DNA of 64,000 nt, from positions 1-64,000 of the IMG/VR virus record IMGVR_UViG_3300028274_000006. The stretch is one strand, 5' to 3'. Position 1 is the first letter of the stretch, and the number at the start of each line of letters is the position of its first letter. The position numbers and the translations under genes are program-made. Source of the stretch: a virus. Below are positions 1 through 64,000 of this stretch, piece after piece. The notes below the pieces were generated by a model. The model had not been told where the DNA came from. It saw only the letters and a list, made by a program, of their open reading frames with translations, and searched no databases.

Positions 1-143
1 TTTATTGAGGAATATGGCAAAAGATGTGTTGATGAATTAAATGAAATAAATGATTGGGAAGAGTATGAGGATGTTAAAGAATCATGGGGTTATGCAAATT
101 GGCATAAATCATTAAGAGTGAGTTACCCAAATATAAATGATAA
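1..143 (+). repeat. Direct repeat copy 1 (may extend upstream of the window)
   Basis: Matches 37674-37816 with one mismatch (C103 vs T37776). Confidence 0.95.
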
Positions 144-147
144 CTAA
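1..147 (+). CDS. 3' end of hypothetical protein (homolog of 37476-37820)
   Basis: Frame 1 reads FIEEYGKRCVDE...PNINDN*. Confidence 0.8.
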   Translation, partial: FIEEYGKRCVDELNEINDWEEYEDVKESWGYANWHKSLRVSYPNINDN

Positions 148-493
148 AGAAGATATTAACCAAATAAAAGAAAGTATGGGAGATATGACAAAACAATTTA
201 CCGAGGCTAACTACACCATTAGTTTCATCAACGGACAGCCTGGATTAGTCGTGAGATGCGATGAACCAGCAGAACTAGAAGGAATGGTAGAAGCAATCAA
301 GCCTTATTTCAAGAAGTTTAAAGAAGCAGTAGAGACAAAGGCAGTAGAGAGCGGCCTTACAGCCAAGTGCAAAACCTGTGACGCTATGATGGTCAAGAGA
401 TCAGGCACAAGCGCAAGTGGGAAACCCTGGAACGCTCTAATGTGCCCTAACTCAAAGAAAGGCGAACCAGGTCATGAGCCGGTTTGGTTGTAA
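137..493 (+). CDS. Hypothetical protein with C-terminal zinc ribbon
   Basis: CxxC...C...H; homolog at 37810-38196 (FTEANY.ISFINGQPGLVVR). Confidence 0.7.
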   Translation: MITKEDINQIKESMGDMTKQFTEANYTISFINGQPGLVVRCDEPAELEGMVEAIKPYFKKFKEAVETKAVESGLTAKCKTCDAMMVKRSGTSASGKPWNALMCPNSKKGEPGHEPVWL

Positions 494-713
494 TATGACA
501 CATTTTTTAGCACAAGAATTTTATAAAGCATTGGGAGATAAGAGTACCAACTCTAGATCAATCTATTACTTCATGGCGAGATACGACGTTGGTTACATTG
601 TAGAGAGATCTGGAACTAGACTTTACTCACTAAGCGACTGGAACAAGAAGGTTCCTGAACTGTATAAGATTGAGCAGAAAGATATAGTTGACAACCGTAA
701 AGATACTAAGTAA
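474..713 (+). CDS. Hypothetical protein, possibly DNA-binding
   Basis: ORF in the same slot as the HTH-like gene 38187-38393. Confidence 0.45.
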   Translation: MSRFGCNMTHFLAQEFYKALGDKSTNSRSIYYFMARYDVGYIVERSGTRLYSLSDWNKKVPELYKIEQKDIVDNRKDTK

Positions 714-716
714 TAT
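688..716 (+). promoter_or_regulatory. Sigma70-type promoter
   Basis: TTGACA-17nt-TAATAT; equivalent site at 38380-38408. Confidence 0.6.
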
Positions 717-787
717 TAATATAGCCTATTGAGACAGCGACTAGGACCATAGATACACGGTGGCACCAACGGGTTAGAGAGAACCAA

Positions 788-1018
788 ATGAAACACATCA
801 TCATTTCAGCATTAATAGGAATCCTAGTAGTACTATCCTTCATTGGATACACAGAAAGCCTAAAAGAACACGCTAGAGAGGCCCACGCACAACAAGTAGA
901 ACTCATCAACGAAGTAGCAGAAACATGCGGCACTAAACCTAACAAGTTCTTCATTCAAAATGGAGGCTTCTGGGTAGAGTGCGGTACAGAATTAAAGGAA
1001 GGCTACGATGGGAATTAA
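788..1018 (+). CDS. Small secreted or membrane-anchored protein
   Basis: N-terminal hydrophobic helix, Cys pair. Confidence 0.65.
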   Translation: MKHIIISALIGILVVLSFIGYTESLKEHAREAHAQQVELINEVAETCGTKPNKFFIQNGGFWVECGTELKEGYDGN

Positions 1019-1199
1019 ACTCAAGGATGAGATGACAGTGAAGGATTTGATGGAGATATTTAAAGTATCTAGAACAACCATTGGTAAGTGGGTAAAGAAG
1101 TTTGAGTTAAAGGGAGAGAAAAGAAACATAAAAGGCTATTCGCTTTGGATATTCACTAGAGAACAAGTAGAAAGTTATTTAAAGGAGAAAAATGCTTAA
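1008..1199 (+). CDS. Excisionase/MerR-like HTH protein
   Basis: MTVKDLMEIFKVSRTTIGKW; homolog 39016-39201. Confidence 0.75.
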   Translation: MGIKLKDEMTVKDLMEIFKVSRTTIGKWVKKFELKGEKRNIKGYSLWIFTREQVESYLKEKNA

Positions 1200-1353
1200 A
1201 ATCTTTGAGAGAATCTTAACTAAGTTTCACTGCTGGAGTTGTCCGGTATGTTTTGAGAACAGATTTAAGAACCCCAGGGGAGTTTCCATACACATAGGTA
1301 AAACAAAAGACAAAAATCATATCAAGGCAAGAATAAAATCATGGCGTACATGA
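1192..1353 (+). CDS. Small C2H2-type zinc-finger protein (53 aa, below ORF-track cutoff)
   Basis: CPVC...F...RG..IHIG...H; homolog 39472-39636. Confidence 0.65.
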   Translation: MLKIFERILTKFHCWSCPVCFENRFKNPRGVSIHIGKTKDKNHIKARIKSWRT

Positions 1354-1805
1354 AGAGTGAACAGACTAGCAAGACAATGAGATCACATAGGACCTGTTCT
1401 AAGTGTAAGAAGAACAGAATGATTAAGTTCTACTGTAAACCTACAGCACTTATCTGCAACGACTGTAAGCGTAAGGCAAAGAGAGTAAAGAAACAAAGTA
1501 GTCCAGGCAAGATAAGAGAGAAGAAGGACAAGGTGTGGAGTCAGACAATAAAAGAGAGATCTGCCTGGAAGTGTGAATATTGTGGCAACGAGAAGTATCT
1601 ACACGCTCATCATATCTACACACGCAACAACCACCAGATTAGATGGGATATGGACAACGGCATAGCCCTTTGCGGCGGACATCACACCATGAGTAGTAAG
1701 TTCTCAGCTCACAAGACACCTCTAGAGTTCATAGAATGGATCAAGGAGAAGCGCGGATTAAAGTGGTATGAGAGATTAAGAAGTAAAGCAAGGAAAGTAA
1801 AGTGA
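1341..1805 (+). CDS. HNH nuclease (NinG-like) with N-terminal zinc finger
   Basis: CEYCG...HAHHI...NGIALCGGHH. Confidence 0.75.
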   Translation: MAYMKSEQTSKTMRSHRTCSKCKKNRMIKFYCKPTALICNDCKRKAKRVKKQSSPGKIREKKDKVWSQTIKERSAWKCEYCGNEKYLHAHHIYTRNNHQIRWDMDNGIALCGGHHTMSSKFSAHKTPLEFIEWIKEKRGLKWYERLRSKARKVK

Positions 1806-2161
1806 AGACTATCAGAACACAAGCGCAAATTACTAGTCTTTCAAGCAGAGCCGACGGCTCTCTTAGGCTATCAATAGTAACCCCAGAGCTAAGCTCAGAG
1901 GAGAAGGTGGCTGTAATGGAATTACAGAATCAACTCATTATTGCACTGCTTACTCCTGAAGAGTTTCAGACGGAGGAAATGGTCATAGACAAGGATTTAG
2001 ACGGCAAGAGTCCATCTAACAGGCTTAGGAACGTACTATTTGTATGGTTTAAGAAATTGCAAGAAAAAGAACAGACTAAAGACGATTTTAGCCTATGGTA
2101 TCGCAATAAAATTGAGTCTATAATAGATAGTATCAAGATAAAGATAGAGGACTTAGAATGA
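1802..2161 (+). CDS. Hypothetical phage protein
   Basis: 119-aa ORF overlapping the upstream stop codon. Confidence 0.6.
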   Translation: MKTIRTQAQITSLSSRADGSLRLSIVTPELSSEEKVAVMELQNQLIIALLTPEEFQTEEMVIDKDLDGKSPSNRLRNVLFVWFKKLQEKEQTKDDFSLWYRNKIESIIDSIKIKIEDLE

Positions 2162-2446
2162 GTGAAAAAGAAAGAATCCAAGCCAACATAGAAGCTGAAA
2201 GAGAGAGACTAATTAAAGAGCTAGAGGCTAACATTGAAGCACAGAGAGTCAAACCAGAAGAAGATGATGAATGGCCCTACGACGACGATCTGTGGTTACA
2301 ATTAGTAAGTCAGGGAGCAATGTAATGTTAGGACGTATTCTAACCTTACTAGCATTAGCCTTATTAGCCATGATTTTACTAATGTGGATGAACATATTAT
2401 TACAGGGTGGAGTAACTCCCTGGTAAAAGAAAGGATAAATAACATT

Positions 2447-2599
2447 ATGAAAACGACACCAGAATTGATAGAACTATATACAGTTTGCACTCAATTAGCG
2501 ATGAAGCAAAATCAAACTGTAGGAGAAAAAAACGACTACTACGTTACGTTAGAACAAATAGAATGGATTATTAAAACTGATAAACCTATAAACAAGTAA
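2447..2599 (+). CDS. Small hypothetical protein
   Basis: ATG 2447 after AAGGA, within ORF-track 2384-2599. Confidence 0.45.
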   Translation: MKTTPELIELYTVCTQLAMKQNQTVGEKNDYYVTLEQIEWIIKTDKPINK

Positions 2600-2907
2600 A
2601 TAAACATTAAAGAGAAAGGGTAGTGGGATGAAGAAAATAAAATCAGATAGTGGTTATTTAGGACATAGATACATTTGTATTAAATGTCATGGTGAGGTCA
2701 ATTTCTCAGATAAATACTGTAAGTGGTGTGGCAAGAAACTAACTAAAAAGGAATAATCTATATGAAGAAGATACAAGCCCAAGAACGCAAGAGAATAATG
2801 GATAAGGTGGAGAAAATAGATACTTATTCTCATTATGGGTCGGCATCTGGTGGAGTAGTTAAAGAAAAGATATCAGAAGCTATTACTAACCAAACGGAGG
2901 AGGAATT

Positions 2908-3264
2908 ATGAGTTTAATAAAACACGCAAAAAGAGAATTGGAGCTAGCTGGTCTTTTTGATAAAGACAGCGATTATGATGGAGAGATTGGCAAAGCTGTA
3001 ATGCAACTGATTAGAGTTTTTTCTAAGCAAGGTCATTCTGGTTTTTCAGCAGGAATGACTCTAAGTATTTTTAATAAAGTTGCAAGCTATAAAACACTAA
3101 CTCCTATTACTGGAAACCCAGAGGAATGGATGAATGTTAGTGAAGTAAGTGGTGAACCAATGTGGCAATCAACTAGATGTCCTAGTGTATTTTCCAAAGA
3201 CGGATTAAAAACTTGGTATGACCTAGATGCACCTAAAAAGAAATGGTATCAATTCTGGAAATAA
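2908..3264 (+). CDS. Phage hypothetical protein (GHSGFSA motif)
   Basis: Strong GGAGGAGG RBS; 118 aa. Confidence 0.65.
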   Translation: MSLIKHAKRELELAGLFDKDSDYDGEIGKAVMQLIRVFSKQGHSGFSAGMTLSIFNKVASYKTLTPITGNPEEWMNVSEVSGEPMWQSTRCPSVFSKDGLKTWYDLDAPKKKWYQFWK

Positions 3265-3594
3265 TTTAAGGACTAACTAAAACAACTATGACTAAAATAG
3301 ACAAAGACTATCCAATATTCATTGCCTCACTTCGTTACAAGGATGAGATAAGAAGTCAGATAGAAGAAATGGGATTAAGCAACAGGATTATATGAAGCCA
3401 GAATACTTAATAGCACTTATGTTTATCTTTGTAGCGGCTTGGGCTATACTAGGAACAATCATAATTACACTAATGTTATTTAGAATAATATAATGCACAA
3501 ACTAAGCCCCAAACAAGTCAGGCCAGGATACGACAAGGGATTTATAGATGGATACAACCAAGCAGTAGATGATCACTTAATAGAAAGAGGAGCC

Positions 3595-4356
3595 ATGATT
3601 GGAGTAATCGGACATTCAGGGGTAGTTGGTAAAGCAATTTATAACGCTTTTCCTGGGTCTATTGGCCTAAGTTCTAAAGAGGGAAGCTATGAAGAAATGG
3701 CTAAAGCTGACATAGTGTTTATGGCAGTACCCACTCCAAGCAAGAAGGACGGCAGTATTAACATGGACATCCTTTACAGCTGCATGGATGAAATGCAGAA
3801 GCACAAGACTAAGGAACAAATAGTAGTAGTTAAGTCTACAGTAGTACCAGGAACCAACAAATACCTTACAAGCAATTACGACTTTGAGTTTGTATCATCC
3901 CCTGAATTCTTAACAGAACTAAACGCAGAGACAGACTTCTTAACTCCCGATAGGGTAGTAATAGGAGCTAACTCTAAAGAGGCATTTGATAAGGTAATAG
4001 ATTCGTACAGCAAGATTCTCCCCGATGGAACACAGATAGTTAGATGCAAACCAATAGAAGCAGAGCTAATTAAGTACTACGCCAACTGTTTCCTAGCAAT
4101 GAAGGTAATCTACGCTAACGAGGCTAAGACACTTTGTGATGAAGTAGGAGCTGACTACGACAAGGTCAAACTAGGTGTGTCATTAGATAGTAGAATCGGT
4201 GATTCACATCTAAGCGTAACAGAAAAAGGTGGATACAGCGGCATGTGTTTCCCTAAAGATACTAAGGGATTCTCAGACTATTCAAAGAAAATAGGAATCA
4301 AACAAGAACTAATAGAGACTATGGTAAAACTAAACAAAGAGATACGAGAGAAATAA
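3595..4356 (+). CDS. ugd: UDP-glucose/GDP-mannose dehydrogenase family protein (short form, lacks C-terminal domain)
   Basis: KSTVVPGT, SPEFL, ELIKYYANCFLA, GYSGMCFPKD motifs; likely start ATG 3595 after GAGGAG. Confidence 0.85.
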   Translation: MIGVIGHSGVVGKAIYNAFPGSIGLSSKEGSYEEMAKADIVFMAVPTPSKKDGSINMDILYSCMDEMQKHKTKEQIVVVKSTVVPGTNKYLTSNYDFEFVSSPEFLTELNAETDFLTPDRVVIGANSKEAFDKVIDSYSKILPDGTQIVRCKPIEAELIKYYANCFLAMKVIYANEAKTLCDEVGADYDKVKLGVSLDSRIGDSHLSVTEKGGYSGMCFPKDTKGFSDYSKKIGIKQELIETMVKLNKEIREK

Positions 4357-4375
4357 ATATGGTATAGTGGGATAT

Positions 4376-5683
4376 ATGGCGGAAAAGAAAGATTTTAGTA
4401 AAGTATTGTCTCTTTTTAACTGGAAAGACAACCCCAGAGCTATTAAGCAAGACAGGTTTGAGGAGTTAAAGAATCGCATTAAGCGTCATGGCCAGATTAA
4501 ACCCCTAATAATTACAGAAGAAGGTGAGGTACTAGGTGGCAATATGCGACTTAAAGCCTTTCAGGAACTAGGCATAGAAGAAGCCTGGGTAAGTGTAGTA
4601 CATCCAAAGAATGAGGCAGAGAAGATTGAGATAGCACTCACTGACAATGAGGAGATGGGATACTACGAGGATCAAGCTCTTGCAGAGCTAATTGATAAAT
4701 ACAAAGACGATATAGACTTAACTAAGTACAGCGTACATCTATCACAGCCTAAGAGTTTAGATGAGATACTTAAAGAGTTTTCACCAGACATCAAAGATAG
4801 TTATAGTTTAAAAGATATTTTTATTATCCCCCCATTTAGTGTGCTAGACGCTAGGCTTGGAGATTGGCAGGACAGAAAAAAAGACTGGCTAAGCATAGGT
4901 ATAAAAAGTGAATTGGGTAGAGAAAAAAATATAATGAAAGCTACTAAAGCCCCTTCGTATCAGTCTGGCACTAATACCCACATTGCACCATCAACATCAG
5001 TTTTTGACCCTGTTTTATGTGAAATAAGTTATAAATGGTTTAACGTTAAGGGAGGTAGTGTACTAGACCCATTTTCAGGCGGTAGTGTTAGGGGTGTAGT
5101 AGCTGAAAAACTTGGTTACAAATACACAGGCATTGAGTTAAGTAAGGATCAGGTTGAAGCAAACAGGGTACAAGCAAAAGATATTGGAGTAAGTCCTACG
5201 TGGATACAAGGTGATAGCAACGCTGAATTAGACAAAATAGATGATAAGTATGACATGGTTTTTAGTTGTCCTCCCTATGAGGATTTAGAAGTATATAGTG
5301 ATGACCCCGCAGACATTAGCAACATGAGCCATGATGATTTCAACCAGGCATACAAAAGCATAATTAAAAAGGCAGTTAGTAAGCTAAAAGATGATGGCTT
5401 TGTGGTGTGGGTAGTGGGTGAGGTTAGGGGTAAAAAGGGCTTTTATAACCTACTAATACCAAACACAGTTAAATTTTTTGAGGAGGCTGGTGCGAATTTT
5501 TATAATGAAGTTGTTTTAGTTACGGCCAACGGAACAGCGGGTATGAGAGCCAAGAGATCTTTTCAATCTGGCAGAAAAGTAGTTAAGACACACCAAAACG
5601 TATTAGTTTTCTATAAAGGAGATCCAAAAAAGATTAAGGGCAAGTTTGGTGATGTTGATGTTGATGAACTGCCTATTGATTAG
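4376..5683 (+). CDS. ParB-like domain fused to amino-DNA methyltransferase
   Basis: NPR...GGNMRLKA ParB motif; LDPFSGGS SAM-binding motif; SCPPY catalytic motif. Confidence 0.85.
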   Translation: MAEKKDFSKVLSLFNWKDNPRAIKQDRFEELKNRIKRHGQIKPLIITEEGEVLGGNMRLKAFQELGIEEAWVSVVHPKNEAEKIEIALTDNEEMGYYEDQALAELIDKYKDDIDLTKYSVHLSQPKSLDEILKEFSPDIKDSYSLKDIFIIPPFSVLDARLGDWQDRKKDWLSIGIKSELGREKNIMKATKAPSYQSGTNTHIAPSTSVFDPVLCEISYKWFNVKGGSVLDPFSGGSVRGVVAEKLGYKYTGIELSKDQVEANRVQAKDIGVSPTWIQGDSNAELDKIDDKYDMVFSCPPYEDLEVYSDDPADISNMSHDDFNQAYKSIIKKAVSKLKDDGFVVWVVGEVRGKKGFYNLLIPNTVKFFEEAGANFYNEVVLVTANGTAGMRAKRSFQSGRKVVKTHQNVLVFYKGDPKKIKGKFGDVDVDELPID

Positions 5684-5710
5684 TGTATGCGATAGTGTAT
5701 ACTCGTTAGC

Positions 5711-5881
5711 ATGTACACACTACAAGAAGCAAAACACAAACTGGGCTACGCTAACAGCTCATATATTAGAAAGTTGATAGCAGCTAAAAAGGTTAGGGCA
5801 ATAAAAAAGGGCAATACCTGGATTATTACTCAAGACGAAATGAACAGACTAATGGCACTAAGAGCCGAAAGATTTAATTAA
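5711..5881 (+). CDS. Small excisionase-like HTH protein (56 aa), leaderless
   Basis: MYTLQEAKHKLGYANSSYIRKLIAAKKVRAIKKGNTWII; TATACT 7 nt upstream of the ATG. Confidence 0.7.
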   Translation: MYTLQEAKHKLGYANSSYIRKLIAAKKVRAIKKGNTWIITQDEMNRLMALRAERFN

Positions 5882-5901
5882 GTAATCGGTAATTAAACGG
5901 T

Positions 5902-6174
5902 ATGGCAAAGAAAAACAGCGGACAGTTCAAACCAGGCAACAATGCAAATCCAAATGGTCGCCCTAAGAAGGGCTACTCTATTACTGAATGGTTTAAGGAG
6001 ATGTTAAACTCTAAACCAGAAGTTAAAGATGCTATTGGTAAAAGCATATTAAAAAAAGCATTAGAGGGCGACCAATCAGCTCAAAGAATGGTGTGGAATT
6101 ATATGGATGGTATGCCTAAGCAAGAAGCAGACGTAACAATTAAAGACATCAGGGGTCTAGTGGATGTTAAATGA
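5902..6174 (+). CDS. terS: Terminase small subunit (DUF5681-like)
   Basis: GQFKPGNNANPNGRPK motif; directly upstream of TerL. Confidence 0.7.
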   Translation: MAKKNSGQFKPGNNANPNGRPKKGYSITEWFKEMLNSKPEVKDAIGKSILKKALEGDQSAQRMVWNYMDGMPKQEADVTIKDIRGLVDVK

Positions 6175-7415
6175 CAATAGCAAGATCAGACTGGCAGAAG
6201 AAGGTTTGGGAAGATACTCATAGATACTTAGTTATTAATTGTGGTCGTAGGGCTGGGAAAAGCACCATCGCCTCACTTCGCATGCTTTGGTTTGCTAGTG
6301 AGAATGAGAAAACAACCGTTTGGTATATAGCTCCTACATACAAACAGGCTAAATCTATTATGTGGTCAATGCTTATAGAGTTAATTCCAGAGCAGGTTAT
6401 TAAGAAGAAGAACGAAACAGAGCTAGTGTTTAAGCTAATAAATGGAAGCGAGATACACTTAAAGGGCGCAGACAACCCAGACTCCCTTAGGGGTGTGAGA
6501 ATAGACTTCTGTATCTTTGATGAGGCAGCGTTTATAGATAAGTGGGATGAGGTGTGGAAGGTTACTAGGCCAACGCTAATGGATAGTAAGGCTGACGTAT
6601 GGTTTATCAGTACACCCAACGGATTCAATCACTTTAAAGAACTCTATGAGAGAGTAGATGATGACTGGCAATCATTTCACTTTACTACTTACGACAACCC
6701 ACACATTCCAGAAGAAGAAATATACCAGTCTAAGGTAGAGATGGATGAAGACTCATTTGCTCAGGAAATACTTGGTGAGTTTAAGAAGATGAGTGGATTG
6801 GTGTATAAGTCGTTTAGACGTAACCTACACATGGTAGATATCCCTAAGCTAGATGAAGGATGGAACTACACAAGGGCCATTGACTTTGGGTTTAATCATA
6901 AGACTGCAATAGGATACTTTGCCATTAACAGCGTAGGTAATTTAATCTACATGTACGACGGTCTATACCAACCAGGACTAACCATGCAAGAGACAGCAGA
7001 CATAGTTAAGATCAAGGATGCTGGTAAGGTAATAGCCAACGCAATAGCCGATAGTGCTCAACCCCTATATTTAGAAGAACTTTCACGTGAAGGAGTACAC
7101 TTCAATCCTGTAGTTAAAGGACCAGACAGTGTTCAAATGGGAATCACTAAGGTAGCAGAACTGTTAAAGGTAAGACACGATACTGGTAAGCCAACACTGA
7201 TGTTTAATAAGAACTTAACATGGGTAGCAGATGAGTTTGAGAAGTATCGCTGGATGGAGAATAAGACACAGGGTGTTATTAAGAACGTACCCCTAAAAAG
7301 AGAAGATGACGCCATGGATATGATTAGATACTTTGCTATGAACTACATGGGTGGAGGCAAGAGAGAATACCGACAATCATCTAGGCCACGCTTGACATAC
7401 GGCAGGGTTAGATGA
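6171..7415 (+). CDS. terL: Terminase large subunit
   Basis: Walker A GRRAGKS, Walker B CIFDEAA, STPNG, nuclease IDFG and DDAMD. Confidence 0.95.
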   Translation: MTIARSDWQKKVWEDTHRYLVINCGRRAGKSTIASLRMLWFASENEKTTVWYIAPTYKQAKSIMWSMLIELIPEQVIKKKNETELVFKLINGSEIHLKGADNPDSLRGVRIDFCIFDEAAFIDKWDEVWKVTRPTLMDSKADVWFISTPNGFNHFKELYERVDDDWQSFHFTTYDNPHIPEEEIYQSKVEMDEDSFAQEILGEFKKMSGLVYKSFRRNLHMVDIPKLDEGWNYTRAIDFGFNHKTAIGYFAINSVGNLIYMYDGLYQPGLTMQETADIVKIKDAGKVIANAIADSAQPLYLEELSREGVHFNPVVKGPDSVQMGITKVAELLKVRHDTGKPTLMFNKNLTWVADEFEKYRWMENKTQGVIKNVPLKREDDAMDMIRYFAMNYMGGGKREYRQSSRPRLTYGRVR

Positions 7416-7421
7416 TATTTT
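7392..7421 (+). promoter_or_regulatory. Promoter for portal operon
   Basis: TTGACA-18nt-TATTTT with TG extension; conserved at 42904-42933. Confidence 0.5.
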
Positions 7422-7457
7422 AATGTAAACGGCGGAGCCGTCACCCAAAGAGGTGAT

Positions 7458-9194
7458 ATGGCAAGAAAAAGCAAAGCAAGGTCCAACGAGACTTTAGCAA
7501 AAGAGATAGTTAACAAATACACTCATTCCCTAACCTGGAGACAACCTTTCAAAGAGAAATGGGATCGGTTTTATAAAATGTACCGATCTTACTTGGATGA
7601 CACCAATTACCCTTGGCAGTCTAATGTTTGGGTTCCTTATTCATTTTCAACTGTAGAGACCTTAGCACCTAGAATGGTGGCAAGGCGTCCTCAGATTGAT
7701 GTAATGCCTCGTGAGGCAGCGGATGAAGAGTATGCTGAAATTCAATCTAAGTTAATTGACTTTGAGTGGGAAGCTATGAACGCTGATGACATTATGGAAG
7801 ACGCAGTTAAGTCTCAGTTAATGTATGGCACAGCTATCATCAAGGTCTTTTGGAAAACAGAGACGGCTGAAGTCGTTAAGAAAGAACCAGTAGATGAAAC
7901 CTTCCCAGAACTAGGAATCGTAGAAGAAGAAGTTGAAGAGACAACTTTTGACGGACCAGAGATTGAGCTGATTGACCTTTATGACTTCTTTTGGGATCCA
8001 CGAGCTATTGATATAGAATCATCTCGTTGGGTTGCACACAGAATGTACAGAGGGCTTGATCACTTAAAAGAGTTACAAAAACAAGGTGTTTATAAGAATA
8101 TCTCTCTCTTAGAGAATGCAGCTATAGTATCTGATGATGACCAGAAGGCTCAACGCAGAGGAGTATTGGGCGTTGCTGTTCCAGATTCTCTAGAAGCCAA
8201 TGAAGAGGGTAAGCAGATGATAGAGTTAATTGAGTACTGGGAGAACGACAGAGTAGTCACAGTTGCCAATAGATCTATCGTTGTTAGAGATGAACCAAAC
8301 CCCTATAGACACGGCAAGAAGCCGTTTGTAAGGATTGTGGATCAATCAGTTCCTCACGAGTTCTTAGGCATTGGTGAACTAGAACCTATTGAAACACTAC
8401 AGTATGAGCTTAATGACCGTCGCAATCAGAGAATGGATAACATTACCCTAGCTCTTAACAGAATGTGGAAGGTTAAGAACGGAGCCAATGTAGATGAGGA
8501 TGAGTTAGTAAGTGATGCGGGTGGTGTTGTACATACAGACGACATTAATGGTGTAGAGCCTTTAATAATGCCTGATGTTACCGGATCAAGCTACAACGAA
8601 GAGACTTTAATCAAGGGCGATATTCAACAAACCACAGGAGTCTCAGACTTCACTCGTGGAGTTGGATCTGATGCACTAGCTAATGATACCGCTACTGGTA
8701 TCTCACTCATTCAAGAAGCAGGAAACGCTAGATTTAGACTAAAGATTAGAAACCTTGAGTACGGCATTGAAGAGATTGGTCGCATGATGGTCTCTCTAAA
8801 CGAACAGTTCCTCACTGAGGAAAAAGTAATTCGTATTATGGGAGACGAAGGATTTGAGTGGACAACAATTAAACCAGATGATCTGAGAGGAAATTTTGAT
8901 GTAATGGTACAAAGCGGTTCTACACTTCCAAGCAATGAAGCTGTAGAGCGTAAGCAAACTATGGAGATGTTCCAGATATTTGCAGGTGATCCCGAAGTTA
9001 ATCAACGTGAATTAAAGAAAAGGGTTTTAGAGACCTTTGGTATTAAGAATCTTGATAAACTTTTAACACCTGGCACTGGAGAAGCTCCGCTAGAACAACC
9101 ATTACCCAGCTTGGCGGAGGCTCCAGCCCCAGGACCAGGACAACTAGACCAGCAAGGGATTTTACAAAGCGCATTAGCTCCTGAAAGGGTTTAA
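7458..9194 (+). CDS. Portal protein (P22/podovirus-like)
   Basis: 578 aa after TerL; FFWDP, TGVSD, TATGI motifs. Confidence 0.9.
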   Translation: MARKSKARSNETLAKEIVNKYTHSLTWRQPFKEKWDRFYKMYRSYLDDTNYPWQSNVWVPYSFSTVETLAPRMVARRPQIDVMPREAADEEYAEIQSKLIDFEWEAMNADDIMEDAVKSQLMYGTAIIKVFWKTETAEVVKKEPVDETFPELGIVEEEVEETTFDGPEIELIDLYDFFWDPRAIDIESSRWVAHRMYRGLDHLKELQKQGVYKNISLLENAAIVSDDDQKAQRRGVLGVAVPDSLEANEEGKQMIELIEYWENDRVVTVANRSIVVRDEPNPYRHGKKPFVRIVDQSVPHEFLGIGELEPIETLQYELNDRRNQRMDNITLALNRMWKVKNGANVDEDELVSDAGGVVHTDDINGVEPLIMPDVTGSSYNEETLIKGDIQQTTGVSDFTRGVGSDALANDTATGISLIQEAGNARFRLKIRNLEYGIEEIGRMMVSLNEQFLTEEKVIRIMGDEGFEWTTIKPDDLRGNFDVMVQSGSTLPSNEAVERKQTMEMFQIFAGDPEVNQRELKKRVLETFGIKNLDKLLTPGTGEAPLEQPLPSLAEAPAPGPGQLDQQGILQSALAPERV

Positions 9195-9605
9195 ATGAGT
9201 GACTTTGCGTTTAGGCAGGCATTGCAAACAAATCAACCATCTGGAGAAAGTATTGAGTCTAAAGTAAGGACTACATCAGAAGGAGTGGACTTTGGAGTTA
9301 ATGAATCAAAAGAGGATGTTCCATTCTCTGACTATGAACAGGTGGCAGGACAACCACTCGTAGCAGAGTTCTTTGGACTAGGTCAGGAGTACAACCTAAA
9401 CCAAAGCAATACTAAATCAAAGATAGATGAGGTAACCGGCTTTGTTAACAAGTTTATAGAAGATGGTAGGTTAGAGAATAATGCAGAAACGGGTAAGATG
9501 ATTATAAGTAAGCTATTAGAAGGACTCGGAGAACCAAACGAAGAGCGTGGAGTAAGGCTTGATAGGCTTTATCACTTTGTAATGGCAAAAAGGAAACATG
9601 GCTAG
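9195..9605 (+). CDS. Hypothetical protein, paralog of 17675-18265 and 57387-57926
   Basis: GQPLVAEFFGL vs GQPFVADYFGI and NKPYPMDYFGL. Confidence 0.65.
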   Translation: MSDFAFRQALQTNQPSGESIESKVRTTSEGVDFGVNESKEDVPFSDYEQVAGQPLVAEFFGLGQEYNLNQSNTKSKIDEVTGFVNKFIEDGRLENNAETGKMIISKLLEGLGEPNEERGVRLDRLYHFVMAKRKHG

Positions 9606-10416
9606 CGATCACAAATCAGAATACACAGTTCAGAACTTAGCTAATTATTCAGCCGATAAAACAGTTGATCCACCCCTATGGACAAAGGGAGCAATGTATT
9701 GGGACGGTGCAGCTTGGGTAAGACAAGACAACGTTCTAGCTGCTGGAACTAATACCATTGGTAAGGTTTATGTAACTGATGGAACGGATGATGCGGATGT
9801 AGTGTCTAATTCAGGATCTACTGATAATTTAGATGGAACTAATGGACTGGTTACAGCAGCAGCTCTTTATGGAAGAGTTGGTGATACTTCTGTCAAGCCA
9901 ATTAAGCAAGACGGATCAACACACTCATTGTGTACTATTGACTATGAACATTGTGAGGTTCACTCGGGAAGCCATTATGAAACTAGAATAAACAAGGATA
10001 TGCCTAATGGTGGAACTTTTGGAATAGCTTTTACAACTCCAAATACAACAAAGTGGCCACATATGATTTTTGCAGTAGATGTTGAATTAGAGGCAGATAT
10101 TATTCTTTATGAGAATGTAACTTCATGGACTGGTGGAACTGCAATTACTCCACTTAATTCAAACAGAAATTCTGGCAACACATCAGGAATTACAGACATG
10201 GTGTTTGATCCAACCATGACCCTTGGTACTCCAATTACTTTAGGTCATTCCGTAATAGGCTCTGGTAAAAAAGTAGGTGGAATGGGTAGGTCTGCTGAAG
10301 AATTTGTATTAAAACAAAACACTACCTATTATTTTTTAGCATCAAATCAGGTTGCTGGTTCAGCCAATGAATGTAATTTCAATTTAACCTGGTACGAACA
10401 TACAGATAAAGATTAA
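9598..10416 (+). CDS. Probable virion decoration/structural protein (unit A only)
   Basis: T/G/S-rich 272-aa ORF within the head module. Confidence 0.5.
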   Translation: MASDHKSEYTVQNLANYSADKTVDPPLWTKGAMYWDGAAWVRQDNVLAAGTNTIGKVYVTDGTDDADVVSNSGSTDNLDGTNGLVTAAALYGRVGDTSVKPIKQDGSTHSLCTIDYEHCEVHSGSHYETRINKDMPNGGTFGIAFTTPNTTKWPHMIFAVDVELEADIILYENVTSWTGGTAITPLNSNRNSGNTSGITDMVFDPTMTLGTPITLGHSVIGSGKKVGGMGRSAEEFVLKQNTTYYFLASNQVAGSANECNFNLTWYEHTDKD

Positions 10417-10417
10417 T

Positions 10418-10690
10418 ATGAAAACAGCAAAAGAAATCCGTGATGCCAAGAGCCGGATAATACATCAAGGCAAATTAGTTGCCGAACTAGAATTGCATGA
10501 AGGATACAAGCTCCTAGAGAGTAAATTAGATATCCTTTGTGAGGATGCAAAAGAATCAGTCTTAGCATCTGAATCCTTTGAGGACTTCCGCTATAGACGG
10601 GGGTACTTAGATGGAATTAATGCTCTTATGCAGGAGGTTGACACGATCATCTCCAAAGGCAAGAAACAAGAGCAGCTAATTAAAAAGTAA
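10418..10690 (+). CDS. Small head-module protein
   Basis: Between portal and scaffold; homolog 44706-44978. Confidence 0.75.
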   Translation: MKTAKEIRDAKSRIIHQGKLVAELELHEGYKLLESKLDILCEDAKESVLASESFEDFRYRRGYLDGINALMQEVDTIISKGKKQEQLIKK

Positions 10691-10694
10691 ATAA

Positions 10695-10800
10695 GTTGTA
10701 GGTTACAAGCAGCAAGGCAGCTCTCTTTCTTAATTGACTGTTCCGTCTGTTTCCTTATATACGCACAAAGCTAGTTGCTTTGTTGCTCGTAGCTTACAAC
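10695..10800 (+). promoter_or_regulatory. Conserved 28-bp RNA helix upstream of scaffold gene
   Basis: 10695-10722 pairs with 10773-10800 (27/28 including G:U); conserved in unit B. Confidence 0.75.
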
Positions 10801-10815
10801 GGTTAAAGGAGACTT

Positions 10816-11601
10816 ATGTCTAAACCAAAAACCGACGCAGCCTCCAGTGAAGTTAAGGGTGGGAGTGCGGAATTATCCAACAACCCCGAATTACTAAAAC
10901 TGGAACAAGCAGTGAAAGCTGAGGCTGGTACGGCTAAATCACCTGAAACTTCTTCCGAAGAGAAGGAGGTTCTTGAAGCCCCAGAACACGGACAAGCATT
11001 TCAAGAGCTTTCAGAGAAGAAAGGCTTTAAAAGCGTTGATGAACTCGTAAGGGCTTATCAAACAACCGAAGGATATTCTACTCAACTGTCGCAAGAGATG
11101 AAGGAACTTCGTGAAGAGATAAAGCAGTCAAATGCTCCTCAGTCTGAAGATCCATACGGCGACTTACCGCAAGAGCAGAAACAAGCTCTAGACCTTTTGC
11201 GTAACGTCGTAAATGAAGAGATACAAAAAAGTATCTCACCAATTAAGGAAGATTTTGAAGTCAAGAAGGCATCCGAACAGCTTAACGCTATTCGCGATTC
11301 TTTTAAAGGCGTTTCTGACGCTGATCTTGATGCTGCAATCTCTCGTAAAGAGAGCATTCCGGGTTTATCCCTGGAAGAAGCAGTTAAAATCGTAACTTAT
11401 GAGGCTGCTCGTAGTGACGGAACTACTCAAAGGAAGAGAGCTGCAAAGACAAAACAGAAGAATAGAGCTTATGTTGAGTCTGGTAAAACGTCTAAAACAG
11501 GCGGAGATATTGATTACTCTAAACTCTCATTGGAAGAACTAGAGTCAATACTCCCCAAAGCTGGTCAATTTATTGATCACAAGGGCATTTTACAAAAGTA
11601 A
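10816..11601 (+). CDS. Capsid scaffolding protein
   Basis: Acidic, coiled-coil, immediately upstream of MCP. Confidence 0.8.
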   Translation: MSKPKTDAASSEVKGGSAELSNNPELLKLEQAVKAEAGTAKSPETSSEEKEVLEAPEHGQAFQELSEKKGFKSVDELVRAYQTTEGYSTQLSQEMKELREEIKQSNAPQSEDPYGDLPQEQKQALDLLRNVVNEEIQKSISPIKEDFEVKKASEQLNAIRDSFKGVSDADLDAAISRKESIPGLSLEEAVKIVTYEAARSDGTTQRKRAAKTKQKNRAYVESGKTSKTGGDIDYSKLSLEELESILPKAGQFIDHKGILQK

Positions 11602-11622
11602 TAATTATTAGGAGAAACAACA

Positions 11623-12543
11623 ATGGCATTAACAACCACTGGTACCCTCTCCTCAGTTGTCAAGTCTTACTATGACCGACGCTTTCTTATGAGAGCCGAA
11701 GCAGAGTTTGTCTACAAACAACTTGGACGCATTGGTGTCGTTCCAGCTAACGAAGGTAAAACTGTCGTTTGGAACCGATATACCAATCCAAGTGCTAAGA
11801 CTTCAGCACTGACAGAAGGTACAGACCCAACGCCAAGCGGATTGAGCGCATCATTAGTATCCGCAACCATTAGCCAATACGGCAACTTTGAACAAGTTAC
11901 CGATATTTTGAGCTTAACTGCAATTGATAATTCAATTTCATCCGCAGTTGAACTCTTGGCTTATGAAGCAGCCTTGAGCATTGACACTGTCATTCGTGAC
12001 ATTGCCGCCGCAACCACAAGCATTATCTACGCCTCTGGCGTTGCAAATAGAACTTCTATTTCAGCCACAGACGTTATGCAAGTTGCAGATGTTCGTAAGA
12101 CTGTTCGTGAGCTGAAAAGCAACAATGCTAAACCTCAGATGAAGAGCGGCACATTTATGGCCGTCATTCACCCTGATGTTGAGTATGACTTGCAAGGTGA
12201 CAGTAACTGGGTAAACGCATCCATCTATACCGAACAGGGTATTGGACAAGTTTACAACGGTGAAGTCGGTAAACTATATGGTGTTCGTTTCTTGAACACC
12301 ACTCAAGCTCCTATCTTAGTGAACTCCGGTTCCTCTGATGGCGTAGAGGTTTATCAATCACTTTTCTTCGGCGAAGAAGCATTTGGAGTTTCCGAACTTC
12401 AAAACCTAACCACTTATGTGGATAGTCCTTCTCCAAGAAGTGCTCTACGAATGTACAGTGACGTTGGTTGGAAGGCTGGCTTTACCGCCAAAATTCTCAA
12501 CGACAACTTCATGTATAGTGTTGAGTCTGCTGCTACACAATAA
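11623..12543 (+). CDS. Major capsid protein, N4-gp56 family
   Basis: LTEG..P, QYGN, IHPDVEYDL, GEVGKLYGVRF motifs. Confidence 0.9.
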   Translation: MALTTTGTLSSVVKSYYDRRFLMRAEAEFVYKQLGRIGVVPANEGKTVVWNRYTNPSAKTSALTEGTDPTPSGLSASLVSATISQYGNFEQVTDILSLTAIDNSISSAVELLAYEAALSIDTVIRDIAAATTSIIYASGVANRTSISATDVMQVADVRKTVRELKSNNAKPQMKSGTFMAVIHPDVEYDLQGDSNWVNASIYTEQGIGQVYNGEVGKLYGVRFLNTTQAPILVNSGSSDGVEVYQSLFFGEEAFGVSELQNLTTYVDSPSPRSALRMYSDVGWKAGFTAKILNDNFMYSVESAATQ

Positions 12544-12564
12544 AATTTGTAGTATCATCCAATT

Positions 12565-12586
12565 AGGCTCCTTCGGGAGCCTTTTT
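12565..12586 (+). terminator. Intrinsic terminator after MCP
   Basis: AGGCTCC-TTCG-GGAGCCT-TTTT. Confidence 0.9.
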
Positions 12587-12589
12587 GGT

Positions 12590-12600
12590 TGTGCTATAAT
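12590..12600 (+). promoter_or_regulatory. Extended -10 promoter for groES-glycosyltransferase operon
   Basis: TGTGCTATAAT; same 11-mer at 34441 and 46877. Confidence 0.65.
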
Positions 12601-12621
12601 AATTTTGAAAGGAACAGACAC

Positions 12622-12900
12622 ATGATTATCCCAACAAATGAGAACGTGCTTGTTAAAGGTATTAAGCGTGAGAAGATTAAAACCGACTCAGGCATTTACC
12701 TGTCAGGAGGCACAAGCCAACAGGAGGAATCCTTGAGGTATGGAGAGATATTTCACCCAGGAGCTACCGAGTATTCTAAAGGAGATAAGATCTTCTACAG
12801 TGCTTATAGTGCTGTATGGGTAAACGATGAAGCTGGTACCGAGTATCAATTACTAAGCCAACTAGATATAATGGCAAAAGATGAACCCAAGAAGGCTTGA
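12622..12900 (+). CDS. groES: Co-chaperonin GroES
   Basis: IPTNENVLVK...KTDSGIYL...YQLLSQLDIMA. Confidence 0.85.
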   Translation: MIIPTNENVLVKGIKREKIKTDSGIYLSGGTSQQEESLRYGEIFHPGATEYSKGDKIFYSAYSAVWVNDEAGTEYQLLSQLDIMAKDEPKKA

Positions 12901-13177
12901 AACACTACTGAAGCAAGCTAATCCTCGTTTTAGAGTCAGACAGCGTGGACTCAATCACATTGGAGGGATATTCTTAGGATCGTCATTCATAGCCACCTTC
13001 ACAAAGGGACACATCCCACTAAATTCATATAGGTTAGTTTTCAAGAAGAAAGACACTCTAGGAGAGAAGATTATCAAACGTGGTCGTGGTGACTTACTAC
13101 AGATCTTAGTTCGTCGTGGTATTTTGAAGAGGCTAGACTCAATAAGAATTAAATGGGGGATTGATGCCAAAGATTAG
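12881..13177 (+). CDS. Basic hypothetical protein
   Basis: Homolog 47177-47473. Confidence 0.7.
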   Translation: MNPRRLETLLKQANPRFRVRQRGLNHIGGIFLGSSFIATFTKGHIPLNSYRLVFKKKDTLGEKIIKRGRGDLLQILVRRGILKRLDSIRIKWGIDAKD

Positions 13178-14573
13178 CTGTATTATATCAACCTATAACA
13201 GAGCAGATCATTTTTTACCAAAGGCAATAGACTCAGTTTTGTCTCAGACGTTTAAAGACTGGGAATTGGTCATTGTAGACGACTCAAGCACCGATGATAC
13301 CAAAAAAGTAGTAAACTCCTATCAAGACGACCGCATTAGATACCTCAAAACCGGCTCTAATTCTGGTAGTGATACCAAGCCTAAGAACTTGGGCACCAAA
13401 GAATCCAAAGGTGAATATATTTGCTACTTAGATGACGACGTGCAGTACCGTGAACATGCTTTTGAGATTCTAGTAGCGGAATTAGATGGAAACAAAGACT
13501 TGGACATTGTTTATGGAGATATGTGGATTAAACCTCGTGAAGAGGCTGGGATAGCATTTGACTTTGATGTACAGTTTCTCATGCTTAGAAACTACATAGA
13601 CACTTCAGCGGCCATGATGAGACGTGAGGCTATGTTTGAGATTGGTGGCTGGGATGAGAAGCTACCCAAGTTTGTAGATTGGAATGTATGGGTGAGGATG
13701 GCTAAGGCTGGATTAAAGTTTAAGAGGATTGAGGAGTTTACATTTGATTACTATTTACATGAAGACGCTAAGTCACAGAAAGTTAAAACAGATATGTATA
13801 TGCATCCTAAGCTGGGGATGCTGTTTGTACCCACGTTTAGTCCTAGTGGATGTGAAATACGGCTGCCTTATTTAAGCAACGACGACTCCGTTTTTAAGGT
13901 GGCCATATTTACTATTCACTACAACCGATTGGATTACTCTAAGGATACTTATAGGGAGATGATGCTGACAGCAGGCTATGAGTTTGACTGGTTCTGTAGA
14001 GACAATGGAGATGATGGAACACTAGATTGGTTGATTAAAGACACCAACGCAATCATTGACCGCAAGGATGTTGGGAAGAACTTAGGTATTACCAAGTCCA
14101 GCAACAACCTTATAGAGCTTATTAAGGACACTGGAGAGTATGACATTATCATAAAAGTGGATAACGACGTTGAGTTCCAGACGTATGGATGGTTAAAAGA
14201 TATTGTGGATATGTGGAAAAGAAACCACATGGCCTATATCTCACCTTATGTTGAAGGACTCTTTCACAACCCAGGCGGTGCTAGAAGGATAGGGTTTGGA
14301 ATGATTGGCGATGAGTTTATTGAAGTTACCAACCACATAGGAGGAATCTTTGCCGCTATAGACGCTAAGGCTTATGACAGCTTTAGATGGGAAGACCAGA
14401 TGTTACATGGCAATCAGGATGCAGAAGCTAGCATGGCTTTTAGGAAAATGGGATATATGCCCTGCTATTACCCCAAGCATAGAATCACTCACAGAGACGG
14501 CACTGAAGGACAACAACAGAAATACAAGAAATACTTTGAGAGAAGGAAAGAAGAAAAGACCACAAAGGCATGA
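13164..14573 (+). CDS. Two-domain family 2 glycosyltransferase
   Basis: ISCIISTYNR, VDDSSTD, YLDDD; second GT-A domain with KVDND. Confidence 0.9.
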   Translation: MPKISCIISTYNRADHFLPKAIDSVLSQTFKDWELVIVDDSSTDDTKKVVNSYQDDRIRYLKTGSNSGSDTKPKNLGTKESKGEYICYLDDDVQYREHAFEILVAELDGNKDLDIVYGDMWIKPREEAGIAFDFDVQFLMLRNYIDTSAAMMRREAMFEIGGWDEKLPKFVDWNVWVRMAKAGLKFKRIEEFTFDYYLHEDAKSQKVKTDMYMHPKLGMLFVPTFSPSGCEIRLPYLSNDDSVFKVAIFTIHYNRLDYSKDTYREMMLTAGYEFDWFCRDNGDDGTLDWLIKDTNAIIDRKDVGKNLGITKSSNNLIELIKDTGEYDIIIKVDNDVEFQTYGWLKDIVDMWKRNHMAYISPYVEGLFHNPGGARRIGFGMIGDEFIEVTNHIGGIFAAIDAKAYDSFRWEDQMLHGNQDAEASMAFRKMGYMPCYYPKHRITHRDGTEGQQQKYKKYFERRKEEKTTKA

Positions 14574-15427
14574 AACAATACCCTTATGTTTTTCCCTACT
14601 TTGGCTATGATGAGACATCAGCGGGCAATGTATTGATTCATAAGTTTTGTCACTTAATTAACGAGCTTGGTGGTAAAGCCTACATGGCTACCGACATTAC
14701 TCATCCAGATCTAAACACTCCTAAAATAAACAACATACAAGGCGTAGACGATAAGTGCATTGTTGTCTCTCCTGAGAACATCAATCATTTAACCTATGGC
14801 GGTGATTACATAGTTAAGTACATCCAGGCTGACTATGAGAAGATTGGTAGGGGCAAAGTTGATTTGGCTGGAGTAGATGATGTGTGGTGCTTTGCAAAGA
14901 CATTGTTTCCTAAGCATTGGGGTGGAGAAGTTAAGGTTTGTCATTTTAATACCGTTGATCTTAGTTTGTTTAATGAAGACGAGAAGTTTGAGAGAAAGGG
15001 CAACATTTGTTACGTCGGTAGAATGGGCGGTAAGGTTGATACATCAATTCTAAAAGACATGAAAGACCTAACTGCAATTACCCATGATTTCCCAAAAGAC
15101 AGAAAAGACCTTATTAAACTCATGCGTAGTAGTGAGTGGTGTTATATATTCTCCAATACTTCAATAGGCAGTGAAGCCATTATGTGTGGCTGCCCAGTGG
15201 TTATGCATGAGAATTTCTCAATGGCTTATGCCTTTGACGAGTATGGTGAAGACGGGAAGTTGTACGGTATGGCTATAGGTAACTCACTAGAGCAAATGGA
15301 GTGGGCTAAGAAAACAGTTAAGAAGTTTCAGGAGAAGGTTTACTGGCATGAAAGCCAAAAGGAGAAAAGAGTACTGGCCTTCATGGAAGATACTCAAAAA
15401 GGATTACATGAAAAACTACTCGGTTGA
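14570..15427 (+). CDS. Probable GT-B fold glycosyltransferase
   Basis: SAGNVLIHK, CYVGR, EAIMCGCPVV. Confidence 0.7.
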   Translation: MKQYPYVFPYFGYDETSAGNVLIHKFCHLINELGGKAYMATDITHPDLNTPKINNIQGVDDKCIVVSPENINHLTYGGDYIVKYIQADYEKIGRGKVDLAGVDDVWCFAKTLFPKHWGGEVKVCHFNTVDLSLFNEDEKFERKGNICYVGRMGGKVDTSILKDMKDLTAITHDFPKDRKDLIKLMRSSEWCYIFSNTSIGSEAIMCGCPVVMHENFSMAYAFDEYGEDGKLYGMAIGNSLEQMEWAKKTVKKFQEKVYWHESQKEKRVLAFMEDTQKGLHEKLLG

Positions 15428-16106
15428 AGTTCTGGTGATGGCTCACTATGCTCAGAGAAGCGAGAACATGCTGAAGCTAATTAATGCTTTGAAGAACCAG
15501 ACTTACAAACACATGTATATCACTGTCTTTGATGATGGAGAGATTGACCTAGATGTAGAAGGTGTGAACTATATTAGAACGACTGACATGTACCACATTA
15601 CGGCTAGGAACAGCTTGGCTGCCATGAGTGCTGCTGACTATGTTCTTACAATAGACGATGACATGATTCCAGGTACAAGATATGTAGAGAATCTTATTAA
15701 GTATGCTCGGAATCTACCTGGTTCTATCATTGGTGTTGAGGGAGGCAGATTAGTTCCTGGAGACACCCCATATACCTCTGGAATGACAGAGAGTACTCAT
15801 ATAATGGTAGAGGTTGATTATCTGATTAGAAGCATGCTACTCCCTCATAAGGTTATTGGGGCTTCTGTAGATATGCACTGCCGCAATAGAGAAAAGATTG
15901 GCTCTGAGTTTATAGATGATCTGCTGTTTAGCTTGGCAAACAAATATATGTTGAAGAACACCAACTTTATTGTTCCAGCAAAGGGCGACTTTGGATATGA
16001 TAATATATCTGATATGGGGGTGGGTCAATCTAAAAGCTCACAACACTACCTTACTAGAGATATGTTTTGTAAGTATATAATGGAGGAATATGCAAATATC
16101 AGTTAA
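15408..16106 (+). CDS. GT-A fold glycosyltransferase
   Basis: LKNQT, VFDDG, YVLTIDDD. Confidence 0.75.
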   Translation: MKNYSVEVLVMAHYAQRSENMLKLINALKNQTYKHMYITVFDDGEIDLDVEGVNYIRTTDMYHITARNSLAAMSAADYVLTIDDDMIPGTRYVENLIKYARNLPGSIIGVEGGRLVPGDTPYTSGMTESTHIMVEVDYLIRSMLLPHKVIGASVDMHCRNREKIGSEFIDDLLFSLANKYMLKNTNFIVPAKGDFGYDNISDMGVGQSKSSQHYLTRDMFCKYIMEEYANIS

Positions 16107-16680
16107 TTATGACGACTTCAGTCCATTAAATCACAGGTTTGATATCTTAGATCAAATCAGAGAGAGATACCCAGACTTCAAAGTTACTATGTTTACCGTT
16201 CCTTGGGAGATAAGACTATCTCCGAATACAAAGGGTACTCCTATCACAAATAGCGACTACAAGCCCTGGGTTCACAGGGTTATGGAGGCAGTAGACAATG
16301 GGTGGATGGAGATATCAATTCATGGATTAACACACGCACCTAGAGAGTTTGAAAAACTAACACATACTGAAGCTAGGAATCGTGTGCTTACAGGACAGAA
16401 GATGTTTGCAAATGTAGGTCTTGAGATCAATAATTTGTTTAAAGCACCCCAGTGGCTACTTAACGATGACGCTAAGAAGGCAATAGAGGACTTAGGATTT
16501 AAAGTAATGGAAGACGGTTACTATAACTGGAACTTAAAAGATGAAATGCCTCTTGAGAAGAATCTAATAGCACATGGTCATGTTCACGACACAATGGACA
16601 ATGGTTTAGAAGAATCGTTCTTCAGACTTACTAAGGCTCCTACCGATACAGAGTGGGTGCACTTGAGGGAGATGATATGA
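16090..16680 (+). CDS. Polysaccharide deacetylase-like protein (NodB/DUF2334)
   Basis: YDD, HGLTH, FKAPQW, HGH. Confidence 0.8.
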   Translation: MQISVNYDDFSPLNHRFDILDQIRERYPDFKVTMFTVPWEIRLSPNTKGTPITNSDYKPWVHRVMEAVDNGWMEISIHGLTHAPREFEKLTHTEARNRVLTGQKMFANVGLEINNLFKAPQWLLNDDAKKAIEDLGFKVMEDGYYNWNLKDEMPLEKNLIAHGHVHDTMDNGLEESFFRLTKAPTDTEWVHLREMI

Positions 16681-17690
16681 AAATCGTGGCTTTCAGTAAC
16701 GATACCGGCTCCGTACAGTGGAGGCTTAGGGGTCCAGCTAATTACATCAACTCTCTAACCGACCATGAGTTTGCTGTTGGTAGCCATAAGGACTGGGAAG
16801 AGGACACGATGGGTGCTGATGTAGTTGTAGCTGAGATGTGGCGTAATCCAAAAGGGATTGATGTTTGCCATGAGCAAGGAGCTAAAGTTGTTTACGATGC
16901 TGATGACATTATTATTGGCGTTGGTGGTAAAGACCGCAAAACTCTGATGGACTTAGACGAGAAGCAAACCAAGCAAACTATTGATACTATCGGCAAGTGT
17001 GATCTGGTTACAGTTACAACAGAGGTATTAGCAGAACACTATAGACAGTTTAATGACAACGTAATTGTCTTACCAAACTACATGGATTATCTGTGGTGGG
17101 GAAAGCCCTTAGAGTCTAGGTCTAGAGGATACTTGAGGTTGGGGTGGGCTGGTAGCTTATCTCACCGAGAAGACTTAATGATGATTGCTCCAGTGATAGA
17201 AAAGATCTGTAAGGACTATGATTTTGTTAAGTTTGTTTATTGTGGTGCAGGAGGCAAGAAGGGAATCTATGGGGAAGAGATCTTCAACAGCATTCCTTCT
17301 AACCAGAGGGAGTATGTTACCGGTGTCCCCTTAGAATACTGGCCAATCAAATCTAAGACACTAGGTTTAGATATAGCTATAGCCCCACTGTTAGATGATG
17401 AGTTTAATTCTTGCAAGAGTTCAATTAAATATTATGAGTATGCGGCCAACGGAGTGCCTGGAGTTTACAGCGACACCGTTGTATATCACGACGCTATTAA
17501 ACACGGAGAAACAGGCTATTTAGCAAAGACAAAGGGAGATTGGGAGAAGTACCTAATAGAGCTGATTATGGATGAGAAGAAGAGGCAAGAGATAGCAGTT
17601 AATGCTTATAAACACGTCTTTGAGAACTATAATTTAGATGACCACTATGAGAAGTGGGTGAAAGCCTATCAAAAATGTCTGAACCAGTAG
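16677..17690 (+). CDS. Family 4 (GT-B) glycosyltransferase
   Basis: YDADD, GWAGS.SH, DIAIAPL, KS.IKYYEY. Confidence 0.88.
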   Translation: MKIVAFSNDTGSVQWRLRGPANYINSLTDHEFAVGSHKDWEEDTMGADVVVAEMWRNPKGIDVCHEQGAKVVYDADDIIIGVGGKDRKTLMDLDEKQTKQTIDTIGKCDLVTVTTEVLAEHYRQFNDNVIVLPNYMDYLWWGKPLESRSRGYLRLGWAGSLSHREDLMMIAPVIEKICKDYDFVKFVYCGAGGKKGIYGEEIFNSIPSNQREYVTGVPLEYWPIKSKTLGLDIAIAPLLDDEFNSCKSSIKYYEYAANGVPGVYSDTVVYHDAIKHGETGYLAKTKGDWEKYLIELIMDEKKRQEIAVNAYKHVFENYNLDDHYEKWVKAYQKCLNQ

Positions 17691-18265
17691 CAGTTCCCAT
17701 AATACCAAGCAATGAACCGGTACCAAAAAGAGTTAGGGTTGATAGCCCATCCTCATCAGTGGTTGAGAGTCATAGCCTAGAATCTTATAGCAGTACCTAC
17801 AATAAGCCCTATCCTATGGACTACTTTGGTTTAAGCGACACAGATGGTTCATCTAGTAATGTTGAATCTATCACCAAGCATTTAAGCGAGATGACTGATG
17901 GATCTATAGAGATGGTTAAGGGTGTTCTTGATGAAATAGGCAGTAAGTTAAATCTACAAGAAAATGACTCTGGAATCTTTAAGCTAAACAAGATCCTAGC
18001 GTTCTTAGGTATCAAGAGTATTCAAAACAAAGAATCAGAGATGAGTGAACAGGCCCTAAGGGATATCCAAAAGGATGTTGAGATTGCAAAGGAAGAACTA
18101 AGCATCGCTGAGAAAGCCGCCAAGATTGAACTTGAGGCAGAGAAGAGAAAGATCAAAGCAGAAAGCAATAGGAATGAACAATTAAAGAAACAAATAGCTA
18201 AAGGTCAAGACAAATTGAAAAGAATGAGGGCTAAAGTACTTGCAGATATTAAGGGAATAGTATAA
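17675..18265 (+). CDS. Hypothetical coiled-coil protein
   Basis: Homolog 57387-57926. Confidence 0.7.
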   Translation: MSEPVAVPIIPSNEPVPKRVRVDSPSSSVVESHSLESYSSTYNKPYPMDYFGLSDTDGSSSNVESITKHLSEMTDGSIEMVKGVLDEIGSKLNLQENDSGIFKLNKILAFLGIKSIQNKESEMSEQALRDIQKDVEIAKEELSIAEKAAKIELEAEKRKIKAESNRNEQLKKQIAKGQDKLKRMRAKVLADIKGIV

Positions 18266-18298
18266 TATTATTCTGACGGAGCGGTCCTAGGACTGCTT

Positions 18299-19441
18299 AT
18301 GGCATATTCACCAGCTTCCAGCACATTTCCCACAGCTAAAACTACATTCGTTGATCCTACAGCTACAAGTAGTCAAAATACGTTTGACCACGCAGGACTT
18401 GAATCAGCACAGAACGATGGTATTGAAAAACTTGAAACAGCGGTGGGTATTACCGCAAGTGCTGACACAGCATCTTTAAACTATAAACTTACCAACGCCT
18501 CACAAAGCAATCCAGGACACAAGCATACCGTAGCTGACGGAGCTACCGATGTTACCTCTAGTGCCGCGGAACTCAACCAATTAGACGGAGTAACTGTTGG
18601 AGGAACTTCAAGCGGAGACATTGTTGATTTAGATACAGCACAAACCCTAGCCACTAAAACCCTAACAAGTCCTGTATTAAACGGGACTCTTTCTGGTACG
18701 GCCTTCTTAGATCAAGATGCAATGGATGATGACAGCGCTATTGCAGTAGCTAGCCAACAATCAATTAAGGCTTATGTTGACGCCAGTGCTGGTGGATCTA
18801 CAACTGGTTGGACTTCAGATAGTGATACCTGGGTATATGCTTCGGCACAGACTTTTACAATTGCAGGTAAAGACGTAACCACAACTTTTACTAAAGGGAC
18901 ACGGCTCATTTGGACACAAACAACTGTTAAATATGGAGTGGTGGTAGCAAGCTCATTCTCAACTGACACAACGGTTACAATAATGACCAACACCGATTAC
19001 ACGATTGCAAATGCTGCTATTACAGTAAATTCATACTCATATCAACAGAATCCACAAGGTTATCCAACTTGGTTTGATATTGCCGCTCCAACATGGACTG
19101 GACTAGACGATGGGGCTGGTGGACAGCCAAGTGTGTCAGTGTGTAGAGGAATGGTTAATGGGAATACTTTTGATGCTCATATTCATCTCGCCCCGACTAA
19201 AGCTGGCACAAGTAATACTTTCTATCTAGAAACAAGTGATACTGTTTTTCCAGTATGGGTTAATAGGGCTGATAGATCTGGTCTGGGCTTTGTTTATTCT
19301 CAAACATCTGGAGATAGTAATAATTTAATGACTGCATTTTCAATCGGAACAAAGATATATACCGGATATGCAATCCAGTCCAGTATTACTGACAATACAG
19401 CATGGACTCATATGACTTATAACTTGAAGTGGGAAATCTAA
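18299..19441 (+). CDS. Virion fibre/appendage protein
   Basis: T/S/A-rich, QTLATKTLTSP repeat; N-terminus shared with 57960, different C-terminus. Confidence 0.75.
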   Translation: MAYSPASSTFPTAKTTFVDPTATSSQNTFDHAGLESAQNDGIEKLETAVGITASADTASLNYKLTNASQSNPGHKHTVADGATDVTSSAAELNQLDGVTVGGTSSGDIVDLDTAQTLATKTLTSPVLNGTLSGTAFLDQDAMDDDSAIAVASQQSIKAYVDASAGGSTTGWTSDSDTWVYASAQTFTIAGKDVTTTFTKGTRLIWTQTTVKYGVVVASSFSTDTTVTIMTNTDYTIANAAITVNSYSYQQNPQGYPTWFDIAAPTWTGLDDGAGGQPSVSVCRGMVNGNTFDAHIHLAPTKAGTSNTFYLETSDTVFPVWVNRADRSGLGFVYSQTSGDSNNLMTAFSIGTKIYTGYAIQSSITDNTAWTHMTYNLKWEI

Positions 19442-19621
19442 ATGACAACATGGACCGACTCTACAAGCGTATCTACTAGCTGGACAGAACAAGATTTTGA
19501 GGACAGATCAATAATTGCCTTCAATCAAGAAGGGATTACTTTTAACTTTAACATCACTTTTAATGGAATTACCAGTTATCAAGATGCAAGCTCAGTAACA
19601 ACAGATTGGACTGACGCATAG
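19442..19621 (+). CDS. Small virion protein (59 aa)
   Basis: MTTWTD...DWTDA; homolog 59742-59945. Confidence 0.7.
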   Translation: MTTWTDSTSVSTSWTEQDFEDRSIIAFNQEGITFNFNITFNGITSYQDASSVTTDWTDA

Positions 19622-19628
19622 GAGAATT

Positions 19629-20339
19629 ATGACATTAGACGAACTACTAACAGATTTAAATAACAGAATCGGCTCTACACCAGAGGTGAGTAATGCCAAT
19701 ATGACCACCTGGATTAATGAAGGCTTGAGAGCTTTTTGTAGAGAGCATGACTTTACTTGGTTGGAGAAGAAGGCGACCGCATCTTCAGTAGCTAGTCAGG
19801 CTGAATATGACTTACCAGATGATTATAGGAGAGCTGTTGAATTAAGGGTGGACGGAACAACATCATCACCAAATGTTTATTCATGGGTTCCTCACGAGCA
19901 GCGTGTCTTATATGACACAAGCCAAAGGATATTCTCAGAGTTTGGGGGGTCTTTTGCACTTAACCCAATTCCCTCAGCGGTTGGGACAAACAACATTGAG
20001 CTTTGGTATCTTCGTAGGCCAACCAATATGACTGTTGGGACACAGAGCCCCTCAGATGCAGCAATAGCATCAATGCCAGCAGAATATCACGAGGCTTTAG
20101 TTATCTATGCGTTTGCCATCTACAACTCTTATGACGAAGAGCATGATGAGAAGCGTGAATTAATGGGCAATCCTAGAAATCCCGTACCTGGAACTTATTA
20201 CTATTATGTAAACTTAGCAATTAAAGATGATACACGCCAAAAAAGAGGTGGAAGACGTAAGTTTATGAGCTTCCAGGAGTTTGTTGGACACTCACACCCA
20301 AACCAAACACCGAGATCTAATACAGTACTAGGAAATTGA
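19629..20339 (+). CDS. Head-tail adaptor (tail tubular A-like)
   Basis: WINEG, YDLPDDY, MPAEYHEALV.YA. Confidence 0.75.
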   Translation: MTLDELLTDLNNRIGSTPEVSNANMTTWINEGLRAFCREHDFTWLEKKATASSVASQAEYDLPDDYRRAVELRVDGTTSSPNVYSWVPHEQRVLYDTSQRIFSEFGGSFALNPIPSAVGTNNIELWYLRRPTNMTVGTQSPSDAAIASMPAEYHEALVIYAFAIYNSYDEEHDEKRELMGNPRNPVPGTYYYYVNLAIKDDTRQKRGGRRKFMSFQEFVGHSHPNQTPRSNTVLGN

Positions 20340-20340
20340 T

Positions 20341-21891
20341 ATGGCTAGAAACTTTGTCTACTATCGTAAAAGGACTTACTCAGGGGGTCAAAATGATGCT
20401 GCTGATTTAGATCAGTTGCGTGATGATGAGTCTAGAGTGGTCCAGAATGCTTATATTGGAAAAGAAGGTATCGTACAAAAGAGAAGTGGAACCACCATCT
20501 TAGGAGATGACACCGGTGATACTAAAATCACGGGATTAGATTCGTGGAAGGAGTCTGATGGGACTAAGTGGCTATTTTCAACAACTGGTACGGATCTTAG
20601 ATACCTGAACTCTACTACTTGGGATACCCTAGATAATGGATTCACAACAGGATTAGATACAGAATTCGTCGTTGCTGATAATAAACTCTACATCCTTAAT
20701 GGAACTGACAACATGCACAGCTATGATGGTGCATCTGTAGCTCTTAATTCAGGTCTTGTTGATATGGGGAATGCTGCTGTTCCAAAAGCTAAGTATGGAG
20801 TCTGGTGGAAGAACTACATGTTTATTTGTGGAGCTAGCGTTTTTGATGGTACTAGCTATCCCACAAGAGTATGGTTTTCTAATATTGGTGATGCAGACAC
20901 TTGGACAACCGCAACTGATTACTTTGATGTAGGATTAGACGATGGCCAAGCAATTACTGGCATAGGCATTCTAGATAAGTTTTTAGTTATCTTTAAAGAG
21001 AACTCAATTTACATCCTTACAGGAGATGGTCCCAGTGCTTGGAAGCTATCTGCCACCGTAAACAACTTGGTTACTATAGCCAACGGTGTTGGTTGTGCTT
21101 CTCACCGATCAATCGTTCAGGTAAGCAATGATCTTTGGTTCATGGATCAGAATGGAAACATTAGATCTATAAGAAAGAATGAAGAGGGCGGAAATCCTCT
21201 ATATGGAATCATCAGTGCTAATATTCAGGGAACTATTGATGGACTTAACAAGGGGTCTTTATCTAAGGTTGCAGGCAAGCTATTTAACAACAGGGTTTAC
21301 TATGCAGCGCCCAATGGGTCATCTAGCTTTAACAACATATTAATGGTTGCTGATCTTAGGATTAGGATAGATAAACCACTTAACCCTCATCCCTGGGTAA
21401 CTTATACCGGTTGGAGTCCAGGAGTTTTGGCGGTCTATTTGCCTAGCAATCAACCACAGCTCTACTATGGTGAGGGTGATGCTGATTCATTGATATATCA
21501 AGCTGAAACCGGCACAAATGATAACAGCGCGGCCATAGACTTTGACATTAAAGACAGAATGATAGACCTAAGAGATCCGGACATGAGAAAGACGGCCAGG
21601 TTTATTATCGTTACGGCAGAATCAGGGGGAGACTACAACGTCGCAGTATCTTCAAGTCTTGATGGAACCACGTTCAGCGAACATGGAAATATTAATCTTT
21701 ACTCTGGAGACGTATGGAACTCTGGAACATGGGATACATCAACCTGGGGTTATGGAGTTGAAATTAAAAAGAAGTTTGCCTTACAAAGAGCAAGCGAACA
21801 GATTATGATACGTTTTAGAAATAACGCAGCAGATCAGGCAGTAACAATGAAGCCATACACTTTGGCATTCAAACCAAAGAAAATTAAATAA
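20341..21891 (+). CDS. Tail nozzle / stabilisation protein (P22 gp10 / tail tubular B-like)
   Basis: RVWFS, LVIFKENSIY, GVGC motifs; position after adaptor. Confidence 0.8.
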   Translation: MARNFVYYRKRTYSGGQNDAADLDQLRDDESRVVQNAYIGKEGIVQKRSGTTILGDDTGDTKITGLDSWKESDGTKWLFSTTGTDLRYLNSTTWDTLDNGFTTGLDTEFVVADNKLYILNGTDNMHSYDGASVALNSGLVDMGNAAVPKAKYGVWWKNYMFICGASVFDGTSYPTRVWFSNIGDADTWTTATDYFDVGLDDGQAITGIGILDKFLVIFKENSIYILTGDGPSAWKLSATVNNLVTIANGVGCASHRSIVQVSNDLWFMDQNGNIRSIRKNEEGGNPLYGIISANIQGTIDGLNKGSLSKVAGKLFNNRVYYAAPNGSSSFNNILMVADLRIRIDKPLNPHPWVTYTGWSPGVLAVYLPSNQPQLYYGEGDADSLIYQAETGTNDNSAAIDFDIKDRMIDLRDPDMRKTARFIIVTAESGGDYNVAVSSSLDGTTFSEHGNINLYSGDVWNSGTWDTSTWGYGVEIKKKFALQRASEQIMIRFRNNAADQAVTMKPYTLAFKPKKIK

Positions 21892-21900
21892 AGGAGATTT

Positions 21901-22602
21901 ATGGGAGTAATAACTAAACCAAACACTTATGTAGCAGGTAGTACAATCCTAGCATCAGAAGTAAACGCTAACGAAGATACTCTATACACGTTAGTTAATG
22001 GCAATATAGAGAACGCTAATATTAAAGCAGCAGCAGCCATTGCTTATTCAAAGTTGAACCTAACCGGGGCTATTCTGGCCGCAGACTTAGCAACTGACGC
22101 AGTTGAGACAGCTAAGATTAAAGACGCCAACGTAACAACGGCAAAGATTGCAGATGATGCAGTAGATGGGGACAAACTAGCAGATGACACAGTAGATGAT
22201 TCAAAACTTAATCTGACTCAAGATCAGACACGCAAGGGAAACAACGCGGCTATTACAGCTACGGCTTCTTTAGGGACTACAATCATAACTCATGCTTCCC
22301 TACCAGCAGGCAAATACATTTTCTATGGTAACTGTGCCTGTTATGTAGATACAGGAGCGGACGTTACTGGTGCTATCATTTGGGAATTAAATGATGGGTC
22401 AAGTCAAATTCATGCAGACATGCCTGGATTTAAATTTGACAGCGCAAGTGGTGCGCAAACTGAATGGTCTGGAGCTGGATTTATAACTGTTAACACACTT
22501 AGTGGTACTACCACTGTAAACTTAGCGGCTTACAAAAAGGGTGGAATCACTAATGGTAATTATTCAGGAGCCACAATGTTTGGCTACATCAGAATAGCTT
22601 AA
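21901..22602 (+). CDS. Tail fibre/spike protein
   Basis: ASEVNAN N-terminus; AVETAKIKDANVTTAKIADDAV repeats. Confidence 0.75.
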   Translation: MGVITKPNTYVAGSTILASEVNANEDTLYTLVNGNIENANIKAAAAIAYSKLNLTGAILAADLATDAVETAKIKDANVTTAKIADDAVDGDKLADDTVDDSKLNLTQDQTRKGNNAAITATASLGTTIITHASLPAGKYIFYGNCACYVDTGADVTGAIIWELNDGSSQIHADMPGFKFDSASGAQTEWSGAGFITVNTLSGTTTVNLAAYKKGGITNGNYSGATMFGYIRIA

Positions 22603-22612
22603 AGGAGAATAT

Positions 22613-23362
22613 ATGGCATCAGTTGACGAACAAATTAGAGCACTAGATAGTCAGGCCGCTGATGAGATCAATAAATATATTGATGAACTCAAGGGCGAGG
22701 CTCAAGGTGACTTTGATTTTATTACTAAGTTTTTAAAGAGGCAATTTGAGACTGCTTTAGGAACTGACAATCAAGCCAGAGCTGAGTTCTTTTCTAAGGT
22801 TGCCAACCAGTTGGAAAAACGCATTGGGAGAATTCCCTTTGACTTTGATCTTAAAACTGGCAGAGAGAAGGTAGATATTGCCAACTTCTTGAGAAGACAA
22901 GACATAGAAGACACCGACCTACGGGCCAGAGAAGCGGAGTTTGAGCAACAACAAGAATTTGCAACCGGCATAGAGACTGAACAACGCAAAGAAGAGTTTG
23001 GGGCTAGAGGACTTTTAGACTCAGGGCTTCAGGTTAAGCGCAGACAACAGCAAGAAGAGGCAAGGAAACTAAGCACTGATCCTATTCGTAGGGCGTTTGA
23101 TCTTGAGAGAACTCGTAGAACAGAGCAATCAAAAGAAGCTCAACTACAAAGCGGGCGCAGACTAGAAGATATCCAAACAGGAGCTAGAAGAGGTGCAGAA
23201 GATGTACAGTTTGGATTTGATAAGGGTAGCGAGGCAGCTCAGTTAGACTTTGAAAAGAGACTGTCTGCTATTGAAAGAACTGGAGCTTCTGAGAGAAGAA
23301 ACGTACTATCTCTACTAACACAAGAAGAATTATTAAAGAAACAACTAGGACAATTCGGATAA
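22613..23362 (+). CDS. Probable internal virion (ejection) protein
   Basis: Helical E/Q/R-rich; position after tail genes. Confidence 0.55.
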   Translation: MASVDEQIRALDSQAADEINKYIDELKGEAQGDFDFITKFLKRQFETALGTDNQARAEFFSKVANQLEKRIGRIPFDFDLKTGREKVDIANFLRRQDIEDTDLRAREAEFEQQQEFATGIETEQRKEEFGARGLLDSGLQVKRRQQQEEARKLSTDPIRRAFDLERTRRTEQSKEAQLQSGRRLEDIQTGARRGAEDVQFGFDKGSEAAQLDFEKRLSAIERTGASERRNVLSLLTQEELLKKQLGQFG

Positions 23363-24354
23363 TGACAGACCTACCAAGTTTTACCAGAGATCTAGAACAA
23401 TTCAGGCAAGAGTCCGATATATCTGGAGTGGGACAGCGACCAATTAATGCCGCTACCCCAATTTTAGATCCTTCCGTAAAAGAAACTCCAGAGATTGAAC
23501 AACAGGAAATTAGCGCACCATCATTTGCTGATGATATAGCTAGTTTTAACAAGGAAACTATTGATGTAGGGAGCCAGGCAAAAGAAGTTGCTTCTAGAGT
23601 TAATACGCTGAATGTTGAATTAATTAACAAACAGGAAGAAGCTGCTAAAAAAGAACAAGAAAAGGAGCCTTACGATCCTACTGGCAAGACTCCAGAACAG
23701 ATTATGGCTGAAACAGGTCAGCAGTCTTTACTAGATGACTTAGGAAAAAAGGGCATTGATGTTAATCAGTTAGCTCAATCTAGACAAATGGAGCGCAAGG
23801 GGATTGACGCGGTACAGCTAGAGAGAGTTAACCAATTAGTTAGTCAGGGACTTTCAGAAAAAGAGGCTTTTTACAACGTAGCCATAGAAGGCAACGTAGA
23901 AGAGGATATCCCTGGATTAAAACTCTTTGAGGGCGACTTTGATATTAGCCAACAGTTTAACAACTTTAACCCATCGCTCTACAAAGGCATTACTGCCGAC
24001 AGTAGACACAAGGGCTTAGATGTTGCTGTTCCTAAAAACACTGAACTAAAGGCCCCTGTATCAGGAGAAGTTAGATTGGGATTTGACCAGAATGGCTACG
24101 GTAGAAACGTTGTTATAATAGATGAGTTGGGAAACAGCCATAGAATTTCACACATGGACTCGTTTAGCCCACAAGCTGTCACAGCAGCTAATGAAGGCAA
24201 AAAGATAGGAGCAGGACAATCAATAGGATTAAGTGGAGGCAAAGGAAGATTTGCAGGAAACTCCACTGGCTATCACACTGATATATCGGTTAGAAACAGC
24301 AGGGGTCAATTTGTGAACCCATTATCATTATCAGTTTATAGTCAATTATTTTAA
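23362..24354 (+). CDS. Virion-associated protein with C-terminal M23 peptidase domain
   Basis: HKGLD, APVSG, GYGRNV, SHM, STGYHTD. Confidence 0.8.
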   Translation: MTDLPSFTRDLEQFRQESDISGVGQRPINAATPILDPSVKETPEIEQQEISAPSFADDIASFNKETIDVGSQAKEVASRVNTLNVELINKQEEAAKKEQEKEPYDPTGKTPEQIMAETGQQSLLDDLGKKGIDVNQLAQSRQMERKGIDAVQLERVNQLVSQGLSEKEAFYNVAIEGNVEEDIPGLKLFEGDFDISQQFNNFNPSLYKGITADSRHKGLDVAVPKNTELKAPVSGEVRLGFDQNGYGRNVVIIDELGNSHRISHMDSFSPQAVTAANEGKKIGAGQSIGLSGGKGRFAGNSTGYHTDISVRNSRGQFVNPLSLSVYSQLF

Positions 24355-24363
24355 GGAGAATAT

Positions 24364-25500
24364 ATGGTATTAGATACACCACCGCAGGCACAAGCAGGAG
24401 ATGAATTAGCAAGACAACTACAGTCAAGTTTACAAGCTCAGCTTTCTTTGGCAGAGGACTTTCAAAGCAGAGCACAAGAGAGGTTTCCAGAACTTCAAAA
24501 AAGAACTAATGAAGTTCAAGCATTTGCAAGAGGAACGGATCCAGGACAAGGAGCTTCTAGTGTAGAAGCACTACGCAACTTAGGAGAAAGAGTATCTGGG
24601 GAAGCCCCCAGTGCCTTATTAACAGCTTCTTCTGGATTGGGTAGAGCACTACAAACCGGATTGGATGAAACAGTAGCTGCTGAAAGAAGAGGGTTTCAAG
24701 AAACTCAAAGCGACAACGTAATAAACATAATAAGCAAAATGATTTCCCTCAAAGAGAGACAGGATGAAGCGGTAAGACAATCTGTTAAGGATGGATTCAA
24801 GGTTACTGCAGATGGAACTATAGAGCCATTGAGCGAGCAAGAGTTTGCTCAAAGAGAGTTAGTTGGGGAAGATGCAGTTGCAGAAGTTATTAAGCAAGGT
24901 GGAAGTGACTTGGTAAGAAAAGGCGGTACTAAAGACGAGAGGTATGCGATTGCAGAATCAATTCTCCGGTCTGGAGGTATTCAACAATACAAACAACAAA
25001 TTCCATTGATTGAACTCATAACAAATTCAGAAGAAAAAGATATTAAAACTCAAACAGACTTACTTCAACTGATTGATCAGGGAGTTGCTTTGTTTTCAGG
25101 TACAGATGTGAAAACAGGAACTGGTCCATTTGCGGCATTAATCCCAGGCTTTTTAGCTGGTGAGAAAACAAGATCTCTAAGGAGAGTAGTTGAAAACGTT
25201 AAGGCTCAATATGCAAAAATTATATCTGGAGCAACGGTTTCAGATAGAGAAATGAGCAGACTAGAGAAGTTCTTGCCAACATCTGGAAAGACAGAGACTG
25301 AAAACCTAGAGGATTTAAAACAACTATCTAAAGATCTTATGATTAACCAATTAATTTTTGAAAAGGGTAAACGAGAAGGATTGACTGCTAACCAGGCGTA
25401 CAGCGAGTACGGTCAAGAGATTTTTGATCAATTTGAAGGAACTGGGGCGGGATCATCAAATCAAGATAATGACAAAATATTAGAAGAAATGGGGTTCTAA
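24364..25500 (+). CDS. Probable ejection protein
   Basis: Helical; SGATVSDREM..L..FLP motif; synteny. Confidence 0.6.
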   Translation: MVLDTPPQAQAGDELARQLQSSLQAQLSLAEDFQSRAQERFPELQKRTNEVQAFARGTDPGQGASSVEALRNLGERVSGEAPSALLTASSGLGRALQTGLDETVAAERRGFQETQSDNVINIISKMISLKERQDEAVRQSVKDGFKVTADGTIEPLSEQEFAQRELVGEDAVAEVIKQGGSDLVRKGGTKDERYAIAESILRSGGIQQYKQQIPLIELITNSEEKDIKTQTDLLQLIDQGVALFSGTDVKTGTGPFAALIPGFLAGEKTRSLRRVVENVKAQYAKIISGATVSDREMSRLEKFLPTSGKTETENLEDLKQLSKDLMINQLIFEKGKREGLTANQAYSEYGQEIFDQFEGTGAGSSNQDNDKILEEMGF

Positions 25501-25502
25501 AT

Positions 25503-26927
25503 ATGCCAACAGATAAAAGATTATTATTACAACAAGCTAAAGAGAGAAACCCCAACCTTACAAGAGAAGAGGCTTCCTTTATTTTAAAACAAGCAGACTT
25601 TAAATCAGAGCCAACTGGATTTCAGAAGGTAGCTAAGAAAGTTTCTAAGGCTGCACCAACGGCAGGAGCTATTCTAGGAGGAATTGCTGGATCAATACTC
25701 GGAGCACCAAGTGGACCAGGAGCCATCGTAACCGGTGCTGCTGGATCAGCTGTTGGAACTGCTGCTGGATTAGGAGTTGGTGAAACTCTAGAAGATGCTT
25801 TTAAAATTCAAGATGAAACAGCAAGTGAAAGAGCTGTTGAACTTGTAAAAGAACCAGCTATAGCCGGATTATTTGATTTACTTACAGCAGGTACTTTAAG
25901 GATAGCTGGTAAGACACTAGGACCAGTAGGACGCGCTTTAAAGGGAGCTGCTAAAGGAGCTGGTAGGGTGTTTGTTCCTAAAAATGCAAGCACTAAGGCT
26001 TTTAGTTCAATATTCAAAACAAGTAGTCGCGTTGCGTCTGAGCTGAAACCAGATGAGGTGGCTAGTGAAATGGTCAAACATGGATTCACTGGAGATCTAG
26101 ATGATCTTGCAAAGATTGCAGACGACGTAAGTGGAGCTGAAGGACAAATTAGCAGAATAACTAGAAATGCAGTTGGTAAGATAGGGAAGAACATTGATAT
26201 TGGAGATGCATTGACTGCCACGGGTAAAGCTGCTGACGACGCTGTTAATCTAGACGCCAAAACACTGAAAAACGTTCAGGTTGGTATAAACAACATCTTG
26301 AGCAAAAACATTGGTGGCACAAAAAGCGTTACTGGGATTAATCCACTAGACGCTTTAGATTCCCAAAGAACTTTGGAGAGGATAGGATATGGTCTTCTAA
26401 ACAAGGCTTCTAGAAGTGCTGACGGACTCTCTGCTGAAGTGTTAGAGCAACAAGCTAAAATCTATCTAAGCACTGCTGATGAGGTAGCAAATGCCATTGA
26501 TAAGGCAACCAAAGGGGCCATAGTTGATAGTTTTAAAACATCTCAAATAATAGATTCTCTAAACGCTATCTCTCCAAGATTAGCAAATCAATTCAAGGCT
26601 GCTAAAACTATCCCGGAGATCAGATCAATAGCAAAGCCATTTGTGAGAATGTCTAAACTAATTGAAGCTACTAAGGCTTACTCTAGCTCAGCTTTCATAG
26701 AAGGATTAAAAGGAAGAGGAATTGGAGACGTAGCGGTTGGTGCAATTACTAGACCAGAAGCAGCTACATCGTTTGCGGTAGCCGGAAAAGAATTGGCTGA
26801 GAGCATTCCTGGAAGAGCTGCCAAAGGTGCAGTTGAATTAACTGGTAGAGCTGCAGAAGCAGTTTTGTCACCGAGCACAGCTAGGATGTTAGTTCAATTG
26901 GGGTTAATACCAAGTAGAGAAGAATAG
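25503..26927 (+). CDS. Probable ejection/DNA-transfer protein
   Basis: A/G-rich hydrophobic glycine-zipper segment, helical remainder. Confidence 0.6.
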   Translation: MPTDKRLLLQQAKERNPNLTREEASFILKQADFKSEPTGFQKVAKKVSKAAPTAGAILGGIAGSILGAPSGPGAIVTGAAGSAVGTAAGLGVGETLEDAFKIQDETASERAVELVKEPAIAGLFDLLTAGTLRIAGKTLGPVGRALKGAAKGAGRVFVPKNASTKAFSSIFKTSSRVASELKPDEVASEMVKHGFTGDLDDLAKIADDVSGAEGQISRITRNAVGKIGKNIDIGDALTATGKAADDAVNLDAKTLKNVQVGINNILSKNIGGTKSVTGINPLDALDSQRTLERIGYGLLNKASRSADGLSAEVLEQQAKIYLSTADEVANAIDKATKGAIVDSFKTSQIIDSLNAISPRLANQFKAAKTIPEIRSIAKPFVRMSKLIEATKAYSSSAFIEGLKGRGIGDVAVGAITRPEAATSFAVAGKELAESIPGRAAKGAVELTGRAAEAVLSPSTARMLVQLGLIPSREE

Positions 26928-26996
26928 TTATCTACCACCAAACATGGCGCCAGATAAAAATATTAAAAATAAAACTAAAACTATAATACCGATCAT
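26928..26996 (-). CDS. 22-aa hydrophobic peptide, leaderless
   Basis: MIGIIVLVLFLIFLSGAMFGGR*; minus-strand TGTTATAAT (27012-27004) exactly 7 nt before the ATG. Confidence 0.6.
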   Translation of the reverse strand: MIGIIVLVLFLIFLSGAMFGGR

Positions 26997-27011
26997 AAAG
27001 GACATTATAAC

Positions 27012-27392
27012 ATGGCAACACAAACAGCGACCGAATTAACAATACAAAGACTGAAAAACGAGTCTTCAGACAAGTCAGTTTCACCTGTAATTCCCAGAGA
27101 AGGAATGATGGGGAGAGCGTCTGCTGGTACTTGGCATAATGTGTTAGTAGACACAGATGGTAAGTTACAAACTGCTGCCGTTTCCTCAAGTAAGGGATTA
27201 CAATTTGATACTGATTCTGGAGTATCCACCACCTTCTATTTAGGCACAGCAGCTACAGGAACAGCTACATCAGCGGCAAGTTGGGCTATTCAAAAAATAA
27301 CCACAGCCTCTGGTGTTCAGATGCTATGGGCTGATGGCAATTCAACAGAAGATAATATTTGGGATAACAGAGAGTCTTTATCATATTCATAA
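27012..27392 (+). CDS. Small virion fibre-associated protein
   Basis: YLG.A...TSAASWAIQKI...WDNRESLSY. Confidence 0.6.
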   Translation: MATQTATELTIQRLKNESSDKSVSPVIPREGMMGRASAGTWHNVLVDTDGKLQTAAVSSSKGLQFDTDSGVSTTFYLGTAATGTATSAASWAIQKITTASGVQMLWADGNSTEDNIWDNRESLSYS

Positions 27393-28409
<1,017 letters not shown>

Positions 28410-28411
28410 AT

Positions 28412-28882
28412 ATGCACATAAAAATTGAACCATCGGGATGTTGTGAACTAAAAGGTTTAGTGCAAATAAGAACCTGTTTTTATCTTGAACCAGGTGAAGT
28501 TGGATATGATGAGTTTGTTTACCAGTCACCTATTATCCCAGAGGGGGGTTACACTGGTGGGGTTGATGATGCTGGAAATCCAACTGATATTGAGGATTAT
28601 AATGAGTGGCTTGCTGGCCTAGATACTGAGCAAAAAGTTAACCCATTTCATAACCACTTTATATATGTTCCACACACATCTAGTGATGAGGAGATCTTAG
28701 ATAAAGCAGAGGCGTTTGCAAGGGAGGCCTATGTTTTACACTCAAACAATCAGTTGATGGACATGAAAAACAAAGATGTTGTTTTCCCAGATGTAATTGA
28801 TAAAGAATCTTGTGATGCTAGAGTTGATGAATTAATAGCAACTAACCCCTCAAGAACAAAGGAGACATCATCATGGCTTTAA
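28412..28882 (+). CDS. Acidic hypothetical protein, possible fibre chaperone
   Basis: 156-aa ORF between fibre genes. Confidence 0.55.
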   Translation: MHIKIEPSGCCELKGLVQIRTCFYLEPGEVGYDEFVYQSPIIPEGGYTGGVDDAGNPTDIEDYNEWLAGLDTEQKVNPFHNHFIYVPHTSSDEEILDKAEAFAREAYVLHSNNQLMDMKNKDVVFPDVIDKESCDARVDELIATNPSRTKETSSWL

Positions 28883-29367
28883 TTGATGTAGGGCTGGCTG
28901 CGATTGATAGAGCTAGTATTTGGCAAAACCCAACCTATACACTAATAAATAAGGATAACTCTGCCGATGGCACTGGAACGCTAACCTCTGTTGAAATATG
29001 GGCTAATGTAACCACAACTGGGACTGTAGTCGCAACCTTTTTCGGTTCTAGCACAACTTATACTAGTAGGGCTGGCACAACTATTGGTGCGGTAACTGCT
29101 GGGTCAAAACAAACCTTTTCTGGATTGAGCATTCCAGTTGAAACAGGCGACCTAATAGGTATGTATGTAGGGTCTGCGGGCAAGATGGAGATGGGTACTG
29201 CGGGTACAACAGGTATGTATTACAAGTCTGGCAATAATATTACTGAAGCTGAGGTATCTGGCTACACTGACTATAGTTATGGTTTCAGTCTCTATGGCAC
29301 AGGAGCAACTGCCGCAGCCGGTGGTAGAAACCCAGCAACAATATTTGGTAATTATGCAATGGTATAG
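28873..29367 (+). CDS. Probable virion beta-rich protein
   Basis: T/G-rich composition. Confidence 0.55.
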   Translation: MALIDVGLAAIDRASIWQNPTYTLINKDNSADGTGTLTSVEIWANVTTTGTVVATFFGSSTTYTSRAGTTIGAVTAGSKQTFSGLSIPVETGDLIGMYVGSAGKMEMGTAGTTGMYYKSGNNITEAEVSGYTDYSYGFSLYGTGATAAAGGRNPATIFGNYAMV

Positions 29368-29372
29368 CAATT

Positions 29373-31076
29373 ATGAAAGACATATCGGTAGTTCTTATTG
29401 CCAAAAACGAGGAGAAGACTCTCCCCAGACTCCTAGAGTCATTAAAGGGCATTAACGATATTGTCTTAGTAGATACTGGATCCACAGACAACACGGTCAA
29501 GATTGCTAGAGATGCCGGTTGTAATGTTGAGGAGGTTGGAGACAGATTTAAGATAGGCCCCACTCAAGAACAAATAGATAGTTGGAAGAAAGACTACGGC
29601 ATGGAGCCTAGCTTTAAGTTGGGAGAGAAATACTTTCATTATGCCAACGCCAGAAACTATGCGGCCTCATTAGCTAAGAACGATTGGGTCTTTAGTGCTG
29701 ATTGTGACGAGGCGATAGATTGGGACTTAGATAAGGTTAGAGAAGCCATCCAAGATGAAGACCATTTAACTTACAGGTTTTGCTATACACACAACCCAGA
29801 TGGGAGTTGTGCCTTAGAGTTTCAGCAGTGCAAGATGTACCGCAAGTCTAAACTTAAATGGACTAAGTGGATCCATGAGGTTTTAACTGAAATTGAGCCA
29901 TGCAAACCTCCTAAGTATTGTGACTTTATTTATCACAACCACTGGCAGAACCCAGAGAGTAAGAGAGGACACTACCTACCAGGCTTAGAACTATCCGTGC
30001 TAGATCAACCAAATGATGACAGGAATGTTTATTATTTAGGCCGTGAGTATCTATGGAGCAAGAAGTACCAGGAGGCGATTGTATTCTTAGAGAAGGCTTC
30101 TGAGTTATCACAATGGATGCCAGAGAAAAGCCAAGCTCATGTTTTTATGGGAGAGGCTTATGAACACCTGGGAGATATCAATAAAGCTATAGATTGTTAT
30201 TTAAAGGCCATATCTGTTTACGGGCTAAGACGAGAGCCGTACTGGAGCTTAGGACAAGCCTATGAAAAGCTAAAGAGGCCAAGCGAAGCTAAGGTATGGT
30301 ATCAGGCGGCTTTAGGTGTTGAATATAATCCACAAGGCTATTTAACTGAAATGACATATTATGAGTGGAGAATACCAGATCAACTAGCCACTCTTTCAAG
30401 CGATAAAGAAGAATGCAAGAAGTGGTGGGTAGAATCGTTAAAACACAATCCAGACAAAAGAATTCTAAACAACGTTAAGTATTTCTATGACACACCACTA
30501 ATCTCAATCATTGTACCGGTGGTGCGTAAAGAAGGATTTAAGAGACTGACTGAATCAATCAAAGAGAACACCGTCTATCCTAACTATGAGATTATTTGCA
30601 GAGATGAGGATGGCACAGCCATCAAGAAGTTCAACGATGGTGTTAGGGAGTCTAAGGGCGAGTTTATTGTTTTCTTAGCAGATGACACTGAGGTAATGTT
30701 GGGGTGGCTAACTCAAGCATTTGTACACTTTAAAGAGAATCTTCATGGTAAGGGGATAGTCGTATTAAACGATGAGGGATGGAAGGAAAGCATTGCCCAT
30801 CACTTTCTAATTTCTAGAAACTGTTTAGACGATCTTGAGAACAACGAGATATTTTACAGAGGATACAACCACTGTGGCGTTGATGTAGAACTAGCAGCTC
30901 AAATGAAGAAGCGGGGTCTCTATACTTACTGCAAGGATGCCGGGCTGAAGCACTATCACTATTGTCTATCTACTAGGGGAGTTGAACCCAACAAAAGAGA
31001 TGGGTGGTATAAAAAGGTAGACGCCTGGAGAGAAGACGATAAGAAGCTTCTAGATGAAAGACTGGAAAAGATATGA
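29373..31076 (+). CDS. GT2-TPR-GT2 glycosyltransferase (protein-glycosylating type)
   Basis: AKNEE, VDTGSTD, ARN, DCDE, IHE; TPR helices (YYLGREY...); second GT-A domain (FLADD). Confidence 0.88.
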   Translation: MKDISVVLIAKNEEKTLPRLLESLKGINDIVLVDTGSTDNTVKIARDAGCNVEEVGDRFKIGPTQEQIDSWKKDYGMEPSFKLGEKYFHYANARNYAASLAKNDWVFSADCDEAIDWDLDKVREAIQDEDHLTYRFCYTHNPDGSCALEFQQCKMYRKSKLKWTKWIHEVLTEIEPCKPPKYCDFIYHNHWQNPESKRGHYLPGLELSVLDQPNDDRNVYYLGREYLWSKKYQEAIVFLEKASELSQWMPEKSQAHVFMGEAYEHLGDINKAIDCYLKAISVYGLRREPYWSLGQAYEKLKRPSEAKVWYQAALGVEYNPQGYLTEMTYYEWRIPDQLATLSSDKEECKKWWVESLKHNPDKRILNNVKYFYDTPLISIIVPVVRKEGFKRLTESIKENTVYPNYEIICRDEDGTAIKKFNDGVRESKGEFIVFLADDTEVMLGWLTQAFVHFKENLHGKGIVVLNDEGWKESIAHHFLISRNCLDDLENNEIFYRGYNHCGVDVELAAQMKKRGLYTYCKDAGLKHYHYCLSTRGVEPNKRDGWYKKVDAWREDDKKLLDERLEKI

Positions 31077-31279
31077 CTAATAGTGACACACTTAAATACC
31101 GAGTAGAGCAGCTAGAAAAGAAATATGACTCTTTAGATAATAAGTTAGATAAGATCATGACCAACCATTTACCTCATATTGAACTAGAGTTAGTTAAATT
31201 TGGAACTAAACAAAAAGTGTATACTGCTCTTAACATAGGAGCTATTATAGTAGGTATATTGGCAACTAAATTCTTATGA
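31073..31279 (+). CDS. Coiled-coil plus TM protein, holin/hemolysin-like
   Basis: RVEQLE...TNHLPH; C-terminal TM; lies in the lysis region. Confidence 0.55.
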   Translation: MTNSDTLKYRVEQLEKKYDSLDNKLDKIMTNHLPHIELELVKFGTKQKVYTALNIGAIIVGILATKFL

Positions 31280-31704
31280 GAACACGCAGCCTAACAGATA
31301 TATTATCAAGTGTTATTTTAATAATCATGATTACTTGTCTTGGGATACTAATTTTTCTCTTAGCTTTTCCTTATAAAGTAATTGAGTTTAAATCAGTTAC
31401 TCCATTGAAAGAAAGTTACAAAGCAGGGGAGGTGTTTGATTTAGAAATAAGTTATTGTAAATATTTGCCGTTAAGTGCAAGAATGACCAGGCAATTTATA
31501 GATGGTGTTATTTATACCTTACCGGAGATAATTTCAGGAAACGCCCCAAGTGGTTGTGGAACAAATATAGCTAAAGATATTAATATTCCATTAGAATTAA
31601 CTCCAGGAACTTACTATTACAAACAAACAATGACCTACAAAGTAAATCCCATTAGGGAGGTGGTGGTGGAGTTTCAAACACCAACATTTGAGGTAATAAA
31701 ATGA
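31276..31704 (+). CDS. Membrane-anchored protein
   Basis: N-terminal TM, Cys pair. Confidence 0.6.
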   Translation: MRTRSLTDILSSVILIIMITCLGILIFLLAFPYKVIEFKSVTPLKESYKAGEVFDLEISYCKYLPLSARMTRQFIDGVIYTLPEIISGNAPSGCGTNIAKDINIPLELTPGTYYYKQTMTYKVNPIREVVVEFQTPTFEVIK

Positions 31705-32660
31705 ATTACCCAGTAAAGAAAGTCTATGTAACTCAGAAGTGGGGTGTTAATGCCTCAATATATGCCAGGTTTGGTTTTAAAGGACACAATGGAGTTGATT
31801 TCAGACTATTTAACGAGAACGGAGTTAAGGCATCTACTTGCTTATTGTTTGCTCCTCATGATGGAGTTGTAAAAGAAAGACGTTATGACGCTAACGGTTA
31901 TGGCAATTACCTCAAGATAGAGTCGTCTAAAGAGGGCTCAGTACTAGGACACTTAAAAGAATTTAAAGTAAATATTAACAAACAGGTCAAAGAAGGAGAT
32001 CTGATCGGAATTTGTAACAACACCGGATGGAGTAGTGGACCACATTTACACTGGGGCTACTATAGAAATCCAAGAAACAGATCTAATGGTTATGGAGGTA
32101 CCATTGATCCTACTCCTTATATAAAACCTTCAACTACTATGACAAACAAACTACTAGAACACATGGAAGTTAAATCAGAGGATGAAGGCATCCAGGTATG
32201 GGATAAAGAGACAGCTTTCTTAGAAAGTGAGCGAAAAAAAAATAGGGGACTCTCAGAAGAAGTTGAAAGACTCAAAGCAGACAACTCAGAATACTACGCA
32301 CAAGCCGAGCTTCGGAAAAAGGATCTTCAGAAGTTTCTTGAAGCACTTGCTAAAAAGCTGTTCTTACCTGCTAAAAGCGATCAAACGGACATTCTTGGCT
32401 CTATTGAGAGACTACTAAAAGTAGAAGATCAATTAACTGATGCTAACAAGACCATTTCCAAGAAAGAGGCTGAGTTTGCTAAGAAAGAGGTGGAATGGAA
32501 AACAGAGATTGATGAACTTAAATCAATGTTAGAGAAGGCTAATAATCGGATAGATAAATTAGAGCAGGATATGGAGGCTGGTAATGAAGAAAAAGCCTCT
32601 TTTAACCTATTTCGTGAGCTTGTAAGGCGTATTAGTGAATTAATGAAAGGTAAAAAATGA
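31701..32660 (+). CDS. Endolysin, M23 peptidase plus coiled-coil tail
   Basis: HNGVD, GYGNY, GHL, SSGPHLH. Confidence 0.85.
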   Translation: MNYPVKKVYVTQKWGVNASIYARFGFKGHNGVDFRLFNENGVKASTCLLFAPHDGVVKERRYDANGYGNYLKIESSKEGSVLGHLKEFKVNINKQVKEGDLIGICNNTGWSSGPHLHWGYYRNPRNRSNGYGGTIDPTPYIKPSTTMTNKLLEHMEVKSEDEGIQVWDKETAFLESERKKNRGLSEEVERLKADNSEYYAQAELRKKDLQKFLEALAKKLFLPAKSDQTDILGSIERLLKVEDQLTDANKTISKKEAEFAKKEVEWKTEIDELKSMLEKANNRIDKLEQDMEAGNEEKASFNLFRELVRRISELMKGKK

Positions 32661-32839
32661 AAAGACTAACACCAAAAGCAAAAGAGAAGTTTTTTAAGAA
32701 TCTCTTAAAGTTTACTGCACCAGGATTGGCTGCCGTATTTGGACAACTAGCACTAGGTGCTGATTGGAAAACAGCAGGTATTACTGGGTTGTTGGTAACC
32801 TATGGAGTAGCCAGTGACTTCTTTAGTAAAGTGAAATGA
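32657..32839 (+). CDS. Probable holin
   Basis: 60 aa, two hydrophobic segments, follows the endolysin. Confidence 0.6.
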   Translation: MKRLTPKAKEKFFKNLLKFTAPGLAAVFGQLALGADWKTAGITGLLVTYGVASDFFSKVK

Positions 32840-33012
32840 AACGAAAAAGCAAAGAATGCCCTAAGTGTAAAGCTAAGTATCAAACTTGGGTTGAATTAGA
32901 TGGGCCGCATGAATGTTTTAACGAGTTTGGATTTACAGACTATGGCATCCCTATCTATGTAGAGACTTGTACTGCTTGTAGGCAGGAAAAAGATCTAGTT
33001 GACAACAGGTAG
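32836..33012 (+). CDS. Small zinc-finger protein (58 aa)
   Basis: CPKC...CTAC; ATGA overlap with upstream stop. Confidence 0.5.
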   Translation: MKRKSKECPKCKAKYQTWVELDGPHECFNEFGFTDYGIPIYVETCTACRQEKDLVDNR

Positions 33013-33028
33013 TCTGAGTTGATATTCT
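32999..33028 (+). promoter_or_regulatory. Sigma70-type promoter
   Basis: TTGACA-18nt-TATTCT with TG extension. Confidence 0.6.
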
Positions 33029-33034
33029 AGACAT

Positions 33035-33118
33035 AGGTTTAGACACAATCTCGTTTTTTGTTCTGACTGGGGCAGTCTAAACCTTAGTCACAGTCGGAGC
33101 AGAACACGGGATTTTTTT
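33035..33118 (+). promoter_or_regulatory. Pseudoknotted leader / attenuator-like RNA
   Basis: 23-bp stem 33047-33069/33091-33113 plus U-tract; loop GTCTAAACCT pairs with AGGTTTAGAC at 33035-33044. Confidence 0.75.
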
Positions 33119-33463
33119 ATGCCCAAATCACAACAGCAAAAGTTACAAGCAATCATAGAGTATGCGGTGAAGCAGGGATATAAACCGTCTTTTATTCCAG
33201 ACTGGAAAAACTTAGAGGTAATTAAGTTGTCTAACGAGTGGATTTTAGATAACGATGGAATAATTAGAGCTTCTATTAATGGGATTCTCTTTTCTCATAA
33301 ATTTTCTAAGGCTATGTTTCCAGATTGTGATTGTGAGAAAGAACATCCACAGCAAGATATTTATCATCCCCCATTATCAAAATGGAAAATGCACTTGAGT
33401 AATGCCGTGCTTAGCAAAGACCCAATCCAATACTACTATGACTACATTAAGGGGATAGAATGA
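33119..33463 (+). CDS. Phage hypothetical protein
   Basis: LFSHKFSKAMF, WKMHL...DPIQY. Confidence 0.65.
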   Translation: MPKSQQQKLQAIIEYAVKQGYKPSFIPDWKNLEVIKLSNEWILDNDGIIRASINGILFSHKFSKAMFPDCDCEKEHPQQDIYHPPLSKWKMHLSNAVLSKDPIQYYYDYIKGIE

Positions 33464-33603
33464 CAGATAAAGATAGATGGTACATAAAAATGAAATTGAA
33501 GATAGCAGCACTAAGAGGAATGGCTAGAGGACTAAATAGCTCAGAGGAAAACCTTGATAGACTAGAAGAAAAACTAGAAGAAACTAAACCAGAAACAAGC
33601 TAA
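33460..33603 (+). CDS. Small hypothetical protein (47 aa)
   Basis: ATGA overlap with upstream stop. Confidence 0.45.
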   Translation: MTDKDRWYIKMKLKIAALRGMARGLNSSEENLDRLEEKLEETKPETS

Positions 33604-33624
33604 GTAGACTTGTTGCAGATTAAC

Positions 33625-33728
33625 ATTGAGTGTTTTGTGCGGGATGCAGCTGGAGAAAGAGTGGTAGGACACTGCGCGAAAGCGAACCAGTAGGAGTGCA
33701 AATCTCAGTGCCGCACCAAGCACTTAAT
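33625..33728 (+). ncRNA. Array unit 1: tRNA-like RNA in an 18-bp closing helix
   Basis: 33625-33642/33711-33728 pair; CGC-GAAA-GCG hairpin; GAG-TGCAAAT-CTC T-arm-like; ...CCGCACCA. Confidence 0.7.
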
Positions 33729-33739
33729 AGAACTTTAAC

Positions 33740-33888
33740 ATCGGATATTTTGTGGGTATGAGGAATAGGCTCAAACTCTAGTAGATATATTAGACGTTAA
33801 GGAGGACGCGAACCCAGCGGAGGATATAACGCAGATCGGACTGCGAGGGTAGTACAACGAATTGCCTCATACCTACTAAGTATCTGAT
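33740..33888 (+). ncRNA. Array unit 2: structured RNA in a 24-bp closing helix
   Basis: 33740-33763/33865-33888 pair 23/24; GGAATAGG D-loop-like; internal hairpins such as CGCAG/CTGCG. Confidence 0.7.
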
Positions 33889-33900
33889 TGCTCATTAACA
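33889..33900 (+). promoter_or_regulatory. boxA-like antitermination motif (related motifs at 33614-33625, 33729-33740, 34100-34111)
   Basis: TGCTCATTAACA vs E. coli rrn boxA TGCTCTTTAACA (11/12); all four motifs end in TTAACA. Confidence 0.6.
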
Positions 33901-34100
33901 GAAGATTGAGAGTGTGGATGGCGGAATAGGTAGACGCTAGTTTGGAGTTAGATTGTTTGTATCGTGTCTTAATGCTAGAACTTCAGCAGTCCAAACAATC
34001 ATGCAAGGTGACTATACGAGTCGGAAACCTACAGAAGTGATTCGTTCACGGTTAAACAGATAATCTCGGCAAATCCTTGCTCCACACTCTTAGTCTTTTG
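33899..34100 (+). ncRNA. Array unit 3: tRNA(Leu)-like RNA with anticodon-loop and T-loop insertions
   Basis: Acceptor GTGTGGA/TCCACAC extended to 20 bp; D arm TGGCGGAATAGGTAGACGC; T stem GCAAGG/CCTTGC split by a 59-nt insert. Confidence 0.75.
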
Positions 34101-34111
34101 ACTAATTAACA

Positions 34112-34412
34112 TAATACCGACTGGAGTTTAAACTGCTGAGGTCGGTTCACAGAAAAGGAAGCAGGCTTACAAGATTGATGAGTCTAGCAGCATCTAGAAT
34201 GGCGTCTTGCATAAGTAATTGTACGAAAGCGGGTAGATGTACCTTATAAAGATTGGAGGACTACCCCCCCAAGATTGAAAAACTATCTTGGTTGCTTTGA
34301 CCCGATTAGTAATGTGATCGGCTATGCAGAAGTAATCTTTAAACGGAGTACCTTAGATATTCTAGTGGCGTTTGCATTAACCTTTGGGTTAAACCATAAA
34401 CTATAAGGTAAC
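34112..34412 (+). ncRNA. Array unit 4: ~300-nt multi-stem RNA
   Basis: ORF-free; TACCTTATA/TATAAGGTA, AAAGATTG/TAATCTTT, CCAAGAT/ATCTTGG, CCGATTA/TGATCGG, TTAACC/GGTTAA. Confidence 0.55.
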
Positions 34413-34440
34413 AATTTAAATAGCATGAAGTAAAGCACGA

Positions 34441-34510
34441 TGTGCTATAATAACAATATTGCAACATAATACCGAGACGGAAGTTAAAAACCCATCCCTG
34501 GGTTGCAATA
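34441..34510 (+). promoter_or_regulatory. Extended -10 promoter and leader hairpin
   Basis: TGTGCTATAAT, then TATTGCAAC/GTTGCAATA 9-bp stem. Confidence 0.6.
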
Positions 34511-34539
34511 AGTAATGTTTAGTAAAGAAAGGTAAAGTC

Positions 34540-34791
34540 ATGTCAAAAGACTTCCAACCAGCGACGTTAGAAAACGTCAACCATGAACAAATAGAGAGTG
34601 TTTTTAATACTCTTGTAGGTCAATCTATGGAGCTTATAGAAGCTATAGGATTGTCCGAAAAACAAGAAAAGGCTTTTAAGGCTCAATTAAAGCGACTAAT
34701 TTATACTTCATTAGATGATGTATTTAATATTGAGTTTGATGTTGATTCAACTAGTTATGCTGGAATTCACGACAATGTCAATAATAGCTAG
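34540..34791 (+). CDS. Hypothetical acidic protein
   Basis: GAAAGGT RBS; 83 aa. Confidence 0.65.
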   Translation: MSKDFQPATLENVNHEQIESVFNTLVGQSMELIEAIGLSEKQEKAFKAQLKRLIYTSLDDVFNIEFDVDSTSYAGIHDNVNNS

Positions 34792-34975
34792 TAGATATTT
34801 CCCTCTACCTCCAAAACCAATAAAAGATAAAAAGATTAAGAAGTTTAGAAGATGTATTTTATGTAACTGTAAAAAGGATGATTATTGGAAAGTATGTAAA
34901 AAATGTGCAAAATTAAAAGAGGGTAAGAGATTTATAAAACGACTTTGGAAAAGAAAAAAAAGAAAAGAGTAAACA

Positions 34976-35353
34976 ATGAACAAACTAATAGATCAGATAT
35001 TAGAGAGGGTAAAAGAAAGATTTTCAGAAAACACTGGTGATAGGGATGGCTATTATGTTGATGAAAATGTGAGAATACCAGACATTCAACAATTCCTCAA
35101 AACAGAACTAGAGGATTTAATAGAAAAGGTGAGGGAGGAAAGCAAGTGGGAAGGTAAAAATGAATACTATTTTAATAGTCCAGAATATCTCACAAAAAGA
35201 GCACATCAATTAGCTTGCACCGTCTCACAGCGTTGGAATGAAAACAACTATAACAACAGTAGGAAGAGTTTTATTGAAGAAATGACCAGGCTTTCAAATG
35301 AGCTTGTGTCGGTAACGAAAAAAATAAGAAATACAAAAGAATTAGAAAAATAA
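34976..35353 (+). CDS. Hypothetical protein
   Basis: 125-aa ORF in small-gene cluster. Confidence 0.55.
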   Translation: MNKLIDQILERVKERFSENTGDRDGYYVDENVRIPDIQQFLKTELEDLIEKVREESKWEGKNEYYFNSPEYLTKRAHQLACTVSQRWNENNYNNSRKSFIEEMTRLSNELVSVTKKIRNTKELEK

Positions 35354-35518
35354 ACAAAGGTAAATCTAATATGAATAAGACTAAGAAATGGAACATTAGT
35401 TGCTTAATTTGCAAGGAAGAAGCCGATGTAATTAATTGTGGATTTTCTCTTTGTGAAGAACACAATAAAAAGTTTAAGATGGGCTTCGGTAAAACCATCG
35501 CTATAATGAAAGAAGAAA

Positions 35519-35701
35519 ATGAACAAAACCAACCCAGAAAGTAGACCAATAAAAAAATATCAAGTTTGGCAAAGAGAACATAGTAGCACTTGGTATTTCA
35601 ATGAGTTTGATTCGTTGAAAGAAGCCATAGAGTCTGAAAGATATGGTGATTTTTTTATTACTGCATTAGTTAATTACGAAGTTAAGGAGAGAAATGAATA
35701 A
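35519..35701 (+). CDS. Hypothetical protein
   Basis: 60-aa ORF. Confidence 0.5.
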   Translation: MNKTNPESRPIKKYQVWQREHSSTWYFNEFDSLKEAIESERYGDFFITALVNYEVKERNE

Positions 35702-35981
35702 GACTAATTGGAGAGAAGCATTTGAAGAATTAGTAAGAAAGGGAGAGTTTTCTTATTATCCTGGTGAGGGATTGAAGGAATTAAATAGAGAAAACCTGTT
35801 TAACTTCATAGAATCTCTCCTACAAGAACAGAAGGCAGAACTAAGAGATAAGGTGTCGGGGATGAGTTGCGATTTATGCGGTGAAGAAAATAAGATGTGG
35901 GATAATAAGTTAGAGAAGATGATCCCTTGCGATGGATTTAAGCACAAAGTCTTATCATTAATAAACAAGGAGAAGAAATGA
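35694..35981 (+). CDS. Hypothetical protein
   Basis: GGAGAGAA RBS. Confidence 0.55.
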   Translation: MNKTNWREAFEELVRKGEFSYYPGEGLKELNRENLFNFIESLLQEQKAELRDKVSGMSCDLCGEENKMWDNKLEKMIPCDGFKHKVLSLINKEKK

Positions 35982-36147
35982 AAAAAACATTAAAACTACT
36001 GTTTGTTAATCCAGATACAACTGTGATTAGTACTCTGGATTCTGCAATAGAGGGTTTTGCTATTAAAGTAGTTGCCGAGCACAATCTTAAACAGGCATAC
36101 ATTGTTGATACAGGAATAGAAGTAGAGTCAGATAAAAATAAAAAGTA

Positions 36148-36414
36148 ATGTTTACTTACTACCCATCCACGAGCTTCACAGGTTGGAATCTAGGCTTAGA
36201 GAACTACAGTATCTACATAGGAGTCCCTAAGAAGTACCTCTTTGCTAAACAGGGATATCCTAGAAGGATTCAGGTAGAATATAATGGCGATACTCGGATA
36301 GTAAGCATAGAAGATCAGGCCTTAGAGAAGGAACAGATCCAACAACTAGACACACCAATGCCGCACATATTAATCTACTTCAAGTGGGAGGATAGAGATG
36401 AAAATAGCATTTGA
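36148..36414 (+). CDS. Hypothetical protein
   Basis: 88-aa ORF. Confidence 0.5.
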   Translation: MFTYYPSTSFTGWNLGLENYSIYIGVPKKYLFAKQGYPRRIQVEYNGDTRIVSIEDQALEKEQIQQLDTPMPHILIYFKWEDRDENSI

Positions 36415-36736
36415 CGTAGACGACACACTCATCATTCCAAGCGTTGCAACTGGTTTGGACATTGATACGCCAAACTATGACACCATCGCCTTATATAGGT
36501 TGTTTCAGTCTCAAGGCAACTACATGATTATCTGGTCTGGTTCTGGTATGGACTGGGCTGCTAGGTGGGGTGAGAAGCTAGGATTGCAACCAGATGAGAT
36601 TAGACCAAAGGAGAAGTCGGATGATGTAGACATCGCTTTTGATGATTGTGATGTAGACCTGGCAAAAGTAAATATAAAAGTGAGAAGATTAAATAACACC
36701 ATAAGTAGGAAAGACTGGAATAAAAACAGTAAATGA
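36398..36736 (+). CDS. Small HAD-superfamily phosphatase
   Basis: IAFDVDDTL motif I, IIWSG motif II, AFDD motif IV. Confidence 0.8.
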   Translation: MKIAFDVDDTLIIPSVATGLDIDTPNYDTIALYRLFQSQGNYMIIWSGSGMDWAARWGEKLGLQPDEIRPKEKSDDVDIAFDDCDVDLAKVNIKVRRLNNTISRKDWNKNSK

Positions 36737-36889
36737 ACCAACTTGAAAAACACTTAGAGAAACTACGCCAGGATTGGAAACGCTATCCCTCTCGTAGAAA
36801 AGCAATAGAGATAATAGCTAAGAACTTAAAGAAGAAGCAACCAAGAAAACTTATAGACGATGTAAAGGAAACGCTGCTATAATGACTAC

Positions 36890-36964
36890 AGCCGCCGCAG
36901 GTTCTCTCCAGATACTTCAGGCGGCTTCTAAAGAAGGGCGATTCGGGCAGGGTCGTCCTTTTTT
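36890..36964 (+). ncRNA. Candidate ~75-nt sRNA with anti-RBS loop
   Basis: TGCTATAAT at 36875-36883; AGCCGCC/GGCGGCT hairpin; terminator 36934-36964. Confidence 0.65.
36934..36964 (+). terminator. Intrinsic terminator
   Basis: AAGGGCGATTC/GGGTCGTCCTT stem plus T-run. Confidence 0.75.
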
Positions 36965-36981
36965 ATTGGCTTAAACTGCTA

Positions 36982-37010
36982 TTGACAGTTGTAAACATAT
37001 ACCTTATACT
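36982..37010 (+). promoter_or_regulatory. Near-consensus sigma70 promoter (probable early promoter)
   Basis: TTGACA-17nt-TATACT. Confidence 0.8.
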
Positions 37011-37043
37011 ACAATTAGTAATAAACATAAAAGGAGAGAACTT

Positions 37044-37187
37044 ATGTCAATACCTATGAACGGAGACTGCTACCAAGACTTTAATAAAGTAGAGACTGCT
37101 GAACCAGACGATACTTGTTATGAGGACTGGAAGTTTGAGCAAGAATACGAACCAGTAATAGCTACAATTTATGGGGAGGACTGCTAA
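37044..37187 (+). CDS. Small acidic protein (47 aa)
   Basis: AAGGAG RBS; MSIPMNGDCYQD...YGEDC*. Confidence 0.6.
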   Translation: MSIPMNGDCYQDFNKVETAEPDDTCYEDWKFEQEYEPVIATIYGEDC

Positions 37188-37333
37188 TGAAAACTCAACT
37201 AGAAATAGCCATTGAAAACCTAGATGAAGCGTTAGACTCATTTGATAGCGAAGTAGATAAGATTAAGAGCTTAGTAGCATCTTCTCTAATTTATTTAAGA
37301 GAATACAAGCACTATGAAGAAAGGAATGAATAA
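37187..37333 (+). CDS. Small acidic protein (48 aa)
   Basis: TAATG coupling; GGAGG RBS. Confidence 0.6.
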   Translation: MKTQLEIAIENLDEALDSFDSEVDKIKSLVASSLIYLREYKHYEERNE

Positions 37334-37467
37334 TGTCTATATCAAGATGCCAATATTGTGACACAACTTACGATCAAGATTTTAACGCAGAGCATGAGGA
37401 AGAGTGCGAGATGGAAACTCAGGAAGAACACGAAGAAGTTTGTGAAGGATGGTTATTAGATAAATAG
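37333..37467 (+). CDS. Small very acidic Cys/His protein (44 aa)
   Basis: TAATG coupling; CQYC...EHEEEC. Confidence 0.55.
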   Translation: MSISRCQYCDTTYDQDFNAEHEEECEMETQEEHEEVCEGWLLDK

Positions 37468-37475
37468 GAGAAATT

Positions 37476-37820
37476 ATGAGAGATTTTACTAGAAAACAAC
37501 TCAAAGAAATGAGCAGAACAAAGCTAGTTGATATTGCATATAAAGCTATTCAAAAACAACGCCGCATGAATAGAGTTATGTTTTATGATGTTCCAAAAGA
37601 AATAATCCAAGAGTTATTCCAAGAATCATTTAATTATAAATATAAGAGAGATGAGTTTTTTGCTGGGATGAGATTTATTGAGGAATATGGCAAAAGATGT
37701 GTTGATGAATTAAATGAAATAAATGATTGGGAAGAGTATGAGGATGTTAAAGAATCATGGGGTTATGCAAATTGGTATAAATCATTAAGAGTGAGTTACC
37801 CAAATATAAATGATAAATAA
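37476..37820 (+). CDS. Hypothetical protein containing the A/B junction repeat
   Basis: AGGAG RBS; 3' part equals 1-143. Confidence 0.7.
   Translation: MRDFTRKQLKEMSRTKLVDIAYKAIQKQRRMNRVMFYDVPKEIIQELFQESFNYKYKRDEFFAGMRFIEEYGKRCVDELNEINDWEEYEDVKESWGYANWYKSLRVSYPNINDK
37674..37816 (+). repeat. Direct repeat copy 2
   Basis: 142/143 identical to 1-143; period 37673 bp. Confidence 0.95.
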
Positions 37821-38196
37821 CGAAGATAAAGAACTTATTAATAAATCAATAGAAGGAGACAACTATATGTCTAAAGATTTTACCGAGGCTAACTATGTAA
37901 TCAGCTTCATTAACGGACAACCTGGATTAGTGGTAAGAGGAGAAATGCCAGCAGAGATAGAGGAAAGAATGGAAGCTATACTTCCCTACTTCAAGAAGTT
38001 TAGAACCGCAGTAGAGAAGGCAGGTGCTAGTAAATCAGATGCACCTAAAACCAGAGGCATGATGGTTAAGTGTGAGAAGTGTGGATCAGGAATGGATCTT
38101 AGATCAGGCTACTCAAACAAAACCAAAAAGAACTGGAGTGGATACTTCTGTCCTAATAGCACAGATGATGATAAACACCCCGTGGTATGGGCGTAA
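37810..38196 (+). CDS. Hypothetical zinc-ribbon protein
   Basis: Homolog of 137-493. Confidence 0.7.
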   Translation: MINNEDKELINKSIEGDNYMSKDFTEANYVISFINGQPGLVVRGEMPAEIEERMEAILPYFKKFRTAVEKAGASKSDAPKTRGMMVKCEKCGSGMDLRSGYSNKTKKNWSGYFCPNSTDDDKHPVVWA

Positions 38197-38393
38197 AGGA
38201 CAATATGATTAATACAAAAACATGGGTGCCTATCAACGTACTAAGCAAGAGAACAGGTATAAGCCGACAATGGCTAACTAAGAAGGCTAAGCAGGGAGTA
38301 ATAAGAACAACTAAGCCTTTTGAGGAATCAACACTCAAGTACTACAACTTAGAAGATGCAATGAAACATTTTGATGTAGTTGACACTAAGTAA
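38187..38393 (+). CDS. Small HTH-like protein
   Basis: LSKRTGISRQWL. Confidence 0.6.
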   Translation: MGVKDNMINTKTWVPINVLSKRTGISRQWLTKKAKQGVIRTTKPFEESTLKYYNLEDAMKHFDVVDTK

Positions 38394-38488
38394 ACAACGT
38401 GCTTAAATAAACATAACCTGAACAAAAAAGAAACGTGCGGAAACTCAGACACAAGCAGGTGGACCAGGTTACAAAAGGAGAGAACAAA

Positions 38489-39016
38489 ATGAAAGCCAAA
38501 ACAAGAATTAAAAAAAGGAGCAGAGATGCCAAAGGCAGATTCACCATTATGTCGTGGAAAGACAGGTTGGTTGCCCTCACTATTTTGTTGGGTACTATGG
38601 GGTGGGGTTATCAGCTTCATATTAATCGTAGTGTTCCTAGTGAATGTGGCACTCCTATCATTGAAGTTAGAGAAGTTAGTGCATCAGAATCAACACCAGA
38701 TTTATACGTTCCACCCTCAACAGTCCTTAAGCAGATGAACCTACGCCCTGGGCTAATGAGTCGTATCAAAAACGTCTTTGGAGAGGGATGGACTTATGCT
38801 GCTGAGCTAATTTGGAGAGAGTCCTCTTTTAATGAGTTTGCCATTAATCCTACTAGTGGAGCTTGTGGACTAGCCCAAGCCCTACCTTGCGGGAAAATGG
38901 AGTGTAACTTAGAGGATATAGACTGTCAGTTAGAGTGGATTAAAAACTATACAGATGAAAGATATGGAGGTGCAGAGAACGCACTACTCTTTCATACGAA
39001 AGTAGGATGGTACTAA
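38489..39016 (+). CDS. Membrane-anchored lytic transglycosylase-like (SLT) protein
   Basis: TM helix; RESSFN..AINPTSGACGLAQAL; RYG...GWY. Confidence 0.8.
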   Translation: MKAKTRIKKRSRDAKGRFTIMSWKDRLVALTILLGTMGWGYQLHINRSVPSECGTPIIEVREVSASESTPDLYVPPSTVLKQMNLRPGLMSRIKNVFGEGWTYAAELIWRESSFNEFAINPTSGACGLAQALPCGKMECNLEDIDCQLEWIKNYTDERYGGAENALLFHTKVGWY

Positions 39017-39201
39017 TGTTAAAACTTAAAGATGAGATGACACTGGAAGAGGTAGCAGATGCACTGAGAGTCCACTACTCCTCAGTATATAGATGGATAA
39101 GAAGCTATGACCTCAAGGGAGAGAGAAGAAACGTAGCAGGAGTTAATAAGTGGATGGTTACTAGAGAACAAGTATTAAATTACCTGAAAGGGTTACAATG
39201 A
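39016..39201 (+). CDS. Excisionase-like HTH protein
   Basis: MTLEEVADALRVHYSSVYRWI. Confidence 0.78.
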   Translation: MLKLKDEMTLEEVADALRVHYSSVYRWIRSYDLKGERRNVAGVNKWMVTREQVLNYLKGLQ

Positions 39202-39470
39202 AGAAAAGGAAAGCTCAACTTCAGACCATCATAATGTTGGTCATGTTCTTATTAATATTAATTGGAATCGCCACCGAAGCGGTGACACTCCTACAAACAC
39301 TACCAATTCTAATTGCCATTTTCCTCGGAAAGATGACTCAATTAAAGAAAATGGACAGTATCTACGTGATATCTTTGTCTGTAGTGATGTTATTAGTAAA
39401 CACTGTGGTGTTTTCTTTTGCTGACATCGTTTTATGGGCAGCACTAGGATACTCATTTTGGAGGAAATAA
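39198..39470 (+). CDS. Small multi-pass membrane protein (unit B only)
   Basis: 90 aa, mostly hydrophobic. Confidence 0.65.
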   Translation: MKKRKAQLQTIIMLVMFLLILIGIATEAVTLLQTLPILIAIFLGKMTQLKKMDSIYVISLSVVMLLVNTVVFSFADIVLWAALGYSFWRK

Positions 39471-39471
39471 T

Positions 39472-39636
39472 ATGTTCAAATGGTTAAAGAAACTATTCTC
39501 AATCAAATATGTCTGTCCAGTATGTGAGGACACCTTTGAAACCAGTAGGGGTAGAGATATCCATATCGGCAACAAGAAGGAAGATATGCACATAATGTAC
39601 AAGCACAACAAGTTGATTAGGGAAATGAATGGCTAA
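39472..39636 (+). CDS. Small C2H2-type zinc-finger protein (54 aa)
   Basis: YVCPVCEDTFETSRGRDIH...H. Confidence 0.65.
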   Translation: MFKWLKKLFSIKYVCPVCEDTFETSRGRDIHIGNKKEDMHIMYKHNKLIREMNG

Positions 39637-40090
39637 GTACACTAAGAAATCTCAGACAAAAAAGAAGGTGAGGACTCATAGGATTTGCTCAGGATGCAAT
39701 CGCAAGAGACTGATTAAGTTCTATGAGAAACCCACCTCTCTAAAGTGTGATGAGTGCAAACGTAAGGCTAAGAGAGTTAAGAAGCAGAGTAGCCCAGGCA
39801 GAGTAAGACAGCAAATGGACAAGACACTAAGAGAGATTATAGTTAAGAGAGACAAAAGTACTTGCCAATGGTGTATGAAGAAGCTAGAGGGAAGAAATTG
39901 TCATATGTCTCACGTCTATAGCAAGGGAGCACACCCAGAACTAAGACACGATCACTTCAATGTTAAGATTCTCTGCTATCGCTGTCATATAAAGAAGTGG
40001 CACAAAGACCCGATAATAGCCCTAGAGTGGTTTAAGGGTAAATTTCCAGACAGATACTTATATCTAACAAGAAGAATAAAGAATCAATGA
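39629..40090 (+). CDS. HNH nuclease (NinG-like)
   Basis: RDKSTCQWC, HMSH, NVKILCYRCH. Confidence 0.75.
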   Translation: MAKYTKKSQTKKKVRTHRICSGCNRKRLIKFYEKPTSLKCDECKRKAKRVKKQSSPGRVRQQMDKTLREIIVKRDKSTCQWCMKKLEGRNCHMSHVYSKGAHPELRHDHFNVKILCYRCHIKKWHKDPIIALEWFKGKFPDRYLYLTRRIKNQ

Positions 40091-40431
40091 ACATAGCTAA
40101 AGAACTATTCTCTATCAGTACAGAGGCGGTAAAAGGGAACACAGACCCACATAGAGCAGTAGAGTTACTTCAGAAACTATCAGCGTTAATAGGTATGGCA
40201 ACAGATGAATGGATAGAAGCGGAGATGGGCTACAATAGGCTATACAAGGGCTTAACCAATGATTATGAGAAGATCTCAGAGGCTAGAGCAAACGCAAAAG
40301 CAACAGAAGAATATAAACAGAAACTATTAAAAGAATCACAAATAGACAGCATTAACAGACTAATAGACTCAATGAAGTACTTAATAAAACTAAAGATGAA
40401 CGAGTATCAGGGTAGTAGGTATCAGACTTAA
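40087..40431 (+). CDS. Helical hypothetical protein
   Basis: 114 aa, coiled-coil character. Confidence 0.55.
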   Translation: MNIAKELFSISTEAVKGNTDPHRAVELLQKLSALIGMATDEWIEAEMGYNRLYKGLTNDYEKISEARANAKATEEYKQKLLKESQIDSINRLIDSMKYLIKLKMNEYQGSRYQT

Positions 40432-40726
40432 AGGAGCATAATGGGAGAAATGATTAAATGGCTAATAATAGCTCTACTAACTTCAATAGCTATACTATGG
40501 CTTGATGCTATGTTAAGAGGAGGGGTAACTCCCTGGTAAAAGAAAGATAAATAACATTATGAAAGAAGCTATTACTAACCAAACGGAGGAGGAGTAGATG
40601 ATTTTTAACTTTTTAACAGAAACGGCATTTAGTTTACTAATGTTGGTAGGAGTTCTATTATTAATCTATTTTATTATATTAACTATTTTGATGATTAAAG
40701 ATTTGTTTAACTAAAAGGAGGGTGAG

Positions 40727-40915
40727 ATGAAAGATAAAATAAGAGCCTATTTTCAATCTTTTCAAGATACAACAATAACTTGGGGTAAAGGTAATGATAA
40801 TAAAGTTAGTAACTCAGCTGTAGCGATTGGACTAATATTTTTTCCAATATCAATAGCGGGTTGGGTAATAAGTATGATTTTAAGCCTTATTGCGAGGTGG
40901 CTTGAGAAAGACTAA
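40727..40915 (+). CDS. Small membrane protein
   Basis: GGAGG RBS; TM segment. Confidence 0.55.
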   Translation: MKDKIRAYFQSFQDTTITWGKGNDNKVSNSAVAIGLIFFPISIAGWVISMILSLIARWLEKD

Positions 40916-40950
40916 AAGGAATCTATGAGTAATGAGTATAAGGGGGAAGA

Positions 40951-41142
40951 ATGACATCAGCAGAAACTATAAACAAAGAATACGCTAGACTAGAAGAAGA
41001 ACTAGGAGAAAATAACCCTGAGATAATCTCAGCATTAGTGGAAGTGTATGGAGCTGAATCAGTTAGTCAGTGGATGATGAGTAAGTCAGCAGGACTACTA
41101 GATAAGCCAAATAAACAAGAATACGGACTTAGTTGGGATTAA
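40951..41142 (+). CDS. Hypothetical protein
   Basis: 63-aa ORF. Confidence 0.5.
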   Translation: MTSAETINKEYARLEEELGENNPEIISALVEVYGAESVSQWMMSKSAGLLDKPNKQEYGLSWD

Positions 41143-41197
41143 TGATTTATCTAATTATATTAGGAGCAATACTATGCTACCTAGCTGAGAGGAAGAA

Positions 41198-41371
41198 GTG
41201 AAACTGAAAAAACTTAACCCTAAACAAGTTAGACAAGGATACGATAAAGGATATGTAGACGGATACAATGCAGCAATAGACGATCTAGATGAAGAAAGAT
41301 TACCAAGAGAATTACCTCAAGTAGATCCACTCCCCCGCCCCTCTTTAGACCTAAAAGAGAGTAGAGGATAG
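41198..41371 (+). CDS. Small protein homologous to the 34-aa extension upstream of ugd in unit A
   Basis: PKQVRQGYDKGYVDGYN vs PKQVRPGYDKGFIDGYN. Confidence 0.6.
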   Translation: MKLKKLNPKQVRQGYDKGYVDGYNAAIDDLDEERLPRELPQVDPLPRPSLDLKESRG

Positions 41372-41431
41372 GTAAAAACGCAAGAATAATAAGGGAATCA
41401 TGCAAGAATAAAGTATGGTATATTAAGAAGT

Positions 41432-41686
41432 ATGACGGATAAGAAAACCCCAGCAGAGAAAAAGAAGGGGGAGCAGCTATCTAATATGTCTATTAGAGAA
41501 GCACTAAGACCCCACGCTATTAGAGCAGTTGAAAGATTGGTTGAATTAATGGAATCAACTAATGACAACGTAGCTCTAGGAGCATCTAAAGAAGTAATCG
41601 GCAGATTTATCCCCACACTCAAATCAACGGAAATAACAGGTAAAGACGGAGAGAAAATTCCCTTTACCATTATCCTCAAAAAATGA
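41432..41686 (+). CDS. terS: Terminase small subunit (not visibly related to unit A TerS), leaderless
   Basis: Directly upstream of TerL; C-terminal EITGKDGEKI. Confidence 0.7.
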   Translation: MTDKKTPAEKKKGEQLSNMSIREALRPHAIRAVERLVELMESTNDNVALGASKEVIGRFIPTLKSTEITGKDGEKIPFTIILKK

Positions 41687-42927
41687 ATGAAGCAGAACTA
41701 TCCACATGGCAGGATGAAGTATGGAAAGACGATCACCGCTACAAGGTAATTAACTGTGGTAGGCGGGCTGGCAAGAGTTTTCTTACAGCAGCAAAGATGG
41801 TGGACTACTGCTCTAACAATGACAACTCAATCGTATGGTACATAGCTCCAAACTATAGACAAGCCAAACAAATCATGTGGCAGATGGTAGTAGATTTTAT
41901 CCCCGAATGGTGTGTTAAGAAGAAAAATGAGACAGAGCTAATCATCTGGTTTACTAATGGATCTAAACTATTATTAAAAGGTGCAGAGAATCCAGACTCA
42001 CTAAGAGGTGTACGCATTGATCTAGCAGTATTTGATGAAGTTGCCTTTATCAGCAAGTGGGATGAGGTATGGAAAGTAATAAGACCTACGCTAATGGATA
42101 GCAAGGCAGACGTTTGGTTTATCTCAACACCCAATGGATTTAATCATTTTAAGAGATTATATGAGAAGGTAGACGACGACTGGGCATCTTTCCACTTCAC
42201 TACCTACGACAACCCCCACATCCCCAGAGAAGAAATAGAATCATCTAAAGAAGAGATGGATGACGACTCATTTGCTCAAGAGATCATGGGTGAGTTTAAG
42301 AAGATGAGCGGGCTTGTTTATAAAGACTTCAGACGTATCACTCACATGGTACAGATTCCTGATTTAGAGGGATTCACCTTCACTAGAGCTATTGACTTCG
42401 GGTTTAACCACAAGACCGCATTGGGGTACTTTGCCATCAATTCCACAGGTACAGAGATATATATGTACGATGGCATCTATGAGTCTGGGCTAACAATGAA
42501 AGATATTGCTTCGGCAGTTAAGATTAAAGACGCAGGCAAGATAATCAACAACCCTATTGCCGACTCAGCACAACCACTCTACTTAGAAGAGCTTTCACGT
42601 GAAAACGTACACTTCAATCCAGTAGTTAAGGGACCAGACAGCGTTCAGGCTGGTATTACTAAATTAGCTGAACTCCTAAAGATAAGACAGGATACTGGTA
42701 AGCCAACACTGATGTTTAACAAGAACCTACCTTGGATAGCTGATGAAATGGAGAAGTACCGATGGATGGAAAACAAGACACAAGGCATTATTAAGAATAC
42801 CCCTCTCAAGAGAGAAGATGATGCAGTAGATATGTGCAGATATTTTGCTATGAATTATATGGGTGGAGAGAAAAGAGAGTACAGACAACCTAGCCGACCA
42901 CGCTTGACATACGGCAGGCGTAGGTGA
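41683..42927 (+). CDS. terL: Terminase large subunit
   Basis: GRRAGKS, VFDEVA, IDFG, DDAVD. Confidence 0.95.
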   Translation: MNEAELSTWQDEVWKDDHRYKVINCGRRAGKSFLTAAKMVDYCSNNDNSIVWYIAPNYRQAKQIMWQMVVDFIPEWCVKKKNETELIIWFTNGSKLLLKGAENPDSLRGVRIDLAVFDEVAFISKWDEVWKVIRPTLMDSKADVWFISTPNGFNHFKRLYEKVDDDWASFHFTTYDNPHIPREEIESSKEEMDDDSFAQEIMGEFKKMSGLVYKDFRRITHMVQIPDLEGFTFTRAIDFGFNHKTALGYFAINSTGTEIYMYDGIYESGLTMKDIASAVKIKDAGKIINNPIADSAQPLYLEELSRENVHFNPVVKGPDSVQAGITKLAELLKIRQDTGKPTLMFNKNLPWIADEMEKYRWMENKTQGIIKNTPLKREDDAVDMCRYFAMNYMGGEKREYRQPSRPRLTYGRRR

Positions 42928-42969
42928 TATTTTAATATAAACAGCGGAGCCGTCACCCAAAGAGGTGAT

Positions 42970-44706
42970 ATGGCAAACAAAACCAAAGCAAAGTCCAACG
43001 AGACTTTAGCACAAGACATAGTAAATAAATTCAATCATTCCCTGACATGGCGAAACCCCTTCAAAGAGAAGTGGGATCGTTTTTATAAAATGTACCGATC
43101 ATACTTAGATGACACGGCTTATCCTTGGCAATCTAACGTATGGGTACCTTACTCATTTTCAACAATAGAAACTCTAGCTCCAAGAATGGTAGCCCGCAGA
43201 CCACAAATAGATGTGATGCCTCGTGAAGCTGCTGATGAGGAGTACGCAGATATTCAATCTAAGTTGATTGATTTTGAATGGGAAGCGATGAAGGCTGACG
43301 ACATCATTGAAGATGCCGTTAAGTCTCAATTAATGTATGGAACCGCAATACTTAAAATGTTTTGGAAAACAGAGAAGGCTGATGTAGTAAAGAAGGAACA
43401 AGTAGACGAAACCTTCCCTGAGCTTGGAACTGTAGAGGAAGAAGTAGAGACAACCATCTTTGATGGTCCTACTATGGAATTGGTAGATCTATACGACTTC
43501 TTCTGGGATCCAAGGGCTATTGATATGGAATCAGCTCGTTGGGTAGCTCATAGAATGTACCGAACATTTGAACACTTAGAGCAATTACAAAAAGAAGGAG
43601 TTTACAAGAACGTCAAGCTCTTAGAAGAAGCAACCATGTTAAGTGCAGATGATGAGAAGTCTGCAAGGCGTGGAACTCTGGGAGTTGCTATGCCAGATGA
43701 ACTAGATCAAAAAAATGAAGGTAAGAGGATGATTGAGTTGATTGAGTACTGGGAGGATGACAGAGTAGTCACAGTTGCCAATAGAAATATTGTCATTCGT
43801 GATGAAGCCAATCCATACAGACATGGAAAGAAGCCATTTGTGAGATTAATAGACCAATCAGTGCCTCACGAGTTCCTTGGAATTGGAGAGCTAGAACCTA
43901 TTGAAACACTACAGTATGAGCTTAATGACCGACGTAATCAGAGAATGGATAACGTAACCTTAGTCCTAAACAGGATGTGGAAGGTTAAAAATGGTGCAAA
44001 CGTAGATGAGGATGAGTTAGTATCTGACGCAGGTGGAGTAGTACACACTGATGATATGAACGGTATTGAAGACCTTAGCATGCCTGATGTTACCTCATCT
44101 AGTTATAACGAAGAGACATTAATTAAAGGTGACATCCAACAAACCACAGGAGTCTCTGACTTCACTCGTGGAATTGGTTCCGAGTCACTAGGTAATGATA
44201 CCGCTACAGGCATCTCACTTATTCAAGAGGCTGGTAACGCTAGGTTTAGATTAAAGATCCGTAACTTAGAGTCTGCCATTGAAGAGATGGGAAGAATGAT
44301 GGTGTCTCTTAACGAACAGTTCTTATCGGAAGAGAAGGTAATCCGCATCATGGGAGACGATGGTCTTGAATGGGTAGCTGTCAGACCAGATGACATGAGA
44401 GGAAACTTTGATGTAATGGTACAAAGTGGCTCCACTTTACCTAGTAATGAAGCTGTAGAACGCAAACAAATAATGGAGATGTTCCAGATATTTGCAGGTG
44501 ACCCAGAAGTTAATCAACGAGAGCTTAAAAAGAGGGTGTTAGAAACCTTTGGAGTTAAGAATCTTGATAAACTTTTAACACCTGTAGCTGGAGTAGGACC
44601 AGAAGGACTACCTTTTCCAAATGAGCCTCAAGCTGGTGCTCCAGCCCCAGGACAATTAGATCAACAAGGGATATTACAAAGTGCATTAGCTCCTGAGAGG
44701 GTTTAA
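42970..44706 (+). CDS. Portal protein
   Basis: 578-aa homolog of 7458-9194. Confidence 0.9.
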   Translation: MANKTKAKSNETLAQDIVNKFNHSLTWRNPFKEKWDRFYKMYRSYLDDTAYPWQSNVWVPYSFSTIETLAPRMVARRPQIDVMPREAADEEYADIQSKLIDFEWEAMKADDIIEDAVKSQLMYGTAILKMFWKTEKADVVKKEQVDETFPELGTVEEEVETTIFDGPTMELVDLYDFFWDPRAIDMESARWVAHRMYRTFEHLEQLQKEGVYKNVKLLEEATMLSADDEKSARRGTLGVAMPDELDQKNEGKRMIELIEYWEDDRVVTVANRNIVIRDEANPYRHGKKPFVRLIDQSVPHEFLGIGELEPIETLQYELNDRRNQRMDNVTLVLNRMWKVKNGANVDEDELVSDAGGVVHTDDMNGIEDLSMPDVTSSSYNEETLIKGDIQQTTGVSDFTRGIGSESLGNDTATGISLIQEAGNARFRLKIRNLESAIEEMGRMMVSLNEQFLSEEKVIRIMGDDGLEWVAVRPDDMRGNFDVMVQSGSTLPSNEAVERKQIMEMFQIFAGDPEVNQRELKKRVLETFGVKNLDKLLTPVAGVGPEGLPFPNEPQAGAPAPGQLDQQGILQSALAPERV

Positions 44707-44978
44707 TGAAGACAAAACAAGAAGTTCGTGAGGGCAAGACCCGCATGATAAATCAAGGCAAATTAATTGCCGAACTAAAAGAACACAAAGGCTATGAGCT
44801 CCTAGAGAGCAGATTAGTTAAACTTTGTGAGGATGCTAAGGAAAGTATCTTAGCTTCTGAGTCCTTTGAGGACTTCCGCTATAGACGGGGGTACTTAGAC
44901 GGACTTAATGCTCTTATGCAGGAGACTGACACGATCATCTCCAAAGGCAAGAAACAAGAGCAGCTAATTAACAAGTAA
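44706..44978 (+). CDS. Small head-module protein
   Basis: Homolog of 10418-10690. Confidence 0.75.
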   Translation: MKTKQEVREGKTRMINQGKLIAELKEHKGYELLESRLVKLCEDAKESILASESFEDFRYRRGYLDGLNALMQETDTIISKGKKQEQLINK

Positions 44979-44981
44979 ATA

Positions 44982-45084
44982 GTTGTAGGTTACACGCAGC
45001 AAAGCAGCTCTCTTTCATTATTGACTGTTCCGTCTGTTCTTATTAAACCGCAAAGCAGTTGCTTTGTTGCCTGTAGCTTACAAC
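44982..45084 (+). promoter_or_regulatory. Conserved 28-bp RNA helix upstream of scaffold gene
   Basis: 44982-45009/45057-45084, 27/28 paired. Confidence 0.75.
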
Positions 45085-45099
45085 AGTTAAAGGAGATCT

Positions 45100-45885
45100 A
45101 TGTCAGATCCAAAAACCGACGCAGCCTCCAGCAACGTACCAGGTGCAGATGAGCAAACCTCAAATACACCTGAGTTACTGAAACTGGAACAAGCTATTGA
45201 AGCTGAGGCTGGAACGGCAGAGTCACCCGAAACTTCTTCCAAAGAGAACCAGGAAACTGATGCCCCTTACGGAAAAGCATTTCAGGACTTGGCTGAGAAG
45301 AAAGGATTCAAAGATGTTGATGATTTGGTGAAAGCCTATCAAAACGCTGAGAGTTCTTCTACTCGTATATCACAGGAGATTAAGGACCTCCGCACAGAGA
45401 TAAAGCAGTCAAATGCTCCTCAAGCGGATGATCCATACAGCGACTTACCGCCAGAGCAAAAGCAAGCCCTTGAACTCTTGCGTAGCGTTGTACAAGACGA
45501 GATTGGTAAATCCATCTCGCCATTAAAGGAAGATTTTGAAGTCAAGCAGGCTTCTTTGAAACTACAGGAGGTCAGAGATGCCTTCCCAGGTGTTTCAGAT
45601 TACCAGCTTGATGAAGCCATAACTCAAACAGAGAAAGTTCCAGGCTTAACCCTAGAACAGGCTGTCAAAATCATAACCTATGATGATGCTCGTAGTGACG
45701 GAACTACTCAAAGGAAGAGAGCTGCAAAGACTCAGCAGAAGAAAAGGGCATACGTTGAGTCTGGTAAAACATCTAAGACCGGTGGAGACCTTGATTACTC
45801 AAAACTCTCATTGGAAGAGCTAGAGAAGATTCTCCCCGCATCGGGTCAATTTATTGATTCGGGTGGTGTTTTACGAAACAAGTAA
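45100..45885 (+). CDS. Capsid scaffolding protein
   Basis: Homolog of 10816-11601. Confidence 0.8.
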   Translation: MSDPKTDAASSNVPGADEQTSNTPELLKLEQAIEAEAGTAESPETSSKENQETDAPYGKAFQDLAEKKGFKDVDDLVKAYQNAESSSTRISQEIKDLRTEIKQSNAPQADDPYSDLPPEQKQALELLRSVVQDEIGKSISPLKEDFEVKQASLKLQEVRDAFPGVSDYQLDEAITQTEKVPGLTLEQAVKIITYDDARSDGTTQRKRAAKTQQKKRAYVESGKTSKTGGDLDYSKLSLEELEKILPASGQFIDSGGVLRNK

Positions 45886-45910
45886 TAACTAATACCATAG
45901 GAGAAAAAAC

Positions 45911-46831
45911 ATGGCATTAACAACCAGTGGTACACTCTCCAGTGTGGTGGCTGCTTATTACGACAAACGCTTCCTCATGCGAGCTGAAGCCGAATTCGTA
46001 TTTAAGCAACTAGGTAGGATCGGTGTCGTTCCTGCAAACGAAGGTAAAACTGTCGTTTGGAATAGATACACGAACCCTAGTGCAAAAACCGCACTGACAG
46101 AAGGTACTGACCCAACCCCTAGCGGACTATCCGCTACTTTAGTAAGTGCTACCGTTTCCCAATACGGAAACTTTGAGCAAATCACTGACTATTTGAGCTT
46201 AACCTCAATAGACAACAGTGTAGCCTCAGCAGTTGATTTATTGGCTTACGAAGCCGCACTCTCCATTGACTCTGCTATTTTGGCAGTAGTTGATGGTGGA
46301 ACCAGCATCATTTATGCGTCAGGTGTTGCTAATAGAACCTCTATTAGTGCAACTGATATCATGCAAGTTGCTGATGTTCGTAAAACTGTGCGTGAGCTAA
46401 AGAGCAATAACGCTAAACCCCAGAAGAAATCTGGAACCTTTATGGCTGTAATCCACCCCGATGTGGAATATGACCTACAAGGTGACAGCAACTGGACAAA
46501 TGCTCATCTTTATACCGATTCCGGTCTTAAAGGTGGTATTTATAATGGCGAGGTCGGTAAACTTTACGGTGTTCGTTTCTTAACGACCACTCAAGCTCCA
46601 ATTCTGATTAACTCAGGTTCTTCAGACGGAGTTGAAGTCTATCAATCTATGTTCTTCGGTGAAGAAGCATTTGGAGTTTCCGAACTTCAAAGCCTGACCA
46701 CTTATGTGGACAGCCCTTCACCCCGAAGCGCATTACGCTTATACAGTGATGTCGGCTGGAAAGCTGGCTTCTGTGCAAAGATTCTCAATGAGAATTTCAT
46801 GTACACTGTAGAATCCGCAGCAACTCAATAA
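45911..46831 (+). CDS. Major capsid protein, N4-gp56 family
   Basis: Homolog of 11623-12543. Confidence 0.9.
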   Translation: MALTTSGTLSSVVAAYYDKRFLMRAEAEFVFKQLGRIGVVPANEGKTVVWNRYTNPSAKTALTEGTDPTPSGLSATLVSATVSQYGNFEQITDYLSLTSIDNSVASAVDLLAYEAALSIDSAILAVVDGGTSIIYASGVANRTSISATDIMQVADVRKTVRELKSNNAKPQKKSGTFMAVIHPDVEYDLQGDSNWTNAHLYTDSGLKGGIYNGEVGKLYGVRFLTTTQAPILINSGSSDGVEVYQSMFFGEEAFGVSELQSLTTYVDSPSPRSALRLYSDVGWKAGFCAKILNENFMYTVESAATQ

Positions 46832-46850
46832 GTTGTAGCAATTTCCAATT

Positions 46851-46872
46851 AGGCTCCTTCGGGAGCCTTTTT
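46851..46872 (+). terminator. Intrinsic terminator after MCP
   Basis: Identical to 12565-12586. Confidence 0.9.
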
Positions 46873-46876
46873 GGTT

Positions 46877-46887
46877 TGTGCTATAAT
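46877..46887 (+). promoter_or_regulatory. Extended -10 promoter
   Basis: TGTGCTATAAT. Confidence 0.65.
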
Positions 46888-46917
46888 GTGGTTATATAAG
46901 AAAAAAGGAGCAGTCTT

Positions 46918-47190
46918 ATGATTATCCCCACAAACGAAAACGTGTTGGTCAAAGCTATTAAAAGAGAGAAGATTAAAACTGATTCTGGTATCTATCTTTC
47001 AGGAGGAACAAGCCAGCAAGAAGAATCCTTGCGTTATGGGGAGATCTTTCATCCAGGTGATACTGAATACTCTAAAGAAGATAAGATTTTCTATTCAGCC
47101 TACAGTGCTGTGTGGGTAAATGATGATGACGGTACAGAGTATCAATTACTAAGCCATCACGACATAATGGCAAAAGATGAACCTAAATAA
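46918..47190 (+). CDS. groES: Co-chaperonin GroES
   Basis: KTDSGIYL mobile-loop motif. Confidence 0.85.
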   Translation: MIIPTNENVLVKAIKREKIKTDSGIYLSGGTSQQEESLRYGEIFHPGDTEYSKEDKIFYSAYSAVWVNDDDGTEYQLLSHHDIMAKDEPK

Positions 47191-47473
47191 GTTGGAACGC
47201 CTGCTAAAACAAACAAACCCTCGTTATAGAATTAGACAGCGTGGGTTTAATCATGTCGCTGGAATCTTCCTTGGAAATGAGTTTATGCTCACTGTCACTA
47301 AGGGACACATCCCCCTCAATTCATATAGAATGGTAGCTCAAACAAATGACAGGCTTAAAGAGAGAATCATTAAGCGTGGTCGTGCTGATGCTTTAAGAAT
47401 CCTCAATCGTCGTCGTAAGTTAGGAAGAAAAGAGTCTATAAAGATTAAATGGGGGAAGAATGCCAAAGATTAG
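47177..47473 (+). CDS. Basic hypothetical protein
   Basis: Homolog of 12881-13177. Confidence 0.7.
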   Translation: MNLNKLERLLKQTNPRYRIRQRGFNHVAGIFLGNEFMLTVTKGHIPLNSYRMVAQTNDRLKERIIKRGRADALRILNRRRKLGRKESIKIKWGKNAKD

Positions 47474-48866
47474 CTGTATTATATCAACCTATAACAGAGC
47501 AGATCATTTTTTGCCAAAGGCAATAGACTCAGTTTTGTCTCAGACGTTTAGCGACTGGGAATTGGTCATTGTAGACGACTCAAGCACAGACAATACCAAA
47601 AAAGTAGTAAACTCCTATCAAGACGACCGCATTAAATACCTCAAAACCGGCTCCAATTCTGGAAGTGATACTAAGCCTAAGAACATTGGTACTATAAAAT
47701 CAACTGGGGAGTATATTTGCTACTTAGATGACGATGTGCAGTACCGACCCAACCACTTTGAGCTATTAAGTAAAGAGTTGGACAAAGGCGAGGTAGATAT
47801 TGTGTATGGTGATATGTGGATTAAACCCAAAGAAGAACCAGGAATTGCTAGGGACTTTGATGCACAGTTCCTTATGCTTAGAAACTTCATAGACACTTCA
47901 GCAGCGATGATGAAACGTGAGTGTATGTTTGAGATTGGCGGTTGGGATGAGACTCTGCCAAAGTTTGTTGATTGGAATGTTTGGGTGAGAATGCTTAAAG
48001 CAGGATTTAAGTTTAAGAGAATTCACGAGTTTACCTTTGACTACTATATTCACGAAGATACCAAATCTCAGAGGGTTAGGACTGAGATGTACCTACATCC
48101 AAAGCTAGGGATGTTGTTTGTTCCCACTTTTAGTCCAAGTGGATGCTATATACGGCTGCCCTATTTGAACAAAGACGACTCCGTTATTAGGGTAGCCATA
48201 TTTACCATTCACTACAACAGATTGGATTACTCTAAGCAGTCTTACTTTGAGATGGAGGAAACAGCGGGGTATAAGTTTGATTGGTTTTGTAGAGACAACG
48301 GAGATGATGGAACTATTAAATGGTTAAAAAATGAGACTAACGCTATCTTAGATGCTAAGAAGCCGACTAAGAATCTAGGAATCACTAAATCCAGCAATAA
48401 GCTAATAGATCTCATACAAGCTACCGATGATTATGACATTATTATAAAAGTGGATAACGACGTTGAGTTCCAGACTTACGGATGGTTGAAGGATATTGTG
48501 GATATGTGGAAAAGAAACCACATGATCTATATTTCCCCCTACGTTGAGGGATTAAAAGATAACCCAGGTGGAGCTAGAAGAATAGGATTTGGGATGGTCG
48601 GAGATGAATACATAGAAGTAACCAATCACATCGGTGGTATCTTTGCTGCCATTGATGCTAGAGCTTACAACGAGTTCAGGTGGTCAGATGAAATGTTACA
48701 TGGGAATCAAGACGCAGAGGCAAGTATGGCTTTTAGGAAATTAAACTATATGCCCTGCTACTACCCAAAACACAGGATAACTCACCGAGACGGAACTGAG
48801 GGTCAGCACAAGAAGTACAAAGAATACTTTGAAAAGAGGAAAGATGAAAAGACAACAAAAGCTTGA
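47460..48866 (+). CDS. Two-domain family 2 glycosyltransferase
   Basis: Homolog of 13164-14573. Confidence 0.9.
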   Translation: MPKISCIISTYNRADHFLPKAIDSVLSQTFSDWELVIVDDSSTDNTKKVVNSYQDDRIKYLKTGSNSGSDTKPKNIGTIKSTGEYICYLDDDVQYRPNHFELLSKELDKGEVDIVYGDMWIKPKEEPGIARDFDAQFLMLRNFIDTSAAMMKRECMFEIGGWDETLPKFVDWNVWVRMLKAGFKFKRIHEFTFDYYIHEDTKSQRVRTEMYLHPKLGMLFVPTFSPSGCYIRLPYLNKDDSVIRVAIFTIHYNRLDYSKQSYFEMEETAGYKFDWFCRDNGDDGTIKWLKNETNAILDAKKPTKNLGITKSSNKLIDLIQATDDYDIIIKVDNDVEFQTYGWLKDIVDMWKRNHMIYISPYVEGLKDNPGGARRIGFGMVGDEYIEVTNHIGGIFAAIDARAYNEFRWSDEMLHGNQDAEASMAFRKLNYMPCYYPKHRITHRDGTEGQHKKYKEYFEKRKDEKTTKA

Positions 48867-49056
48867 TTACCTCAAAGGTTTTCACCCAGATGGAGAATTG
48901 GTTAAAGAAAAGTTTGACGATGGAAAAGAATATTTTAGATATAAAGCAGAAAAACTAAAGAAATGGGATCCCATAGGAGCAGACGAAGATTGTTGTCTGG
49001 ATGATGCGGTTCTATTTACTAAAACGTTCTTAAATGAAAAAACACAAAGAGGATAA
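48829..49056 (+). CDS. Hypothetical protein
   Basis: 75-aa ORF in the cassette. Confidence 0.45.
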   Translation: MKRGKMKRQQKLDYLKGFHPDGELVKEKFDDGKEYFRYKAEKLKKWDPIGADEDCCLDDAVLFTKTFLNEKTQRG

Positions 49057-49552
49057 ATATCAATCTAGATATTTAGCTCACCAGCTAAAAAAGAAGGAAG
49101 TTCTTAAGAGGATTATAGAGGAGCGTCACTCCACCAGAGAGTTCTCAGGGGAAGAGATAGATATTGAAACCATTGAGTCTATCTTAAATAGTATTGAACA
49201 TTGCCCTTCTAGTTGTGATAGACAGGCTATTAGCATCACCTTAATAGAAGATAGAGACTATAAAGACTTATTAGGAGGACTATTAGTTGGTGGAACAGGA
49301 TGGATACACAGAGCAGATAAGATTCTTTTAATATTTGCCAATGCCGATGCTTACAAAGAGAAGTTGGTATTTATGCCCTTCTTAGATGCTGGGGTGGTTA
49401 TCTATCACCTCTACTTAATGGCTGAATACTTTGACCTCAAGGCTTGCTACGTTAATCCGAATATAAGAATCCACAACCTCGCTGAGTTTCAGATAATGTT
49501 CGGTGATGGGATCTTTTGTGGAGCTATGGCGTTAGGATATGAAAAGAAATAA
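49034..49552 (+). CDS. Nitroreductase-family flavoprotein
   Basis: RHSTREF, CPSSCDRQ, DAG, ALGY. Confidence 0.85.
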   Translation: MKKHKEDKYQSRYLAHQLKKKEVLKRIIEERHSTREFSGEEIDIETIESILNSIEHCPSSCDRQAISITLIEDRDYKDLLGGLLVGGTGWIHRADKILLIFANADAYKEKLVFMPFLDAGVVIYHLYLMAEYFDLKACYVNPNIRIHNLAEFQIMFGDGIFCGAMALGYEKK

Positions 49553-50225
49553 ATTAGTAGCAATCATGGGATGGCGTTATGAGCCTGAGTGGATGGTTCG
49601 GGAAATGCACCACAACTTACTTCCCTGGGTTGATGACTTTGCAGTCTTAGACGATAGGGGCAGGAAAGACCTATGGAGACATGAGGGTGAATACCGAAGA
49701 AAGCTGAGATCAAAGGCTAGAAAGATGAAGGCAGATTGGGTTCTGGTCACCTCACCAGACGAGAGATGGGAGAAGAACGCAGGAGAGGTCATTAGACCCC
49801 TAATAGATGACAACAAAAGGAAAGTAATATATCAGTTTAATCTCAAGGAAATGTGGGATCCGTACCATTACCGAGTAGATGGTATCTGGGGTAGGAAAGT
49901 ACGCAGAAGGCTTTATCCTCTACTACCTAATCAGAAGATGGCTTATCAATCTATCCAATGCCCCAGTTTCCCACAGAACGAGGACTATAAAGTAGAGCAC
50001 GTTGATGTTAATATCTATCATCTCAAGATGATGTCTAGAGAGAATAGGAGAATGAGGGCTAAAGTATTTAAGAAGCTAGATGAGGATAATAAGTTTCAAG
50101 GGATAGGATATGACTATTTAGCAGACGAGAGAGGGGTAGAGCTAGAAGCAGTCCTAAAAGACAGAGAGTTCTTTCCCAAGGTAACACAAGAATATAAGTT
50201 TGAAGTACCAGAGCATTTATTATGA
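49539..50225 (+). CDS. GT-A fold glycosyltransferase-like protein
   Basis: VLDD, ADWVLVTSPDERW, IYHL. Confidence 0.65.
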   Translation: MKRNKLVAIMGWRYEPEWMVREMHHNLLPWVDDFAVLDDRGRKDLWRHEGEYRRKLRSKARKMKADWVLVTSPDERWEKNAGEVIRPLIDDNKRKVIYQFNLKEMWDPYHYRVDGIWGRKVRRRLYPLLPNQKMAYQSIQCPSFPQNEDYKVEHVDVNIYHLKMMSRENRRMRAKVFKKLDEDNKFQGIGYDYLADERGVELEAVLKDREFFPKVTQEYKFEVPEHLL

Positions 50226-51046
50226 CATTCTTACTAACAGCTCACTTTGCTGACTTGTTCAGGGGAACGGAGAGGTTTAACTATATCTTAGCTAAGTACC
50301 TTAGCAATGAGGGTCACGACGTTTATTTCTTCAGTCACAAGCATGGGGGGTTCTCTAAGTCTATAGCGGAGTACGCTACTATCTTGGAAGAGCCTGGAAT
50401 AATGGAGTTTGACCAAATTATATCTTCTCACAATGTCTGCTATAAAGATGTGATGCACTTGAGCAAGAATAGGTTGTTTATTTGTCACGGCATACTTAGC
50501 AACTTAGATGTTCCACCTGGAGATTGCCCTTCAGTAGCCGTATCGGAAGAGGCGATGATTGAGTACGGATGTGATGGGGTGATGAAGAACCCTGTGGACA
50601 TGGACTTCTTTTACCCCGAGGAGAAGAGGGGGGACACCATCGTTTACCTAGACTCCAACCCCACAGAGATAATGCTTAAAATCCTAGAAAAGAATAATGA
50701 GAATTATGAGGTTGTTGGTGCGGGAGGTAAAGATGAGGATATATCTAAGAAGGTTAGAAGTGCCCGCATGGTAATAGCAGGAGCAAGAGGAGCATTGGAG
50801 GCTATGGCTTGTAAGGTTCCAGTGTTGGTTTATAAGAGCACAGGCTTTGATGGATATTGTGGAGAGTATTGGGAGCTACAGAAAAACAACTTCTCTGGTA
50901 GACGCTACTCCAAAGACCTAACATTAGACACCTTTAGATATGAGATGGCTAAGATCAACGATGAGGACACAGAGGATTGTTATGAGTATGTTAAAGATCA
51001 GCACGACATTAAGAGTATTATGTACAGACTGAGGCAATATTTATGA
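50222..51046 (+). CDS. Family 4-like glycosyltransferase
   Basis: GTE, HG, AVSEE, NPVD, RGALEAMACKVPV. Confidence 0.8.
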   Translation: MTFLLTAHFADLFRGTERFNYILAKYLSNEGHDVYFFSHKHGGFSKSIAEYATILEEPGIMEFDQIISSHNVCYKDVMHLSKNRLFICHGILSNLDVPPGDCPSVAVSEEAMIEYGCDGVMKNPVDMDFFYPEEKRGDTIVYLDSNPTEIMLKILEKNNENYEVVGAGGKDEDISKKVRSARMVIAGARGALEAMACKVPVLVYKSTGFDGYCGEYWELQKNNFSGRRYSKDLTLDTFRYEMAKINDEDTEDCYEYVKDQHDIKSIMYRLRQYL

Positions 51047-51894
51047 AAATATTATTAACTGGTTCAGAGGGATTTATTGGCTCACATCTTAAAAATAGAT
51101 TAGAGAGCGAAGGTCATTTAACACACTGTATTGATAGGAAGTTAGGAAGTGATTTAATAGATCCAGGAACGATTAAAGATTACTTAGACGTTAAGGTGGA
51201 TTATATAGTTCACTTAGCTGGTGACTGTTCTACCCCCAAGAGCCTGAAAGACCCAGCTACATCGTTTAAGGATAATTTGTTAGCTACATTCAATGTTTGT
51301 CAGTTAGCGGGTAAGAATAAGATCCCACTTCTGTTTACCTCCACCTGTAAGACAGAGCCAGGACCAGACGGCTCTAGAACACCCTATGGAACAGCCAAGT
51401 TATGTGCAGAGGAATGGGTTAAAGAGTATAAGTTCTCTTACGACGTACCAATCATTATTAACAAACCAGGAACCATCTATGGACCAGGACAAGATGCTTC
51501 ACCTGAGTCTGGGTGGCTGAGTTGGTTTATAGAAGCCAGTATGACCGATCAGGAGATTACTATTTACGGAGATGGTAATCAGAGCAGAGATGTGCTCTAT
51601 ATCTCTGACTACATTGACCTACTGATGGATCAACTCAACAACTTTGATAAGTATGAGGGTAAGACCTACGGCGTCGGTGGAGGAAAGAAGAACGAGATCA
51701 GCCTACTAAGGGCATTAGAGTTACTTGAGTACAAAAATTATACATTTACTAACCCAAGGAAGGGAGATGTGACGAGGTTTGTTTCAGACAATTTTTACGT
51801 AGAATCGGTAAATGGGTGGAGACCAAAAGTATCATATTTAGAAGGGATAACTAGAACAAAGGAGTACTATGAGAATCTTAATAACGGGAGCTAG
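51043..51894 (+). CDS. NAD-dependent epimerase (CDP-paratose 2-epimerase-like)
   Basis: TGSEGFIG, YGTAK, YGDGNQSRDVLY, GGGKKNEISL. Confidence 0.85.
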   Translation: MKILLTGSEGFIGSHLKNRLESEGHLTHCIDRKLGSDLIDPGTIKDYLDVKVDYIVHLAGDCSTPKSLKDPATSFKDNLLATFNVCQLAGKNKIPLLFTSTCKTEPGPDGSRTPYGTAKLCAEEWVKEYKFSYDVPIIINKPGTIYGPGQDASPESGWLSWFIEASMTDQEITIYGDGNQSRDVLYISDYIDLLMDQLNNFDKYEGKTYGVGGGKKNEISLLRALELLEYKNYTFTNPRKGDVTRFVSDNFYVESVNGWRPKVSYLEGITRTKEYYENLNNGS

Positions 51895-52753
51895 TGGCTT
51901 CATCGGCAGTCATACAGTAGACGAGGCTAGGAGCCGTGGTCTTGAGGTAGTTTCCTTTGATAGAGCGGTGGGGGAGACTGAGAGAGGCAGGGGAGAGGTG
52001 TTTTTAGGTGATATTACCGACTACCATGCAGTAAGAGAAGCAGTTAATCACGCAGATTATGCAATAAATCTTGCAGGAATACTTGGTACTCAAGAAACCA
52101 TAAATGACCCCATACCAAGCATCCAGGTGAACACCATTGGAGCACTAAACTTCTTTAAGGCTTGTATTCCAACAAAATTCCACCAGGTTAAAGCAGTACA
52201 GATCGGGGTGGGTAACTACTGGATGAACAACTCATACTCTATAAGTAAGAACTCAGCGGTTAGGTTTTCTCAGATGTACAATAAGGAACACGGGACTAAG
52301 ATTGCAGCAGTCAGAGCATTGAATGCCTATGGTCCTGGTCAGAAGACCAAGCCAGTCCGTAAGATTATTCCCACATTCATAATGAGAGCCTTGAGGAATG
52401 AAGATATAGAAATATATGGAGATGGTGAACAAGTAATGGATATGATTTATGTTAAAGACCTAGCTAGAATCTTAGTAGATGCTGCTGTGTTAGATCATGG
52501 CAACTACACCACTCCATTTGAGGCTGGTACTAGCAGACATACTACTGTGAACTGGATTGCCGAGAAGGTGATTGAGGCATCAGGGAGCAAGTCTAAGGTA
52601 GTTCATTCGCCAATGAGACCAGGTGAGGATAGGGGAGCTGTAGTGGTAGCTGATCCAGAGACACTAGAACCACTTGGATATCAAGACATGGCTTTATTTG
52701 AGGATAAGATTGTAGACACTATTAAGTGGTATAAGGAAAACCATGAGGTTTAG
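51869..52753 (+). CDS. NAD-dependent epimerase/dehydratase
   Basis: TGASGFIG, YSISK, NAYGPGQ. Confidence 0.9.
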   Translation: MRILITGASGFIGSHTVDEARSRGLEVVSFDRAVGETERGRGEVFLGDITDYHAVREAVNHADYAINLAGILGTQETINDPIPSIQVNTIGALNFFKACIPTKFHQVKAVQIGVGNYWMNNSYSISKNSAVRFSQMYNKEHGTKIAAVRALNAYGPGQKTKPVRKIIPTFIMRALRNEDIEIYGDGEQVMDMIYVKDLARILVDAAVLDHGNYTTPFEAGTSRHTTVNWIAEKVIEASGSKSKVVHSPMRPGEDRGAVVVADPETLEPLGYQDMALFEDKIVDTIKWYKENHEV

Positions 52754-53441
52754 TGTTATTACTAGCTGTTATAACCAGTTAGAACAAATTAAAAAGACTA
52801 GGGAGTATCTGAATAAACAGACCTTTATAGACTTTGAGTGGATTCTAGCTGATGACGGCTCTAGTGATGGCACTGATAGGTGGGCTAAGAGAAACACTGA
52901 TAAATATGTATGGCAACATGACGTAGGTTATAGATTAACTAAGATCCTTAACAAAGCCGCTGCGGTAGCTGAAGGAGAATACTTAGTCTGGATAATGGGG
53001 GACTCTTATCCTAAAGAAGACTTTTTAGAGAAGGTGAGTGAATACATAACTTCATCTATGGTTGCTACAGGAGTAAGGGTTAATGTAAAAGATGGTGGGG
53101 CGGTATCGTTTGACTGGAGAGTTAGTGATGTTGATTTAACAGGTGTGAATTGTATCAGAGTAAAGGGCAAATCTCCTTGGAAACTAATGACTCTTAACTC
53201 AATGATAATGCCTAGAAGTGTTTATAAGAGGATGGGCGGTATTTACTCTGGTTATGATGAGGGATACGGAAGAATGGATTGGGACATGGCTGCATGGGCT
53301 CATTACTGCGGATATGAGCTAACCTGGATTCCACAGGCTATAATCTACCACGAGGATCACGAAGGAAAGAAGGATACAGTTAATAATGTAGACCTATTTA
53401 ATAAAAGACTAAAGGAGTTTCAAGATGCTACTCTATGCTGA
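52743..53441 (+). CDS. Family 2 glycosyltransferase
   Basis: ADDGSSDGT, GYGRMD. Confidence 0.85.
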   Translation: MRFSVITSCYNQLEQIKKTREYLNKQTFIDFEWILADDGSSDGTDRWAKRNTDKYVWQHDVGYRLTKILNKAAAVAEGEYLVWIMGDSYPKEDFLEKVSEYITSSMVATGVRVNVKDGGAVSFDWRVSDVDLTGVNCIRVKGKSPWKLMTLNSMIMPRSVYKRMGGIYSGYDEGYGRMDWDMAAWAHYCGYELTWIPQAIIYHEDHEGKKDTVNNVDLFNKRLKEFQDATLC

Positions 53442-54552
53442 GGCTACATTTGGAGAAGAAGAACAAGACGCTGTTCTAGATGTATTTACTAATGGTTGGT
53501 TAAGTGGTGGTAAAAAGACTAGCGAGTTTGAAGAGAAGCTAGCTAAGTGGTGGGGGGTTAAGTACGCAGTAGCAGTGAACTCTGGATCTAGTGCTAACTT
53601 TGTAGCCACTCAAGCTCTTGATCTGCCAAAGGGAAGTGAAGTACTAACAATGGCTCTCTCTTTCCCAACTACGGTAAGCCCCATTCTTTACATGGGATTA
53701 AAACCTGTTTACTTAGATTGTGATCTCCCTTCATATACAGTGAAGTTGGATGATAGTGCAGTAACAAAGGACACTAAGGCGTTGATCTTTGCTCATACTC
53801 TAGGAAATATAGTTAATATGGATGAGGTGATGTCATTTGTAAAGAAGCATGACCTTAAACTACTTGAGGACTGCTGTGATGCTATGGGTGGTAATTGGAA
53901 GGGAAAGCCAGTTGGAACATTCGGAGATATGGCTACAGTATCATTCTACCCAGCACACCACATGACTACCTTTGGAGAGGGTGGAGCTATCTTAACTAAC
54001 GACTATACCCTATACAACGCTTGTAGGAGCATTAGGGACTGGGGCAAGGCTTGTGTTTGCAAGTTTGCAGAACATGGATGTAAGGCTAGATTTGCTAACC
54101 CTCCCTACGATCATAGATACTTTTATACCAGACTAGGATTAAACTTTAAGATGACTGAGGCTAGTGCAGCCTTTGGTACAGTTCAGCTAGATAGAATAGA
54201 TGATTTTGTTAGAAGTAGAAAAATTAACTTTGACTACCTATATCACGCCCTAAAAGATGTGGCTATAGTTACCACTCCGATAGAAGGAGCAGACCCATCT
54301 TGGTTTGCTTTCCCCATCTATCACCCAAATAAGCTAAGGGCGACTGAATACCTTGAGAAACATGGAGTACAAACCAGGTCTTTGTTTTCAGGAAACATCC
54401 TTAAACACCCAGCCTATAAAGGATCAGGGAGATCAGTGCCAGTACCTAACTCAGATAAGGTGTTAGACAACGTGTTCTTTGTGGGAGTTGGTCCAAAACT
54501 AACAATAGATGATTTAGATTACATGATAAAAAGGATTAAAGAAACTCTATGA
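53425..54552 (+). CDS. rfbH: DegT family, RfbH/DdhC-like NDP-4-keto-6-deoxyglucose 3-dehydrase
   Basis: NSGSSAN, EDCCDA, SFYPAHH (His in place of Schiff-base Lys), RDWG..CVC. Confidence 0.8.
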   Translation: MLLYAEATFGEEEQDAVLDVFTNGWLSGGKKTSEFEEKLAKWWGVKYAVAVNSGSSANFVATQALDLPKGSEVLTMALSFPTTVSPILYMGLKPVYLDCDLPSYTVKLDDSAVTKDTKALIFAHTLGNIVNMDEVMSFVKKHDLKLLEDCCDAMGGNWKGKPVGTFGDMATVSFYPAHHMTTFGEGGAILTNDYTLYNACRSIRDWGKACVCKFAEHGCKARFANPPYDHRYFYTRLGLNFKMTEASAAFGTVQLDRIDDFVRSRKINFDYLYHALKDVAIVTTPIEGADPSWFAFPIYHPNKLRATEYLEKHGVQTRSLFSGNILKHPAYKGSGRSVPVPNSDKVLDNVFFVGVGPKLTIDDLDYMIKRIKETL

Positions 54553-55253
54553 AGGTCTCTATAGTCACTGGATCATATAACGCAGTAGACATACACCCCA
54601 AGATGTATAAGGCATTCCTTGAGCAGGAAGAGTTAATCCACGAATGGATTATTTGTGATGATGGATCAACTGATGGATCTATTGATCTTCTAATGGAGTA
54701 CAGTAAACATCCTAAGATTAGTGCTTATTGGCAGTCAAATAATGGGATTAGGCTTTCAGCTTCCCTCAACAATGGGCTTAGAAGAGCTACTGGCGATGTT
54801 CTTTTTATTTTAATGGGAGATACATACTTAAGACCTAACACCATGGAGATGGTACACGAGAATTATATTAGGGGAACTGCTGGATGCGGACTAAAGGTAA
54901 ACGTAGATGAAAACGAGAAGTTTCATTCTTTTGATTGGAGATATGTAAGAGAGTACTTGGGTAAAAATGTTCATATTGATGATGATGATGCTTACTCTTT
55001 TCTTACTGGAAATATTATGTTGGTGGAGAAAAAACACATGGAAAAGGCTGGTTGGTATAATGAGGATTACTGTAACGGATATGGTAAGGATGACTGGAGT
55101 GTCTTTTTAAGACTGTGGTCTATTAATGTTCCTCTGTATCAGTATAATGGTATACAGGCAAACCATCGTTGGCATGGTGAGGGAGGAGCAGATTGTGAAA
55201 AAAATACCAAATTATTCAAGGAGGAATATGAAAATATCATGCGACTACGATGA
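54549..55253 (+). CDS. Family 2 glycosyltransferase
   Basis: CDDGSTDGS, GYGKDD. Confidence 0.85.
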   Translation: MKVSIVTGSYNAVDIHPKMYKAFLEQEELIHEWIICDDGSTDGSIDLLMEYSKHPKISAYWQSNNGIRLSASLNNGLRRATGDVLFILMGDTYLRPNTMEMVHENYIRGTAGCGLKVNVDENEKFHSFDWRYVREYLGKNVHIDDDDAYSFLTGNIMLVEKKHMEKAGWYNEDYCNGYGKDDWSVFLRLWSINVPLYQYNGIQANHRWHGEGGADCEKNTKLFKEEYENIMRLR

Positions 55254-55821
55254 TTTCAGTCCCATGAACCACAGATTTGATATCTTAGATAAGATTAGGG
55301 AGAGATACCCAGATTTTAAGGTAACCATGTTTACCGTTCCCTGGGAGATAAGACTTTCTCCCAGCACTAAGGGAACTCCTATTACTCACGATAGATATAA
55401 GCCCTGGGTAGATAAAGTAATAGAGGCGGTAGACGAGGGTTGGATGGATATTTCCCTTCATGGACTTACTCACGCTCCAAGAGAAATGGAGAACTTAACC
55501 TATCAAGAAGTGAAGAATCGTATTCTTACAGGACAAAAGATGTTTGAGAATGTAGGGATTAAGATTAATGATTTATTCAAAGCTCCTCAATGGCTTATTA
55601 GTGAGGATGGCAAAAAAGCTGTAGAGGACTTAGGACTCAAGCTGATGGAAGATCATTATTACAACTGGAACCTCAAGGATGATAAACCAAAGAAGAAGAA
55701 AAAACTGATAGCCCATGGTCATGTTCAAGACGTGATGGGAAACGGCTTAGATGAGTCTTTTTTCAGGCTAAGTAAAACCCCCACCGATGCAGAGTGGCTA
55801 CATCTAAAGGAGATGATATGA
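55228..55821 (+). CDS. Polysaccharide deacetylase-like protein
   Basis: Homolog of 16090-16680. Confidence 0.8.
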   Translation: MKISCDYDDFSPMNHRFDILDKIRERYPDFKVTMFTVPWEIRLSPSTKGTPITHDRYKPWVDKVIEAVDEGWMDISLHGLTHAPREMENLTYQEVKNRILTGQKMFENVGIKINDLFKAPQWLISEDGKKAVEDLGLKLMEDHYYNWNLKDDKPKKKKKLIAHGHVQDVMGNGLDESFFRLSKTPTDAEWLHLKEMI

Positions 55822-55853
55822 AAATAATAGCTTTCAGTAATGATATGTGTTAA
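55818..55853 (+). pseudogene. Stranded 5' end of the GT4 gene
   Basis: MKIIAFSNDMC*; matches the GT4 N-terminus MKIVAFSND. Confidence 0.7.
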
Positions 55854-55856
55854 TAT

Positions 55857-56393
55857 ATGAAAATGGCATACTTTGATAACAAAAAAGACGATCTGCTAGA
55901 TTTATATTTAAATCAGAATAAGGATGGCGTTGAAATAGCTAAGATTTATGGTGTTGGATACTCAACTGTTTATAGGGCACTAGAAGAATTTGGAGTTAAA
56001 CGAAACTTATCTAATAGAGGAAAATATTATAGAAACCAAGAGTGGATTAGTGAAATGAGAGAGAGGCTCCGTGGTAAAAAATATGAGCCTAAGTCTGAAG
56101 AGATTAGGGAGAATTATAAAAAAGGTGCTTTAAAAAGAATAAAAAACAACCCACACCAGTATTCTCTTGATAAAAACTATAAGAGTAAGTCAGGTTTAAA
56201 AAACGCAATGTTGGTTGTTTATGGAAAAGATAGGTGTTTTAAATGTGGTTGGGATGAATACTCAGATATTTTACAAGTCCACCACAAGGATATGAACCAT
56301 AAAAACAACACTTTAAGTAACTGTATTTGGCTTTGTCCTAATTGCCACTACTATATTCATTACTACGAAGGGATGGGAAAAGATGTCAATTAA
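55857..56393 (+). CDS. Free-standing HNH homing endonuclease with N-terminal HTH
   Basis: EIAKIYGVGYSTVYR; CFKC, LQVHHKD...N..WLCPNCH; absent from unit A. Confidence 0.85.
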   Translation: MKMAYFDNKKDDLLDLYLNQNKDGVEIAKIYGVGYSTVYRALEEFGVKRNLSNRGKYYRNQEWISEMRERLRGKKYEPKSEEIRENYKKGALKRIKNNPHQYSLDKNYKSKSGLKNAMLVVYGKDRCFKCGWDEYSDILQVHHKDMNHKNNTLSNCIWLCPNCHYYIHYYEGMGKDVN

Positions 56394-57402
56394 AATCGTG
56401 GCGTTTTCAAATGATACTGGTTCAGTTCAATGGAGATTAACTGGTCCTGCTAATTATATTAACTCACTCACAGAGCATGAATATGCTGTGGGTAGTCATA
56501 AGGATTGGGATAACGACACTATGGGAGCTGATGTTATAGTAGCCCAGATGTGGCGCAACCCCAAGGGGATTGATGTCTGTCACGAGCAGGGAGCTAAGGT
56601 AGTCTATGATGCTGACGATATTATCATTGGCGTAGGAGGAAAAGACCGCAAAACCCTTATGGATCTTAACGATGAACAAACAAAACAAACCATAGATACG
56701 ATTAAGAAGTGTGATTTGGTTACAGTTACCACTGAAAAAATAGCCGAACACTACAGACAGTTCAACGACAACGTGTTAGTGCTTCCTAACTACCTAGATT
56801 ACTTCTGGTGGGGAAAACCATTAGACGTTAGATCTAAAGGAAGTTTGAGGATTGGATGGGCTGGTAGTCTTTCTCATAGGGAAGATTTAATGATGATCTC
56901 GCCCATAATAGAGAAGATTTGCAAGCAGTTTGATTTTGTTAAGTTTGTTTATTGTGGTGCTGGAGGCAAATCTGGGCTATATGGGGAAGAAATATTTGAA
57001 AATATACCACCACACCAGAGAGAATATATTAGTGGAGTTCCCCTTGAATACTTCCCCGCTAAATCTAAGACACTTGGGTTTGATATAGCTATCGCGCCCT
57101 TATTAGACGATGAGTTTAACGCTGGTAAAAGTGCTATTAAATATTATGAGTATGCAGCTAATGGCGTACCTGGGGTCTACAGCGATACAGTGGTATATAA
57201 CAACGTTGTTAAACATGGTGAAACGGGCTATTTAGCAAAGACCAAGGGAGATTGGGAGAAGTATCTAACTGAGCTGATTATGGATGAGAAGAAACGCTTA
57301 GAGATTGCTAAAGAAGCATATAAGCACGTCTTTGAGAATTATAATTTAGACGACCACTATCCTAAGTGGGTGGAGGCATACGAAAAATGTCTGACGCAGT
57401 AG
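56383..57402 (+). CDS. Family 4 glycosyltransferase
   Basis: Homolog of 16677-17690. Confidence 0.88.
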   Translation: MSIKIVAFSNDTGSVQWRLTGPANYINSLTEHEYAVGSHKDWDNDTMGADVIVAQMWRNPKGIDVCHEQGAKVVYDADDIIIGVGGKDRKTLMDLNDEQTKQTIDTIKKCDLVTVTTEKIAEHYRQFNDNVLVLPNYLDYFWWGKPLDVRSKGSLRIGWAGSLSHREDLMMISPIIEKICKQFDFVKFVYCGAGGKSGLYGEEIFENIPPHQREYISGVPLEYFPAKSKTLGFDIAIAPLLDDEFNAGKSAIKYYEYAANGVPGVYSDTVVYNNVVKHGETGYLAKTKGDWEKYLTELIMDEKKRLEIAKEAYKHVFENYNLDDHYPKWVEAYEKCLTQ

Positions 57403-57926
57403 CAGTACCCGTTACACCATCTGAATCATCAGAAACAACATTCTCTCCAAGGAGTGAAGCTACATCTGGATCAATCGTTGAGACCAATAACATAGATGAG
57501 TTTAGTTCTCCTAGCGGACAGCCGTTTGTGGCTGATTACTTCGGTATAGATAGCTCTAACCCAGAGTTTATTGAGGTAATCTCCGATGTTAATAGTTGGT
57601 TGAGTGAATCTACTGACGGATCATTGGGGATGGCTCAGAATGAGTTAAAGACGCTGTTTGATGTGTTAAACCTCAAGGACACTGACTCAGGATTTCATAA
57701 CATTAATAGGGTTAGGGAGTTTATAGAGATTAAGAGAGAGCAGAATAGAATTAAAGAGATGCAGGAACAAGCTGAAAAAGATATTACAGAAGGTTTAACC
57801 GATGGCTATGAGATCAGAGCAGAACAGAAAAGAATTAACTCAGTAAAGGAAGAGATCAGTAAACGTCAAAACTTCATTAATAAGGCAAGAAAAAAAGTAC
57901 TTGCAGATATTAAGAAACTAGGGTAA
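57387..57926 (+). CDS. Hypothetical coiled-coil protein
   Basis: Homolog of 17675-18265. Confidence 0.7.
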   Translation: MSDAVAVPVTPSESSETTFSPRSEATSGSIVETNNIDEFSSPSGQPFVADYFGIDSSNPEFIEVISDVNSWLSESTDGSLGMAQNELKTLFDVLNLKDTDSGFHNINRVREFIEIKREQNRIKEMQEQAEKDITEGLTDGYEIRAEQKRINSVKEEISKRQNFINKARKKVLADIKKLG

Positions 57927-57959
57927 TATTATTCTGACGGAGCGGTCTCAGGACTGCTT

Positions 57960-59738
57960 ATGGCATATTCACCAAGTTCTTCAACATTTCCAACCGCTAA
58001 AACTAGTTTTACTGACCCAGCATCTACTGATGACACACACACTTTTGACCACGCTGGATTGGAATCAGCTCAGAATGATGCGATTGAAAAGTTAGAAACT
58101 AAGGTAGGAATTGATGGCTCTGCTGTTACTACTACTCATAACTATAAACTATCTGGGGTTACTGGTAGCGACAAAGCTGCTTCTTTAACTGGTAGTGAAA
58201 CTTTAACTACTAAAACCCTAACTTCACCCGTAATTAATACAGCAATATCAGGAACAGCCTTCTTAGACGAAGATGATATGGCTAGTGATAGTGCTACTAA
58301 GGTAGCCTCTCAACAAAGCATTAAGGCTTATGTGGATACTCAATTAACCGCAGAAGATCTTGATGTGGCGGCTAATACAGGAACAGCAGCCGTAGACTTA
58401 GACTCACAACAATTAACCTTAACAGGTAGTTCTGGAATTGGCACAAGTGCTGCTTCTCAAGCAGTTACCTTTTCTATTCTCGCAGATGGGGTGAATGATA
58501 CTCACATTGATTTTGGTACAGGAGCTAATCAAGTCTCTACCGCAGATTTACCAGAGGAAACTAATCTCTATTACACAGAAGCTAGAGTTACAGCTAATGT
58601 AAATGTGGCTTCTGGAACTACTCATATTACTTCAACTGGGGCAGATCATAGTTATATAGATCAATCGGTGGTAAGTGGGGCAACCCCAACATTTACTAAC
58701 ACCAACTTTACAGAGGCTGCTGATAAGAATTACGTCACAGACGCACAACAAACAGTAATCGGCAATACTAGCGGAACCAACACTGGAGATGTGACCCTAG
58801 ATGGTACTCCAGATTATATTACTATTACCAACCAAGTTATTACTAGAAATCAAGTTGATTTAGCAGCTGATGTCACAGGTAATCTACCGGTAGCTAACCT
58901 AAACTCAGGAACAAGTGCAGATGCCACTACTTTTTGGAGAGGTGATGGAGCATGGGCAACTCCCGCAGGTGCAGGTGATATGGTCGCTGCTACTTATGAT
59001 CCTGCAACTATCTCAGAACAATTAGCGGGATTGACTGCTACACAAACGCTGACTAATAAAACCTTAACCTCTCCTGTTTTTCAAGGATCAGTAGATGGCT
59101 GGATTAGTGCTAATGAATCATGGTCATATGCCTCAGCTACTACCATAACAGTTCCAAGTGGTGCAGCTAGTAAGTATGCTAAAGGTGACAAGATTAAACT
59201 TACTCAGACTACAGTAAAGTATTTCTATATTGTAGGAGTAGCTGATACTGTTCTTACAGTCACAGGTGGCTCAGATTATACAGTCGCTAATGCAGCTATA
59301 ACACTAAACTACTACTCTCATTCTACTAGCCCTATTGGATTTCCAGGTGTATTTAATTATGCACCAACAGGAACAAACATAACTTTAGGAAATGGAAGTG
59401 TAAGTGCATCTGAGTTTTCTGTTGCTGGAGAAATGGTTTATTTTATGATTAATTTTACTTTAGGATCAACTTCTGCTATGGGTACTACCCCCAAGTTTAC
59501 GCTTCCAATCAATAATGGTGGTTCTTGGGGAGAATATACTCCTAATGTGACTATCCATGATTCGGGAACTAATTGGTATGCAGGATGGGCATATTTAGTT
59601 GATGCTGATGAGGTTACAGCTTATGTTATGCAAGCTAGTGGAAGTTATACTAATAGAACTGATATTACATCAACAGTTCCTATGACTTGGACTACTGGTG
59701 ATAGATTATTAATTAGTGGATTTTATAAAATGGCTTAA
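57960..59738 (+). CDS. Virion fibre/appendage protein (long variant)
   Basis: [30 protein letters not shown] fibre motifs. Confidence 0.8.
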
Positions 59739-59741
59739 CCT

Positions 59742-59945
59742 ATGACAACATGGAATGATACAACTACTATAAGCACTGGCTGGGCTGATGATAACACTCA
59801 GACCCAGGGGATAATTAACTTTAATGTAAGTGGAATTAAGTTTAACGAGGTAGGAGTAAAGTTTAACGGATTAGTAGACTATGATTATAGACATTTTTTA
59901 TATACAGCAACGTCTAAACCAGAAACAGGCTGGGCTGACGCATAA
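59742..59945 (+). CDS. Small virion protein
   Basis: Homolog of 19442-19621. Confidence 0.7.
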   Translation: MTTWNDTTTISTGWADDNTQTQGIINFNVSGIKFNEVGVKFNGLVDYDYRHFLYTATSKPETGWADA

Positions 59946-59953
59946 GGAGAACT

Positions 59954-60664
59954 ATGACACTTGATGATATGTTATCTGACTTAAACGTAAGAATCGGCTC
60001 TGATCCAGAGGTGAGTAATGCCGACATGACTATATGGCTCAATCAGGCTTTAAGAGCCTTCTGTATGGAGGATGATTTTACCTGGCTTGAAAAGAAGGTA
60101 ACCGCCAGCACAGTTGCTAGCCAATCAGAATATGCACTACCAACAGACTATAAGAGAGCTGTGGAGTTAAGAGTAGACGGAACTACATCTTCCCCCAACG
60201 TACACACCTTCGTTCCTCACGAACAGAGGGTCTTGTACAGTAGTAGCCAAAAGATATTTAGTGTCTTTAATGACATTATGGATATTACGCCAGTGCCTAC
60301 TGCATCTGGAAGTAATAACATAGAACTATGGTACTTGAGGAAGGTAACTAATATGAGTGCTGGAAGTGATGAGCCTTCAGACTCAGGCATTGCCAATATG
60401 CCCGAGGAGTATCATGAGGCTTTAGTGCTTTATGCCTTTGCGGTATACAACTCATACGACGAGGAACATGACGAGAAGCGAGAGTTGATGGGTAACCCCA
60501 GGAATCCAGTTCCGGGGACTTACTACTATTATGTTGATTTAGCTAAACGAGAAGATTCTAAGAAGAAGAGGGGTGCAAGACGAAAGATGTTATCTAAGCA
60601 AGAATGGCTAGGTTCATCACACCCAAATGAAGTATCAAGGACTAATACAGTACTAGGAAACTAA
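59954..60664 (+). CDS. Head-tail adaptor
   Basis: Homolog of 19629-20339. Confidence 0.75.
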   Translation: MTLDDMLSDLNVRIGSDPEVSNADMTIWLNQALRAFCMEDDFTWLEKKVTASTVASQSEYALPTDYKRAVELRVDGTTSSPNVHTFVPHEQRVLYSSSQKIFSVFNDIMDITPVPTASGSNNIELWYLRKVTNMSAGSDEPSDSGIANMPEEYHEALVLYAFAVYNSYDEEHDEKRELMGNPRNPVPGTYYYYVDLAKREDSKKKRGARRKMLSKQEWLGSSHPNEVSRTNTVLGN

Positions 60665-62214
60665 TGGCAAGAAATTACGTCTACTACAAGAAAAACTCTT
60701 ACTCAGGGGGTCAAAACGACGCCGATGATCTAGATCAGTTGAGAGACAACGAGTCTAGAGTTTTGAAAAACGCCTACGTTGGTAAGCCTGGAGTGGCAAT
60801 TAAACGAAACGGCTTATTACTAACTGGAGACGATACTGGATCTACTAAGATTACAGGTTTAGATTCATGGAAAGAGACTGATGGGACTAAGTGGCTATTC
60901 TCCACAACCGCTACCGACCTAAGATACTTAAACACTACTACTTGGGACACCATAGATGATGGTTTTACCACGGGACTAGAGACACAGTTTGTAGTAGCTA
61001 ATAACAAGATTTACATCTTTAATGGCACAGATAACACCCACTCTTATGATGGGGCTACTGTAGCTCTTAACTCGGGTCTAACAGACATGGGATCGGCAAG
61101 TGTTCCAAAGGCTAAATATGCAGCCTACTGGAAGAACTATATGTTTATGTGTGGAGACTCAGATCTTAATGGGACCTCATATCCTACAAGGGTATGGTTC
61201 TCTAACATCGGAGATCCCGATACTTGGACTACAGCTACAGACTACTTTGATGTCGGTCTGGAAGATGGTCAATCCATCACTGGAATCGGCATATTAGATA
61301 AGTTCCTAGTTATCTTTAAGGAAAACTCAATTTATATCCTAACAGGCGATGGTCCTAGTGCTTGGAAGCTATCTGCTACGGTGAATAACCTAGTAGTAGT
61401 AGCCAACGGAGTTGGATGTGCCTCTCATAGATCTATCGTGCAAGTAGGTAATGACCTCTGGTTCATGGATCAATACGGCAATATTCGTTCTTTAAGAAAG
61501 AATGAGGAGGGGGGTAATCCTCTCTATGGTATAGTTTCGGGTAATATTCAAGGAACCATTGATGGGTTAAATGCCGGAGCATTAGACAAAGTAGCTGCAA
61601 CCTTCTTTAACAACAGGGTTTACTACGCAGCACCAACTGGATCAAGTAATTTTAACAATACCGTAATGGTAGCTGATCTAAGAATTAATCTAGACAAGCC
61701 ACGCAATCCTCATCCTTGGGTAATCTACTCAGGGTGGAGCCCCTCAGTAATGACGGTTTACAAGTCTTCTAATACTCCAGAGCTATACTTGGGTGAGGGT
61801 GATGCAGACTCAGTGATTTACAAGGGAGAGACAGGAACCAACGACAACTCAGCAGCAATAGACTTTGATATCCAGGACAGAATGATTGATTTAAGAGAGC
61901 CTGATATGCGAAAAACGGCAAGGTTTATAATAACCACAGCAGAGTCAGCGGGTGATATAGACGTAGCTGTTTCTACTAGCCTAGATGGAACTACTTTTGA
62001 AACCCATGGGGATATTAATCTACTTGCTGGAACTGTTTGGAACTCAGGAACATGGGACACTACAACCTGGGGATATGGAACAGAGATTAAGAAGAAGTTT
62101 GCAATACAAAGAGCCAATGAACAAATACAAGTCAGATTTAGGAACAACGCAGCCGATGAGGCAGTTACTATGAAACCATACACATTAGCAATCAAGCCCA
62201 AAAAGATAAGATAA
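60664..62214 (+). CDS. Tail nozzle / stabilisation protein
   Basis: Homolog of 20341-21891. Confidence 0.8.
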   Translation: MARNYVYYKKNSYSGGQNDADDLDQLRDNESRVLKNAYVGKPGVAIKRNGLLLTGDDTGSTKITGLDSWKETDGTKWLFSTTATDLRYLNTTTWDTIDDGFTTGLETQFVVANNKIYIFNGTDNTHSYDGATVALNSGLTDMGSASVPKAKYAAYWKNYMFMCGDSDLNGTSYPTRVWFSNIGDPDTWTTATDYFDVGLEDGQSITGIGILDKFLVIFKENSIYILTGDGPSAWKLSATVNNLVVVANGVGCASHRSIVQVGNDLWFMDQYGNIRSLRKNEEGGNPLYGIVSGNIQGTIDGLNAGALDKVAATFFNNRVYYAAPTGSSNFNNTVMVADLRINLDKPRNPHPWVIYSGWSPSVMTVYKSSNTPELYLGEGDADSVIYKGETGTNDNSAAIDFDIQDRMIDLREPDMRKTARFIITTAESAGDIDVAVSTSLDGTTFETHGDINLLAGTVWNSGTWDTTTWGYGTEIKKKFAIQRANEQIQVRFRNNAADEAVTMKPYTLAIKPKKIR

Positions 62215-62223
62215 GGAGATTCT

Positions 62224-62775
62224 ATGGGATTAGTCACAAAAACAAACACTTATACAGCAGGATCAACCATCTTAGCTTCCGAAGTGAACACAAACGAGGA
62301 CACGCTTTACACGCTGGTCAATGGAAACATTGAAAACGCTAACGTGAAAGCTGGAGCAGCTATTGCAGAAAGCAAGATTGCCTTTGATACCTCAAGTGGG
62401 CACGACCATGATGGAACTGATAGTAAAGCAATACCTCGTGGATTTGCCTTCTCAGTTGTAGGTACTTTAAGCACTGGAACATCACAAACACCAGCATTAA
62501 TAGCCCTACAAGCTATGACTATTAGTAAGGTATACGCCAACGTCAAGACGGCACCAACTGGAGCCTCAATCTTAGTAGATATAAATAAAAACGGCACTTC
62601 TATCTGGGCTACAACTCAGGCTAATAGACTAACCGTAGCTGCCGCTGCAACAACTGGAACTCAAACCTCGTTTGATACCACGGCACTAGCAGAGGGAGAC
62701 ATCTTAACTATTGATTTAGATCAAGTAGGATCAAGTGTGGCAGGTGCAGATATAACAATTACCGTAAAGGCTTAA
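62224..62775 (+). CDS. Tail fibre/spike adaptor protein
   Basis: N-terminus shared with 21901; GHDHDG; different C-terminal domain. Confidence 0.75.
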   Translation: MGLVTKTNTYTAGSTILASEVNTNEDTLYTLVNGNIENANVKAGAAIAESKIAFDTSSGHDHDGTDSKAIPRGFAFSVVGTLSTGTSQTPALIALQAMTISKVYANVKTAPTGASILVDINKNGTSIWATTQANRLTVAAAATTGTQTSFDTTALAEGDILTIDLDQVGSSVAGADITITVKA

Positions 62776-62776
62776 C

Positions 62777-63019
62777 ATGAAAAAAACAAAAACAATAGAA
62801 TATTTAATCTGCGATTTTAAACATAAGGGAGAAGATGTGGAAGCAGTTGGTAAAGTACAACCATCTGGAAAAGATGCTTGTGCTCAGCACTTCAAGGCTT
62901 ATACAGAAGAAATTAGATTGCCAGATGAATTTGGTAATGAAATGAGTGGTCGCAGAGTTTCTGTAGATCCTGGCTATGACGCTAAAATGGTTATTGAATA
63001 TAAAAAGGAGAAAAAATAA
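62777..63019 (+). CDS. Hypothetical protein
   Basis: 80-aa ORF. Confidence 0.55.
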   Translation: MKKTKTIEYLICDFKHKGEDVEAVGKVQPSGKDACAQHFKAYTEEIRLPDEFGNEMSGRRVSVDPGYDAKMVIEYKKEKK

Positions 63020-64000
63020 ATGGCACGCTTTCTCGGACTAGGCAACGGTAAGTCTGGGGTTATAGCTTTAGGTAGCTATACGCCTCTGAAATACTCCTGT
63101 TCTGGTACTTCTGGAGCTACTAGCTTAACAGCCACAGGGTCATTCTCAGCTGGTGATAGATTATTCATTCACCAGTCTAGAGGTACTGGTGTGGGTAAAT
63201 ATGAAGATAACCGAGTGGCTTCTTATGCCACGGGGACAGTTACCTTAGTTCATCCTTTAGAAAACACATACACGGATTCAGGAGCATCACAGGCTCAGGT
63301 CTTAATTGTTAAAGAAGCAAGTACGGTCACTGGCTCAATCACAGTCCCTGCGTGGGATGGTAATGTTGGTGGAGTCTTTGCCATAGCTTGTAATGGTGTT
63401 TTTAATGGAACTGTCAGTGCTAACGCTAAAGGATTTACTGGTGGAGCAGCCGTTGCTGGAGTAGTGGGTGGATCTGGTAATGCTGGAAAGCAAGGAGAGG
63501 GATCTACTGCTGCTGGAGGCACAGCTTCTACATCTGCTAACACCAACGGTGGGGGCGGAGGAGGAGTTGGAGCTGATGGAGGCGGAGCTGGTGGCGGTGG
63601 AGGATATGGAGCCGCAGGATCAAATGGAGGAGCTGGTCAGGGAACTGGTGGAACTAAAGGTACAGCACTTGGTCAAGCTGCCATTACCTCGCTTTATTTT
63701 GGAGGTGGTGGAGGATCTGGAGCTGGTGAATCTAATGACAATGACGGACCCCATACTTCTGGAAAAGGTGGGATTGGTGGCGGTGCCATAGTTATATATG
63801 CAAGAGAAATAGCAAGCACGGCTCAGATTACTGCTAATGGAGGTGATGGAGGTACATTCTCTGGAAACACGGGTGTTGACTCCGCAGGAACAGGTGGTGG
63901 AGGAGCAGGTGGATCTATTCTACTTAAGACAGTCAAAACAACAGTAGGAAGTTCTAAGGTTACAGCCGCTAAGGGCGATGGACCAGCCAATGCTTATTCT
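63020..64000 (+). CDS. Glycine-rich tail adhesin-like protein (truncated by window end)
   Basis: AGGAG RBS; frame open to 64000; PAWDGNVGG and many GGGG tracts; not in the ORF track because it has no stop in the window. Confidence 0.8.
   Translation, partial: MARFLGLGNGKSGVIALGSYTPLKYSCSGTSGATSLTATGSFSAGDRLFIHQSRGTGVGKYEDNRVASYATGTVTLVHPLENTYTDSGASQAQVLIVKEASTVTGSITVPAWDGNVGGVFAIACNGVFNGTVSANAKGFTGGAAVAGVVGGSGNAGKQGEGSTAAGGTASTSANTNGGGGGGVGADGGGAGGGGGYGAAGSNGGAGQGTGGTKGTALGQAAITSLYFGGGGGSGAGESNDNDGPHTSGKGGIGGGAIVIYAREIASTAQITANGGDGGTFSGNTGVDSAGTGGGGAGGSILLKTVKTTVGSSKVTAAKGDGPANAYS

Follow-up and report, generated by a model that had tools for sequence, protein, structure and literature searches.

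A conserved frame of glycan enzymes around an exchangeable centre, possibly serving virion glycosylation, follows the capsid gene in uncultivated aquatic podophages

The window analysed comprises 64,000 nucleotides of the virus record IMGVR_UViG_3300028274_000006. This record consists of two related seawater podophage genomes of ~37 kb, collinear and joined head-to-tail, referred to here as units A and B. Self-comparison of the record showed that positions 1-155 match 37674-37828 at 98% identity, and that the terminus of B (74446-74772) matches A 37275-37598 at 89%. These end repeats indicated that A and B, called units in the initial annotation, are two genomes and not two loci of a single one. 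The gene content and order that it gave for the cassette in both units agreed with our Pfam, PHROG and ORF comparisons. The features are as follows.

3493-4356, + strand: unit A, gene for a short NDP-sugar (UDP-glucose) dehydrogenase-like protein, not part of the cassette (only the N-terminal and central Pfam domains matched)
11623-12543, + strand: unit A, major capsid protein (MCP) gene, constant upstream neighbour of the cassette (phrog_1357 major head protein, E 4e-60; Pfam Phage_capsid_4)
12565-12582, + strand: unit A, intrinsic-terminator-like hairpin and T-run directly 3' of the MCP stop codon
12590-12600, + strand: unit A, extended -10 promoter-like element TGTGCTATAAT
12622-12900, + strand: unit A, GroES/Cpn10 co-chaperonin (Pfam Cpn10 39.3 bits, cut-off 21.1, E 6.6e-10; phrog_3188)
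12881-13177, + strand: unit A, conserved basic 98-aa protein, pI 11.7, overlapping both neighbouring genes (homologues in relatives; AF2)
13161-14573, + strand: unit A, left-frame 470-aa enzyme with two GT-A glycosyltransferase (GT) domains (Pfam GT2, E 2.8e-29 on residues 6-113; AF2)
14570-15427, + strand: unit A, centre gene 1, compact predicted GT-B-fold GT, 285 aa (ESM Atlas model)
15408-16106, + strand: unit A, centre gene 2, single-domain GT2 (Pfam Glycos_transf_2 35 bits, cut-off 23.3)
16090-16680, + strand: unit A, right-frame DUF2334/CE4-type polysaccharide deacetylase (Pfam DUF2334 44.5 bits and Polysacc_deac_1 26 bits, both above cut-offs)
16653-17690, + strand: unit A, right-frame GT4-type (GT-B) GT, overlapping the deacetylase gene by 28 nt (Pfam Glyco_trans_1_4 36.3 bits; phrog_7162, E 4e-43)
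17654-18265, + strand: unit A, 203-aa protein, Ser-rich at its N-terminus, basic and coiled-coil-like at its C-terminus, its gene overlapping that of the GT4 (sequence, relatives)
18299-19441, + strand: unit A, fibre-like protein rich in Ser/Thr (27%), conserved at its N-terminus and variable at its C-terminus (composition, relatives)
27402-31076, + strand: separate module of unit A only, with a collagen-like G-Y-T/G-D-T repeat fibre (27402-28409), two small ORFs and a GT2-TPR-GT2 enzyme (29373-31076) (Pfam Collagen, GT2 and TPR)
46851-48866, + strand: unit B left frame, with terminator, TGTGCTATAAT (46877), groES (46918-47190), basic protein (47177-47473) and two-domain GT (47460-48866) (ORF comparison, blastn)
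48867-55219, + strand: unit B variable centre (Pfam, NCBIfam)
55126-57402, + strand: unit B right frame, with deacetylase (55126-55821), HNH endonuclease ORF (55857-56393) and GT4 (56383-57402) (Pfam, blastn)

The MCP of A is 86-87% identical to its copy in B (45911-46831). The hairpin that follows it is identical in B (46851-46868), and most relatives examined carry a GC-rich hairpin 3' of the MCP gene, usually with a T-run. MCP C-termini and lengths did not separate cassette-bearing from cassette-free relatives, which was counted against virion glycosylation. Exact copies of the 11-mer TGTGCTATAAT were found at 12590, 46877 (B) and 34441, and the 9-mer TGCTATAAT of the cassette promoter also at 36875. 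The proposal that the cassette has its own promoter agrees with this predicted element, present before the cassette of both units; together with the terminator, the putative sigma-70-type extended -10 element sets the cassette apart from the capsid gene. Since the 9-mer also lies at two intergenic sites in the 34-37 kb region, cassette expression need not be tied to the late genes; that its timing may not be late was also counted against a virion target.

The groES ORF of A is open from TTG 12589, a start set aside for ATG 12622, the most likely one, after comparison with B. GroES would more probably assist capsid-protein folding than take part in glycosylation. The basic protein has 23 distinct members in relatives and three more distant ones, aligning across conserved K-G and R columns. 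Its AF2 model (pLDDT 92.1) has an alpha-beta5-alpha-alpha arrangement without a convincing structural match, the best PDB Z being only 5.3. The AF2 model of the 470-aa enzyme (pLDDT 93.9) showed two GT-A domains, in agreement with its earlier description as a double GT2. Over the whole length it matched heparosan synthase PmHS2, with 387-408 aligned residues at Z 24-25 (rmsd about 20 Å), and chondroitin polymerase K4CP, with 394-398 at Z 22 (rmsd 7.4-7.7 Å), and domain 2 alone matched B4GALNT1 (Z 18.5, 190 aligned, rmsd 3.1 Å). The best single-domain matches of domain 1 include the wall-teichoic-acid GTs TarP, TarS and RmlT (Z 24-25); these act on envelope polymers, and the likeness was counted against a virion acceptor.

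Motifs D91-D92-D93 and D334-N335-D336 of the two-domain GT were invariant in 54 sequences. The same held for H78, H82, E86, H162 and H164 of the deacetylase in 25 sequences, with an N-terminal DDF in the consensus, and for R162, K255, K259 and E262 of the GT4 in 24 sequences; catalytic motifs were thus invariant, and not absent, in each of the three frame enzymes. Blastn showed that left-frame conservation ends at A 14573 / B 48866 and that right-frame similarity restarts at A 16082 / B 55220. Both frames share ~77% DNA identity between A and B, and the breaks in similarity fall on gene borders. In B, an HNH endonuclease ORF overlooked by the initial annotation is inserted between the deacetylase and GT4 genes.

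Between these borders, the centres of A and B have no family in common, despite 83% identity of their two-domain GTs. The middle of A had been described as two GTs. For 15348-16106, a weak GT2 match upheld the description; this ORF is open from 15348, with a likely start at ATG 15408 preceded by an RBS-like AAGGA. The 14570-15427 product had no Pfam GT match and no PDB sequence match, and is a predicted GT from its ESM Atlas model, which reached TM 0.73-0.80 to GT4-family GT-B clusters. Among the relatives, each of the two has a homologue in a single cassette (L041 for 14570-15427, L014 for 15408-16106). The centre of B, without blastn similarity to A, differs wholly from it as previously claimed; it contains ten ORFs, where nine genes had been described. 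It encodes enzymes for deoxy- or amino-sugars together with GTs. Listed along it are a 75-aa ORF, a nitroreductase-like protein, a 228-aa protein without assignment, a weak GT-B-like protein, two SDR 4,6-dehydratase/epimerase-like enzymes, two GT2 and an RfbH/DegT-family PLP enzyme. In NCBIfam, the RfbH match scored 391.6 bits (cut-off 423), and weak dTDP-glucose 4,6-dehydratase-family matches scored 83.8 and 114.2 bits (cut-off 365.1).

In related viral contigs, 24 distinct complete cassettes were found, all of which kept the two-domain GT, deacetylase and GT4. Their centres hold 0-10 genes from 37 families; methyltransferases (22), GT2 (14) and epimerase/dehydratases (11) are the commonest among 90 non-redundant proteins, and a UDP-galactopyranose mutase, an RGP-family protein, a sulfotransferase, a short Ugd and an RfbH-like enzyme also occur. 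Together with the blastn breaks between A and B, this bears out a fixed frame with a swappable middle, and the layout recurs far beyond chance. In the 22 cassettes not truncated upstream, just one to three small ORFs separate the MCP gene from the two-domain GT. The cassette was absent from more distant relatives (MCP <40% identity) and from Bacillus phage Pascal; one distant GenBank phage (MW202801.1) retains, next to its MCP gene, a variant that ends in the same deacetylase-GT4 pair. The cassette itself belongs to an uncultivated aquatic podophage clade that inherits it as a core feature. Selfish elements, HNH and TnpB among them, and a GroEL gene are also found in the cassette block; that the site 3' of the MCP terminator may merely tolerate insertions was counted against virion glycosylation.

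Downstream, the 203-aa protein is hypervariable (35% identity between A and B), with homologues 3' of the cassette in many relatives, not all. The fibre-like protein encoded at 18299-19441 had no Pfam match and may be an acceptor or a receptor-binding protein. In two relatives (L058 and L068), however, the adaptor gene lies directly 3' of the cassette; that a downstream fibre does not accompany every cassette was counted against virion glycosylation. The ugd gene reported elsewhere in A does correspond to a dehydrogenase-like gene, but a short one lacking the C-terminal UDP-binding domain (NCBIfam match over positions 70-297 of 413, scoring 180.5 bits where the cut-off is 189.8); one related cassette (L066) includes a comparable short form. 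The collagen-like/GT2-TPR-GT2 module is absent from B. The N-terminus of its enzyme matched the Listeria flagellin glycosyltransferase GmaR (22ao_A, E 1.4e-11), and its family adjoins G-x-T collagen-like genes in 63/80 viral loci compared with 2/78 controls (Fisher p 1.7e-25), which gives structural-protein glycosylation some support in the genome of A.

Collectively, these data could well describe a phage-encoded, wholly cytoplasmic glycan-building operon with tightly overlapping genes. The best reading of its product, held at about even confidence, is a glycan on virion proteins. This reading fits because the cassette proteins lack transmembrane-grade hydrophobic stretches and are all predicted to be soluble, because the 25 Pfam families most frequent in the centres include no Wzx/Wzy/ABC exporter and no polyprenyl-phosphate primer, and because the family scan of every unit A ORF of 200 aa or more revealed neither an integrase nor lysogeny genes. 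It also fits the retention of the frame throughout the clade and the tight linkage of the GT2-TPR-GT2 family to collagen-like structural genes. We hypothesize that the GT4 and deacetylase begin the glycan, an N-acetyl-hexosamine being added and its amine then exposed. Like the chondroitin and heparosan polymerases, which it resembles in architecture, the two-domain enzyme would attach either a pair of sugars or a repeating disaccharide. Strain-specific sugars of methylated, deoxy or amino, furanose, or possibly uronic or sulfated type would be synthesized and transferred by the products of the centre genes. The conserved flanks may serve as recombination arms for swapping the centre. The acceptor would be a virion protein from the same cytoplasm, either the capsid or the Ser/Thr-rich fibre whose gene lies shortly 3' of the cassette, in which case the particle would gain a variable glycan coat. 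The initial proposal of a 'serotype' locus, with a common core glycan and strain-specific outer sugars on the virion, is partly supported: its layout strongly, and its putative virion target as a reading that fits the evidence.

The main rival, which we consider possible but rather unlikely, is that the cassette alters a glycopolymer of the host envelope, such as teichoic acid, O-antigen or capsule intermediates, at the cytoplasmic face. Host exporters would then deliver the changed polymer, so that superinfection is blocked or progeny are kept from sticking to debris. The centre would then vary because host glycans vary, and hypervariability beside a hypervariable fibre gene fits such tracking of host surface types. 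TarP, TarS and RmlT, which domain 1 of the two-domain GT resembles, are themselves peripheral cytoplasmic enzymes without membrane helices, weak PHROG matches to GtrB-like O-antigen conversion proteins were seen, the putative promoter would permit expression independent of the late genes, and the GT-rich hypervariable regions of marine myophages have been read in this way (PMC7029224). However, the frame is conserved across the entire clade as a core feature and is not an accessory moron, the operon lies within the structural block and overlaps the downstream Ser-rich ORF, no lysogeny genes were seen among the unit A ORFs of 200 aa or more, and no membrane, flippase, polymerase or priming component was seen in the cassettes.

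Another cytoplasmic acceptor, such as host proteins, or a free oligo- or polysaccharide acting as a lysis-released decoy or matrix, is improbable; the link to the capsid would then be positional only. Polymerases that elongate free or lipid-primed chains share the architecture of the two-domain GT, the enzymes are predicted to be soluble, and the unrelated GroES, GroEL, HNH and TnpB suggest a permissive site, yet a purely intracellular product is unlikely to change composition as fast as a receptor-binding gene, and we know of no precedent. Glycosylation of phage DNA to evade restriction, an alternative raised initially, is very unlikely: although this role is often given to phage GTs, di- and tri-saccharides are possible on DNA (bioRxiv 10.1101/2023.12.21.572611) and the 14570-15427 model weakly resembles an ESM Atlas cluster containing the T4 glucosyltransferase (score 0.85, a lead only), the unit A ORFs of at least 200 aa include no hydroxymethylase (thymidylate-synthase-like), TET/JBP dioxygenase, C5-methyltransferase, DNA polymerase or nucleotide-metabolism gene, the sole methylase of A here is a ParB-N6/N4 methylase that B lacks, and the presence of a deacetylase, a sulfotransferase, mutases and numerous O-methyltransferase-type genes suggests a complex glycan.

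Several known systems resemble parts of the virion glycosylation proposed here. K4CP and PmHS2, the best whole-length structural matches of the 470-aa enzyme, likewise carry two GT-A domains on one soluble chain, each with a DXD-type motif. Sequence identity is only 14-19%, the domain orientation differs (rmsd 7-21 Å) and, at 470 aa, the phage enzyme falls short of their length of about 600-690 aa. The GT2-TPR-GT2 enzyme of A combines GT and TPR domains as do protein O-glycosyltransferases of the GmaR, FlmG and SgtA type. The TPRs of FlmG bind its flagellin substrate (PMC7591256), and SgtA is encoded beside BclA3 (PMC7157674), just as the gene in A adjoins one for a Thr-rich collagen-like protein. 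Unlike these enzymes, that of A is phage-borne and has a second, C-terminal GT-like domain.

Bacterial O-antigen and capsule clusters share the conserved flanks, a variable centre in which genes for NDP-sugar synthesis accompany GTs and which appears exchanged by recombination at the flanks, and an RfbH-like enzyme of the dideoxyhexose type. In contrast to those clusters, no initiating polyprenyl-phosphate transferase, flippase, polymerase, ligase, ABC transporter or membrane protein was seen here, and the conserved flanks are themselves transferases and a deacetylase. Giant viruses of the Megavirinae have clade-specific fibril glycosylation clusters, in which sugar-nucleotide pathways and GTs vary between relatives and decorate virion fibrils. 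These viruses infect eukaryotes, and their much larger clusters have an unrelated gene order without the two-domain GT/CE4/GT4 frame.

A precedent for virion glycosylation is given by C-terminal glycans on mycobacteriophage capsid and tail-tube subunits, reported by Freeman et al. 2023 as summarised in PMC12619734. In Che8, Corndog and Myrna (Freeman et al. 2023, through the citing papers PMC12619734 and PMC10955285), the GTs are phage-encoded, as here, and the cytoplasmic modification of virion proteins that we propose would match as well. Those phages belong to another lineage than the aquatic podophages and use other enzymes, and no mycobacteriophage is named among the phage matches listed for the two-domain GT or the GT4. 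In those mycobacteriophages, methyltransferases reportedly accompany the GTs. What sets the present locus apart from them is a conserved three-enzyme frame with a swappable centre, placed directly 3' of the MCP gene.

The cassette at 12590-17690 lies in the first of two related seawater podophage genomes carried by the record. The full IMG/VR record comprises 74,772 bases, and the window covers its first 64 kb. Because bases 1-155 recur at 37674-37828 with 98% identity, the two halves are collinear over their full length (about 72-82% identity in most blocks, blastn of A against B) and the final 327 bases of the record (74446-74772) match A 37275-37598 at 89%, the record is two complete related genomes of about 37 kb in head-to-tail order, with the join at the same genomic position in each:

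1-37673, unit A
37674-74772, unit B

The join was most likely produced by an assembler walking between co-occurring strains. A single 75 kb genome with duplicated modules was rejected in view of the full-length collinearity, the coinciding ends and the size of the longer related contigs (only about 30-45 kb, one relative being a circular 40,140-bp genome). The portal and adaptor proteins belong to the SU10 podophage type; judged by capsid protein, the closest cultured phages are Pagevirus phages of Bacillus megaterium, with an identity of only 31-33%. Many seawater metagenome runs contain this DNA; no RNA run was found among the sequencing runs listed. A GTDB scan for the host returned only four MAG-binned phage contigs with unrelated taxonomic labels, and no tRNAs were found. 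A 118-aa ORF at 2908-3264, present in unit A only, matched the Thoeris inhibitor Tad3 (Pfam PF25185, E 1.8e-35).

All cassette elements listed in the initial annotation were present in the sequence, and the layout it had described, conserved flanks enclosing a variable centre made up of genes for sugar synthesis and glycosyltransferases (GTs), was borne out in 24 distinct complete cassettes. Related IMG/VR loci were gathered by capsid protein and then by an alignment of the two-domain GT, and their genes were mapped by iterative profile search. The 24 cassettes have in common a frame made of the two-domain GT on the left and a deacetylase and a GT4 on the right. In the 22 cassettes complete upstream, the order is the major capsid protein (MCP) gene, groES and a basic protein (in some cases fused or reduced), then the two-domain GT; in locus L003 both groES and the basic protein are missing. 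The right-frame order is reversed in L066 and L067, and the centre is missing from L059 and L076, both with a long 446-aa deacetylase, as well as from L060 and L074. Between 0 and 10 genes make up a centre, and 37 families are represented in all. Where two cassettes have two-domain GTs of 60-75% identity, an average of 22% of their centre families is shared; A and B, with two-domain GTs 83% identical, have none in common. The 90 non-redundant centre proteins include 22 SAM methyltransferases, 14 GT2s and 11 NDP-sugar epimerase/dehydratases, alongside single examples of a UDP-galactopyranose mutase, an RGP-family protein, a short Ugd and a sulfotransferase (carried by L017 and L051).

The cassette was absent from relatives with an MCP identity below 40% and from phage Pascal. 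A distant GenBank phage from a freshwater spring, MW202801.1, is a complete circular 40,140-bp podophage genome carrying an MCP-adjacent variant with the same deacetylase-GT4 end and a different left side, which extends this end to MCP relatives of 29% identity:

MW202801.1 19272-24303, Fe-S oxidoreductase, GT, PhyH-type dioxygenase, methyltransferase, nodB-like deacetylase and GT

The ORF of 203 aa that follows the cassette (17654-18265) shows 35% identity in the A-B comparison, and only part of the Ser/Thr-rich fibre downstream can be aligned. Collectively, the comparisons show that the centre changes at roughly the pace of the fibre gene beside it, and that the cassette, a compact operon of predicted soluble glycan-building enzymes, is a core feature of a deep phage clade. 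We consider this anatomy close to certain. One public seawater contig (run X17, contig record 3, covering 13654-14573) is 98% A-like up to 14258 and B-like past 14400, and enters the centre of B (48867 onward) exactly at 14573. This contig could stem from natural recombination at the left frame or from chimeric assembly, and the Logan contigs of four seawater runs, being fragments at 3-6x depth, cannot separate the two. Two additional genes follow the portal gene in A at 9195-10416 and are absent from B; one product, of 136 aa, is related to the N-terminus of the 203-aa protein and the other, of 272 aa, has 19% Ser plus Thr, so that the pair looks like a second small-protein-plus-fibre module.

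The centre of A holds two genes. The first (14570-15427) had no sequence-level match, including in a PDB sequence search, and its Atlas model aligned with GT4-type GT-B enzymes (TM 0.73-0.80). The second (15348-16106), most likely starting at ATG 15408, passed the GT2 threshold weakly. The centre of B lies at:

48867-55219, unit B centre, with families assigned from Pfam and NCBIfam profile matches

It includes a nitroreductase-like flavoprotein, a 228-aa protein without an assigned family, a weak GT-B-like protein and two single-domain GT2s. Two SDR enzymes gave weak matches to the dTDP-glucose 4,6-dehydratase and epimerase families (83.8 and 114.2 bits, cut-off 365.1), and a PLP enzyme was closest to RfbH (391.6 bits, cut-off 423). 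By these family matches, it is the kind of gene set expected to make deoxy, dideoxy or amino hexoses.

Some relatives also carry selfish elements (HNH, TnpB) in the cassette block, and one GroEL gene occurs there too. B, not A, has an HNH endonuclease ORF (55857-56393) between the deacetylase and the GT4. HNH/zinc-finger endonuclease-like ORFs were seen at L040 8878-9312, L041 8899-9447, L075 4693-5232 and L058 7175-7654, such insertions falling at differing points of the MCP-to-GT4 block, and a TnpB/OrfB_IS605 gene lies within the cassette centre of L055 (8736-10028). ORFs of 145-185 aa interrupt the MCP gene in L018 (about 6848-8216), L021 (5701-7329), L049 and L057, which suggests introns, inteins or homing-endonuclease insertions. 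L070 carries a full-length Cpn60/GroEL-family gene (10237-11778, 513 aa, E 1e-53) between the deacetylase and the GT4; the clade therefore carries GroES routinely and GroEL occasionally.

The 470-aa left-frame protein has a single Pfam GT2 match, confined to its N-terminal half. Its AlphaFold2 model (pLDDT 93.9, 54-sequence alignment) contains two GT-A folds in one polypeptide, each with an invariant acidic triad, so that its description in the initial annotation as a double GT2 was correct. The DXD-type motifs, D91-D92-D93 and D334-N335-D336, are invariant in 54 homologues. The top whole-length structural matches of the model, with domains differently oriented, were PmHS2 (Z 24-25, 387-408 residues aligned over model positions 1-464, rmsd about 20 A) and K4CP (Z 22, 394-398 residues aligned, rmsd 7.4-7.7 A); domain 2 alone matched human B4GALNT1 (Z 18.5, 190 residues aligned, rmsd 3.1 A). 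The family comprises 622 homologues at E <=1e-5, the best 120 of which are all at least 48% identical, many on contigs of 20-45 kb. No studied member was found by our searches, the homologues listed all lack a name, and none of the records in the phage collection searched (50,697 records, tblastn) has the protein at full length.

The CE4-type deacetylase matched DUF2334 (44.5 bits, cut-off 26) and Polysacc_deac_1 (26 bits, cut-off 23.1), with invariant HxxxH (H78-x3-H82) and HGH (H162, H164) motifs; a PDB profile search gave only a weak match, 4m1b (E 0.05). The GT4 matched Glyco_trans_1_4 (36.3 bits, cut-off 27) and phrog_7162 (E 4e-43), and its PDB profile matches, TreT, PglA and TarM, covered the C-terminal part only. 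Its invariant Arg, Lys and Glu residues include K255, K259 and E262 of the C-terminal nucleotide-sugar site. Catalytic residues, on which the initial annotation had made its reading depend, are thus retained in all three frame enzymes. Upstream, groES passed the Cpn10 threshold (39.3 bits in A, 41.8 bits in B, cut-off 21.1). The basic 98-aa protein is conserved and has a confident fold (pLDDT 92), without a convincing fold match for the model; a HicA/dsRBD-like identity was dismissed, the similarities being weak (Z 4-5).

A perfect 7-bp GC-rich hairpin followed by a T-run (12565-12582) lies 3' of the MCP stop codon, and eight bases past it begins the 11-mer TGTGCTATAAT, an extended -10 promoter-like element ahead of groES. 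Both are identical in unit B, and most relatives have a post-MCP hairpin, often with a -10-like element after it. The 9-mer TGCTATAAT was additionally found at two intergenic sites in 34-37 kb; the cassette promoter would thus belong with the phage's other promoters for host RNA polymerase, and its activity would not have to be confined to the late phase. The start of groES in A is most likely ATG 12622. From groES through the 203-aa ORF every start overlaps the preceding stop, which suggests a single, translationally coupled operon. On the minus strand, TGATATAAT is conserved in both units (13182-13190 and 47478-47486) at the junction of the basic-protein and two-domain-GT genes, where it may serve as an antisense promoter or simply reflect conservation of the coding sequence.

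In the cassettes we saw no membrane protein, flippase, polymerase, ABC transporter or polyprenyl-phosphate primer, and hydrophobic windows in the 24 complete ones were at most borderline (maximum Kyte-Doolittle 1.83). Exporter or primer families were not among the 25 commonest in the 90 centre proteins; this listing covers families with more than three members, and rare exceptions among smaller ones are possible. The product would be assembled in the cytoplasm, on an acceptor present there. For a phage with no lysogeny gene among its unit A ORFs of at least 200 aa, virion proteins would be the most economical acceptor, and a virion acceptor would also explain a diversifying pressure on glycan composition. 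We put the chances that the glycan ends up on the virion at about even. The C-terminus of the MCP is the glycosylation site in mycobacteriophages according to PMC12619734; MCP C-termini were alike in cassette-bearing and cassette-free relatives.

Modification of the host envelope by the cassette is the serious alternative. The N-terminal GT-A domain of the left-frame enzyme resembles the peripheral teichoic-acid transferases TarP, TarS and RmlT in structure comparison, the cassette promoter could act early, and this explanation is favoured in the marine phage literature for GT-rich hypervariable regions (PMC7029224). Transfer to some other acceptor in the cytoplasm, or synthesis of a free polymer, would also fit assembly by soluble enzymes, and we hold it to be improbable. 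Glycosylation of DNA by the cassette transferases is unlikely because no enzyme making a glycosylatable base was found; no integrase, DNA polymerase or nucleotide-modifying enzyme was present among unit A ORFs of at least 200 aa, and smaller ORFs were partly scanned.

Glycosylation of a structural protein in this phage is indirectly supported by a second locus, found in unit A only, where a collagen-like G-Y-T/G-D-T repeat protein (27402-28409) is followed by a predicted GT2-TPR-GT2 enzyme (29373-31076). The N-terminus of this enzyme matched GmaR (E 1.4e-11), the Listeria flagellin O-GlcNAc transferase (PMC9638930), and its GT domain, TPR and candidate substrate neighbour fit the GmaR/FlmG-like class. 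A single-sequence IMG/VR scan with the enzyme gave no matches; an alignment-based scan yielded GT2-TPR-GT2 family loci (L082-L161), and the family is large in viral contigs. Runs of at least eight (G-X-Y) repeats lay within 5 kb in 63 of 80 family loci and 2 of 78 other phage loci (Fisher p 1.7e-25), nearly always with Thr in the third position. The pairing therefore looks like a widespread phage enzyme-substrate module. It resembles, in viral contigs, the gene arrangement of BclA3 and SgtA in Clostridioides difficile spores (PMC7157674). The link does not point to an acceptor for the main cassette, which lacks a collagen-like neighbour.

Mycothiol, bacillithiol and GPI-anchor synthesis are initiated by addition of GlcNAc, which is then deacetylated. 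The overlapping deacetylase and GT4 genes of the cassette recall this logic and could act likewise, although the deacetylase family differs. The two-domain GT would add a disaccharide or polymerise one, and in some members a uronic-acid-containing, glycosaminoglycan-like chain would be compatible with the short Ugd (A, L066) and the sulfotransferase (L017, L051). We infer this enzymology as a whole, from initiation to the uronic chain. The short NDP-sugar dehydrogenase of A (3493-4356) lacks the C-terminal UDP-binding domain; the same form occurs in a distant phage, at L066 11004-11789, inside the cassette. This softens the reading of the gene in A as a decayed pseudogene, which may instead be functional in its shortened state. 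In B only a 57-aa fragment is left (41198-41371).

A bolder and more doubtful proposal is that virions of this widespread clade of uncultivated aquatic podophages are coated with a glycan which the polymerase-like two-domain GT builds, perhaps partly de-N-acetylated, methylated, uronic or sulfated, and whose composition is reshuffled by cassette exchange between the conserved flanks. If true, this would represent true phage serotypes outside actinobacteriophages, kept up in an antibody-free environment, so the selecting force would be something else, for instance glycan-sensing defences of the host, losses by adsorption to non-hosts, grazing or adhesion to particles. With the glycan on the particle, the antigenic and chemical variety of marine phage surfaces would far exceed what protein sequences imply, models of adsorption, decay and host range would be affected, and the swappable centre would offer a natural toolkit for glyco-engineering phage particles. 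In the literature searched, no experimental virion glycosylation was found beyond a few mycobacteriophages, and GT-rich hypervariable regions of marine phages are usually put down, without evidence, to host O-antigen modification or DNA protection. The cassette offers a compact test case: it has five to fifteen predicted soluble enzymes and a defined frame that is conserved, it occurs as natural alleles, and co-expression with the capsid and fibre genes beside it is feasible.

Similarly to Wzx/Wzy- or ABC-dependent O-antigen and capsule clusters, the cassette has conserved flanks and a variable sugar/GT centre; in contrast to them, no polyprenyl-phosphate initiating transferase and no membrane export or polymerisation proteins were seen in it. 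Like K4CP and PmHS2, the modelled phage enzyme has two GT-A folds with a DXD-type motif in each domain, disaccharide polymerisation being putative. No mycobacteriophage was named among the listed tblastn matches of the two-domain GT and the GT4 (50,697 phage records), which belong to broad GT families. Phage virion glycosylation, hypervariable GT islands of marine phages and clade-specific glycosylation clusters of giant viruses were already known. What is new is the defined architecture, in which a three-enzyme frame including a polymerase-like two-domain GT comes right behind the capsid gene, together with its place in the core of a large clade of uncultivated podophages and the documented turnover of the cassette.

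Follow-up and report, generated by a model that had tools for sequence, protein, structure and literature searches.

A compact promoter-hairpin-terminator unit at the end of an early operon of a marine phage probably encodes a small RNA starting at position 36890, and the hairpin loop of this candidate RNA is complementary to a short tag at the ribosome-binding sites of early genes. It is quite possible, though we stop short of calling it probable, that the RNA acts in trans by pairing with the tagged early start regions and thereby lowers their translation; this reading draws on complementarity, conservation between two sibling genomes, and energy ranking. The window analyzed here is the whole stretch of 64,000 nt, which comprises positions 1 to 64,000 of the 74,772-bp IMG/VR virus record IMGVR_UViG_3300028274_000006; positions beyond the window are given as record positions. 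Features lie on the plus strand unless both strands are named.

The DNA of this record is present in 24 seawater/marine metagenome DNA runs, and no RNA run was among those listed as carrying it. One strand carries all of its genes, among them those for terminase, portal, capsid, tail, glycosyltransferase, and peptidase. The terminase is not above 33% identical to that of the closest cultured relative, a search of the record confined to tyrosine integrases found none, and no Hfq or ProQ domain is encoded in the record. Two related gene sets are present, which are ~77% identical across conserved genes. The final 127 bases of the record (74646 to 74772) are exactly those of 37472 to 37598, and the first 102 bases (1 to 102) are exactly those of 37674 to 37775. 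Because the record starts and ends within a stretch exactly common to both gene sets (~304 nt, 37472 to 37775), the simplest reading is that it represents two sibling genomes of ~37.4 kb, each circular or permuted, strung together at the exact repeat, where the record joins and breaks. A contig from run X22 leads from a second copy of the RNA unit through the common stretch and into 37776 to 38494 with zero mismatches, which closes genome 2. A single-unit relative (G001; 36,378 bp) is collinear with 40.4 to 72.9 kb of the record. The same protein is also found on another assembly, of 75,445 bp, and the join therefore recurs. Phased at the repeat, genome 1 consists of 103 to 37471 plus the common stretch and genome 2 of 37776 to 74645 plus the common stretch. 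By this phasing, the RNA at 36890 groups with ATG 788, ATG 35694, and ATG 37044 in genome 1, and the second RNA groups with ATG 38489 and record ATGs 72768, 73018, and 74215 in genome 2. A preliminary description of this DNA had referred to two units, which were phased wrongly.

The anatomy of the unit is as that description had it. An extended -10 element, TGCTATAAT, is present at 36875 to 36883 and is the candidate promoter of the small RNA. Six nucleotides farther on, at the expected +1, begins a GC-rich hairpin in which AGCCGCC (36890 to 36896) pairs with GGCGGCT (36920 to 36926). This 5' stem-loop (36890 to 36926) is predicted to have a 7-bp stem and a 23-nt loop with weak inner pairs. 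The loop contains AGGTTCTCTCC at 36899 to 36909 and a 19-nt segment (36901 to 36919) that is identical in both copies of the unit; the first 9 nt of this invariant segment (36901 to 36909) form the seed complementary to the tag, GTTCTCTCC. A second hairpin (36929 to 36965) has the makings of an intrinsic terminator, namely a GC-rich stem (36936 to 36944 paired with 36950 to 36958) followed by U6 at 36959 to 36964, and it also ends the upstream operon; it is absent from the output of a simple consensus scan. The predicted transcript therefore is self-contained and extends from the predicted +1 (A 36890) to the U-tract (36890 to 36965), about 76 nt compared with the ~75 nt proposed earlier. An 81-nt fold gave exactly two hairpins at -38.3 kcal/mol (z = -6.1), and 0 of 200 shuffles folded as well.

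Several other identities were considered for this element. A 30-codon frame (36882 to 36974) passes through it but is not conserved, as the second copy has a different frame of 11 codons, and the small-peptide reading was rejected. By sequence prediction, then, the unit has what is generic to trans-acting small RNAs: its own promoter, an intrinsic terminator, and no conserved frame. No Rfam family reached gathering scores in the window, none reached an E value of ≤10 for 36800 to 37060, and none reached an E value of ≤1 for the second copy. A search for tRNAs and tmRNAs was likewise negative. We judged the helix to be of insufficient length for an RNase III site and the strong promoter that comes after the terminator to speak against a nut- or Q-type antitermination site, and both readings were rejected on that judgement.

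Related elements occur elsewhere in the record. Extended -10 sequences of the form (TG)TGCTATAAT are found at 12592, 34443, 36875, and 46879 and at record positions 73508 and 73939, on the plus strand only; two copies are directly behind the capsid-gene terminator, in both genomes, and one precedes the first early gene. That gene's leader (34443 to 34540) has a long near-perfect hairpin (~34480 to 34505) right behind its TGCTATAAT promoter. In both genomes, long ORF-free and highly structured stretches are located 5' of early genes (33604 to 34440; L002 100 to 730), each behind a TTGACA promoter (32999 and 72180), and neither had an Rfam or ARAGORN match.

The second copy of the RNA unit is in the sibling genome, outside the window (record 73508 to 73620; L002 1473 to 1590; plus strand). 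Its stem is ACCCGCC/GGCGGGT, and the last 19 loop bases are identical to those in the window (19/19). Between the two copies, 6 of the 7 stem pairs are invariant and 1 has changed on both sides (G:C to C:G); with two sequences only, this single compensatory pair is not significant (240 of 500 shuffles). The UUCUAA linker is kept, the terminator hairpin is longer with matching changes in its arms, and the second predicted RNA is about 100 nt (record 73523 to 73620); predicted lengths over the two phages run from ~76 to 103 nt. When the surroundings of the element were compared by blastn, only a 45-nt island aligned, at 91% identity, and the adjoining genes are 72 to 76% identical or unalignable between the genomes. 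Thus, the self-contained unit is also conserved as an island in the sibling genome. In genome 2 only, a free-standing HNH endonuclease gene (phrog_374, E = 1.5e-55; no Pfam hit) occupies L002 1670 to 2122 (record 73705 to 74157), inserted between the terminator of the second RNA and the next promoter and behind a second terminator-like hairpin.

Searches for further copies were negative. An exact scan with the loop gave 0 matches in viral contigs, 1 in metagenome contigs, and 3 in genome contigs, all of them chance matches without the hairpin context. In viral contigs, a gapped stem-plus-seed pattern matched 18 times and the 3' half of the loop 12 times, again all by chance; an unrelated phage of 30% GC with no tag (L094) was among the sources of these matches. 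A block pattern for the start regions gave 106 matches, none homologous to the record, and a fuzzy search (≤5 mismatches) of 80 TerL-related loci, whose early regions are nonhomologous, revealed no copy. Neighboring proteins were searched as well: no relatives were found for the 114-aa protein, the protein beginning MFTY has one relative, on G001, whose contig breaks exactly before the element, and for the 44-aa protein there are distant relatives on L128 and L129, both without an analogous unit. Alignment of sequencing reads yielded no new allele of the element.

To characterize the complementarity, we compared the loop with the start regions of the record. The loop core GUUCUCUCC is the complement of the tag GGAGAGAAC, and all four pairings drawn in the preliminary description are correct. 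Directly before ATG 37044, in the same genome as the window's RNA, GGAGAGAACTT (37033 to 37043) can pair over 11 nt, including one G:U (-9.3 kcal/mol; rank 3 of 137 start regions and rank 2 in its own genome). Within the upstream operon, the internal gene that starts at ATG 35694 has the site GGAGAGAA (35686 to 35693), which pairs over 8 nt (-11.9 kcal/mol; rank 1 for the window's RNA). In genome 1, which also carries the RNA at 36890, promoter 688 has the gene at ATG 788 as its first gene; the tag there is GAGAGAACC (777 to 785) and pairs over 9 nt, and the block is kept in a diverged leader before a nonhomologous gene. In genome 2, promoter 38380 has the gene at ATG 38489 as its first gene; ahead of this start codon, 38477 to 38485 pair over 9 nt with the window's RNA, and the tag GGAGAGAACA (38477 to 38486) pairs over 10 bp with the second RNA (-12.2 kcal/mol; rank 1 for that RNA).

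The promoter that follows the terminator is near consensus, as described before: 36982 to 37010, a sigma-70-type promoter of the next operon (TTGACA, 17 nt, TATACT), matches 11 of 12 consensus positions and belongs to a family with TGTAAACA in the spacer. The description of tagged sites as the first genes after TTGACA promoters stands as well, but the -10 element of the promoter at 38380 (TTAAAT) is weak, at 4 of 6 positions. The members of this early-promoter family (688, 36982, and 38380; record 72721 and 74154) have TATTGACA, a (T)GTAAACA spacer, TATAcT, and often a leader with AAACATAA; the conserved spacer motif could be a regulator site.

The tag is concentrated at early, promoter-proximal genes. 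It is present at 7 of 52 early versus 0 of 85 late start regions (Fisher, 9e-4) and, among the early ones, at 5 of 5 promoter-proximal versus 2 of 47 other start regions (8e-6); these statistics overcount because the five leaders are paralogous cassettes that share common ancestry and are not independent. At least 7 Watson-Crick bases with the invariant loop segment are found at 7 start regions (including GAGAGAACC at 777), all of them early, and only 4 to 6 paired bases, which reflect generic GGAG(A), at 119 of the 137. The shorter motif GGAGAGA occurs 22 times on the plus strand; 6 of these are ribosome sites, 4 of which come directly after TTGACA promoters. The usual strong ribosome site of the phage is AAGGAGA, and the AGAAC extension of the tag is unable to pair with the 16S tail. 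Conservation points in the same direction: the leaders behind promoters 688 (genome 1) and 38380 (genome 2) have diverged, yet both keep GAGAGAAC[C/A]AAATGAAA, and the genes that follow are unrelated (a 76-aa membrane-like protein versus a transglycosylase-like protein).

Two further sites resemble these targets. Through G:U pairs and the variable GCAG flank, the start region of the operon's second gene (ATG 37187; 37172 to 37186) also pairs with the window's RNA, at -8.8 kcal/mol, which places it third within its genome; its orthologue pairs less. In a distant relative of 32% GC (L128 2817 to 3000), a TTGACA promoter is followed by a 150-nt structured noncoding leader and a homologue of the 44-aa Cys-rich protein; the leader begins with GTTAGAGAAC, which is similar to the tag.

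We then ranked 137 start regions by duplex energy together with the opening energies of the RNA and the target, in an RNAup-like approximation. Against the other ribosome sites, the top three for the window's RNA are 35694 (-11.9 kcal/mol), 38489 (-10.5 kcal/mol), and 37044 (-9.3 kcal/mol). The best of the 137 for the second RNA is 38489, at -12.2 kcal/mol. Each RNA thus has its top start region in its own genome, and in both genomes that cognate site bears the tag. The seed costs 3.5 to 5.7 kcal/mol to open, as the weak inner pairs partly engage it. The preliminary description had cautioned that GGAG is generic Shine-Dalgarno sequence. This caveat is justified in that GGAG contributes to the match, but the tagged sites do not lead in generic Shine-Dalgarno strength: their ranks among the 137 are 8 to 114 against the 16S tail and 1 to 13 against the RNA. 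RNAcofold was set aside as a test, as it cannot draw the loop-target pairing with the stem intact.

How much of this complementarity would arise by chance depends on the comparison. By raw duplex energy over the whole plus strand, coding-region sites outrank ribosome sites; therefore, complementarity alone is not unique. The top duplex sites on that scale, 24585 and 65961, were rejected as targets, since a 9-nt match is expected ~3 times by chance and the paired bases of these two homologous sites are not conserved. In 5,000 composition-preserving shuffles of the loop, the pairing added up over the five promoter-proximal start regions had p = 0.0002 to 0.003. An 8-mer complementary to at least 4 start regions is found at only 17 of ~74,700 plus-strand positions, and these include both loops. 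Allowing for the 10 to 20 hairpins open to inspection and for the common ancestry of the leaders, the look-elsewhere chance is ~0.05 to 0.1.

Covariation of loop and tag could be followed in two genomes with two RNA copies, and it is thin because only two copies exist. Next to the seed on its 5' side, the window's RNA has G where the second RNA has U. The facing target base is U (37044) or C (788) in genome 1 and A (38489) or A (72768, after a G:U) in genome 2. Read from the sequences, this flank position fits the target's own RNA and not the other in 4 of 4 informative targets (p ~0.06, from base composition). In the orthologous pair 788/38489, C at 785 versus A at 38486 is the only change in the conserved block, and these bases pair with loop G or U. 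By accessibility-corrected energies, the cognate RNA is favored in 5 of 6 informative cases, by 1 to 2 kcal/mol. In the genome 2 orthologue of the 37044 site (record ATG 74215), deletion of one A from the tag leaves 7 bp. On the covariation check that the preliminary description proposed, the two genomes therefore show one intermolecular compensatory change and one orthologous tag that has lost a base.

Four other explanations were weighed against pairing with the tagged sites. It is unlikely, but deserves the most attention among them, that the small RNA is real and has another working target (a host mRNA, a host or phage protein, or another RNA), in which case the ribosome-site match would be incidental to a pyrimidine-rich loop. 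The invariance of all 19 loop bases extends beyond the 9 that match the tag, and pairing with the tag leaves 10 conserved loop bases (AGAUACUUCA) unexplained. Host mRNAs may be among its targets. The generic GGAG also adds to the match; the energies of pairing with the RNA and with the 16S anti-Shine-Dalgarno are correlated (rho of ~0.35). An incidental match, however, does not account for a tag that is confined to early start regions and present at all five promoter-proximal ones, nor for a tag block that is kept in diverged leaders with a single change that fits the cognate loop.

Distinctly unlikely, in our judgement, is that there is no separate gene here, and that the element is a compound terminator that also protects the 3' end of the upstream early operon, with a -10-like sequence that goes unused. 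The element does sit exactly at the operon end, where a terminator is needed anyway, and the window's -10 element at 36875 overlaps the last codons and stop of the 49-aa upstream gene. In the second copy, however, the -10 element (TGCTATACT, an 8/9 match to TGCTATAAT) is located after the upstream stop codon, and the stem again follows 6 nt on. The -10 element thus tracks the stem and not the stop codon, which argues for a promoter. Moreover, TGCTATAAT is a strand-specific motif, with 5 copies on the plus strand of the record and 0 on the minus strand (~0.5 expected), and 4 of the 5 are between genes or at gene ends. A plain terminator would also leave the 19 invariant loop bases amid unalignable flanks unaccounted for.

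We regard it as very unlikely that the conserved motif acts at the DNA level, with GGAGAGAAC either bound by a phage protein as an operator or roadblock or serving the HNH endonuclease as a conserved target or recombination point. The 9-mer, counted in either orientation, occurs exactly four times in the record, twice per strand, always in early control regions; its tenth base tends toward agreement within each genome; small HTH proteins are encoded nearby; and the HNH endonuclease gene (phrog_374) is directly behind the second copy only. Against a DNA site, the tag is 0 to 3 nt from the start codon and ~9 to 69 nt from the -10 element, so that its distance is conserved relative to the start codon and not the promoter. 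The site is not palindromic, and in the RNA gene the motif forms a hairpin loop on a stem with a compensatory change. Finally, a cis-acting leader or attenuator, in which premature termination gives a short transcript and regulated read-through reaches the downstream genes, resembles in layout the 5'UTR-derived ncRNA candidates from ONT-cappable-seq (PMC10914365) and would suit the genome 2 HNH gene, which is behind the terminator without its own promoter, but it is also very unlikely, as the window has a near-consensus promoter 17 nt past the terminator, so that the downstream operon needs no read-through, and no alternative antiterminator fold is apparent.

Among known systems, the P1/P7 c4 antisense RNA is the closest in mechanism by analogy. 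It is an RNA of ~77 nt whose exposed loops block translation at a phage ribosome-binding region (Citron and Schuster 1990, summarized in PMC12197685); it is cut from the transcript under its control, acts on one operon (icd/ant), and maintains lysogenic immunity (PMC12197685). Like c4 as portrayed there, the candidate RNA is phage encoded and of similar size, with a loop that, by prediction, is complementary to phage ribosome sites (8 to 11 bp, at sites that rank at the top of 137). In c4, loop and target differ together between sibling phages; for the candidate, in two genomes, one orthologous pair and the 4 of 4 informative flank positions (p ~0.06) fit such a pattern, and one orthologue has lost a tag base. 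Unlike c4 in those accounts, the candidate comes with a promoter and a terminator of its own and is not a processing product of its target's transcript in a temperate immunity region, its tag is on several operons, no tyrosine integrase was found, and the Rfam search gave no match to the c4 family model. The early-gene repression or immunity suggested in the preliminary description fares unevenly. Repression at ribosome sites is plausible, and the sites it named rank best, but immunity is without support, and the analogy to P1 C4 and P4 CI extends to the logic alone: the search confined to tyrosine integrases found none, no Rfam family matches, the unit has a promoter and terminator of its own, and there is no sign of lysogeny.

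Other small phage RNAs also silence early or antirepressor functions by base pairing. The P4 CI RNA is processed from a leader and brings about transcription termination via seqA and seqC, and the P22 sar RNA is cis-antisense and fully complementary; the candidate RNA differs from both in that it would be trans-encoded, with short imperfect pairing at start regions. In T4, RegA and RegB are proteins that carry out posttranscriptional early shut-off at translation-initiation regions, with RegB acting at GGAG. Here the likeness is functional only, and the candidate would be an RNA counterpart of protein shut-off.

In its display of an anti-Shine-Dalgarno loop, the candidate is closest, again by analogy, to Cuckoo/CcsR (alpha-r14) of Alphaproteobacteria, trans-acting chromosomal RNAs with 2 to 4 adjacent hairpins, each with CCUCCUCCC (PMC4615179). 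Both show a pyrimidine-rich anti-Shine-Dalgarno motif in a hairpin loop. The candidate, in contrast, is phage borne and has one seed hairpin with GUUCUCUCC, its tag extends 3' of GGAG, its second hairpin is a terminator in place of a further CCUCCUCCC hairpin, and Rfam gave no match. In virulent Pseudomonas phages, many 5'UTR-derived ncRNA candidates have been detected by ONT-cappable-seq, and short promoter-to-terminator or operon-end RNAs are common in lytic phages and conserved among close relatives (PMC10914365). No target motif was proposed for those RNAs (PMC10914365), whereas a specific regulon of complementary tags is visible here.

Collectively, these data suggest a model in which host RNA polymerase would start at the extended -10 promoter, where the first early operon ends, and produce an RNA of ~76 nt (about 100 nt in the sibling phage) that consists of the 5' stem-loop and the intrinsic terminator. 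As this RNA accumulates, its loop would pair over 8 to 11 bp with the tagged start regions and compete with the 30S subunit, so that the promoter-proximal early genes would be translated less. The AGAAC extension of the tag would provide specificity over the many ordinary AAGGAGA sites, and the seed-adjacent base, which differs between the phages in step with the targets, would make the matching partly phage specific. An anti-ribosome-site function of this kind is plausible but unproven; from sequence we infer that the transcript exists, that it pairs in vivo, and that its effect is to lower translation. More tentatively, and with considerable doubt, we propose that small lytic marine phages possess a "tag and anti-tag" circuit of their own: each early operon would have the tag on its first cistron, an RNA from the end of the first early operon would time early shut-off, and tag and anti-tag would coevolve, so that the RNA could also discriminate against or interfere with coinfecting relatives.

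To our knowledge, trans-acting RNAs of virulent phages against their own early genes are hardly documented; the phage RNA cases known to us (c4, CI, sar, and OOP) serve lysogeny, and we know of lytic early shut-off through proteins. If real, the proposed circuit would explain the odd Shine-Dalgarno extension on the first genes of early operons and would offer an entry point for studying temporal control in uncultured marine phages. A short RNA together with a 9-nt tag would make a compact and portable circuit that is easily tested.
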